Shown in pieces: positions 1 through 64,000 of a stretch of 64,000 nucleotides of DNA. The number at the start of each line of letters is the position of its first letter. Position 1 is the stretch's first letter. The notes under the pieces are model-generated. The model worked only from the letters and a program-made list of their open reading frames with translations, searched no databases and had not been told where the DNA came from. The position numbers and the translations under genes were made by a program. This stretch comes from Eledone cirrhosa (lineage: Eukaryota): contig OZ024754.1 of the NCBI GenBank assembly GCA_964016885.1, positions 23,126,001 to 23,190,000 of the forward strand, in the 5' to 3' direction.

Positions 1-935
1 TACAATTTGTCTGTCTCGATATAAGTCAATAAAGACAAGCTTATATTGGCAAAAGCCGTGATTCCTGGACAAATTTAAATTTCAAAATCCAATCTTTCAA
101 ATGAAAGTAGATGAATTTGAACTTCGAAACCCAAATATGTTTCGCAACGATGGTACATGAATTGAAAAATAAAGAGAATCGAAATGGAATTGAAATAAAA
201 AGTGAAATATCCAAATCTTCTGTGCTTATCAACAATAAGCTTGTCTTTATTGACTTATATCGAGACAGACAAATTGTATTCACTTTAATTAGTTTATTTC
301 ATGCTAGCTAACTTTGTCTCTTACAATACAAACACGTTTTGTGTTCATCATATATATTAATATATAACTTGTATTTCACTGCTCAGAAATGCCTCTTTCT
401 TTGAGCTGATTAATTGTAAACGACTATGAGTTTAATCTCTAAATATAATATAGTATATTGCTCCTTAACTGTAGAGCTGATCTTTAATCCCGTATAAACG
501 TCTGTTATTTCTAGCACTGGGAATACGGGATGGCTAGTATAGTTGGCTACACTACGTGTAATCAGACCTGCAAAATTTTTGAAGGTGGAATGTACTAATT
601 TTACTGGATTCCTGTTGATAAGCACAGAAGATTTGGATATTTCACTTTTTATTTCAATTCCACTTCGATTCTCTTTATTTTTCAATTCATGTACCATCGT
701 TGCGAAACATATTTGGGTTTCGAAGTTCAAATACATCTACGGAGCGGGTTTGGATTTTGAAATTTAAATTTGTCCAGGAATCACGGCTTTTGCCAATATA
801 GGCTTGTCTTTATTGACTTATATCGAGACAGACAAATTGTATTCACTTTAATTAGTTTATTTCATGCTAGCTAACTTTGTCTCTTACAATACAAACACGT
901 TTTGTGTTTATCATATATATTAATATATAACTTGT
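1..935 (+). mobile_element. Non-coding PLE-like element (family A): inverted 5' segment plus ~563-bp tandem unit carrying a hammerhead
   Basis: 1-234 is the reverse complement of ~614-838. ~237-372 repeats directly at ~800-935. Ends in a (TA)n tract. Homologous to 20877-21916. Confidence 0.7.
607..782 (+). ncRNA. Type I hammerhead ribozyme, U3-A8 core variant, extended stem III
   Basis: Stem I GATTCCTG(607-614)/CAGGAATC(775-782); core TTGATAA(615-621); stem II GCA...TGC; GAAA(704-707); ~26-bp stem III rich in G-U pairs; GTC triplet 772-774. Confidence 0.7.
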
Positions 936-2281
936 ATATATGTATGTATGTATATATATGTATGTACGTATGTTTATATATCTATGTATATATATGTATA
1001 TATATATATGTATGTATATATACGTATATATATATGTATATATATGTATGTATGTATATATATGTATATATATATATGTCTACAGATGAAAAATGATTTA
1101 ATCTAGTAACGCTGTTGAGCAGTAGGACCAGGCTGCTGAGCGCAGTGAGTGAATGCATTGCAACTGCCGTGCGGGTTGTACATATATGGATGATCTGACG
1201 GTCAGAGAGGGGTCGCGAGGACTGCGGATTGACCTCTGGCCGGCCTGGGGATGATTATCTTTCGACATCCAATGTAGCAAGCGATGACCCAGAACTTACC
1301 AGAGATCATTGGGTCCTGAAGCAATCCTGCAATCACCGCGCCTGGTCCTATGAGTAGACTACAACCACAGAGATCATTAATTTAGAATCCGCGCTCATCA
1401 TCTATAATTTCCATTTGTGGCACCTTACGATGGGTTAATCCTCCATAATAATATGATCACCTTCAGCATAACTTAATTAAACCACTCTATAGTTAATACA
1501 CTTTATGCTTTAAACATTTTCTTGGAGGATGCGCATCACCATAGAAATTAGGGTCTATATTGTGACACATTTTAATAGCTAGGTATAGAAACCCCGGAGT
1601 TACCTCCCCGCATGCATTAACTCCCCTTAGCCACACACACACTTCCGGGTGGTATTCAATGGCGTTTCTCGAAACGTAACAGCCTCCTGTATTGAACTAA
1701 AGAACACCAGACTACGATCTCTAACTGGATTGTCAAATGCTCAATATCGGATTGTCGTGGATTATATGAGGGGCATATAATCGAAAAATACACTCCCCTG
1801 ACCATGAAAATGCCGAAGTACATGAAATACTTGACATCCCTTCGCTGTGCATCTCCAATACTTTTAACATTTTTAATGCTTGCACTATTTTTAATGCTTA
1901 TAACATTTCTCCACACACAGACTATATCAATCATATAAAGAATTTGCCACCAGATCTACCAACCTAACACTCTTGTTTACCTACCTAAGTGCCTCTACCA
2001 CACATATCTCTCTGCCACACTATATAAACAAGACGCACATACGTGCCACACATATAACATTTGCACTATATAACCGCTTATCTTCATGTTGTATCTTAAC
2101 CTGTATTTTTGATTTTTGATTGTACCTCTTAATATAAATGTAATCTCGAAGTGTGTACTGCCACTCTAAATTCTGTAATGAATGTTGACCCACAATGTTT
2201 GAATATGTATCAATGTTTGAATATGTATCGGTATGTCTCTCGGCTGAAAAGGAGGTCATATAACTGTCCATGCATTAATAA

Positions 2282-2334
2282 ATTGCTCCGAAGAATCCAA
2301 ACCTCGGTTTGGAGGAAACAGCTGTAAGCACAAT
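2282..2334 (+). ncRNA. Degenerate type I hammerhead ribozyme motif (family B)
   Basis: TGCT-CCGAAGA-A-TCCAAAC/CTCG/GTTTGGA-G-GAAA-CAGCTG-TA-AGCA. Palindromic stem III. U4C change and A.G at the base of stem II. Confidence 0.6.
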
Positions 2335-2534
2335 AATGTTTTGAACAGTTCTTTGATTCTTATATTTCATATAACTGCTCTGTAAATCATCTGATGTTTT
2401 TACATTGAGCTACTTAACTTACTGGTAATAAGGTAGTAATACATTACTGCCTACCACTATTTAGGGTGTGTGTTAAATACTTATAACTGCATAAGGTTTT
2501 GTACTTACATAACCATAAATAGTATAACTAATAC

Positions 2535-3029
<495 letters not shown>

Positions 3030-3224
3030 AGATAAATCTACCAAGAGTTTACGGTAGTGTCCAATCCGTATGAAGAACTCAATGTAATCCGGATATCATG
3101 GAAAGAAGAGATGCAATGAAAAATCACTTTCGGTGAAAGATAAACGGAATACAGAGTCAAGATAAAATATTAAAAAAATAATGAATAAAACAATGAAACA
3201 GTTCCTTATATTAAACAAAAAAAG

Positions 3225-3379
3225 TTCATTATTTCACGATCGTTTCTAGGATATATATGTGTTAGAATTGGCATGCATATTCAACAGATCTATGTACAAA
3301 ATTATACAAAATTATACAAACTATCAAAATTAAATATACATACCAAACACATATATATGCCGTCTTCAGAAATAATGAA
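3225..3379 (-). ncRNA. Family C hammerhead with long stem II insert, GUG triplet (probably inactive)
   Basis: Same fold as 12623-12776, but the triplet reads GTG. Confidence 0.6.
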
Positions 3380-4013
3380 ATATATTTATTGATAATAACA
3401 ACAATTCAAAATTACAGGTCTGTTTGGGAACAGAGTTCAAATTGACCAATGAAAATACAAAAGGTTTATACAGTTAGGTGTGTGTATATATATGTAAGTA
3501 ACTTCGTTCACAGATATGCATAAAGATATATGCTCACATGCATACGCATGCCAAAAAGATGTATGTAAATAAAAAAATTCAAGGCTAATGTCTCTGTATG
3601 TCTATAATCTACAGATAAAATACGTACACACATATAAATATAAAATAAATATATACACACATTCATATACTCACACATATACGTACATTCACACACACAC
3701 GCACGTATACGCATAAACATACACACAACCACGAACATACATACACACATACACCCCCACACACATATATATGTGTGTATATACTATCATCATAAGCATA
3801 TGGACATTAATGCGCGCACATAAACACTGCCACACATATTTAGATCCAGATACAGAAAGTAGGTGGGGGGGGGGGGGGGCGGAGAGGAGGTCAGTATTCA
3901 CCGGTGTCAACAGACTGCCTATTTATAAATGTATCTATAAACTTAGAAATAAAAAGAAAAGAAAAAGAAAAAAGAAATATATCAAGAAAATATATATATA
4001 TATATACATACAT

Positions 4014-4062
<49 letters not shown>

Positions 4063-4111
4063 CACATATATATAAACAAGTAAAACATAAAATATACATC
4101 GATATACATAC

Positions 4112-4148
<37 letters not shown>

Positions 4149-4367
4149 CATGCATATACATACATATACATACACATATACACAAACACATACATACACA
4201 TACATATACATACACACACCATATAAATACACATACACATACACACACGCATACATATAGAGACACATACATATACACATATAAATACATAGACATATAC
4301 ACACATATATATATATATATATATACACATACACGCATACATATATATATATACATTCACAACACAC

Positions 4368-4417
<50 letters not shown>

Positions 4418-4479
4418 CTACACACATATATAAACACACTCATGTATATACACACATACACATACATACCCACATATAA

Positions 4480-4598
<119 letters not shown>

Positions 4599-4675
4599 TA
4601 TATATACACACACACATACACACACATACACATACACATATATAAAGATATATATACACACACACCCACATATAG

Positions 4676-4717
<42 letters not shown>

Positions 4718-5037
4718 CACACACATACATATATATACACACATACATACACACACATACATACTCATACATAGACATACATATATACACACACACATAC
4801 ACACATACATATACGCATATATACACATACATACACATCCATGTATGCGTATATACATACAAACAAACACCACCACACGCTCACACAACTCAGACATACA
4901 TAGATAAAGGGATATACATACACATATATACAAATATAAATAGAGATACATATACATATATAAATATATACACACGTACACACACAAACACACATACATA
5001 TACATACATACATACATATACACACGCATACACACAT

Positions 5038-5132
<95 letters not shown>

Positions 5133-5315
5133 CATATATATAAAAAAATAAAGAAATAAGATAAATAAATAAATAAATAAATTAATACACACAGTCAGAC
5201 AAATATGCACACACATACATATACACATATATATACACATACACATATATATATACATATATATATATATACATAAATACATACATATATATATATACAC
5301 ATACACACATCAACT

Positions 5316-5374
<59 letters not shown>

Positions 5375-5545
5375 TATAATATAATATATATATATACACA
5401 CACTCACATATACATGCGCACATACGTACACATATACACATACACACATATACACATAGACATATACATGTGCATACATATACATACACACATATACCCA
5501 CATAAATACATAGATACATATATATATACATACATATATATACAC

Positions 5546-5576
<31 letters not shown>

Positions 5577-6817
5577 TACATATATATATACATATATATA
5601 TATACACACAATCATACACCCTTATTTACATGTGCACATATGTATTTTTATACTCACATACAAACACCCAAACATACATACCTACCTACATATACATACA
5701 TACATCCACGCTTACAAATACAAATAATAATAGTAGGGGGGGGGAAGGGGGCGGGATTATAGTAAATATAGGTTTCAAGAAACATAGAATATTAATCTGC
5801 ATTTAGATCATAATATGTGTTTACATAGTTTCAGTATTAGGAAATGTAAGGAAGAAGGCAAAATTATGCATTTCAATATAAGTATACCATTAATTATAGG
5901 TTAACTAAACTAAAGATAGTTAATATATTGATTTCTAAGGTGTATACTACTTAGGTTTATAATATTTGAAGCGGAATTTTGAAGTTAAATAGTAGTAGAG
6001 TATTAATTATAGTATAACTAAATTAAAATTATTAACTTTATGGTATCAATATTAGGAAATGAATTTAGTAATAGGGAAAAACAAATAAAGTATTACATCG
6101 GTAGTAGAATATAAATTATAGGTTAACTAAATTAAAAATTATATATTAATTTCTATAGTATATGTTAATTAGGTTTATAATAATTAAAATAGATATTGTA
6201 TTTTATCTATAGTAGAATATAATTATAGGTAAACAGAAATTAAAATTAAAATTAAAATTAAAATTAAAATTAATACATACACATATACATATACATATAT
6301 ATATACATATATATATATATACATACACATATATACATACATATACATATTTTTTCAAAAATTGCAAAGAATATATTAACTAGGTATACATCCAAAACCT
6401 ATCTCAGTCTATGATTACATGACACTCTGCAATCCATCTGTATTAGGATATTAATTTTAAGCCAATTAAATTAAATTTTTAGGTTGACCAAATTTAAAAC
6501 CAAATTATAAATATATTTCTAAAAATGTACATTAATTAGGTCTATAATACTAAAAATTATTTCTCTGTCATTGAATACACGATATTTTGCTATATTTTAT
6601 CTGTAAAGGAATTTAAATAAAATAAAAGGTTAAATAAATTAAAATTAATCTATAAATTAATTTACGAAGTATATATTAGTAATATTTAAAAGTTTTTCAC
6701 AATTTATGATTACGCAATATTTTATAATCTCATCTGTAGTAGAATTTTAATTAAATTAAATTTATAGGTTAACTAACATTTAAATTAAATTATATATTAA
6801 TTTCTAAAATAATGTTA

Positions 6818-7400
6818 TTAATTAGGTTTATAATATTTAAATATTTTTCTTAGTTTATGATTACACGATATAATTAATTCCTGTCGTTTATTTAATAGGA
6901 TATCCTTAGATTTCATTATTTCAAATAGTTCTTGGGAACATAATCTACATTCATTTCTATTATTTTGATAAGGGGTGGCTCTTTTGAGCACACTCCAGGT
7001 CAAATCATATTCTATATTCTTATTTTTATAACTATTGATTTTTTCTGCTAGAGATGTTGTATTAGCCAGTGCGGCATTTTAAAAACTATGTTTGTGGGTA
7101 TTAAACCTTGCCTTAAAATTGTTAGAAGTAGCTCCTATATATGAGCAAATAGAATCTTTAGTTTTAACATTACATTTATAAACTATGTTGTTAACAAGAC
7201 AATTTCCTTTTAATGGGCAGTTTGCTTTGTTTCTACAGTTACAACCTTTCGTTAATTCTGTATTTGAGGAGATATTATGGTTAGTTTGATGTATTGGTGG
7301 TATACTTATGGTATTCTTACATTTATATGCATTATAGGCACTTATATTTTGTTTTATGTTATTTGTTGTTGAGTATGAGAATTTAACTGTAGACCTATTT
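6818..7400 (-). pseudogene. GIY-YIG endonuclease C-terminus of a PLE ORF (Hydra-clade-like motifs)
   Basis: IVY...YIG motif, CxCxxxxxCPL linker, CxLC and LNKR-E-C-H tail. One frameshift near 7080. Confidence 0.85.
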
Positions 7401-7425
7401 AAATCTTAAATAGGTCTACAGTTAA

Positions 7426-7817
7426 AAGGAAATTGTCTTGTTAACAACATAGTTTATAAATGTAATGTTAAAACTAAAGATTCTATTTGCTCATATATAG
7501 GAGCTACTTCTAACAATTTTAAGGTAAGGTTTAATACCCACAAACATAGTTTTAAAAATGCCGCACTGGCTAATACAACATCTCTAGCAGAAAAAATTAA
7601 TAGTTATAAAAATAAGAATATAGAATATGATATGACCTGGAGTGTGCTCAAAAGAGCCACCCCTTATCAAAATAATAGAAATGAATGTAGATTATGTTCC
7701 CAAGAACTATTTGAAATAATGAAATCTAAGGATATCCTATTAAATAAACGACAGGAATTAATTATATCGTGTAATCATAAACTAAGAAAAACATTTAAAT
7801 ATTATAAACCTAATTAA
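7426..7817 (+). pseudogene. Inverted copy of the same GIY-YIG fragment
   Basis: ORF 7632-7817 differs from ORF 6818-7003 at one residue and shares the same frameshift. Confidence 0.85.
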
Positions 7818-8305
7818 TAACATTATTTTAGAAATTAATATATAATTTAATTTAAATGTTAGTTAACCTATAAATTTAATTTAATTAAAATTCTACTATA
7901 GATGAGATTATAAAATATTGTGTAATCATAAATTGTGAAAAACTTTTAAATATTACTAATATATACTTCGTAAATTAATTTATAGATTAATTTTAATTTA
8001 TTTAACCTTTTATTAAAATTCCTTTACAGATAAAATATAACAAAATATCGTGTATTCAATGACAGAGAAATAATTTTTAATATTATAGACCTAATTAATG
8101 TACATTTTAGAAATATATTTATAATTTGGTTTTAAATTTGTTTAACCTAAAAATTTAATTTAATTGGCTTAAAATTAATATCCTAATACAGATGGATTGC
8201 AGAGTGTCTTGTAATCATAGACTGAGATAGGTTTTGGATGTATACCTAGTTAATATATTCTTTGCAATTTTTGAAAAAATATGTATATGTATGTATGTAT
8301 ATGTA

Positions 8306-8346
<41 letters not shown>

Positions 8347-9008
8347 GTATATATATATATGTGTATGTATTAATTTTAAATTCTGTTTACCTATAATTAT
8401 ATTCTACTATAGATAAAATACAATATCTGTTTTAAATATTATAAACCAAATTAACATATACTATAGACATTAATATATAATTTTTAATTTAGTTAACCTA
8501 TAATTTATATTCTACTACCGATGTAATACTTTATTTGTTTTTTTCCCCTATTACTAAATTCATTTCCTAATATTGATACCATAACGTTAATAATTTAAAT
8601 TTAGTTATACTATAATTAATACTCTACTACTATTTAACTTCAAAATTCCGCTTCAAATATTATAAACCTAAGTAGTATACACCTTAGAAATCAATATATT
8701 AACTATCTTTAATTTAGTTAACCTATAATTAATAGTCTACTTATATTAAAATGCATAATTTTGCCTTCTTTCTTACATTTCCTAATACTGAAACTACTAT
8801 GTAAACACATATTATGATCTAAATGCAGATTAATATTCTATGTTTCTTGAAACCTATATTTACTATAATCCCCTTCTCCCCCCTCCCCCCTATTATTATT
8901 TGTATTTGTAAGCGTGGGTGTATGTATGTATATGTAGGTATGTATGTTTGGGTGTTTGTATGTGAGTATAAAAATACATATGTGCGCATGTAAATAAGGG
9001 TGTATGAT

Positions 9009-9099
<91 letters not shown>

Positions 9100-9209
9100 C
9101 TATGTATTTATGTGGGTATATGTGTGTATGTATATGTATGCACATGTATACGTCTATGTGTATATGTGTGTATGTGTATATATGTACGTATGTGCGCATG
9201 TATATGTGA

Positions 9210-9243
<34 letters not shown>

Positions 9244-9297
9244 GTATATATATTTGTAGTTGATGTGTGTATGTGTATAAATATATGTATGTATATG

Positions 9298-9342
<45 letters not shown>

Positions 9343-9454
9343 ATATATATATGTATATGTATGTGTGTGCATATTTGTCTGACTGTGTGTATTAATTAAT
9401 TTATTTATTTATTTCTTTTATTTCTTTATTTTTTTTTATATATATGTATGTATA

Positions 9455-9542
<88 letters not shown>

Positions 9543-9735
9543 GATAAATCTACCAAGAGTTTACGGTAGTGTCCAATCCGTATGAAGAACTCAATGTATT
9601 CCGGATATCATGGAAAGAAGAGATGTAATGAAAAATCACTTTCGGTGAAAGATAAACGGTATACAGAGTCAAGATAAAATATTAAACAAATAATGAATAA
9701 ACAATGAGACAGTTCCTTATATTAAACAAAAAAAG

Positions 9736-9889
9736 TTCATTATTTAACGATCGTTTCTAGGATATATATGTGTTAGAATTGGCATGCATATTCAACAGAT
9801 CTATGTACAAAATTATACAAAATTATACAAACTATCAAGATTAAATATACATACCAACACATATATACGCCGTCTTCAGAAATAATGAA
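9736..9889 (-). ncRNA. Family C hammerhead with long stem II insert
   Basis: Reverse complement of 12623-12776. Confidence 0.7.
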
Positions 9890-10222
9890 GTATATTTATT
9901 GATAATAACAACAATTCAAAATTTCAGGTCCGTTTGGGAACAAAATTGACCAATGAAAACACAAAAGGTTAAATGCAGATCGGTGTGTGTATATACATGT
10001 AAAACCCTTACACATATTTTACAAAAATGTATGCATAATGTGTGGTTGTATATATATGTATGTCTCTCTATTTATATGTCTATCTTCGTATCTAAGTGGA
10101 TATATGTGTGTGTCTGCATGTATACACATATATGTGTTTATGTGTATATGTGTGTATGTGTATATATGTGCGTATGCACACACATATATATGTGAGTGTG
10201 TATATGTGTCTATGTATATGTA

Positions 10223-10255
<33 letters not shown>

Positions 10256-10306
10256 TTATATAGGTGTCTATGTGTGTATATATGTCTATGTTCGTATGTG
10301 TGTATG

Positions 10307-10361
<55 letters not shown>

Positions 10362-10624
10362 GTATATATATATATATATATATTATTTATTATTATAATA
10401 TAACTTATGTGTATGTGTGTATATGTGAGGGTGTGTATATGTATATAATATGTGTATATATATGTGTAAAAAATATATATGTGCATGTCTGTTTTTTATG
10501 TGTGTGTGTATATATATATATATATATGTGTGTGTATATATATGTATATGTGGGTGTTTGTATGTGTATTTATGGTGGTATGTGCGTGTGGGTATGTTTA
10601 TATATATATATGAATGTATGTGTG

Positions 10625-10657
<33 letters not shown>

Positions 10658-11011
10658 GTATATATATATCTCTATTAATGCGTGTATATATGTATATGCA
10701 TATGCCTTTTTATTTTTATTTGTATGTCTGAGTTGGGTGAAGTTGTAGTGGTTTTCTATGTATATACGCATATATGGATGCGTATGTATTTGTATATATG
10801 AGTAAATGTAAGTGCATATGTATGTATGATTATATATCTAATTCTATGTATGAATATATATATGTGTGTATGTAAGTTATGTGTGTATGTATGTATATGT
10901 CTATGTGTGTATATATATATGTATGTATGTGTGTGTATGTATCTATGTATGTGTATGTATGTACATGTATGTCTATGTATGTGTGTATGTATGTGTATGT
11001 ATGTATGTATA

Positions 11012-11078
<67 letters not shown>

Positions 11079-11117
11079 CTTTATTATTTATTTTTTATAT
11101 ATATGTGTGTGTGTGTA

Positions 11118-11148
<31 letters not shown>

Positions 11149-11301
11149 CTTTATATATGTGTATGTGTAGGTTCGTGTAGGTGTATGTGTGTGTATGACT
11201 TTATATGTATGTGTGTATGTGTGTATGCGTATATATTTCTATGTGTGTGTACATGTATGTATGTGTATGTATGTGTATGTGTGTGTATGTGTATATGTAT
11301 G

Positions 11302-11333
<32 letters not shown>

Positions 11334-11672
11334 TATATGTGTGTATATATATATATATATATCTATATGTTTTTCTATTTGTATATGTATGTGTGTATAG
11401 GTATATACCTTTCTCTTGGTATGTCTAAGTTGTGTGATAGTGTAATGGTGTTTGTATGTATATACTGATATATAGATGCGTAAGTATTTGTCTGTATGTA
11501 TGTATGTATGTCTGTATATATTTGTGTGTATATATAGCTATGTATATGTATATCTGTATGTATATAAGTATGTAAGTGTTGTATATGTGCGTGTATGTGT
11601 GTGTATATATATGTGTGTCTATATAGTATGTGTGACTATATGTATATGTGTGTGTGTATGTATATATATATG

Positions 11673-11737
<65 letters not shown>

Positions 11738-11887
11738 ATGTATATGTTTATGTGTATATGTATGTATGTGTGTATATGTATATGTTTATATATGTGTGTG
11801 TATGTATGTTCTTAGTGTGGATGTGTGTATATGTATGTATGTGTTTGTATATGTGTATATATATGTATGTGTGTGTGTGTGTGTGTG

Positions 11888-11988
<101 letters not shown>

Positions 11989-12622
11989 TTTCTTGATATA
12001 TTTCTTTTTTCTTTTTTCTTTTTCTATTCTTTCCTCTTTAATGTTTATTTATTATTTATTATTTTTTATTTTTTCTTAGTTTATAGATACATCTATAGTA
12101 AGCAGTCTGCCCAGACCGTTGAATACTGACCTCTTCCCCCCCTCCCACCTAATTTCTGTATCTTGATCTAAATGTGTGTGCCAGTGTTTATGTGAGTGAA
12201 TTAATATCCATGTGCTTATGATTTTATATCCACATATATAAATGTGAGTGGGGGTGTGTGTGTGTTTGTATGTTCGTGGTTATGTGTATATTTATGCATA
12301 TACGCGCGTGTATGTGTGATTGTACGGATATGTGTGAGTATGAAAAAATATATTTATATACTTATTTCATATCTGTGTGTCTACACGCATCTTATCTGTG
12401 CATTATAAACTTACAGAGACATTAACCTTGAAATTTTGTATTTGCATCCATCCTTTTAGTATGCGTATACAGATTATGCATACATTTTTGTAAAATATGT
12501 GTAAGGGTTTTACATGTATATACACACACCGATCTGCATTTAACCTTTTGTGTTTTCATTGGTCAATTTTGTTCCCAAATGGACCTGAAATTTTGAATTG
12601 TTGTTATTATCAATAAATATAC

Positions 12623-12776
12623 TTCATTATTTCTGAAGACGGCGTATATATGTGTTGGTATGTATATTTAATCTTGATAGTTTGTATAATTTTGTATAAT
12701 TTTGTACATAGATCTGTTGAATATGCATGCCAATTCTAACACATATATATCCTAGAAACGATCGTTAAATAATGAA
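12623..12776 (+). ncRNA. Family C type I hammerhead with ~115-nt stem II domain
   Basis: Stem I TTCATTATTT/AAATAATGAA (10 bp); CTGAAGA 12633-12639; GAAA 12755-12758; palindromic stem III ACGATCGT; GTT triplet 12764-12766. Confidence 0.75.
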
Positions 12777-12829
12777 CTTTTTTTGTTTAATATAAGGAAC
12801 TGTCTCATTGTTTATTCATTATTTGTTTA

Positions 12830-12904
<75 letters not shown>

Positions 12905-13323
12905 ATATATATGTATGTGTGTATGTATGTGTATGTATGTGTGTGTGTGTGTGTACGTGTGTATATATTTATATGTGTATATGTATCTCTATTTATATAT
13001 GTATTTATGTGTATGTATATCCCTTTATTTATGTATGTCTGAGTTGTGTGAGCGTGTGTATATGTATGTGTATGTATGTGTGTGTGTACGTGTGTATATA
13101 TTTATATGTGTATATGTATCTCTATTTATATATGTATATATGTGTATGTATATCCCTTTATTTATGTATGTCTGAGTTGTGTGAGCGAGTGGTGGTGTTT
13201 GTATGTATATACGCATACATGGATGTGTATGTATGTGTATATATGCGTATATGTATGTGTGTATGTATGTGAGTATATATGTATGTCTATGTATGAGTAT
13301 GTGTGTGTGTGTATGTATGTGTA

Positions 13324-13374
<51 letters not shown>

Positions 13375-13432
13375 TATATGTGTGTATGTATATATATCTT
13401 TGTATATGTCTATGTGTATATGTGTGTATGTA

Positions 13433-13502
<70 letters not shown>

Positions 13503-13591
13503 TATGTGTATATGTATATATATATATATATATGTGTGGGTATGTATGTGTATGTGTGTATATACATGAGTGTGTTTATATATGTGTGTAG

Positions 13592-13709
<118 letters not shown>

Positions 13710-13776
13710 ATATATGTATATATATATGTATATATATATATATACGTGTATATATATGTATGTATGTATATATATG

Positions 13777-13828
<52 letters not shown>

Positions 13829-13936
13829 TGTATGTATGTATGTATGTATGTATGTATGTATGTATATATATGTATATATATATGTATATATATATGTATA
13901 TATGTGTATATATATATGTATATATACATATATGTA

Positions 13937-13967
<31 letters not shown>

Positions 13968-14119
13968 ATATGTATATATATATATGTATATATATGTATA
14001 TATGCATATATATGTATATATATATATGTATATGTAGGAGGTGAGTTTTATTGTAGTACATTAAAGCAATGCAGATATCGGATAAGTAGCACTCTACAGT
14101 TTGTAGGACTGGAGTATAA

Positions 14120-14226
14120 ATAATTGTTTCTACTTTTGGCACAAGGACAGCAATTAACCAGTACATTACTGGTACTTTATTTTATCGACCCCGTAAGGAT
14201 GAAAGGCAAAGTTAACCTCGGCGGGA
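14120..14226 (-). mobile_element. tRNA-derived SINE, 5'-truncated
   Basis: Nearly identical to 20678-20782. Core GCCTTTCATCCTTACGGGGTCGATAAAATAAAGTACCAG resembles the Nin domain. Confidence 0.8.
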
Positions 14227-14256
14227 AGATCAAAAGATGGTTAAAAGAGTTCCATA

Positions 14257-14327
14257 TATTTTATTATGCGCATTTCAAAAACAAATATCATCATGCGATG
14301 ATATTTGCCTTTTCATCAGATAAAATA
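14257..14327 (-). ncRNA. Type I hammerhead ribozyme (family D)
   Basis: Minus strand: TATTTTAT-CTGATGA-16-bp stem II (loop GCAT)-GAAA-TGCGCA-TA-ATAAAATA. Confidence 0.85.
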
Positions 14328-14654
14328 GGGAGACATGATATCAAGGTATATAACACTTGTGAATAGTGCAGTTTTAAATCAACATATGAAAAGTAGTTTA
14401 AGATTGATGTGTGATATTGGGAAAAAAATGAGGGGGGGGGGAAGGATGAAAAAGAGGAGGAGATGAGAGTAAAGAATGGAGGGGGAGGAGTGTAATAAGG
14501 AAGGATGAGATAGGAGGAGAGATGGGTGATAGAAAGAGAGAGATAGCCTTTATAACTGAAAAAAATATATTGTTTTACAGAGAGAGGTTAAAAAGCCGTT
14601 GGAAGATAATATATAGATTAAAAGTATTTGAAAATAATGAAGAGAAAAAAAATT

Positions 14655-14965
14655 AAGAATAATGTTAAATTAAGGTTTGTATATTGAAGGGTTTAATAAT
14701 ATGTGCGATGAAAAGAAATTGTTAATATGTATTAAGAATAATATTAAATTAAGGATTGAAGGGTTTAATAATATGTGCGATGAAAAGAAATTGTTAATAT
14801 GTATTAAGAATAATATTAAATTAAGGATTGAATATTGAAGGGTTTAATAATATGTGCGATGAAAAGAAATTGTTAATATGTATTAAGAATAATATTAAAT
14901 TAAGGTTTGAATATTGAAGGGTTTAATAATATGTGTGATGGAAAGAAATTGTTGATATGTATTAT
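14655..14965. repeat. ~71-78-bp tandem repeat, ~4 copies
   Basis: TTGAAGGGTTTAATAATATGTG(C/T)GATG(A/G)AAAGAAATTGTT recurs 4 times. Confidence 0.9.
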
Positions 14966-15454
14966 TAAAATAAAAATATTAATGTTATTAAGGATATAAT
15001 GTGAAAAGAAGTAGAAGAGTGGATGAATTAGGAATTTGGAGGTTAGTTAGGGTTTAAGTTTGTTTTTATGTATTGTGATGTGTAATATGTAAAAGTTAGA
15101 CGAGCATGAAAGGGAGAAAAAATAATGAATTGAGGATGAATAATCTAACGTAAAAAAAAAATCTGTTTACGAGGGATTTTTAAAGGTGATACTAAAAAGT
15201 ATTTAAAGGGTAATAGTAAGTTTTATGGCCAGTGATATGATGGAAGAAAGAAGAGTGGATATATTGTGGTGAGTAATAATGAGAATTGAGAAGTATCGAG
15301 GAAGAAAAGGTACAGGTTAGAAATTAAACGAAAAAAGGAAAAAAGAAAGAAAGGGAAGTGATAAATAGGAGTGATATCGAATGAGTAATTAGTATTATAT
15401 AATGTATAATAAATAACATTGAAATAAGGTAGAAAGATGGGTATATTTTTAAAG

Positions 15455-15511
<57 letters not shown>

Positions 15512-17000
15512 TTTGAGAAAAAGCATTTTAAATTAGTAAAGTATTAGATATTAGCTGTATACTTTATGGAAGCAGAGAGAAAATAAGTCAGTGCGTCTAT
15601 TTATTATAGAATCTAAATTTGATATAATGGTAAATTTCTCACATAAACAGAGATTACATGTTTTGGATAGAGAGGCATTCAAGTATGGAGAGGCAGAACA
15701 AACTTTCCACCAAGAGATGTTATAGTTAATATTTTGTCTTTCAAGGACCATATGAGTTCTGAGAGTGCCGTGTTGGTTCTTTTAAGTTGGTATTTAAAAG
15801 ACGAATGATGATTATAAAGACGCGCTTTAAAGGAGGTGGAAGTGGAGCCAAAATAGGTAAAGGAATTGATGTCAGTTATAACTTTACATTCATAGACTAA
15901 GTTTTTTTCAACACAATGGTTGTTGAGAGGACATTTATTTTTAACAGGGCAATTACAATTGCGATTAGAGAAATTAACAGAGTTATTAACAAGTGATCTA
16001 GTGTTATCTATAGGAGGAATTGGATTGGAGAAGTTATTTACGATAGGAATAATAGTTTCTTGATTTAGATTGGGATTAAGAACATTTAACGAAGTTGCGT
16101 TTGACGTCGTATTTGGGTTTGCAGAAAATAGCCTAGAGTTAACAATGAGTACTATTAACGGGAGTACTATTACTATTATTATGATATTCAGTGTTGGAAG
16201 GAAGAGATTTAGTATTTAGTATTTATTGTTGTGTTTAGAGATAACGTTGGAGATATTGGAGGAGGTCGAATAGGAAAATTTTATAGTATGTTTGTTAAAT
16301 ATTTTACTATAGATATGTGAGGGAGGGAAGCATTTATTTAAGGCACTAAAGAATAATTTAGGTATATTATTATTAATAGAGATGGAGAAAGGAGCATTAT
16401 ACCAGATTATATTTTTGTATCTAGGTCTTTTATTAAAGTTATTGGAATGATCATGATTAATTATTTTACTGTAAGATCTTCTATGATTGGTTTCTTTACT
16501 GCATTTGATTTTATCAGGATAACCGGCTTTAGAAAGCGCGTTATTATAGTAATTGGCGTTAGCATCAAAGATGTTTTTATTAGATGATAGGTTTGATATT
16601 CCTTTTCCAATATTACTAACTCTAGCATTTTTAATGTTAGTGGGGTGGTTAGATTTAAAATTAACATAATGTAAATTCTCATTGTTTTTATGGTAAGGGT
16701 AATTATAGGACAGTGTCAAGATTAAGAGATATATCCAGGAAGTTATCTTGTTTGATGTTGTTATCAAATTCAATTTTTAAGATATGTTGGTTAAAGAGAT
16801 CACGTATATTGTTCTTAAAAATATTAAGGCTAACTATGTTGCAATTTAAGATAGTAAAGAGTTCATCGTCCCGATAAATTCCACCGCGAAGTTGATGAAT
16901 TTTCCGATTCAAAGAGTTCAAAATAAAGATACCAATTAAATCTGTCAATTGCGATGAATCGGATGCACCCATTGTAATGTCAAAGTTGTTGATGTATATA

Positions 17001-17087
<87 letters not shown>

Positions 17088-17158
17088 GTACATATATATA
17101 TATGTATATGTATATATGTATATATATGTATATATATATATGTATATATATATGTATA

Positions 17159-17241
<83 letters not shown>

Positions 17242-17471
17242 GTATATATATGTATATATATATATGTATATATATATATATTTCGTTTCTGAATTTGTTT
17301 AGCAAGATTCTTTATCTGAAATCGTGTGTTGAAACCGATATTGTTATACTTTGGGAGGGTCATGTTGCCAATAAGAAACACACGCACCAGTTGCTTTCAC
17401 TTCAATTTATTATAATAAATTTATAAATTTCTGGTTGGTTGGTTCCACAACCAGATAGTTGTTTATATATT

Positions 17472-17514
17472 GTCATAGTTCTTTCGTCACACACTCTGTG
17501 ACCTCTTCAGTGAC
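17472..17514 (-). ncRNA. Minimal type I hammerhead (family E) in the Naiad-type 3' UTR
   Basis: GTCA-CTGAAGA-G-GTCACA/GAGTG/TGTGAC-GAAA-GAAC-TA-TGAC. One extra G precedes stem II. Confidence 0.75.
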
Positions 17515-17715
17515 TGGGGATTCCTTTCTTTGTTTCTGTGCCTCTCCTTTGTTCTGTCCTACGCCATTTTGTTTCTGTGTGTGTGTTGTGTGCTCAGTCT
17601 GCGCATGCGCCACATCCGGGTGTCTGTGTGTGTTTATGTTCATTTATTTATTTGTTTATTTACATGTTACTGGTTGGTTGTTTGTTCTATGTGTGTGTGT
17701 GTTTTCATTTTGTCC

Positions 17716-20301
17716 TTAATTGTAAGTTGTGATGTTGCTGTTCCACTCATATTTTCTATTTAATTTTGGTTGTAATTCTTTTATGTTTATTGCCTCTGTG
17801 ATTTGTCTAAACATTGCGTCTTTTCTGTGTGTAGATTCTATTTTTATTTCTATGTTCTCTAATTTACCCTTGTGTTCAATTTTAGCATGTTGGTAGAGTA
17901 CAGATGATTCTTTACTATCTTGAAGGTCTCGCCAGTGTTCATTTATCCGTTCCCCTACACTACGAGCTGTCTCACCTATGTACACTATATTTTTGTCTCT
18001 ACATTGTCCTTCAGTACATCTTATGCTATACACTACATTTCTAGTTTTACAGTTAATATGGGGGCTTATTTTACAGGTTATACATTTCTTATCTATACAT
18101 GAGGGTCTTTGAAAAGGGTATGTCTTGCTAATAAGTGTTTTTACGGTGGTACCTGGTCTTTCTACTATCTTAATATTGAGTTTATGTTTATCTAGGGCCC
18201 TTCCAAATTTGTAAGCTAATTCACCTCTAGGGGTTGTATCGATGAGCATTACACTCTGGTATTTATTGATATCATACCATGAGTTTATTCTATTAGCCTT
18301 GTTCCTAGTTCTTTCTATTCTATTCCCAAATTTGCTCCTATACAAGGGGCAGGTCCCATTTATGTCATTATTTACCATTTTTTCCCATTTGGTTCTGGCT
18401 CCTCTATACACTCTGATTTTATCTCTCTGTTTGTAGCCAGAGAACTGCATACGGTGGATGAAGTGTTTTATGTGTCTCTCTAGTTCTTCGGGGTTGCACA
18501 TGCGGGACACGTTTCTCATCACCCGTACCAAATCCGCAATCAGTATGTTGATTTTGGTATGGTCCGAAACGGCCGAGTTTCGGTGGATCAGATGTTTGGA
18601 AGTCATGCGTTTGGCATAATGGGAATGGAGGATTTGTTTTTTGTTATTAATGGTATCTAACCAGAGCTCAGTGTCTAGTACAGGTAATCGATGGTTGGGG
18701 TGTTTACTTGGGTAGTCTATAGTAACTCTAATACTCTGGTGGATGGAGTTAGCTATTTGCTAGATGCTTTCCATTGTGTTTTTCTCTAGTTCCTGACTGT
18801 TCTCTAGTGGGGGTGTCTTAACTACGATGTTTATATCATCAACGTAGCGGGAGTACATTATCAGGGTTAAGTGGTCTTCTAATTGTTCTTTAAGTTTAAG
18901 TTTAAGTCTACTGTCCCACCATACCATGAATAAGTTAGCTATGTCGCCTGCAATGCTAACACCAATGGCTGCTCCTTCCTCTTGGGCATATGTTTTTCCA
19001 TTAAATTTGAACATATGTTCCTTAAGGGTTAGTTTTATGCTGGCCCCTACCGCATGTGCAATCATTTTCTTCAGTTCATCGTGGTTTTCGGGTGTCCGTA
19101 TGGCTCTGGTCCACCCGTTCCATCTATCTGTGTGGGTTTTCTTGGCCATTGAGGTAATGGTAAGTGGTCTGCCTCGTGCTGGTCTTGTAGGGCACAGGTT
19201 GCTAAGGTCATATGTGTCTAGGTAATTATTATTATAGGTAAGTTTAAGTAGGAGTCCCAGCTCACTGGTATCAATCCCACGGAACTCAACATTGCTCTCA
19301 CTGATCATTTCTACGCATTTATCCACAGCAAAATCCACGTCAATAGATGGATACAGGGACACAACATCCATACTACGTATTATGCAGTTTGTTAGGTCCC
19401 TAGATCGGTTACTCTCGCCGATTCTGCTGAGGAGGTCCTCCGTGCTGTCACATACATCTGGGGACATTTCAATGATGGGGCGTATGATCAGGGAGAGGAA
19501 GTAGGACAGTCTGTAGTTACTAGCAATGTTAGCTCCACAGACTGGCCGTGCTGGTGGTCCCGTGACAGGGTCACTGCCCGTTTTATGGTCTTTTCGAAGC
19601 CCATACAACGCCGGCACGTCATTGTTCCAGGCCTGGAAGTTGTTGGCAGTCCTTTTGTTGGGCTGCATTATATTCGTCCACATCACCATATGGGCATTGT
19701 GGGCTTTTCCTCTATCCTCATGCTCCTGTGGTGTTACTTCTCTTGTGTTGGTGATGTGGGGTTGCATTGCCTGGATGTAGTTTGGCAGGCTGTCAACCGA
19801 CATTCTGCCAGACTTGTCTGTTGGAAAGCATGCTATCTCTCCATTACGCGAGCGCTGCATGAGCTTACGCAAGCCATTTGCAGATTTTTCTCCCAGTTGC
19901 TGGGCCTCCATTCTAGTATGCTTCTTGCTATACTGTTTTACAATATTTCTAAGTTCGGATCTAGCTATACTAAATTGTGCTTCTGTTTGTTCATCGACCT
20001 GCGACGGCAATTGCGTGCGTTTGTTAAATGGTAAAGTCGTGGCGTGGACTCGTCGCAGGTCGAACGACTTATCGGAGGGATTATAAAAAGTAGAGTTCCA
20101 GGCTGCTGCTTTATGTGTACTAGTGCTATTGTTATTGTTAGTTGTGTTGTTTCTATTTCTATTTCCACCAACAGCCTCATGGTTGTTTCTATGTCTCTCA
20201 TTATTACTCCTGTCTCTTTCCACTGGCTCATTGTTGTTATCTACCCTATTTTGTGTGTCTGTGTGTTCGTCTTGGTTATTTTCTTTGTCCTTAGTCTCCA
20301 T
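17716..20301 (-). pseudogene. PLE reverse transcriptase + GIY-YIG endonuclease, ~860 codons with one in-frame TAG at 18760-18762
   Basis: PTDKSG, LYGLRKDHK, RPVCGA, SMDVVSLYPSI, QEEGAAIG, RYVDD. The frame continues past the stop (IDYPSKHPNHRLPVLD) into CKTRNVVY...YIGET...H...EAINI...LNRKYEW. Confidence 0.92.
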
Positions 20302-20677
20302 CTCCTTTTAATCCTATTACTTTCCCTTATTTCTGTGATTTCTGTGCTACTGTCATTACTTGTTTTCTGTGTCTGTGTGTCTGTTAAGATTGTGGTGGTC
20401 GTGAGCGGCATTGAATGTGTGTGTGTTGTTGTTGTTGATGTGTGCTGTTGTTGATGTGTGTTGTTGTTGTCTCCGTGTGTGTTATTATTGTTGTGTGTTG
20501 TTATTGTTGTTTCTGTCTGCGTGTCTGTTGTTGTTGTTTCTGGGTATGTTATTATTACGCAAATATGACCCTCCCCAAATATAACAATATCTGTTTCGAC
20601 ACACGATTTCATATAAAAAACCTCACAAAACTAATTCATCGCCGCTATGTATATATATATACAAGTTAATATAAATT

Positions 20678-20875
20678 AATTGTTTCTACTTTTGGCACAA
20701 GGCCAGCAATTACCCAGTACATTACTGGTACTTTATTTTATCGACCCCGTAAGGATGAAAGGCAAAGTTAACCTCGGCGGGATTTGAACTCAGAATGGCA
20801 AGGGCCGTAACTCTATGCGTCAAAGCATGGCGTCAAAGCATGGCGTCCAACCCTCTACCGATACTGCCAATTCAC
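20678..20875 (-). mobile_element. tRNA-derived SINE (Nin-domain-like), full length
   Basis: A box TGGCAGTATCGG, B box GAGTTCAAATCC, conserved core, and a short internal duplication (GCGTCAAAGCATG). Confidence 0.85.
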
Positions 20876-20876
20876 A

Positions 20877-21914
20877 TAAATTAATATATGATAAACACCA
20901 ATATAAACATATAAGCGTTTGTATTGTAAACTACCAGTCCTCCAAAAATATTTCGAGGTGAAACATACTAATTTCTGGATACCTGTTGATGACCACAGGA
21001 ATTGGAAATTTTTCACTTTTTTAAATTATCGTTGCGAAACTTATTTGGGTTTTGAAATTTAAATTTGTCTGCGGAACAGGTTTGGATTTTGAAATTTAAA
21101 TTTGTCCAGGTATCACGGCTATTGCCAATATGGGTTTGTTTTATTGATTTATTATTTTAAATCGAGACAGGCAAACTGTATTAATCTAATTAGTATTTTT
21201 CAATCTAGCTAACTTGGTCGTTTACAATACAAACGCTTATATGTTTATATTGGTGTTTATCATATATTAATTTATATTAACTTGTATTTCACGGCTCAGA
21301 AATGCTTCTTTCTTTGAGCTAATTAATTGTAAAAGACTGTTTGAGTTTATAACTCTAAATATAATATTTAACGGCTCCTGTTGTTGAGCTAAATTTTAAT
21401 CCCATATAGAGGGCTGTTATTTCTAGCAGCATGAGTATGGGGCTAGCTAGGAGTTGGAAAATCACGTGCGTCAGCACTTGACTACTAGTCCTCCAAAAAT
21501 ATTTCGGGGTGAAACATGCTAATTTCTGGATACCTGTTGATGACCACAGGAATTGGACATTTTTCACTTTTTTAAATTATCGTTGCGAAACTTATTTGGG
21601 TTTTGAAATTTAAATTTGTCTGCGGAACAGGTTTGGATTTTGAAATTTAAATTTGTCCAGGTATCACGGCTATTGCCAATATGGGTTTGTTTTATTGATT
21701 TATTATTTTAAATCGAGACAGGCAAACTGTATTAATCTAATTAGTATTTTTCAATCTAGCTAACTTGGTCGTTTACAATACAAACGCTTATATGTTTATA
21801 TTGGTGTTTATCATATATTAATTTATATTAACTTGTATTTCACGGCTCAGAAATGCTTCTTTCTTTGAACTAATTAATTGTAAAAGACTGTTTGAGTTTA
21901 TAACTCTAAATATA

Positions 21915-21916
<2 letters not shown>
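20877..21916 (+). mobile_element. Family A element: inverted 5' stub plus 551-bp tandem units
   Basis: 20877-20931 is the reverse complement of ~21221-21275. 20931-21365 repeats at 21482-21916. Ends in (TA)n. Confidence 0.75.
20978..21114 (+). ncRNA. Family A hammerhead variant (second copy 21529-21665)
   Basis: GATACCTG/CAGGTATC stem I, TTGATGA, ~30-bp stem III, GTC. C.C mismatch at the base of stem II. Confidence 0.55.
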
Positions 21917-21998
<82 letters not shown>

Positions 21999-22053
21999 AT
22001 ATATATATATATGTATATATATATGTATATATATATGTATATATATATATATG

Positions 22054-22085
<32 letters not shown>

Positions 22086-22297
22086 TATACATATATATGC
22101 ATATATATATATGTGTATATATATATATTTACTTATATATACATGTATATATATGTATATATATATATATATTTCCTTATATATACATATATATATGTAT
22201 ATATATATATGTATATATATATATACATATATATACATATATATATGTATATATATATGTATATATATATATATACATATATATACATATACATATG

Positions 22298-22331
<34 letters not shown>

Positions 22332-22370
22332 CATATATATACATATATACACATACATATATATATATAC

Positions 22371-22407
<37 letters not shown>

Positions 22408-22474
22408 TATACATATACATATATATATACATATATACATAAATATATATACATATATACATATATATATACAT

Positions 22475-22531
<57 letters not shown>

Positions 22532-22532
22532 C

Positions 22533-22565
<33 letters not shown>

Positions 22566-22566
22566 C

Positions 22567-23025
<459 letters not shown>

Positions 23026-23101
23026 ATATATATATATATATATACATATTTATATATACACACACACATATATATATATATACACATATATATATATACA
23101 C

Positions 23102-23152
<51 letters not shown>

Positions 23153-23192
23153 TATATACATATATATATACATATATATATACATATATATA

Positions 23193-23455
23193 TAAGTTGT
23201 AATAAAATGAAAACGAAATTTCATTTCTCACTCTTAGTACGGCACTTACTTAAATGTAAGTATGTATGTATACGTACATACATATATGTATACAGACGTA
23301 CAGTAGCATGCATATATATATATATATATACATACATATACATACAGGTACACATACATATATGTACGTATCAGTTTAGCGGACGCTTATTATAACGCCC
23401 GCTTTGTTCGTTTGTAAACAAACTGAACAGCCTGAATTTATGCCGTACGGTGTTA
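23193..23455 (-). repeat. Diverged partial copy of the 472-bp unit
   Basis: Reverse complement of ~27482-27745 with scattered substitutions. Confidence 0.85.
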
Positions 23456-23474
23456 AATTTATGCCGTACGGTAA

Positions 23475-25122
23475 GGGTACGCTATATAGAAAGTCTGAGA
23501 TATTCTCTTCTTGCCCCCATGCAATTTCTAATTCTTACTTTTATTATAAACCCAAATGTTCTAGTAGTACAAATCGTACCCATTAGCAGATATATTCCAT
23601 TACTTAGTTTTTTGTTTGGGTTCTTTTGTTTGCCATCACTATTGCTATCATTGGTTTTTGATGACTCTTCATTCTAGCTCTCATAATCATTTGGCCACTG
23701 TACCATATCTATGTCTTCACTATTACACCTTGTTAGTATACATAAGATTACACACGTTATTATCTTTATATATTCTTTTATTATCATTAACTTTAATTTT
23801 TAATTTTAACATTATTTTAATTTTTATTTTTTATTTTTAATTCTATTTTTATTTCTAAGTCTATTCTGATTTATCTATCGACCCCCCCCCCTTCTCCCCC
23901 CCCCCCCATGCACGCATAAACTTATTGTCAACCCCTCTAGATTGAATATGATTATATTAACCCCCCCTCTTTTATGCTCTGTTCTATTATTTATTATAGT
24001 ATATCGAATATATTTTATGCCACTTCGCACCCTCCATATATTTTGTCAATTCTGTCCCCATTAGTCTACCTTAACTCTACTTAAGTCAGTTTTTTAGATA
24101 TCGTTGCGTATATGATAGTGTAATTTTATTCCTTTTTGTAAACATTTGTAACGATACATTAAAGTTTATATACTTTAATGACTTAGACTATAGCTAATTT
24201 TATACTACCTTATCGGATGGGTTTGATATTTTTAATATTAATTTATCAGATAGGGTTTGGAGTCATTTAAAATGATCGCTTTCCTTGGTGTTTACCAAAT
24301 TTCTTAATGCACGCGAGGCCTAAGTGTGTATACATTTGCTTTGTTTTGTAATTTCCGGTTGATTGTATTTATTTGTTTTATCCTATATTCTATTTATTAT
24401 TCACTGTCTGGCTTCGTTCACTCATCCACACATGTCTGTCTACTAACCTTGAAATTATAAGTATTTATTTATATATTTTATGCCAATTTTTAAAATATAT
24501 TACATTATGATATAGATCCTTATTACTTACCGTTTATTATATATAACATTAAGATAGTTAAACTTTATATATCATATAAGATGTCTGGATTTTTTAATAT
24601 TTTAATATTGTAATATGTAACATTATGGTATTTAGACTTTACATATCATGTTAGATGTCTGTATATTTTTTCTGTAACAACATATTTTTTCTGTAACATC
24701 ATAATTGTTCCCTGTACCAATATAGTTTTTTTGAGTATTATTGTATTATATTATATGATTGATATTTCCTCATTTATTATGTAACCCAGTATGAATCATG
24801 TTGTACATATTGTTTATGGTAATTGTTAATATAATGTTAACATTTTATCATTGTATTTCACTGTGACATCTATATTGTTTCTGTAAATTAACCGCGGATT
24901 ATATATTCTACTTTATTATATTGTACTGTATTATATAATTTTGTTGTTTATTATTTATTATAAGTGTTTCTTGTAATTATATCATATTATTGCCTCATGT
25001 ATATTGGGTAGATGTATTAGCATTATTTTCACTATTACCATGCTTATTTTTGATATTTTTGATGTTCAAACTTCCAATAGGGCTTAATTTCTGTGTAATA
25101 GAAAATAGATATGTGTATTGTA

Positions 25123-25160
<38 letters not shown>

Positions 25161-25577
25161 ACATATATACATGTATATATTGTACCTTTTGATTTTTAAT
25201 TTGGAATTTTAATGTTGGTATAGATATATTATTATTATAATGTATTATACTGTGTTATATATAATTCCTGCTCTATATAACCAAATTTGTTTAGATTTAA
25301 GTTGGTGACTTTGGACTATATTTGTAATATGGTTCTTAATGTTATCTACATCCTTAGTTATTATAATTTTATTATTTTTATCTTCATTTTTATTATCGTA
25401 TATCTTTGTAAGACATTAGTGTATGTAAACTCCATATTCTTCAGAGTTTCTGGCTTGTATCTGCCGAAATTACCTCTTGTTGTTTTGATTGCCCTGATGA
25501 GTCCTTAATAGGACGAAACATTGTCGGCTAATAAAAACTTTTGATGTATTAAAGGATTCTTTGTTTTACTCTCTTAA
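23475..25577 (+). mobile_element. Severely 5'-truncated PLE: last codons of GIY-YIG, ~1.9-kb AT-rich 3' UTR, hammerhead
   Basis: LYRKSEIFSSCPH...YYKP (23481-23555) matches the LNKRQELIISCNH...YYKP tail of the other PLEs. Hammerhead near the end, then (TA)n. Confidence 0.65.
25491..25528 (+). ncRNA. Canonical minimal type I hammerhead (family G)
   Basis: GCC-CTGATGA-GTCCT/TAAT/AGGAC-GAAA-CATTG-TC-GGC. Cleavage predicted after 25525, followed by AATAAA. Confidence 0.9.
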
Positions 25578-25643
25578 ATATATATATACATATATATATA
25601 TACACATATATATATATATACATATATATATACCTATATATAC

Positions 25644-25684
<41 letters not shown>

Positions 25685-25799
25685 AAATATTAAACAAATA
25701 ATGAATAAAACAATGAAACAGTTCCTTATATTAAACAAAAAAAGTTCATTATTTAACGATCGTTTCTAGGATATATATGTGTTAGAATTGGCATATATT

Positions 25800-25831
<32 letters not shown>

Positions 25832-25963
25832 TATGTATATATGTATATATATGTATATATATATATATGTATATATGTATATATATGTATATATATATAT
25901 ATGTATATATGTGTATATATATATGTATATATGTATATATATATGTATATATGTGTATATATG

Positions 25964-25994
<31 letters not shown>

Positions 25995-26020
25995 GTATAT
26001 ATGTGTATATATATATATAC

Positions 26021-26082
<62 letters not shown>

Positions 26083-26213
26083 TTATATATATATATGTAT
26101 ATATACATATATATGTATATATGTATATATATGTATATATATATATGTGTATATATGTGTATATATATATGGATATATGTATATATGTATATATATATAT
26201 GTATATATGTGTA

Positions 26214-26256
<43 letters not shown>

Positions 26257-26315
26257 CTGTATATATGTATATATATATGTATATATATATATATATATGT
26301 ATATACATATATATG

Positions 26316-26346
<31 letters not shown>

Positions 26347-26427
26347 GTATATATATATGTGTATATATGTATATATATATATATGTATATATATGTATGT
26401 ATGTATATATATATATTTATATATATG

Positions 26428-26464
<37 letters not shown>

Positions 26465-26531
26465 GTATCTATATATATATATATGTATATATATATGTGT
26501 GTGTATATATATGTATGTATGTATATATATG

Positions 26532-26571
<40 letters not shown>

Positions 26572-26701
26572 TGTATATATATGTATATATATGTATATAT
26601 ATATGTATATATATATATATATGTATATATATGTATGTATGTATATATATATATGTATATATATATGTATATATATGTGTATATATATATATATGTATAT
26701 A

Positions 26702-26787
<86 letters not shown>

Positions 26788-26875
26788 GTAATAATAATAA
26801 ATTTGAAGACTAAAATCCAAAGAGGGCTCGATAAGGATAAATATATTTCAAATATATAAGAACCGTAGAGCAAAT

Positions 26876-27343
26876 ATTTATTAAAATAACAGATTAAAGT
26901 TTAAGCAAAGAATCGCTGCTTTCACCCTTAACGGGATCTTCTGAAACTAACAAAGTCAATCTGTAAACACAGAAGTGGATATTTCAAAAAACGTTGCAAC
27001 CGGAGGAAGACAGGAAGACGATACTTTGATTGGTGGAAACGTTCCCTGGCAAAGAACGGGAAAAACGAATATAATACGTCATTAATAGGAGCGGTGAAAA
27101 ACAATTACGCGCAAAGACAGAACCACGTTTATGGTATAAAAGAAGTCGTAGAATAATGTTCTCTAAGTGGTGCATAGAGACGTTCTCTGGCAATGAGGTA
27201 ACGTTACCACGAACCAAAGTATCGTCTTCCTGTCTTCTTCCGGTTGCAACGTTTTTTGATTGACTTTGTTAGTTTCAGCAGATCCCGTTAAGGGTGAAAT
27301 CAGCGATTTTTTGCTTAAACTTTAATCTGTTATTTTAATAATA
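26876..27343. mobile_element. Fold-back mini element (~130-150-bp inverted arms) with hammerhead-like motifs (family H)
   Basis: 26876-26961 mirrors 27258-27343 and 26984-27028 mirrors 27215-27259. Minus 26898-26948 reads AGTTT-CAGAAGA-TCCC/GTTAA/GGGT-GAAA-GCAG...TTGC-TT-AAACT. Confidence 0.65.
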
Positions 27344-27351
27344 TATATATT

Positions 27352-27396
<45 letters not shown>

Positions 27397-27867
27397 TGAA
27401 ACAAAATGAAAACGAAATTTCATTTCTCACTCTTAGTATGGCACTTACTTAAATGTACTTAAATGGCACTTACTTAAATGTACACCGTATGGCATAAATT
27501 CAGGCTGTTCAGTTTGTTTACAAACGAACAAAGCGACGTTATAATAAGCGCCGCTAAACTGATACGTGCATATATGTATGTGTACCTGTATGCATATGTA
27601 TGTATATATGTATATATATATATATATGTGCATGCTACTGTACGTCTGTATACATATATGTATGTACGTATACATGCATACTTACATTTAAGTAAGTGCC
27701 ATACTAAGAGTGAGAAATGAAATTTCGTTTTCATTTTGTTTCAATTTATCGTTTTCGGTATGCCTGACCGATTTAACTCACTCAATATGCAAATTAGGCT
27801 GCTCAGCCGTTAATTTTCATAAGGAAAGTATATACTTTCGAACGTTCAACTATCTGGCAGATGGGTA

Positions 27868-27912
27868 AACGGTGCTGATGATAGCTAACAAGCTTGAAAC
27901 TAGTACATCGTT
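27868..27912 (+). ncRNA. Type I hammerhead, array unit 1
   Basis: AACGGTG-CTGATGA-TAGCT/AACA/AGCTT-GAAA-CTAG-TA-CATCGTT. Cleavage predicted after 27905. Confidence 0.9.
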
Positions 27913-28339
27913 CCTGTGTCAGTGTTGAACAAAAAGGTGACGTGGTTGCCTTAACACCGTATGGCATAAATTCAGGCTGTTCAGTTTGTTTACAAACGAA
28001 CAAAGCGACGTTATAATAAGCGCCGCTAAACTGATACGTGCATATATGTATGTGTACCTGTATGCATATGTATGTATATATGTATATATATATATATATG
28101 TGCATGCTACTGTACGTCTGTATACATATATGTATGTACGTATACATGCATACTTACATTTAAGTAAGTGCCATACTAAGAGTGAGAAATGAAATTTCGT
28201 TTTCATTTTGTTTCAATTTATCGTTTTCGGTATGCCTGACCGATTTAACTCACTCAATATGCAAATTAGGCTGCTCAGCCGTTAATTTTCATAAGGAAAG
28301 TATATACTTTCGAACGTTCAACTATCTGGCAGATGGGTA

Positions 28340-28384
28340 AACGGTGCTGATGATAGCTAACAAGCTTGAAACTAGTACATCGTT
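28340..28384 (+). ncRNA. Type I hammerhead, array unit 2
   Basis: Identical to 27868-27912. Confidence 0.9.
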
Positions 28385-28811
28385 CCTGTGTCAGTGTTGA
28401 ACAAAAAGGTGACGTGGTTGCCTTAACACCGTATGGCATAAATTCAGGCTGTTCAGTTTGTTTACAAACGAACAAAGCGACGTTATAATAAGCGCTGCTA
28501 AACTGATACGTGCATATATGTATGTGTACCTGTATGCATATGTATGTATATATGTATATATATATATATATGTGCATGCTACTGTACGTCTGTATACATA
28601 TATGTATGTACGTATACATGCATACTTACATTTAAGTAAGTGCCATACTAAGAGTGAGAAATGAAATTTCGTTTTCATTTTGTTTCAATTTATCGTTTTC
28701 GGTATGCCTGACCGATTTAACTCACTCAATATGCAAATTAGGCTGCTCAGCCGTTAATTTTCATAAGGAAAGTATATACTTTCGAACGTTCAACTATCTG
28801 GCAGATGGGTA

Positions 28812-28856
28812 AACGGTGCTGATGATAGCTAACAAGCTTGAAACTAGTACATCGTT
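28812..28856 (+). ncRNA. Type I hammerhead, array unit 3
   Basis: Identical to 27868-27912. Confidence 0.9.
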
Positions 28857-29283
28857 CCTGTGTCAGTGTTGAACAAAAAGGTGACGTGGTTGCCTTAACA
28901 CCGTATGGCATAAATTCAGGCTGTTCAGTTTGTTTACAAACGAACAAAGCGACGTTATAATAAGCGCCGCTAAACTGATACGTGCATATATGTATGTGTA
29001 CCTGTATGCATATGTATGTATATATGTATATATATATATATATGTGCATGCTACTGTACGTCTGTATACATATATGTATGTACGTATACATGCATACTTA
29101 CATTTAAGTAAGTGCCATACTAAGAGTGAGAAATGAAATTTCGTTTTCATTTTGTTTCAATTTATCGTTTTCGGTATGCCTGACCGATTTAACTCACTCA
29201 ATATGCAAATTAGGCTGCTCAGCCGTTAATTTTCATAAGGAAAGTATATACTTTCGAACGTTCAACTATCTGGCAGATGGGTA

Positions 29284-29328
29284 AACGGTGCTGATGATAG
29301 CTAACAAGCTTGAAACTAGTACATCGTT
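29284..29328 (+). ncRNA. Type I hammerhead, array unit 4
   Basis: Identical to 27868-27912. Confidence 0.9.
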
Positions 29329-29568
29329 CCTGTGTCAGTGTTGAACAAAAAGGTGACGTGGTTGCCTTAACACCGTATGGCATAAATTCAGGCTGTTCAG
29401 TTTGTTTACAAACGAACAAAGCGACGTTATAATAAGCGCCGCTAAACTGATACGTGCATATATGTATGTGTACCTGTATGCATATGTATGTATATATGTA
29501 TATATATATATATATGTGCATGCTACTGTACGTCTGTATACATATATGTATGTACGTATACATGCATA

Positions 29569-29646
<78 letters not shown>

Positions 29647-29680
29647 TATATATATGTATATATGTATATGTATATACATA

Positions 29681-29858
29681 TGGTGGCTGCCAACTCGTTT
29701 TCGAGTCGTGAAGCTTTTATAGTGAGCAAAGGCACTGCACAAAGCCAGTCTCACTCTCTTAACCAAGATGATATTTACCAAAAAGAAGAACAAGTCAACA
29801 TCATTGGATACCATCAGGGTTGCAGGTGTTATCTCAGAGTTTTCCTTCTCCTGGAATT
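29681..29858 (-). mobile_element. Fragment related to the putative RTE 5' UTR at 30975-31140
   Basis: Shares AGGAGAAGG, ATGATGTTGA...TTCTTCTTTT and AGAGAGTGAGA.TGGCT..GTGCA blocks. Confidence 0.55.
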
Positions 29859-29861
29859 ATG

Positions 29862-29924
<63 letters not shown>

Positions 29925-30361
29925 CACTGTCCCCCGCCATCACAATAACGTCTACACTCTCTCCCCACCATCACATGTCATTACCCTATCTAGACTAGAG
30001 TCATCGACCTGTTGTCAAACTCTACTCTGTGTTGAATGTGTATATATGTATATATATATGTATGTATATGTGTGTATATACATCAATCAGTCAAACGACC
30101 AGATTTCAACCCCAACATCTACAACAATACCGGCACTAATGTTTACAGCAACAACAGCTTCAGAATGAATTGAAATGAACATTTACAACAATAACAACAA
30201 CAACAGCCGCATCAAACTTTAAAAAAAAACCCCACAATCAAACAAAAAAACTCAAAATAACAAAACACACACACACACAACACAACAACAACATCAACTG
30301 CCACCACCACCACCACCGCCATCACCATCACCAGCGACCGGGCCTTAAGAAAACAACTTTA

Positions 30362-30520
30362 ATAATAATAATTTTTCTGCTTTTGGCACGGATCCAGCGA
30401 CTGGTCCAGCGCATTACTGGTACTCTCTTTTGTTGACTCCGTGGGGATGAAAGGCAAGGTTGACTTCGGCGGGATTTAAGCTCAGAGCGTGGAGAGCCAT
30501 AACTCTATGCTGTAAAGCAA
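30362..30520 (-). mobile_element. Diverged SINE copy
   Basis: Similar to 20678-20830 (TTTTGGCAC...CATTACTGGTACT...GGATGAAAGGCAA.GTT.AC.TCGGCGGGATTT). Confidence 0.75.
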
Positions 30521-30620
30521 TTATAATAATACTGGACTGTAATACGAACGGCTTCAACTATACAAACTCTTGAAAGTCAACAGTTGACATAATCTTGTAA
30601 TCTTGTATCAGTAATGACGG

Positions 30621-30746
<126 letters not shown>

Positions 30747-30889
30747 AAGTGAGTAGCGTGTGTGTGTTTGTTTGTATGTATGAGTGTTGCTGTGTGCGCG
30801 CGTATGTATGCGTGTGTGTGCGCGCGTATGTATGCGCGTGTGTGTATGTCGTACGTATAAGTGTAATTTTTTTAATTTTTTTTGCGCGC

Positions 30890-31170
30890 GGGGACAGAAA
30901 TAATCGGGCTGGATGCCCGATCGCGCAGTTAAACCACTGGGAGTGAAGAACCCCTAGCCCTTGTCAGGGCATTCTTCTAGGAGAAGGCATCTCAGGAAAC
31001 TGGGTTAACTCCGACATAAAACCTGCGGCTCAGTAGTTACCGATGATGTTGATCTTTTCTTCTTTTCGGGTTATAGCTACTGTCGCTCAGAGAGTGAGAT
31101 TGGCTCAGTGCACAGTCTTTCCTCACTTTAAAAATATTCGTCACGCACAGGCATTGCACGAGTGTATTAA
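30890..31170 (+). mobile_element. Probable RTE LINE 5' UTR segment
   Basis: TCAGGGCA...CTAGGAGAAGG motif of the kind I recall from RTE 5' regions. Same orientation as, and upstream of, the RTE ORF. Confidence 0.45.
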
Positions 31171-31184
31171 TAATTATTAATAGT

Positions 31185-31218
<34 letters not shown>

Positions 31219-31220
<2 letters not shown>

Positions 31221-32846
31221 CTTGAATCTCAGTCATTGATGTTGGTTAACTGGAAAGTCCGTTGGATTGAATATCAAGCCACTACCTGCAGCCTCAGATA
31301 TTCAGGACGTATCGGAGGGTTCTTGCCGTTCCAAGCAAGCATGCCTTTTGAAGCGTTCCAAAAAGCGTGAAGGGGCCGATTTTCTTTAACCATCCCTGGA
31401 AACCTTTGGAGATAGTCCCCAGTGCGCCTATGACAATCGGGATCACTTTGACTTCATGGCAGTTCCAAATCCTTTTCACCTCCCACTTTAGGTCCTGGTA
31501 TCGGTTAATTTTCTCCCTCTCCTTCTCTTGCACTCTCGTGTCGAACGGGCAGGCCACATCCACAATCAGGCACGATCTTTTTTCTTTGTCCACAACCACC
31601 AGGTCAGGTCTATTGTGTTCCAGTTTTTTGTCCGTCTGTATCCTAAAATCCCACAGCACCTTCACCTGACTGTTCTCCATCACCGCCTCTGGCCTATGCT
31701 CATACTATTTCTCAGAATGTGGTAGATTGTTTACTTTGCACAGGTGCTAGTGGATCACCCTGCCCATCACATCGTGTCTCCAGCCCTTATAGTGGGTCTG
31801 GGCTAGGTGTTTACACTCGGATACAATGTGAGCCACAGTCTCCTCTCTCTCTCCACAGATCCTGCACAGTGGGCTAGCCTCCTCCTTGTAGATATGGTGC
31901 TTCAACCACTTCGTTTTGAGGGCCTGCTCCTGCGCAGCCATTAGCATTCCTTCTGTAGCCTTTTTGAGGTCTCCTCTTCTCAACCAGTTCCATGTCTGTG
32001 GATCTCTAAATTCAGTTTTCTCAAAGAAGGTACTATGAAGGGATTTTCCCTTAAGGCTGCTCTTCCTCCTTGATGTTATTTCCTCCTTGGATATCCCCTG
32101 GCCTACTGTCCCCTCCTTCAGTACAGCTCTGAGCATTGGCTCCTTACTATAGGTCACGTATTTGTATAGGTTGTTTTTCTCCATCTGAACACAGTCCTCT
32201 ATGCTGATAAGACCTCTTCCACCCTCAGATCTCCTTAGGTAGAGTCTATCGACATCACTCCTCTTGTGGAACATGTTGTAGATAGTCAATAGCTTCCTAG
32301 TCTTCCTATCCATTTCTTTTTGTTCAGCAACATTCCATCTCAGAATTCCCGCACTGTACCTAATAATAGACACAGCTCGGGAATTTACTGCGCTTATGGT
32401 ATTTCTGCTGTTCAGATGTGACTTCAATACGCTCCTTACTCTCCGAATGTATTCAGTTCTTAACAATTCCTTCATTTTTTTGTTCTTTATGCCATCAGCC
32501 TCCAGAACGCCCAAATACTTGTATCCTTCCTCAGAGTCAATTTCCTTTATCATCTCACCTGTTGGTATCTGGATCCCGTTACTTCTGCTCAACCTACCCC
32601 TCCTCATCACAATGACTCCACATTTACCAATACCAAACTGCATACATATATCACTGCTGAAAATACGGACAGTGTCAACAAGCACATCCAACTCCTTCTC
32701 ACTTTTCCCGAAGAGCTTAAGATCGTCCATGAAGAGGAGGTGATTGATGGTAAGCTCTCCCCTTCCCAACTTGTATCCTGCTCTCACTTTTCGCAGCATA
32801 ATGGTCAAGGGCATCAGGACAAGGACAAACAACAGAGGGGACAGGC
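31219..32846 (-). mobile_element. 5'-truncated R4/Dong-type non-LTR retrotransposon (RT, CCHC, restriction-like endonuclease)
   Basis: SLSPLLF, HLLFMDDLKL, YKYLG, CRIC...ETVAHIVSEC, RHD, RPDLVV...VDVACP...KINRYQDL. One in-frame TAG at 31747. (TAA)n on both flanks. Confidence 0.92.
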
Positions 32847-32896
<50 letters not shown>

Positions 32897-33049
32897 CTTT
32901 TTTTTTTTTTTTCAAATTCAATGATGTTCCAGAAGAATATAAAAGAGATAATTGCCAATTTAGATTCTGGAACAAAAAAGATAATTGGCAATAAGGGCAG
33001 GAGCCCCAGGTTATCACAGCCTGGGCCCGCTCGTCATCGTGCCATTGTA

Positions 33050-34590
33050 ATAGAGCCAAACAAGGCATTTAGTCTTGGCTGCTGGAACGTACGGACGCTG
33101 CTTGACTGGGATTCCTTGGAGCGTCCTGAACGAAGGACCGCTTTTGTTGCAAAGGAGCTTCGACGTTACGATCTTGACATCGTGGCTTTATCTGAGACGA
33201 GGTGAGCTGGAGATGGTCATCTTACGGAATTTTGTGGAGAATATACATTCTTCTGGAAAGGAAGAGATAAAGGAACCAGAAGAGAGGCTGGGGTAGGATT
33301 TGCTGTTAAGACTGTTCTTGTGAATAAATTAGAAGAATTCCCAGTAGGGATTAGTGAGCGTCTTATGTCCATGAGAATTCCGCTGGACAAAGGAAGATAT
33401 GCGACCCTGGTGAGTGTGTATGCTCCAACTATGAATTCTGTCGATGAAGAAAAAGTGTCCTTTTCCCATGCCTTGAAAGGTGTTTTAAGAAATATCCCTC
33501 AGGCAAACAAAGTCATCGTGCTTGGTGACTTTAATGCTAGAATGGTAGGGATTTTAACACATGGAATGTAATCAGAAGGCATGGGGTGGGAAAGTGTAAC
33601 AACAATGGTATGCTCCTGCTACAGATGTGTGAAGAGCTGGATCTGTGTGTTACCAACACCATGTTCCAACAAAAGAACAAATTCAAGACCACATGGATGC
33701 GTGACAGACAGGATGTGCAGTGTGTTCGTGCTCTTCGTGGAGCTGAATGCTGGATGGACCACCGCCTGGTACGCGCAAAAGTGAAACTAATCACTAAACG
33801 TAAAATCCGGGCTCTTGGTGTTGCCCTGCCCAAAATATTGAATGCTGCTCGTCTTAAGGATAAAAATGTGAAGAGGACATTGGAAGAAGAGATGCAGGCT
33901 GCAGATCTTGGTGAGGATTGGCCGACCCTTAAAAAGTCGGTTTATGATGTAGGCAGGCGTGTTCTGGGATTGGTGCAGAGAAAATATCAGGACTGGTTTA
34001 ATGAGAATGATGTACATATAGAAGACTTGTTGGCTGATAAGAGGCGTGCTCTGTCACGCTACTTGACGGCAAAACCACAGGAGAGGAATACGTTGCATGA
34101 GGAACTCAAGGATGTAAAATCACGTGTTAGGCGGAGTCTTTCTCAGATGAAGGATCAGTGGTGGAGTGAGAAGGCTGGTGAGATACAAACTGCGTCAGAT
34201 TCCAATAACACAAAGCTGTTGTACAGTCTCTTGCGTGAGGTTTATGGACCGTCTTCTTCTCTGGTGACACCGCTTCGCAGCAAGGATGGCAAAGAACTTC
34301 TTCGTGACTCACAAGGAATTCTACGAAGGTGGCGAGAGCATTTTGATGATCTTTTGAATCAGCCGTCTGTCGTCAGTAAAGATTTCCTCAATCTCATTCC
34401 AGAAAGTCCTGTGAAAGTAGCTCTCGCAGAACCTCCGACGCTTGTGGAGGTTGCAGTGGCTATCTCGAAGCTGAACAGTGGGAGGTCTCCAGGTATGGAT
34501 GGCATACATGCTGAGCTCCTACAATATGGTGGTGAGAGACTCCTGCAACATCTTCACTATTTGTTTGGCAGGATATGGGCTAATGATATT
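33050..34590 (+). mobile_element. RTE-clade LINE ORF (AP endonuclease + linker), disrupted and 3'-truncated
   Basis: GCWNVRTL, DIVALSETR, GVGFAV, SERLMSMR, SVYAPT, LGDFNAR, DHRLV, WREHFDDLLN, SPGMDGIHAE. Has a stop and frameshifts, and breaks off before the RT core. Confidence 0.92.
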
Positions 34591-36100
34591 GATTCTTTTT
34601 CGAAAAACCTAAAAAGATTTGATAAATGTAAAAAATTCAATCTTTAACGAAAAACGTAAAAATATTAATCTGCAAAATATTTCAATTTTTGAAATCAGAA
34701 GTAAATATTTCATTCTTTGGCATTTCTTAAATTATATACCTCTGATTTCAGACATTGATCGTTTTAGGTTTTTCGAAAAAGAATCATTTTGCGTTCACAA
34801 ACTGATTTTTTTACATTTTTCGAAATATTTATTTCTGGTTTCGAAAATTGATTTTTTTTTAGGTTTTTCGAAAAAGTTTCTACATATTTCGTTGGTGAAA
34901 TAAATTGCATCAGTTTGACTTTTTAGGTTTTTCAAAAAGAATGAATATGCGTTCATGAATTGAATTTTCTACATATTTCTACATATTGAATTTTCGAAAT
35001 ATTTACTTCTGCTTTTACAGATTAATTTTTTTAGATTGATTTTTTTTGCATTTTTTGAAGAAATTTTGATTTCTTAAATTAATTTTTTATGGTTTCTCGA
35101 AAAAGAATGAATATGCGTTCACATTGATTTTTTTATAGATTAATTTTTTTACGTTTTCCGTTGAAAAGTCAATCTTAGTTCATACAATGCAACAGGTTGA
35201 TTCTTTTTCATTACATTGATTTCCTTACGAATTTTTAAAAAATGAATATGCGTTCATAGAACTTCTTATTTGTGCTTTTGCATGTTTCGAAATATTTACT
35301 TCTGCTTTTTCAGATTAAGTGAATCTGCGTTCCCAGATTTATTTTTTTGTATTTTTCGAAAAAGAATCAATGTGCGTCCACACATTGATTTTTTTAACAT
35401 TTTAAGAAATATTTACTTCTGAGTTTAGAATTTGATTTTTTGGCATTTTAAAAATTATTTAAAGTACTTTAGAGATTGCTCGGAAAAGACTCAGTATGCG
35501 TTCATAGATTGATTTTTTACACTTTTCGAAATATTTCGAAGTATTTCGAAATATTTCAAAAATTGATTTTTTTAGGTTTTTCGAAAAAGAATGAATATGC
35601 GTTCACAGATTGATTTTTTTACATATTTCGTTGGTAAATAAATCTGCTTGCATCAGGTTGATTACATTACAGATTAATTTTTTTACGTTTTTCATTAAAA
35701 GGTTTATCCCCCACTAACACCACTAACACACTCTAACAATGCTAACACCCCCACCCCACCCCGGCCACCCTCCCCAACTAACAATACTAACATCCCCACC
35801 CTATCACGCACACACCCACCTGTACACGCACTCACACTAACCCTAACCCTAACCCTAACCCTAATCCCCATTCCAAGCCTTCGACTGATTCTTTTTCGAA
35901 AAGCCTAAAAAAATCAATCTGTAAAATCAGAAGTAAATATTTCGCAAAATGATTTTTTTGGTTTTTCGAAAAATATTCAAAAATTGATTTTTTTAGGTTT
36001 TTCGAAAAAGAATGAATATGCGTTCACAGATTGATTTTTTTACATATTTCGTTGGTAAATAAATCTGCTTGATTTTTTTACATTTTTCGTTAAAAAGTCA
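34590..36100. repeat. AT-rich degenerate satellite (TTTTCGAAAA / GAATATGCGTTCACAGATTGATTTTT)
   Basis: Motifs recur many times. Interrupted at 35700-35880 by C/A-rich sequence and a short CCCTAA run. ~35555-35830 is duplicated at ~35975-36265. Confidence 0.8.
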
Positions 36101-36769
36101 TATCCCCCACTAACACCACTAAAACACTCCTCCTTTTCACCACCCACCCCCTTGGCCCACCCCACAACTAACAATACTAACAACCCCACCCCACCCCGGC
36201 CACCCTCCCCAACTAACAATACTAACATCTCCACCCTATCACACACACACCCACCTGTACATATATACACGCACTCACACTATGCACACACCCTACTACC
36301 ACCACTAACCCTCACCCACACATCCACTCCAACCACCCCACAACTAATACCACTAACATCCCCCCGACCCCACGTACACGAACACACATCTTCCCACCCA
36401 CACCCACTTACACCACCCACTCTACACACCCTACCCCACTGACCCCCACTAACACACTGATCCAAACACGCACACACACTCACCACACACACACACTCAT
36501 CCAAACACGCACACACACACCAGTATACTACACTCCCTCCACCGTCCCCCACACCTTTTCTCTCCCTATCCCTCTCCCCGCTCCACCCACACCCCTTCAC
36601 ACACACAGACATCCCACTAACAACTCTACTAATACACACCACATCCCCCCACATGATCCCCTCCCCACTCAAACTTTCACACCTACCAAGCCTCTCCTCT
36701 TACCACAGCACCTCCGCACACACAGACACACTGACTATCTCCACCTGCCATTCTCCTCTACTTCTGCTA

Positions 36770-37003
36770 TGCCAACCCTAACCCTAATCCTAACCCTAAC
36801 CCAAACCCAAACACAAAACCTAACCCTAACCCTAACACTAACCCTAACACTAACCCTAACCCTAACCCTAACTATAATCCTAACCCTAACTGTAATCCTA
36901 ACCCTACCCCAAACCCTAACCCTAAACCTAACACAAACCCTAACCCTAACCCAAACCCTAACCCTAACCCTAACCCAAACCCAAACCCTAACCTAACCCT
37001 AAC
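36770..37003 (-). repeat. Degenerate telomeric repeat (CCCTAA)n
   Basis: Read directly. Confidence 0.95.
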
Positions 37004-40000
37004 CTGCGTTCTTTCTCGCGATCGACGCGGGCAGGTGGGGACGACTGCGCATAGGGTTAGCCGGCACGTTCCCGTCTTGAAAACAAGATTCCCAAGCAGC
37101 AACGGATCGCACCCATAACCGTTTTCTTCGAGCTCGTCGGATCAAGCTTACCCTATATAATACAGAGAACCCTCTGACCGCGTTGCACAGGCCGTGAGCG
37201 GTCGCTTTCCCCGGCGCCTACTAGCAAACTTACAGGTCGGCGGCGGAACCACACGCCGGGGGGTTGCTTTCTATTATATAGGTTACGGGTGCGATCCGTT
37301 GCGGCTTGGGAATCTTCCGTTTTCAAGACGGGTACGTGCCGGCTTACCCTATGCGCTGTCGGCTGGCTCCGTCTCGAACGAGCTGCCGACCAGTACTCGT
37401 GGGCCCCGCCTACACGTTAAGGCCCACCTTCCGCCTCCGCTGCCGAAGATGCGTGCCGAGTCCGCCGCCGCCGACCCGTGTGCTTGCGCGTCGCTGCCGG
37501 GGAATCCAGCCGACGACGCCCGAAAGGCGGATTGGTGTAGCTTAGTCGACGACGACGATACGCCGCCATCGAGCCTCCTTCCGCCCGGCGGCTGGTAAAC
37601 GTTCTCTTGATCGTCCCCGCATCCCTCGCGAGAAAGAACGCAACCCGCCGACGAGGCGGTTCCGCCGCCGACCCGTAAGGTTGCGAGTAGGCGCCGGGGA
37701 AACCGACCGCTCACGGCCTTTGCAGCGCGGCCAGGGGTTCTGTCTATTATATAGAGTAAGCTTGATCGGACCTGTGTGCTTGCACGTCGCTGCCCGGGAA
37801 TCCAGCCGACGACGCCCGAACGGCGGCGTGGTGTAGCTTCGACGACGACGCGCCGCCATCTTAGCCTCCTTCGGCGAAGCCCCATGTAGACGGCGGTAAG
37901 GAATCCAACCCGACGGCTAGGCGGTTCCGCCGCCGACCCGTACGCTTGTGAGTCGTTGCCGGGAAAGGGAGGCGGCAAGGCGGCGTGAATACGCGACACA
38001 ACGCCGCCTTCCGCCTTACGCCCGGTAAACGTGCCCTTGATCGTCACCGCCTGCCCGCGTCGATCGAGAGAGAGAACGCAACCCGTCGGCGAGGTGGTTC
38101 CGCCGCCTACCCATAAGGTTGCGAGTATGCGCCGGAGAAAGCGACCGCTCACCGCCTTTGCAGCGCGGCCAGAGGGTTCTGTCTATTATATAGGGTAAGC
38201 TCGAAGAAAACAGTTACGTGTGCGATCCGTTGTTGCTTGGGAATCTTCCGTTTTCAAGACGGATATGTGCCGGCTTACCCTATGCGCAGTCGGCTGTCTC
38301 CGTCTCGAACGAGATACCGACCACTACTCGTCCGCCCCGCCTGCACGTTAACGTGTGCCCTCGCCTCCGCCGTGTCTTTCGCTGACGATGCGTGTTCCAC
38401 CGACGATGCGTGCCGAGTCCGCCGCCGCCGACCCGTGTGCTTGCATGTCGCTGCCGGCAATGCAGCCGACGACGCCCAAAAGGTGGCATGGTGTAGCTTC
38501 GACGACGACGATGACACGCCGCCATCTAGCCTAATTTGGCGAGGCCTCGTGTAGACGGCAGAAAGGAATCATACCCGACGGCTAGGCGGGTCCGCCGCGG
38601 ACCCGTACGTTTCCGAGTCGCTGCCGGGAAAGGCAGGTGGCAAGGTGGCGTGTATACGCGACACCACGCCGCCTTCCACCTTCCGCCCAGCGGCTGGTAA
38701 ATGTTCTCTTGATCGTCCCTGCGTCCTCCGCGATAAAGAACGCAACCCGCCGGCGAGGCGGATCAGCCGCCGACCCGTAAGGTTGTGAGTAGGCGCCCGG
38801 GAAACCGAGCGCTCACGGCCTTTGCAGCGCGGCCTGGGGGTTCTGTCTATTATATAGGGTAAGCTTGATCGGAAGAGCTCGAAAAAAACGGTTACGAGTG
38901 CGATCCGTTGCGGCTTGGGAATCTTCCGTTTTCAAGACGGATATGTGCCGTCTTACCCTATGCGCTGTCGGCAGTCTCCGTCTCGAACGAGATGCCGACC
39001 TGTACTCGTCCGCCCCGCCTTTCCGTTAACGACGCCCTCCGCCTTTGTCGCGTCTTTCGCCGCCGATGCTTGTTCCACCGTCGATCCGTGCCGAGACAGC
39101 CGCCGCCGGCCCGTGCGCTTGCAGTCGCTGCCGGAAAATCCAGCCGACGACGCCCGAACGGCGGCGTGGTGTAGTTTCGACGAAAACGACGACACGCCGG
39201 CATCTAGCCTCCTTTGGCGAGGTCCCGTGTAGACCGCGGAAAGGATTCCAAACCGACGGCTTGGCGGTTCCACCGCCGACCCGTACTCTTGCTAGTCGCT
39301 GCTGGGAAAGGCAGGAAGCAAGGCGGCGTGTATACGCGACATAACGCCGCCTTCCGCCTTCCGCTCGGTAAACGTTCTCTTGATCGTCCCCGCCTCCATG
39401 CGTCGATCGCGAGAAAGAACGCAACCCGCCGACTCGTAAGGTTGGGAGTAGGCGCCGGAGAAACCGACCGCTCACGGCCTTTGCCGCGCGGCCAGAGTAT
39501 TCTGACTATTATATAGGGTAAGCTTGATTCGACGAGCTCGAAGAAAACGGTTACGAGTGCGATCCGTTGCTGCTTGGGAATCTTCCATTTTCAAGACGGG
39601 TACGTGCCGGCTTACCCTTCACGATTTCGGCTGGCTCCCTTTCGAACGAGATGCCGACCAGTAGTCATCCGCACCGACTGCACGTTAACGCCCGTCCCCC
39701 GCCTCCGCCGCGTCTTTCGACGCCGATGCGTGTTACACCGACGATGCGTGCCGAGTCTGCCGCCGCCGACCCCTGTGATTGCACGTCGCTGCCGGGAATC
39801 CAGCCGACGACGCCCGAACGGCGGCGTCGTGTAGCTTCGACGACGACACGGCGCCATCTAGACTCCTTCGGCGAGGCCCCGTGTAGACCTCGGTAAGGAA
39901 TCCAACCCGACGGCTAGGCGGTTCCGCCTCCGACCCGTACGCTTGCGAGTCGTTGCTGGGAAAGCAGGCTCCAAGGCAGCGTGTATACGCGACACAACGC

Positions 40001-42050
40001 CGGCTTCCGCCTTCTGCCGGGGAAACCGAGAGCTCACGGCCTTTGCAGCGCGGCCCGGGGGTTCTGTTCTAATATATAGGGTAAGCTTGATCGGATCAGC
40101 TCGAAGAAAACGGTTACGGGTGCGATCCGTTGCGGCTTGGGAATCTTCCGTTTTCAAGACGGGTACGTGCCGGCTTACCCTAAGCGCTGTCGGCTGTCTC
40201 CCTCTTGAACGAGCTGCCGACCAGTACTCGTCCGCCCCGTCTGCACGTTAACGCCCGTCCTCCGCGTCCGCCGCGTATTGTGCCGCCGATGCGTGTTCCT
40301 CCGCCGACCCGTGTGCTTGCACGTAGCTGCCTGGGAATCCAGCCGATGACGACGCCCGAACGGCGGCGTGTGGTAGTTTCGACGCCGACGATGACACCCT
40401 GCCATCTAGCCACCATCGGGAAGGCCTCGTGTAGACAGCGGAAAGGAATCCAACCCGCTGGCTAGGCATTTCCGCCGCTGACCCGTACGCTTGCGAGTCG
40501 CTGCCGGGAAAGGCAGGTGGCAAGGCGGCGTGTATACGCGACACGACGCCGCCTTCCGCCCGGGAAACGTACCCTTGATCGTCCCCGCCTGCCTGCGTCG
40601 ATAGGGTAAGCTTGATCCGAGAGCTCGAAGAAAACTGTTACGGGTGCGATCCGTTGCTGCTTGGCAATCTTCCGTTTTCAAGACGGGTACGTGCCGGCTT
40701 ACCCTATTTTGTTGTCGGCTGTCTCCGTCTCAAACGAGCTGCCGACCAGTACTCGTCCGCCCCGTCTGCACGCTAACGCCCGTCCGCCGCCTCCGCCGCG
40801 TCTTCCAACGACGACGCCCGAACGGCGGCGTGGTGTAGCTTCGACGACGACGACGACACGCCGCCATCTAGCCTCCTTCGGCGAGGCCCCGTGTACTCGG
40901 CGGAAAGAAATCCAACCCGGCGGCTGGCCAGTTCCGCCGCCGACTCGTACGCTTGCGAGTCGCTGATGGGAAAGGCAAGCGGCAAGGCGTCGTGTGCACG
41001 CAACACGACGCCGCCCACCGCCTTCCGCCCGTAAACGTTCCCTTGATCGTCCCCGCCTCCCCGCGTTAATCGCGAGAAAGACCGCAACTCGCCGGCGAGG
41101 CGGTTCCGCCGCCGATTAGTAAGTTTGCGAGTAGCCACAGGGAAAACCGACCGCTCACGGCCTTTGCAGCGTGTCCAGGGGGTTCTGTCTATTATATAGG
41201 GTAAGCTTGATCGGACATGCTCGAAGAAAACGGTTACAGGTGCGATCCGTTGCGTGTTCCACCGACGATGCGTGCCGAGCCCGCTGCCGCCGACCCGTGT
41301 GCTTGCACTTCGCTGCCGGGGAATCCAGCCGACGCCGCCCAAACGGCGGAGTGGTGTAGCTTCGACGACAACGACGACACGCCGCCATCTAGCCTCCTTC
41401 GGGGAGGCCCCGTGTAGATGGCGGGAAGGAATCCAATCCGCCGGCTAGGCGTTTCCGTCACCGACCCGTACGCTTGCGAGTCGCGTCCGGGAAAGGCAGG
41501 CAGCAAGGCGTGTATACGCGACACGAGGCCGCCCTCCGCCTTCCGCCCGAGCTTGAAGAAAACGGTTACGGGTGCTATCCGTTGCGGCTTGTGAATATTC
41601 CGTTTTCAAGACGGGTACATGCCGGCTTACCCTATGCGATGTCTGCTCTCTCCGTCTTGAACGAGCTGCCGACCAGTACTCGTCCGCCCCGCCTGCACGT
41701 TAATGCCCGCCCTCCGCCCCCGCCCGCCTGCCGCCGCCGATGCGTGTTCCGCCGATGATGCGTGCCGAGTCGGCCACCGCCGACACGTGTGGCTGCCGGG
41801 GAATCCAGCCGACAACGACGCCCGAACGGCGAAGTGGTGTAGCTTCGCCGACGACACACCGCCTTCTTTCTCTCTAGCCATTCAAGGCCCCGCGTCGTCA
41901 GCGGGACAGAAAGCCAACCCGCCGTCTAGGCGGTTCCGCAGCCGACCCGTGGCCGGCGGATCGCCCTCGGGGGATAAGCGACGATCGCGGTGGCTGCAGC
42001 GCGGCCAGGGGGTCTTGTCTATTATATAGGGTAACCCCGGTCGGACGAGC
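37004..42050 (+). repeat. GC-rich rDNA intergenic spacer-type repeats, ~660-bp unit, decayed
   Basis: TCTATTATATAGGGTAAGCTT recurs near 38187, 38851, 39510, 40073, 41193, 42023. The first ~200 bp is inverted. Directly precedes the 18S fragment. Confidence 0.85.
42010..42045 (+). promoter_or_regulatory. Putative Pol I transcription start (TATATAGGG)
   Basis: Last copy of the motif before the 18S, with downstream sequence that departs from the spacer copies. Matches the plant/arthropod-type rRNA initiation motif. Function is inferred. Confidence 0.45.
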
Positions 42051-42104
42051 TCAGTGAACGGAAGGATCCAGAAACCTCCGAACTACCTCCCGTGAACGAA
42101 CCAA

Positions 42105-42351
42105 CCCCGTGAACGGTGAATTCCCGGTAGGCGCGGGTCATCAGCCCGCGTCGATCGAACGGTGAGGTCTTCGGATCTGGCCGACGAGTTCGCAGGCCGT
42201 ACGGCGGCGTTTCGGATCGGCCGCCAGGTCGGTTCGTTGCCGTCGTCGGTGCGTTCTCTGATGGCCCGGAGAAGACGACCGAACCCGATCGCTTAGAGGA
42301 AGTAAAAGTCGTAACAAGGTTTCTGTAGGTGAACCTGCGGAAGGATCATTA
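42105..42351 (+). rRNA. 18S: 18S rRNA 3' fragment (pseudogene, internal deletions)
   Basis: GAGGAAGTAAAAGTCGTAACAAGGTTTCTGTAGGTGAACCTGCGGAAGGATCATTA is present. The universal TGTACACACCGCCCGTC block is missing. Confidence 0.95.
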
Positions 42352-42424
42352 CCGCGTATCCTTATTGTCTTTTCTCGCCGCCGCCGCACTTTTCGATGAT
42401 CACGACAACAACGGTCGGGTGCGT

Positions 42425-45022
42425 CATCTGATGGACGGTCAGATCGATTTTTCCAATTGGAGACACCTAACGATATGTTCTGCCGTGTATCGTTTATACA
42501 CCAGGATTCTCTCCAAAAGAATGCTTCAGGTAACACCCTTAAACCCCGCCCAAATGGGTTTTATAAATGCGGACGGCTGCAGTGAGAATCTGTTCTTACT
42601 GCGGCAACTTATCGGACGCAGTATGGGTGGGCTAGCTCTATCGAGGATTCGGTAATTGAACGTGGCCTTCTTGGACCGTGTCAAGGCCTTCGATACGGTT
42701 CCGCACTCGCTTGTGTTTGCGGGCATGAGAAGGCTTGGATTTCACGATCATATGGTCGAAGTCGTGAGAGGTCTTTATGATGTCTGTGTCACAAAATTCT
42801 CGGTCGGAGCAGAAACGAGCAGAGCTATCGAGATCAAGCGAGGAGTACGGCAAGGGGACGCCCTCTCGCTCCTTCTCTTTAATATAGCCACAGATCCGCT
42901 GATGGATGTACTTTCCATCAACATGTGGCTTACAGATTGGAGAGTTGGGATTATCGAGTCTGGCGTACGCGGATGACAATGCCCTAATGTCCGGCTCTTC
43001 GTTGGAGATGCAGCGTCTAGTTGAAAGATGCGTGTCTTTCTACCGGGAGATGGAGCTAGCGGTGAATGTCTCCAAATGCGCCACTTTCTCGATCAAAGCG
43101 TGGGGGAAGTCCTTCTTGGTTAACACGGACTCCGCTCCTGAAATCGACGGTATTCAGCTCTTGAGAATCGATCCTGCTGAGAAATGTTCTTACCTAGGTG
43201 TCAAAGTCGGCCCGTGGTCGAACCTCGAAATGAATGTTTCGGTGGAGCAGGTGTCACAGTTCATCGATAAGATTTGCTGTGCTCCACTGAAACCCCGGCA
43301 GAAATTCCATCTGATGCAACAATATTACCTGCCTAGATTGTTCTACACTCTATCGCAGGTAATGCCTGCCCGGATTAAACTTGAGGAGCTAGACGCGGCT
43401 ATTCACACGGGGGCACGCAGGATCGTGCATCTGCACGAATCGACCTCTGTTTCCTTCTTATACAGCAGCAGACGAGACGGTGGATTGGGTCTTTGCCACT
43501 TGGCGAAGTTGATTCCATCCATCGTGATTCGAAAGAATCTTCGTCTGCTGGTCTCTCGTTACGACGCGGTTCGTCTCATGGCCGAATCTGCGGGCCTCGC
43601 AGCGCGAAACAGCGAGATAACGGTGCGCTATGGTCTGCCACTGGTTCCGCTGGCCGAGACCACGTACGCGTCTGACCTTTGGCGGGAATACGCGGAGGCC
43701 TGGGCGTCTCAGCCCGTCCAGGGGCGTGTGCGGGGTCGTTTAGGGGCGACCGAATCGGCAACGATTGGCTGCTCCGCCCGGGTGTGGTTTCTGAGGGGAC
43801 CTTTTTAAGATGTCTTAAATTGCGAACCAATACGTTTCCCACCCGGGAATGTCTGGCGAGAGGTGATCGCGGATCTAAGACCTGTAGACGCTGTGGAACG
43901 GCTGCGGAGACAATCGCCCACATCAGTGGCCAGTGCCCCCTTCTGAAGAGAAGGCGTTTGGCCAGGAACGACCAGCTGTGCAAACTGATTGCGTACGAGT
44001 GTATACGCCACTGTTGGAGGGTGGGCTGGGAGCCCTATTATCGTGTGAACAATGCGAGGCTCATTCCGGATCTGGTAATGAGGAGATGGGGTACGACGGT
44101 GGTGGTAGATGTCACAGTGAGATACGAGCAGGGAAGTGCTTTGAATGACGCCGCGGCGGAGAAGGTACGTAAGTACCTTCCGTTGACTGCGCTGCTGGAA
44201 AATGAAGCAGGTGGGAGAGTCCTGGTTCATGGCTGTCCTTTCGGAGCTTGCGGTGCTTGGTCTAACGCGGCTGAAGAGACACTATCTGCTCTGGGGATCG
44301 TGGATGATGCGTTCAGGAGTCTTCTGTGCCTTCGGGCGATGAAATGCTAGAAATGCTGGAATAGAAACCGGCTGGTTTCGAGTTGTCGGCTCGCGTGCGG
44401 TATGGGGGTCTCTGGACGCTTCCGGGTCCCCGCCACTGTGGATGCTTGTCGTCTAATCCCCTTTTCTCCTTTATGAACCCTTGCCGGGTCCGGGGGATGA
44501 TTGCCTCAGGGTTTTTTTTAGCGCGTTAGGGCCTAGAATCTCTCTTCCTCTTTTCTCTTTTTAGCGTTCTTTAGAAATTTCGACTAATTTGAGCTAATCT
44601 GGCGAGCGGTGGGATAGATATCCGAGTGATGGAGATATAAGACGCCTCCGCCGGTTCCGCTAGTCTGGGCGTTCGTACTGGGTGCACGATAGTACGCCCT
44701 CACACCCCACTGCAGGGTTACGCATAATGTTATAATGTTTGTTTTTAACTAATAAGTTTACTAATGTTGTTTATAGGAAGAGAGAAGGAAAAATACGACC
44801 CGAAGCGCGATACAAACGGGTGGAGGAGCGGTGGACGACCACCTTACTTTAGTTTAGGACATTTTAGAAATGGATTAGATTATTACTACCGGACTGACTA
44901 GGACACGCTGTTATGCAGATGTCGCTTTTGGCGTAGGCCGTGGAACCTCCCACACTAAACCATGAGGGAAAGGCATCTCTTATATTTTTTGAATTGAAAA
45001 TTAAGTTAAATGCCAGAGAACG
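42425..45022 (+). mobile_element. 5'-truncated, disrupted R2 retrotransposon at the canonical 28S site
   Basis: NWRHLTI, QMGF, LDRVKAFDTV, GVRQGDALS, LAYADD, YLGV, CRRC...ETIAHISGQC, PDLV...DVTV...KVRKY. ~670-nt 3' UTR abuts TAGCCAAATGCCTCGTCA at 45023. Confidence 0.95.
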
Positions 45023-45125
45023 TAGCCAAATGCCTCGTCATGAACGGATCAACGAGATTCCCACTGTCCTTATCTACTGTCTAGCGAAACCACAGCCCAG
45101 GGAACGGGCTTGGACGGATCGGCGA

Positions 45126-45161
<36 letters not shown>

Positions 45162-45685
45162 TTTTGTGAGGGCACACGGTAGGCGTAGCTTAGGCGGAAG
45201 CATTCTTGCGTCTCTCGGCTGGCGGCGGCGTCGCTTGCGGATCGGTCCCCGGTCTTCACCGACCGACCGGCTTTGCGGCGGCGTTCGCCGTCGGTCGGGT
45301 ACCGTGCGTGTTAGCGTCGATGAAAAACCGCCACTTCCGTAGTTTCTTCGCTCACTCGATTGAGAAGGGACGGGGACGTCGCCGAGCGGTGGTTCATGTA
45401 TCTGGTGCGAAGCGTGCGGTGCATGTCGCGCGCGCACATGTTGTGCGGCGACGCAGCCGATGCGCGACCCTTAGTCGAGAACAGTGTCGGTCGGGGAGTT
45501 TGACTGGGGCGGTACGTCTGTCAAAGGGTAACGCAGGTGTCCCAAGGCGAGATCAGCGTGGACGGAAACCGCACGTTGAGCAAAAGGGCAAAAGCTCGCT
45601 CAATCTTGATTTTTAGTACTGATACGGACCGCGAAAGCGTGGCCCATCGATCCTTTCCGAATAGCGGCGAGCTATGCGTCCGCCG

Positions 45686-45728
<43 letters not shown>

Positions 45729-45751
45729 GGCCAAGCGTTCGCAGCGACGTC

Positions 45752-45789
<38 letters not shown>

Positions 45790-45839
45790 CGAAGCAGAAT
45801 TCGCAAAGCGTTGGATTGTTCACATACTAACAGGGAACA

Positions 45840-45884
<45 letters not shown>

Positions 45885-46400
45885 CGATGCATTGCGTGTA
45901 GGCGGCGGTGGTGGCTGCAGCCACCTTCTCGAAGGTGGCTGCGGTCGGCGTCGCCGCCGGAAACGTCAACTCGGCTAAGGCTATCCCGTCCCGTACGAGA
46001 GGAACCGCGGGATCAGAGCAACGGTTTGCGCGCTCGCTCGATAGAGCGGTGGTGCCAGGCTGCTTCTGAGCGATAACGGGTGAGCGCCTCTAAGCCGGAA
46101 CCGTAGCCGGACCCGAGTTGTTTTTCGAAAGCGTCTCAACCTTCTTAAGGCGCATGCCTTAGTTTGGCGATTGCCGTCCGTTCGGCGAAGTTGCTCCCCT
46201 TTTCGGGGTGCGCGTCGTCGTCGGCGGCAGCATCAGCGGAATTGCCATTCTGTGACGACGACGACGACTCGTCGTCCTTTCGATTTGTCGAAAGAGATCG
46301 AGACGAAAAGGTTCGTTTGTATACGACACGACTTGCCGTTCGGAGTGACGTGTTTAGTAGATCAGCTACCACACTGCGATCTATTGAGTCTCTTCTCACG
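45023..46400 (+). rRNA. 28S: 28S rRNA 3' portion (pseudogene)
   Basis: GAAGACCCTGTTGAGCTTGACTCTAG, GGGGAGTTTGACTGGGGCGG, TACCACAGGGATAACTGGCTTG, GGTTTAGACCGTCGTGAGACAGG and sarcin loop GTACGAGAGGAAC. The 3' end is approximate. Confidence 0.95.
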
Positions 46401-46878
46401 AACGACACGATCCGCCCCTCGAGGCGGCGGAAAAGAAAAAAACCCCAGAAAATACGAGTCGAAAGAAAAATAAAAAAAAAAGTCGAAAGATGGCGGCAGC
46501 GGTGGACGGCTGAAGTAATTGGAACGAACGAGAGATAGCTACCGTGTTCGAACACTGTCGCGTCGGCGGCTTTCTTTCGACGGGATTGCGTAGCAACGAC
46601 ACACGTACATACAACATACAAGTCCGGTCCGTGCGTTACACGCCGCCGATCGATCGGTTCGTTGTCCGCCATCGGGCAAGTTTTACGAGTTCCGCCGCCG
46701 CTGCTACTGCTACCCACCAGTCCGCTCGCCAACTTTTACGAGTTCAGTCGCTCGGCCAGTTTGGGAGGTTCCGCCAACGACCCGCAAAGTCGCTTTCGAT
46801 ACTAATCGAAAGCGAACGTTCACGGTAAATGCAATAGAGACACGGGATCCGTCTCTTGGTTCGAGTGGCGCGTGTGTC

Positions 46879-47232
46879 TTACACGCCGCCGATCCGTCGT
46901 CCATCTTCCAAGTTAGTTTTACGTGTTGAGGCGTGTGTGTGTGTCTGTGTGTGTTACACGCCGCCAATCCGTCGTCCGTCTTCCAAGTTAGTTTTACGTG
47001 TTGAGGCGTGTATGTGTGTCTGTGTGTGTTACACGCCGCCGATCCGTCGGCCGTCTTCCAAGTTAGTTTTACGTGTAGACGGCGTGTGTGTCTGTGTGTG
47101 TTACATGCCGCCGATACGTCGTCCGTCTTCCAAGTTAGTTTTACGTGTAGACGGCGTGTGTGTGTGGCTGTGTATGTTACACGCCGCCGATCCGTCGTCC
47201 GTCTTCGAAGTTAGTTTTACGTGTAGACGGCG
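46879..47232 (+). repeat. ~75-bp tandem repeat x5 downstream of 28S
   Basis: TTACACGCCGCCGATCCGTCGTCCGTCTTCCAAGTTAGTTTTACGTGT+(TG)n at 46879, 46954, 47029, 47101, 47177. Confidence 0.9.
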
Positions 47233-49899
47233 GTAAGGAATCCAGTACGCTTGCGAGTCGCTGCCGGGAAAAGCAGGCGGCAAGGCGGCGTGTATACGCG
47301 ACACGATGCCTTCCGCCTTCCACCTTCCACCCGGTAAACTTTCCCTTGTTCGGCCACGCCTCCCGCTTCGATGGCCAGAAAGAACGCAACCCGCCGGCGA
47401 GGCCGTTCCGCCGCCGACCCGTAAGGTTGCGAGTAGGCGCCGGGGGAACCGACCGCTCACGGTTATATCTACTCGACCAGAGGGTCCTGTCTATTATATA
47501 GGGTAAGCTTGATCGCACGAGCTCAAAGAAAACGGTTACGGGTGATATCCGTTGCGACTTGTGAATATTCCGTTTTCAAGACGAGTACGTGCCGGCTTAC
47601 CCTATGCGATGTCGGCTGTCTCCGTCTCGAACGATATGCCGACCTGTACTCGTCCGCCCCGCCTGCACGTTAACGCTCGCCCTCCGCCCCGACTTCCGCC
47701 TCCGAAGCGTGTTCCGCCAATGATGCGTGTCGAGTTGGCCGCCGCCGACCCGTGTGGCTGCCGGGGAATCCAGCCGACAACGACGCCGGACAGCGGCGAG
47801 GTGTAGCTTCGCCGACGCGACGACAACACGCCGCCATCTAGCCTCCTTCGGGGAGGCCCCGTTTAGACAGCGGAAAGTAATCCAACCCGCCTCCGCCGCC
47901 GATGCGTGTTCCGCCGATGATGCGTGCCGAGTCCGCCGCCGCCGACACGTTTGCTTGCGCGTCGCTGCAGGGGAATACAGCCGACGACGCCCGAACGGCG
48001 GCGTGGTGTAGCTTCGACGACGACGACGGCGACACGCCGCCATCAAGCCTCCTTCAGGGAGGCCCCGTGTAGACGGTGGGGAGGAATCCAACCCGCCGGC
48101 TAGGCGGTTCCGCCGCCGAAGCCGTACGCTTGCGAGTCGCTGCCGGGAAATGCAGGCGGCGTGTATACGCGACACGACGCCGCCTTCCGCCAGGTAAACG
48201 TTCCCTTCATCGTCCCCGCGTTGATCGCAAGAATGAACGTACCCGCTGGCGAGGCGGTTCCGCCGCCGGCCCGTAAAGTTGCGAGTAGGCGCCGGGAATC
48301 ACGGCCTTTGCAGCGCGGCGAGGGGGTTCTGTCTATTATATAGGGTAAGCTTGTTCGGACGAGCTCGAAGAAAACGGTTACGGGTGCGATCCGTTGCGGC
48401 TTGGGAATCTTCCGTTTTCAAGACGGGTACGCGACACGACGCCGCCTTCCGCCAGGTAAACGTTCCATTCCTCGTCCCCGCCTGCCCGCGTTGATCGCAA
48501 GAAAGAACGTACCCGCCGACGAGACGGTTCCGCCGCCGGCCCGTAAAGTTGCGAGTAGGCGCCGGGGAAGCCAACCGCTCACGGCCTTTGCACCGCGGCG
48601 ATGGGGTTCTGTATATTATATAGGATAAGCTTGATCGGACCAGCTCGAAGAAAACGGTTACGGGTGCGATCCGTTGCGGCTTGAGAATCTTCCGTTTTCA
48701 AGACGGGTACGTTCCGGCTTACCCTATGCGCTGTCGGCTGTCTCCGTCTCGAACGAGTTGCCGATCAGTACTCGTCCGCCCCGCCTGCACGTTAACTCCC
48801 GCCCTCCGCCTCCGCCGCGTCTTCCGCCGACGATGCGTGGCAAGTCCTCCTCCGCAGATCGGTGTGCTTGCGCGTCGCTGGCGGGGAATCCAGCCGACGA
48901 CGCCCGAGCGGCAGCGATGTGTGGCTTCCTCGAGCGTGACGACACGCCGCTATCTAGCCTCCTTCGAGGAGGCCTCGTGTAGAAGGCGGAAGGAATCTAT
49001 CCCGCTGTCGAGGCGGTTCCGCCGGCGACCCGTACGCTTGCGAGTCGCTGCCAGGAAAGGCAGGGGGAAAAGCGGCGTGTATACGCGACACGACGCCGCC
49101 TTCAGCCTTCCGCCCGGTAAACGTTCCCTTGATCGTCCTCGCCTGCCTGCCTCGATCGCGAGAAAGAACGCACCAGCCAGCGAGGCGGTTCCGCCTCCGG
49201 CCCGTAAGGTTGCGAATAGGCGCCGGGGAAACGGACCGCTTATGGCCTTTGCAGCGCGGCCAGGGGGTTCTGTCTGTTATATAGGGTAAGCTTGATCGGA
49301 TGAGCTCGAAGAAAACGGTTACGGGTGCGATCTGATGCGGCTTGGGAATCTTCCGTTTTCAAGACGGGTATTGCCGGCTTACCCTATGCGCTGTCAGCTG
49401 TCTACGTCTCGAACGAGCTGCCGACCAGTACTCGTCCGCCAAGCCTGGACGTTAACGCCCGCCCTCAGCCTCCGCCGCGTCTACCGCCGCCGATGCGTGT
49501 TCCGCCGACGATGCCTGTTCCGCCGACGATGCGTCCCGTGTCCGCCGACGATGTGTCCCGAGTCCGCCGTCGCCGAACCGTATGCTTGCGCGTCGCTGCC
49601 GGGGAATCCAGCCGACGACGACGCCCGGACGGCGGCGTGGTGTAGCTTCAACGTCGACGACGACGACGACGACACGCCGCCGTATAACCTCGGAGAGGCC
49701 CCGTGTACACGGCGGGAAGGAATCCAACCCGCCGGCCAGGCGTTTCCGTATAACCTTCCGAGAGGCCCCGTGTACACGGCGGGAAGGAATCCAACCCGCC
49801 GGCCAGGCGTTTCCGCCGCCGACCCGTACGCTTGCGAGTCGCTGCCGGGAAAGGCGGCGTGTATACGGGACACGAGGCCGCCTGCCGCCTTTCACCCGG
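47233..49899 (+). repeat. Same GC-rich spacer repeats downstream of 28S
   Basis: TATATAGG motif near 47495, 48337, 48617, 49278. Confidence 0.88.
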
Positions 49900-49919
49900 A
49901 TTAGACTTCTACAAGCATT

Positions 49920-52900
49920 AGACTAACCCTAACCCTAACCCTAACCCTAACCTCAACACCAACCCTAACCCTAAACCTAACCCTAACCCTAAACCTAACA
50001 TTAACCCCATCCCTAACCCCCACCCCAACACCAACCCCCACCCCAACATGAACCCCAACCCTAACCCTAACCCTAACCCTAACTCTAACACTAACCCTAA
50101 TCCTATCCCTACCCCTAACCGTAACCCTAACCCTAATCCTAACCCTAACCCTAAGCCTAAGCCTAACCCTAACCCTAACACTAACCCCAACCCTAACCCC
50201 ACCCCAACACCAACCATCACCCAAACCCTAACCCCAACAACAACGCCAACCCCCAAATTAGTCCTATTCCTAACACTCACCCCAACCCCAACCCCAACCG
50301 CCACCCTAACCTTAACCCTAACCCTAACCCTAAAACAAACCCAAACCCTAAACATAACCCTAACCCTAATCCTAACCCTAATACTAACCGTACACATAAC
50401 CCTAACACAAACCCTAACCCTAACCCTAACCCTAACCCTAATCCTAAGCCTAACCCAAACCCTAACCCTAACCCAAAACCTTACCCTAACCCTAACCCTA
50501 ACGCCAACCCTAAACCTAACGCTAACCTTAACACTAAACCCAACTATAACCGCAACTCTAACACCAACCCTAACCCTAACCGAAAATCTAACACTAACCC
50601 TAACATTAACATTAACCCAAACCCTAATCCTAACACTAACCCTATCCCTAACCATAACCCAAACCCCAACCATAACCCTAAACCTAACCCTAGCTCTAAA
50701 CCTAACCCTAACCCTAACAATAACACTAACCCCAAACCTAACCCCCACCCAACACCAACCTCCATCCCAACAGAAACCTAACACCAACACCAACACTAAC
50801 CCTAACCCTAACCCACCCCCAAATCCTAACCCAAACCCTAACCCTAACCCATACCCACACCCAAACCCTAACCCTAACCCTAACCCTAACGCTAACACTA
50901 ACCCTAACCCTAATCCTAACCCAAACACAAACCCTAACACTTACCCTACACCGAAACCCTAACCCTAACGCTAACGCTAACGCAAACCCTAACCCTAACC
51001 CTAACCCAAACCCTAATCCAAACCCTAACCCAAATCCTAACCCTAACCCTAACTCTAACGATAACCCTAACCCTAATCCTTACCCTAACCCTAACATAAT
51101 CACTAACTCTAAACATAACCCTAACCCTAACACAAACACAAACCCTAACCCTAAACCTAAACCTAACCCTATCCCTAACCCTAACCCAAACCCCAAGCAC
51201 AACCCTAATCCTAAACCTAACCCTAAACCTAACCCTAACCCTAACCCAAATCCTAACCCTAAACCTAACCATAAACCCTATCCCCAAACCTAACACTAAC
51301 CCTAACCCTAACCCTATCCCAAACCCTAACCCAACCCCAACCCCCTACCTTAACACCAAACCCAAACCTAACCCCAACGCCAACCCCAAATCCTAACCCT
51401 AACCCTAACGCAAACCCTAAACCTAACCCTAACTCAAACCTCAACACCAACACCAAACCCCAACCCCAACCCTAACCCTAACCCTAATCCTATCCCTAAC
51501 CCTAACCCTAACCCTAACCCTAATCCTAAATCTAACCCTAACCCTAAGCCTAACCCTAATCCTAACACTAACCCCAACCCCACCCCAACACCAACCATCA
51601 CCCAAACCCTAACCCCAACCCCAACAACAACCCCAACCCCAAAACTAGTCCTATTCCTAACACTCACCCCAACGCCAACACCAACCGCAACCCTTAACCT
51701 AACCCTAACCCTAAAACAAACCCAAACCCTAAACATGACCCTAACCCTAATCCTAACCGTAAACCTAACCATAACCCAAACCCTAACACTAACCCTAACC
51801 CTAACCCTAACCCTGATCCTAACCCTAACCCTAACCCAAACCCTAACCCTAAACCAAATCCTAACCCTAACCCTAACCCTAACCCCAAACCTAAACCTAA
51901 CGCTAACCTTAACCCAACTATAACCGCAACCCTAACCCCAACCCTAATCCTAACCAAAAATCTAACACTAACCCTAACATTAACATTAACACAAACCCTA
52001 ACCCTAACCCTATCTCTAACCATAACCCAAACCCCAACCATAGCCCTAAACCTAACCCTAGCCTTAAACCTAACCCTAACCCCAACCCTAACCCCCACCC
52101 CAACACCAACTTCCACCCAACAGCAACCCCACCCCAACCCCAACCACTACCCCAACACTAACCCTAACCCTAATTCTAAGCCTAAGCCTAAGCCTAACCC
52201 TAACACTAACCCCAACACCTACCCCAACCCTAACCCTAACCCTAACCCACCCCTAAATCCTAACCCAAACCCTAACCCTAACCCATACCCACACCCAAAC
52301 CCTAACCCTAAACCTAACCCTAACCCTAACACTAACCCTAACACTAATCCTAACCCAAACCCAAACCCTAACACTTACACAAACCGAAACCCTAACCCAA
52401 ACCCTAACCGCAACCCAAAACCTTACCCTAACACTAACCCTAACCCAAACCCTAAACCTAACGCTAACCTTAACCCTAAACCCAAATATAACCGCAACTC
52501 TAACACTAACCCTAACCCTAACCGAAAATCTAACACTAACCCTAACATTAACATTAACCCAAACCCTAATCCTAACCCTAACCCTATCCCTAACCATAAC
52601 CCAAACCCCAACCATAACCCTAAACCTAACCCTAGCCCTAAACCTAACCCTAACCCTAACAATAACACTAACCCCAACCCTAACACCCACCCAACACCAA
52701 CCTCCACCCCAACAGAAACCCCACCCCAACCCCAACCACTACCCCAACACTAACCCTAACCCTAACGCAAACCCTAACCCTAACCCTAACCCAAACCTCA
52801 ACACCAACTCTAACCCTAACGCTAAATCTAAACCAAACCCTAACCCTAACCCAAACTCTAACCCTAAACCTAACCCTAACCGTAACCCAAACTCTAACCC

Positions 52901-55900
52901 TAACCCTAACTATAACACTAACCGAAACCCTAACCCGAACACTAAACTTAACCCTGACCTTAACCCTAACCATAACCCAAACCCTAACAGAAACCCTAAC
53001 ACTAATCCTAACCCTAACCCTATCCATAACCCTAACCCTAACCCTAAGCATAACCCACAACCCTAACCCTAACTCTAACCCTCACACAAATCCTAACCCA
53101 AACCATAACGCTAACCCAAACCCTAACCCCAACACTGAACCTAACCCTAAAACTAACACTAACCCCAACCCCAACGCCAACCCCAATGCTAACCCCAACC
53201 CTAACCCAACCCTAACCCTAACCCAAACCCTAAACCTAACACAAACCCAAACCCTAACCCTAACCCTAATCCTAACCCTAATCCTAACAGTAAACCTAAC
53301 CCTAACCCTAAACCTAACCCTAAACCTAACACAAAACCTAACCTTAAACCTAACACTAACCCTATACCCAAACCTAACACTAACCGTAATTCTAACCCCA
53401 ACCCTAACCCCTACGCTAACCCCAACCCCAACCCCAACCCCAACCACGAGCCTAACCCTAACCCTAACCCAAACCCAAACCCTAATGCTAATCCTAAACT
53501 TAATCCTAACCCCAACAAAACCCCCATGCCAACCCCAACGCCAACCCAAAACCCTAACCCAAACCCTAACGCAAATCCTAAACCTAACCCTAACCCAAAC
53601 TCAACACCAACCCTAACCCTAACCCTAACACTAATCCTAACCCTAACCCTAACCGTAAACCTAACACTAACCCAAACCCTAACCCTAACCCTAACCCTAA
53701 CCGTAAACCTAACCCTAACCCCAAAACAAACCCCAAACCTAACCCAAACACAAACACAAATCCTAAACCTAACCCTAAGCCTAACCCTAACCCTAACCCT
53801 AACCGTAACCCTAACACTAACCCCAACCCTAACCACCACCCCAACACCAACCCCCACCCAAACCCTAACCCCAACCCCAACCACAACCCCAAAACTAACC
53901 CTAACCATAATTCAAAGCCTAAACCTAACATTAACCCTAACACTAACCCCAACCCGAACACCAACACCAACCCCAACCCTAACCCTAACCCTAACACTAA
54001 CCCTAACGCAAACCCTAACCCAAACCTCAACACCAACTCTAACCCTAACCCTAAATCTAAACCAAAACCTAACCCTAAACCTAACCCTAACTCTAACACA
54101 AATCCTAACCCTAACCCTAACCCTAATCCTATCCCTAACACAAACCCTAACCCCAACCCTAGCCCTAACCCTAACCGAAAACCTAACCCTATCCCTAACC
54201 CTAACCCAAACCCTAAACCTAACCCTAATCCTAACCCTAACCCTAACTCTAACTCTAACCTTAACACTAAGCCTAAACCTAATCCAAACCCTAACCCAAA
54301 TTCTAACCCTAACCCTAACCCTGACCCTAATCCTATCTCTAACCCTAACATAATCCCTAACCCTAAACATAATCCTAACCCTAACCCAAACACAAACCCA
54401 AACCCTAACACAAACCCTAACCCTAACCCTAACCCTAGCCCTATCCCTAACCCAAAACCTAACCCTATCCCTAACCCTAACCTTAACCCTAACCCTAACC
54501 AAAATCCTAACCCTAAACCAAACCCTAACCCTATCCCCAAACCTAACACTAACCGTAACCCTAGCCCTAAATCTAACCCCAAGCCTAACCCCTACGCTAA
54601 CCCCAACCCAAACCCCAACCCCAAACTTAACACTAACCGTAAACCTAACCCTAACCCTAACCCTAACAATAACACTAACCCTAACTCTTACCCTAACCCT
54701 AACCCTAACACAAATCCTAACCCTAACCCTAACCCTAACCCAAACCCTAACACTAACCCCAAACTTCAACCTAACCCTAACCCCAACCCTAACCCTAACC
54801 CTAACCCCAACCCTAACCCTAACCCTAACCCCAACCCTAATCCTATCCCTAAACCCAAATCTATCCCCAACTCTAACCCCAACCCTAACTCCAACCTTAA
54901 GCCTTACCCTAACCCTAACACTAAACCTAACCCTAACCCCAACTCTAACCCAATCTCTAACCCTAACCCTAACCCTAACCCTAACCCAAACTCTAACCCT
55001 AACCCTAACTCTAACACTAACCCAAACCCTAACACTAACACTAATCTTAACTCTGACTCTAACCCTAACCATAACGCAAACCCAAACACTAACACAAACC
55101 CTGACCCTAACCCTCACACAAATCCTAACCCTAACCCTAACCCCAACACTGAATCTAACCGTAAACCTAACACTAACCCCAACCCCAACACCAACCCCAA
55201 TGCTAACCCTAACCCTAACTCTAACCCAAACCCTAACACAAATCCATAATCCCAACCGTAGCCCCAACCCTATTACTAACCCTAACCCTAACCCCATCCC
55301 TAAACCCAACCATAAGCTCAACCGTAGCCCCAACACTAACCTTAACTCTAACCCTAACACTAACCTTAACCCCAACACTAACCCTAACACCAAACCCAAT
55401 CCCAACGCTAACCCCAACCCTAACCCTAATCCTAACCCCAACAATTAACCCTAAACTTAACACAAACCCTAACCCTAACCCAAACTCAAACCCTAACCCT
55501 AACCCTAACCCTAACCCAAACTCAAATCCTAAACCTAAGCCTAACCCTAACCTTAACACTAACCCTAACCCTAACACTAACCCTAACCCTAACCCTAACC
55601 GTAGCTCTAACTCCAAACCTAACACTAACCAAACCCTAACACTAACACTAAGCCTCACCCTCACCCTAACCCCAACCCTAACCCCAAACATAAGCCCAAC
55701 CCTAACCCTAACCCCAAACCCAACCCTAACCCTAACCCTAAGCCTAACCCTAACACTTACCCTAACCCTAACCCAAACCCCAAACCAAATCCTAACCTTA
55801 ACCCTAACCCAAACCCTAACCCTTACCCAAACCCTAAATCTAACCCTAAGCCTAACCCAAACCAAAACCGTAACCCTAACCCAAAACCTAAACCTAACCC

Positions 55901-57310
55901 AAACCCTAACCCTAACACTAACCCTCACCCTAATCCTAACCCCAACCCTAACCCCAACCCTAATCCCAACCCTAACACTAACCCTATCCCTAACCCCAAC
56001 CCTAACCCCAACCCTAACCCTAAGCCTAACCCTAACCCTACTTTTTACCCTAACCCTAATCCAAACCCCAAACCAGATCCTAACCCTAACCCTAACCCCA
56101 ACCCAACCCTAACCCTAACCCTAAACCAAACCCTAACCCTAACCCAAACCCCAACACGAACCCCAACTCCAACCAAAACTCCAATCCTAAACCTAAACCT
56201 AACCCTAACCCAAACACTAACCCTAACATAAACCCAAACCCTACCCCTAACCCCAAACCTAACCCCAACCCTAACCCTAACACTAAGCCTAACCCTAACC
56301 CTCACATTTACCCTAACCCAAACCCAAAACCAAATCCCTACCCTAACCTTAACCCAAACCCTAACCCCAACCCAAACCCAAAACCAAATCCCTACCCTAA
56401 CCTTAACCCAAACCCTAACCCCAACCCTAACCCTAACCCTAACCCAAACCCTAACCCTAACCCAAACCCCAACACGAACCCTAACCCCAACCCAAACCCC
56501 AACCCTAACCCTAACCCAAACCCTAACCCTAACCCAAACCCCAACACGAACCCTAACCCCAACCCAAACCCCAATCCTAAACCTAACCTTAACCCAAACA
56601 CTAACCCTAACACAAACCCAAACCCTAACCCTAACCCTAACCCCAACCATAAGCCCAACCGTAGCCCTAACCCTAACCCAAACCCAAACCCTACCCCCAA
56701 ACATAACCCCAACCCTAACCCTAACCCAAACACTAACCCTAACACAAACCCAAACCCTAACCCTAAACCAAACCCTAACCCTAACCCAAACCCCAACACG
56801 AACCCTAACCCCAACCCAAACCCCAATCCTAAACCTAACCTTAACTCAAACCCTAACCCAAACACTAACCCTAACACAAACCCTAACCCTAACCCCAACC
56901 ATAAGCCCAACCGTAGCCCCAACCCTAACCCGAACCCTAACTTTAAACCTAACCCGAATCTTAACTCTACCCCTAACCCGAATCCTAAACCTAATTCTAA
57001 CCCTAACCCTAACCCCAAACCTAACCCTACCCCTAACCCTAACTCCAAACCTAACCGTAACCCTAACCCAAATCCTAACCCTAACCCTCACCCTAACCCC
57101 AACCCTAACTCCAACCCTAACCCCAACCATAAGCCCAACCCTAACCCTAACCCTAACCCTAACACCAACACGAACCCCAACCCAAACCCAATAGTAAACC
57201 TAAAACTAACCCTAACCCAAACACTAACCCTAACACAAACCCAAACCCTAACCCTAACCCTAACCCCAACCCTAACCCCAACCATAAGCCCAACCGTAGC
57301 CCCAACCCTA
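49920..57310 (-). repeat. 7.4-kb degenerate interstitial telomeric array (CCCTAA)n
   Basis: CCCTAA mixed with CCCCAA, CCCAAA, CACTAA, ACCTAA and TCCTAA variants. Confidence 0.97.
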
Positions 57311-57329
57311 CTTCAGCTCTATCAAAATG

Positions 57330-58253
57330 TGAACGAAAAGCCTAAATCAGCCTAAATAAAAAAATAATAATTTAATAAATGCCAAAAAATCAATTTGTAA
57401 ACACAGAACTAAATATTTCGAAAATTGTAAAAAAATCAATCTATGGACTCATAATGATTCTTTTTCGAAAAAGCAAAGAAAATCAAAAATATTTCGGAAA
57501 ATGCAAAAAAATTAATCTATGAACGACTTTTTAACGAAAAACGTAAAAAAATTAATCTGTAAATATTTCGAAAGATTGATATTTATGTAAAAAAAATCAA
57601 TCATGTTGATTCTTTTTCGAAAAACCTAAAATCACAAATCTGTGAAATCAGAGGTAAATAATTTGAAAAATGCCAAAAATTCAACGAAAAATGTAAAAGA
57701 AATCAATGAACCCAGATTGACTTTTTAACGAAAAACGTAGAAAAAAAAAAAAAAATGTTTTAAAAATCAATTCGTGAACGCATAATGATTCTTTTTCGAA
57801 AAACCTAAAAAGATCAATTTTTTGTAAACACGGAAGTAAATATTTTGATAAATGTAAAAAAATCAATCTATGAACGCAGATTGACTTTTTAACGAAAAAT
57901 GTAAAAAAATTAATCTGCAAAAGCAGAAGTAAATATTTCAATTTTTGAAATCAGAAGCAAAAGAATCAATCCGTTGAAAGCATTAATTTTTTTCTTGATT
58001 TTTTTTTACATTTTTCGTTCATAAATCCTTAAAACGGATTGATTTTTCTGCATCTTTCGAAAATTAATTTTTTTACACTTTTCGAAATATTTTTAGACTT
58101 CGCAGATTGATTTTTTTTAGTTTTTTCGAAAATATGCGTTCACAAATTGATTCATTTACATTTTTCGAAATATTTGTGTTTATAAATTGATTTTTTTTAC
58201 ATTTTTCGAAATATTTACTTATAGATTTTTTTTAGGTTTTTCAAAAAGAATCA
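57330..58253. repeat. AT-rich satellite (same family as 34590-36100) with polarity switch near 57960
   Basis: An A-rich half followed by a T-rich half with the same TTCGAA motifs. Confidence 0.85.
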
Positions 58254-58309
58254 GTCTAAGGCTCTTGGGGTTCAAGGCTTGGGGTTGGGGTTTAAGTCTG
58301 TCTAAGGCT

Positions 58310-59180
58310 TGTGGTTGGGGTTAGGGTTAGGGTTAGGGTTAGGGTTTGGGTTTGGGTTAGGGTTAGGGTTTGGGTTAGGGTTACGGTTAGGGTTAGGGTT
58401 GGGATTAGGGTTAGGGTTAGGGTTTGGATTAGGGTTAGGGTTAGGGTTGGAGATGGGGATGGGGTTAGGGTTAAAGGTTTGGGTTTGGGTTAGAGTTGGG
58501 TTAGGGTTAGGGTTAGGGTTAGGGTTGGGATTAGGGTTAGGGTTAGGGTTTGGATTAGGGTTAGGGTTAGGGTTGGAGATGGGGATGGGGTTGGGGTTGG
58601 GGTTGGGATTACGGTTAGGTTTAGGGTTAGGGTTTGGGTTAGGGTTAGGGTTAGGGTTAGGGTTAGGGTAGGGTTACGGTTAGGGTTGGGGTTGGGGTGG
58701 AATTTGTGTTAGGGTTGGGGTTAGGGTTGGGGTTAGGGTTAGGGTTAGGGTTAGGGTTAGGTTTAGGGTTAGGGTTAGGGTCGGGGTCAGGGTCAGGGTC
58801 AGCGTCATGGTCAGGGTCGGGGTCAGGGTTGCGGTTAGGGTTAGGGTTGGGGTTAGGGTTAGGTTTAGGGTTAGGGTTTGGGTTAGGGTTGGGGTTAAGG
58901 TTAGGGTTAGGGTTAGGGTTAGGGTTGGGGTTAGGGTTCGGTTTGGGTTGGTGTTAGGGTTGGGGTTAGGGTTAGGGTTAGTGTTAGTGTTAGGGTTAGG
59001 GTTAGGGTTAGGGTCAGGGTTAGGGTTAGGGTTGGGGTTAGGGTTAGGGTTGGGGTTGGGTAGGGGTTGGGTTTGGGGTTGGTATTGGTATTGGGGTTGG
59101 GATTGGGGTTGGAGGTTGGGTTAGGGTTGCGGTTAGGGTTGGAGTTAGGTTTGGGGTTAGGGTTGGGATTAGGGTTGGGG
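58310..59180 (+). repeat. Degenerate (TTAGGG)n array
   Basis: Read directly. Confidence 0.97.
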
Positions 59181-62100
59181 ATAGACTTAAACACCAACTC
59201 CAATCCTTAGACTTAAACCCTAACCCCAAACCTTAGTCGTAAACCCTAACCCAAATCCTTAGACTTAGACTTAAACCAGAACCCCAAGCCTTAGAATTAC
59301 ACTTACACACTAAACCCAAGCCTTAGACTTAGACTTAAACCACAACTCCAAGCTTTAGACATAGATTTAAACCCAACCCTAACCCCAAGACTTAGGCTTA
59401 AACCCCAACACCAAGCCTTAGACTTAAACCCAAGCGCCTAGACTTAGACTTAGACATAAACACCAACCACAAGCATTAGACTTAGAGTTAAACACCAAAC
59501 TTAAGCCTTAGACTTGGGCTTAAACCCAAACCCCAAGCCTTAGACATAGATTTAAACTCAAATTCCAAGCTTATACTTAGAATTAAAACCCAACACCAAG
59601 CCTTAGACTTAGACTTAAACCCCAACCCCAAGCCTTAGGCTTAGACTTAAAATCTAACGCCAAGCCTTAGATTAGACATAAACCCGAACCACAAGCCTTA
59701 GACATAGACTTAAACCCCAACCACAAGCATAAGATTTAGTCTTAAACCCCAACCACAAGCCTTTGTGTTAGACTTAAAACCCAACCACAAGCCTTAGAAT
59801 TAAACCCTAACCCCAAGCCTTAGACTTAAACACTAACCCCAAGCGTTAGACTTAGACCTAAACCCCAACCCCAAGCCTTAGACTTAGACTTAATCCCCGA
59901 AGCCAAGCCTTAGACTTAGACTTAAACCCCAACCACAAGACTTAGCCTTAGACATAAACGGAAACCCATAGCCTTAGACATAGACATAAACACCAACCCC
60001 AATCCTTAGAACTAAACATTAATCCTTGGACTTAAATCCCATACCCAAGCCTTAGTCTTAAACCCTAACCCCAACACGAAGCCTTAGACTTAGACTTAAA
60101 CCCCAACCCCAATCCTTAGACGTAGACTTAAACCCTAACAACAAGCCTTAGACTTACACTTACACCCTAACCACAAGCCTTAGAATTAGACTTAAACCCT
60201 AACTCCACGCCTTAAACTTGGATTTAAACCCTAACCCCAAGCCTTAGACTTACATTTACACCCTAACCCCAAGACTTAGACTTACAGTTAAAACCCAACC
60301 TTAAGCCTTAGACTTAGACTTAAACCCCAACCACAAGCCTTAGACATAGATTTAAACCCCAAAACTAACCCCAAGTCTTAGACTTAAACCCTAACCCCAA
60401 GCCTTAGACTTAAACCCTAACCCCAAGCCTTAGACTTAGCCTTAAACCCCAACCCCAAGCCTTAGACTTAGATTTAAACCCTAACCCCAAGCCTTAGATT
60501 TACACTTACACCGTAACCACAAGCCTTAGAATTAGAAATAAACCCTAACCCCAAGCCTAAGACATAGACTTAACCTCCAACTACAAGCCTTAGACATATA
60601 TTTAAACCCCAAACCTAACCCCAAGTCCTAGACTTAAACCCTAACCACAAGCCTTAGACTTACACGTACACCCTAACCACAAGCCTTCGAATTAGAGATA
60701 AAGCCTAACCCCAAGCCTTAGACATAGACTTAACCCCCAACACCAAGCCTTAGAATTAGACTTAAACCCCAACTACAAGTCTTAGACATAGATTTAAACA
60801 CCAAACCTAACCTCAAGCCTTAGACCTAAACCCTAACCCAAAGCCTAAGACTTAAACCCCAACCTCAAGCCTTAGACTTAGACTTAAACCCTAACCCCAA
60901 GCCTTAGACTTACACTTACACCCTAACCACCAGCCTTAGAATGAGACTTAAACCCTAACCACAAACCTTAGACTTACATTTACTCCCTAACCCCAAACAC
61001 TTAGGCATAGATTTCAACCCCAACCACAAGCATAAGACTTAGATTTAAACACCAACTCCAAGCCTTAGGCTTAACCCCTAACCCCAAGCATTAGACTTAC
61101 ACTTACACCATAACCCCAAGACTTAGACTTAGACTTAAGCCCCAACCCCAAGCCTTAGACTAAGACTTAAACCCTAACCCAAGCCTTAGACTTACACTTA
61201 CACCCTAACCACAAGCATGAGACTTAGAATTAAACAACAAGCTTAAGCCTTAGACTTAGACTTAATCCGCAACCTCAAACCTTAGACTTAGACATAAACC
61301 CTAACCCCAAGCCTCAGACATAGACTTAAACCCCAACCCCAAGCCTTTGAGTTAGACTTAAACCCTATCTACAAGACTTAGACTTACACTTACACCCTAA
61401 CCACAAGGCTTAGAATTAGACTTAAACCCTAACCCCAAGCCTTAAACTTAAACTTAAACCCTAACCCCAAGCCTTAGACTTACATTTACAAACTAACCTC
61501 ATGATTTGGAGTTAGACTTGAACCCTAACCACAAGCCTTAGACATAGATTTAAACCCCAAACCTAACCCCAAGCCTTGGACTTAAACCCTAACCCCAAGC
61601 CTTAGACTTAGCCTTAAACCCCAACCCCAAGCCTTAGACTAAAATTTAAACCCTAACCACAAGCCTTAGACTTAGACTGAAACCCTAACCCAAGCCTTAG
61701 ACTTAAACTTACACCCTAACTACAAGCCTTAGAATTAGACTTAAACCACAACAACAAGCCTTACACAGATTTAAACCCCAAACCTAAACCCAAGCCTTAG
61801 ACTTAGACTTAACTTCAACCTCAAGCCTTAAACTTAGACTTAAACACTAACCCCAAGCCTCAGAAATAGAGTTAAAACCCAACGCCAAGCCTTTGAGATA
61901 GACTTAAACCCCAACCTTAGACTTAGACTTAAAGCGCATCTCCTAGACTTAGACTTAAACCCTAAACCCAAGCCTAAACCCACCCTAACCCCAAGACTTA
62001 GACTTAGACTTAAACCCCAACCTTAAGCCTTAGACTTAGACTCAAACCACAACCACAAGCCTTAGACATAGATTTAAATCCCACACCTAACCCCAAGTCT

Positions 62101-64000
62101 TAGACTTAAACCCTAACCCCAAGCCTTAGACTTAATACCTAACCCCAAACCTTAGACTTAGCCTTAAACCCCAACACTAAGCCTTAGACTTAGACTTAAA
62201 CCCTAACCCCAAGCCTTAGACTTACACTTACACCCTAAACACAAGTCTTAGAATTAGACGTAAACCGTAAGACAAGCCTTAAACTTAGACTTAAAACCTA
62301 AATCCAAGCTTTAGACTTACATTTACACCCTAACCCCAAGACTTAGACTTAGACTTAAACCCCAAACTTAAGCCTTATACTTAGACTTAAACCCCAACCA
62401 CAAGCCTTAGAATTAGACTTAAAGCCCAACTACAAGCCTTACACATAGATTTAAACACCAGACCTAACCCCAAGTCTTAGACTTAAACCCTAACCCCAAG
62501 CCTTAGACTTAGACTTAAAACCCAACCCCAAAACATAGACTTAGACATAAACCCTAACCCCATGCCTTAAACTTAGACGTAAAATCCATCACAAGCCTTA
62601 GACTTAGACTTAACTCCAACCCCAAGCCTTAAACTTAGACTTAAACCCTAACCCCAAGCCTCAGGAATAGACTTAAACTCCAACAGCAAGCCTTTCAGTT
62701 AGACTTACACCGCAACCCCAAGCCTTAGACTTAGACTTAAAGCCAAACTCCTAGCCTTAGACTTAAAACCTAACCCCAAGCCTTAGACTTAAAACCTAAC
62801 CCCAACCCTTAGAATTAGCCTTAAATCCCAACACTAAGCCTTAGACTTAGACTTAAACCCTAACCCCAAGCCTTAGACTTACACTTACACCCTAAACAGA
62901 AGCCTTAGAATTAGACATAAACTCTAACACCAAATCTTAAACTTAGACTTAAACCCTAACTCCAAGCCTTAGATTTACATTTACACCCTAACCCCAAGAC
63001 TTAGACTTAGACTTAAACCCCAACTACAAGCCTTAGACATAGATTTAAACCCCGAACCTAACCCCAAGTCTTAGACTTAAACCCTAACCCCAAGCATTAG
63101 ACTTAAACCCTAACCCCAAGCCTTGGACTTATACTTAAAGCCCATCCCCAAGCCTTAGAATTACACTTACATCCTAACCACAAGCCTTAGAATTAGACTT
63201 AAATCCCCCAACTATAAGCCTTAGACATAGATTTCAACCCCAAACCTAACCCCAAGTCTTAGACTTAAACCCCAACCTTAAGCCTTAGACTTAGTCTCAA
63301 ACCACAACCACAAGCCTTAGACATAGATTTAAACCCACACCTAACCCCAAGTCTTAGACTTAAACCCTAACCCCAAGCCTTAGACTTACACTTACACCCT
63401 AACCACAGGCCTTAGAATTAGACTTAAACCCTAAACCCAAACCTTAAACTTAGACTTAAACCCTAACCACAAGCTTTAGACTTACATTTACACCCTAACC
63501 CCAAGCCTTAGACTTAATACCTGACCCCAAACCTTAGACTTAGCCTTAAACCCCAACACTAAGCCTTAGACTTAGACTTAAACCCTAACCCCAAGCCTTA
63601 GACTTACACTTAAACCTCAACCCCAAGCCTTAAACTTAGACTTAAAACCTAACTCCAAGCCTTAGACTTACATTTACACCCTAACCCCAAAACTTAGACT
63701 TAGACTTAAACCCCAAACCTTAAGCCTTAGACTTAGACTTAAACCCCAACCACAAACCTTAGAATTAGATTTAAAGCCCAACTACAAGCCTTACACATAG
63801 ATTTAAACACCAGACCTAACCCCAAGTCTTAGACTTAAACCCTAATCGCAAGCCTTGGACTTACACTTACGCCTTAACCCCAAGCCTTAGATTTAAAATT
63901 AAACCCCAACCACAAGCCTTAGACATAGATTTAAATCCTAACCCCTAGTCTCAGAAACAGACCTAAACCCCAACCCCAAGCCTTATACTTAGACCCTAAA
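59181..64000. repeat. Telomere-derived satellite, ~32-bp unit CCCTAACCCCAAGCCTTAGACTTAGACTTAAA (26/38-bp variants)
   Basis: Continuous to the end of the window. Variants differ by 6-bp modules. Confidence 0.95.

Follow-up and report, generated by a model that had tools for sequence, protein, structure and literature searches.

Non-LTR retrozymes are the closest described systems. They are tandem repeats of low GC content and without coding capacity, carry a single type I hammerhead in each unit, are dispersed as monomers and multimers, and have been proposed to be non-autonomous derivatives of Penelope-like elements (PLEs) (PMC7229834, 10.64898/2026.07.22.740005). The repeat described here has the same composition and dispersal, and its 563-bp unit lies within the retrozyme range of 51-972 bp reported in 10.64898/2026.07.22.740005. 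Unlike the retrozyme circles described in 2020 (170-400 nt; PMC7229834), however, the unit measures ~500-563 bp and is known from DNA alone, and where non-LTR retrozymes are described with a stem III of 1-2 bp, this motif has a 26-bp stem III, a 76-nt loop II and a U3-A8 core. With the hammerheads of PLE pseudo-LTRs (PMC4209133) it shares type I topology, the U3-A8 covariation seen in Cercyon of S. mansoni and an enlarged helix II. Unlike them, it has no RT/endonuclease ORF, is not the minimal motif lacking helix III, and has a helix III derived from an internal duplication. In the double hammerheads of newt satellite 2 and ASBVd, helix III is likewise extended by pairing of two self-complementary module copies (PMC6155905, PMC4209133), whereas here a 37-nt part is duplicated inside one motif, and its second GAAA and first GUC have decayed. 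Core numbering and topology are those of Rfam Hammerhead_1 (RF00163), yet the loci compared with it from all five families of the repeat (A-E) score below its gathering threshold.

U3-A8 cores occur naturally and are active in vitro (PMC3088659), with about 1,300 in S. mansoni PLEs (PMC4209133), and large helices III with monomer activity are found in fungal and protist PLE hammerheads (PMC4209133). The PLE layout has been described as partial tandems and inverted truncated copies with an optional tail and (TA)n targets (PMC8557442). The U3-A8 core, the long helix III and hammerhead-bearing tandem repeats have thus each been described already, and the present case extends rather than overturns current views. 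In the literature searched, mostly papers outside subscription and without supplements, which may list such variants, neither this superfamily nor a natural A4 core nor the growth of helix III by internal duplication was found to be described. The need of PLE and retrozyme hammerheads for transposition is an open question (PMC8557442, PMC4209133). Here, the core is canonical in some sister families, off-consensus in others and compensated in others again, with tens to hundreds of copies per family, so that a single lineage could show how amplification success relates to the rate of cleavage and the role of these ribozymes becomes testable.

Hammerhead anatomy

The window, a 64,000-nt stretch of Eledone cirrhosa DNA, was said in a first-pass annotation to carry an oversized hammerhead; stem I, core strand, stem II, GAAA, stem III and GTC were all found at the positions claimed (Table 1). 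G5, A6, A9, G12, A13, A14, the A15.1-U16.1 pair, H17 and U4 are all present in the window copy (615-621, 704-707, 773-774). Each stem I pair had a probability of 0.95-1.0 when folded in a 426-nt context, and stem III comprises 25 pairs, seven of them G-U, and one U-U mismatch. The pyrimidine-rich loop II insert is 76 nt long (625-700), compared with ~29-43 nt for the equivalent span in relatives. No canonical loop motif for a loop 1-loop 2 tertiary contact was seen by eye. The fold of 600-790 had a z-score of -2.99, and none of 200 shuffles was equally stable.

In the copies at 20978 and 21529, stem I has the compensatory swap (GATACCTG/CAGGTATC) reported earlier and stem III the same 67-nt span; the U3-G8 wobble and C10.1-C11.1 mismatch in both had gone unmentioned. 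A second hairpin lies 5' of the hammerhead (window 488-495/523-530, +). Its arms change compensatorily in one copy (L029) and remain complementary in family B, and the hairpin may be a further RNA element conserved in the unit.

Table 1. Positions of the repeat, its hammerhead and the related copies in the window
Feature	Position	Strand	Details
Inverted 5'-truncated copy	1..234	-	begins at equivalent of 613, without most of stem I 5' arm
Full repeat unit	235..797	+	563 bp, non-coding
Type I hammerhead motif, family A (U3-A8 core)	607..782	+	predicted cut between 774 and 775
Stem I	607-614, 775-782	+	5' arm GATTCCTG, 3' arm CAGGAATC; 8 pairs
Core strand TTGATAA	615..621	+	U3 U4 G5 A6 U7 A8 A9
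Stem II	622..703	+	GCA 622-624 / TGC 701-703; 3 closing pairs
GAAAC	704..708	+	G12 A13 A14 A15.1 C15.2; GAAA = 704-707
Stem III	707..773	+	26 stacked positions, 707-732 with 748-773
Duplication module 1	701..737	+	working GAAA; its GUC copy decayed to AUC
Duplication module 2	738..774	+	GAAA copy decayed to GGAG; working GUC
GTC (GUC) cleavage triplet	772-774	+	
Repeated unit start	798..937	+	3' end of insertion, then (TA)n-type microsatellite
Family B hammerhead	20978..21114	+	U3-G8 wobble, C10.1-C11.1 mismatch, same duplication; first of 551-bp tandem
Family B hammerhead, second tandem copy	21529..21665	+	insertion ends near 21921 in (TA)n

Internal duplication in stem III

The 26-bp stem III is a tandem duplication of a 37-nt module that spans the end of stem II through GAAA, hairpin and GUC, and its two copies align without gaps. 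The halves are identical at 24 of 37 positions in family A and at 32 of 37 in family B, a match reached by none of 2000 shuffles, and each half agrees with the single module of family C at 28-32 of 37. The outer arms pair with each other in the geometry of dimeric hammerheads, whose helix III is extended, but here a single active site remains; the motif is a clear example of a helix III enlarged by duplication from within. Among 42 family A copies, the working head TGCGAAAC was intact in 41 and the working tail in 40, whereas the redundant head and the redundant tail were altered in every one. In the window copy, 0 of 12 positions had changed at the working ends and 5 of 12 at the redundant ends (one-sided Fisher p = 0.019), a contrast that lost pairing can explain in part, as the decayed ends lie within the apical loop or close to it. 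In one family B copy (L080, +, ~2000) a deletion between the direct repeats has restored a single 37-nt module.

Repeat unit and insertions

No ORF was found in the 563-bp unit. The inverted copy at the window start continues for 180 bp outside the window into (TA)n, so that the insertion has (TA)n at both ends. Natural tandem spacings were 557 and 551 bp, the runs consisted of two to four or more units, and the sequence common to genomic copies stopped at the unit edges. The 3' ends fell into two fixed clusters across copies, while the 5' ends (58 in A, 64 in B) were scattered evenly over the unit; 0/58 and 0/64, respectively, lay within 7 nt after the cut. Insertions often ran through the cut site and ended well downstream of it. 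Three sequencing runs from one sample, of unknown kind, covered the repeat and had back-jumps at 774 that fit the duplication; these data are uninformative on expression.

The features expected of a non-autonomous PLE were all observed: a tandem that is partial, an inverted copy truncated at its 5' end, 3' ends that are fixed and have an optional tail, and a microsatellite as target. The PLE setting assumed earlier is supported by this Penelope-type layout in (TA)n. In being non-coding, tandemly arrayed and furnished with a single type I hammerhead, the unit also fits the description of a retrozyme. An ORF for RT and GIY-YIG between pseudo-LTRs, as in an autonomous PLE, was absent from the unit, at whose edges the sequence common to the loci ended. 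Elsewhere in the window (20659-20936), an inverted 5' piece of a family B insertion is interrupted by a ~195-bp repeat that we take to resemble a SINE.

Homologous families

Stepwise DNA and pattern searches, the latter over 3.0 Gb of genome, reached five homologous groups, A to E, with B being the type at 20978. The family A pattern TTGATAAGC-N60-90-TGCGAAAC had 494 genome matches against 3 for the reversed control. Homologous repeats with the canonical CUGANGA core gave 924 matches against 1 for the control, and the A4-core pattern gave 679 against 0. A complete hammerhead outside the pattern (the close of stem III, a UH triplet and stem I) was found in 68 of 92 canonical-core matches, compared with 75 of 18,400 random controls. 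The 3' flanks of canonical-core loci matched family B in 25 of 30 cases and family A in 6 of 30 (E<1e-3). In family E and its kin, the core is the textbook CUGANGA and stem III measures ~4 bp; family D has a 5-bp stem III and mostly a CAGAAGA core; and family C has a 13-bp near-palindromic stem III with CAGAUGA, CAGCUGA, CAGAAGA or CUGAAGA cores. Two further patterns were of little use. TACCWGCTGANGAG was near chance (95 matches against 77 in the control), and just one new and related locus among 30 (L179) led to family E; CCTGCTGANGAGCAC gave 15 matches, of which 3 were family members.

None of 10 loci, taken from families A-E and the canonical-core relatives, matched Rfam Hammerhead at the gathering score, in agreement with the earlier expectation that standard searches would miss the variant. 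In an Rfam E-value scan of the window, the large motif was absent among the 150 matches listed of 259. More than 2,000 hammerhead-like sites of a single animal genome (924 + 679 + 494, with Rfam run on 10 loci) thus escape pattern and Rfam screens. A small canonical type I hammerhead at window 25488-25532 (+) scored 31.7 bits with Rfam Hammerhead_1 (gathering 34); it lies just upstream of a (TA)n run and by eye is unrelated to the large motif.

Core conservation and covariation

Of 251 anchored motifs, 17 failed a homology check and were dropped, and 234 were counted; the core and stem I tallies are partly built in, since anchoring rewards G5, A9 and stem I pairing. A fully permissive core was present in 35 of 43 family A copies; the other eight have C4, and two of those also G17. 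U3-A8 and a G-C pair at 10.1-11.1 were each found in 43/43. Fully permissive cores were rare elsewhere (0/46 in B, 2/45 in C, 7/35 in D), indicating that the lineage spread with consensus-breaking cores. GAAAC and GUC were nevertheless the commonest state in all five families, against just 78 of 166 invariant columns in the 3' flank.

Covariation was evaluated on 28 real copies chosen from 44 representatives. In these, 93.1% of cells were paired, 10 of 16 pairs changed on both sides, and the score of 0.455, of a kind that relatedness inflates, was reached by 0 of 500 shuffles; slid controls stayed at or below 0.077. Stem I changed on both sides at 7 of 8 pairs, with several distinct swaps, and the base of stem III at 2 of 5, while the two pairs tested in stem II showed no covariation. 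The 3-8 pair was C-G in 23 copies, U-A in 3 and U-G in 2, and was never broken. A control in which stem I arms were swapped between copies still passed 6,382 of 11,921 trials and adds little, as the arms are related and one mismatch was allowed; covariance model R1 recovers the window copies by construction. Together with the homologous canonical-core repeats and the controls, the conserved core and the covariation support the motif as a type I hammerhead by fold and likely also by descent, from the textbook hammerheads in related repeats.

Predicted folding

In the minimum-energy fold of 607-782, the core strand paired with the loop II insert and stem II was left unclosed. The closing pair 10.1-11.1 of this 3-bp stem had a predicted probability of only 0.008. 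The hammerhead fold of 605-786 lay 3.6 kcal/mol above the ensemble (P ~0.003). Canonical-core relatives did worse in the same test (median 6.8 kcal/mol above the ensemble), showing that the energy model discriminates poorly. In an older family A copy, L083, the hammerhead was the minimum-energy structure. An alternative pairing of the core strand with ATCG 5' of GAAA formed in family B folds; it was rejected as a conserved structure because it is broken in older A copies and shows no covariation.

Proposed order of events

A maximum-likelihood tree of 44 copies, built from the 3' flank alone and midpoint-rooted, formed a ladder E -> D -> C -> B -> A in which several forks are weak. Family A was nested in B as sister to the U3-G8 subfamily (97/92). 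Read along this ladder, the core would have passed from canonical to A4 (and C6), then to C4, then to U4 with the U3-G8 wobble and finally to U3-A8, and the 37-nt duplication would have arisen at the base of family B. Within-family identity, taken from samples of top matches, was 0.979 in C, 0.971 in A, 0.964 in B, 0.95 in D and 0.943 in E. It does not single out family A as the youngest, and A is therefore claimed only as the most derived tip.

A bolder scenario, which we regard as rather doubtful, is that a canonical ribozyme drifted through off-consensus, weak or dead cores but went on transposing, doubled its helix III and then regained an active site by the change from U3-G8 to U3-A8. If it were true, with E and A cleaving well and D, C and B poorly, catalysis would have been lost and then regained in a mobile RNA, and the need of PLE hammerheads in retrotransposition could be tested directly.

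Self-cleavage and alternative explanations

The reading we favor, with moderate confidence, is a hammerhead in a PLE-like non-coding repeat that would cut itself after C774, probably slowly and as a monomer. Cleavage would turn tandem transcripts into unit-length RNAs, which would likely be circularised and then reverse-transcribed by a borrowed PLE enzyme. For self-cleavage of family A RNA, we put the chances somewhat above even. Insertions that run through the cut and end downstream of it indicate that linear monomers with an end at the cut did not serve as template; circles would fit, as would tandem transcripts left uncleaved, and a circle model has been put forward (PMC4209133, PMC7229834). 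Monomer competence, which the first-pass annotation ascribed to the variant, is retained in this reading but not as an innovation, as the canonical-core relatives already have a stem III of 4-5 bp with a loop of 4-11 nt rather than a 1-2 bp palindrome. Because sister families were amplified with off-consensus cores, activity is not inferable from copy number, and 8 of 9 predicted Xenopus retrozymes failed to cleave (10.64898/2026.07.22.740005).

The amplification of families D, C and B with A4, C6, C4, U3-G8 or C/A10.1 cores would also suit a less likely reading, in which the motif is a hammerhead by ancestry that no longer works: the three-way fold would be kept as a structure, perhaps one that serves the reverse transcriptase or stabilises the RNA, and tandem transcripts that stay uncleaved would supply the templates. 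Insertions crossing the cut site, 5' ends spread evenly over the unit and the improbable closure of stem II point the same way, and Craig et al. propose that hammerheads may simply parasitise PLEs, noting that hammerhead-less Naiads proliferate (PMC8557442). Several findings speak against such loss of function. In family A, decay has struck the redundant copies of GAAA and GUC and spared the working ones; a compensating substitution has restored the 3-8 pair, in a core that also has U4 and G10.1-C11.1; and GAAAC and GUC prevail in all families over a much more variable 3' flank. Several of the variable core states (U4C, A6C, 10.1 mismatch) are moreover tolerated natural variants (PMC3088659). 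Pairing of the core strand with the insert in the minimum-energy fold raises an improbable third option, that cleavage requires help from a tandem dimer or from a protein chaperone melting this helix, with the insert acting as a brake. Tandem runs of several units exist, and the literature describes weak in vitro activity for animal PLE hammerheads and better cleavage of dimers for axolotl retrozymes (PMC4209133, PMC7229834). Yet stem III is already stable within one copy, so that dimerisation adds nothing there, and the minimum-energy fold of L083 is the hammerhead itself. That the resemblance arose by chance in an AT-rich repeat, a view to which the missing Rfam match and a core departing from CUGANGA might lend color, is refuted by the homologous canonical-core families, the covariation and the pattern controls, and has next to no probability.

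PLE neighbors and other features of the window

No autonomous RT-GIY-YIG partner was found upstream of 92 canonical-core copies, 61 of them with ~3 kb of upstream sequence and together a small fraction of the genome. Neither was a partner sharing the 3' end found among 16 extended PLE neighbors, also a small part of the genome. When five PLE ORF pieces of the window were compared with the loci by tblastn, only neighbors with 3' UTRs unlike the unit were recovered. At L308, a unit is inserted after a Neptune-like tail.

A PLE-like RT and endonuclease ORF in two pieces occupies window 17716-20307 (-); Pfam gave a weak RVT_1 match only, and we take it to be Neptune-like. Its 3' UTR contains a minimal hammerhead core (~17510-17475, -), and the family B insertion lies at its upstream end. 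A second type of PLE-like ORF, presumably Hydra-like, is present as fragments at 7410-7817 (+) and 15679-17311 (-); it had no Pfam match and is common near many loci. At L275 (~4500-4534; the same place as L025), a 35-nt family A piece is fused to a 5'-truncated Hydra-like ORF with no TA spacer. This fusion is possibly a template switch and, as one case, gives a weak hint at the partner enzyme.

GC-rich rDNA pieces were present at window 42142-42343 and 45116-46413 (+). The C-rich arrays flanking them (36600-37100 and 49800-58000) show a periodicity of some multiple of 6 nt and are possibly telomere-type repeats.
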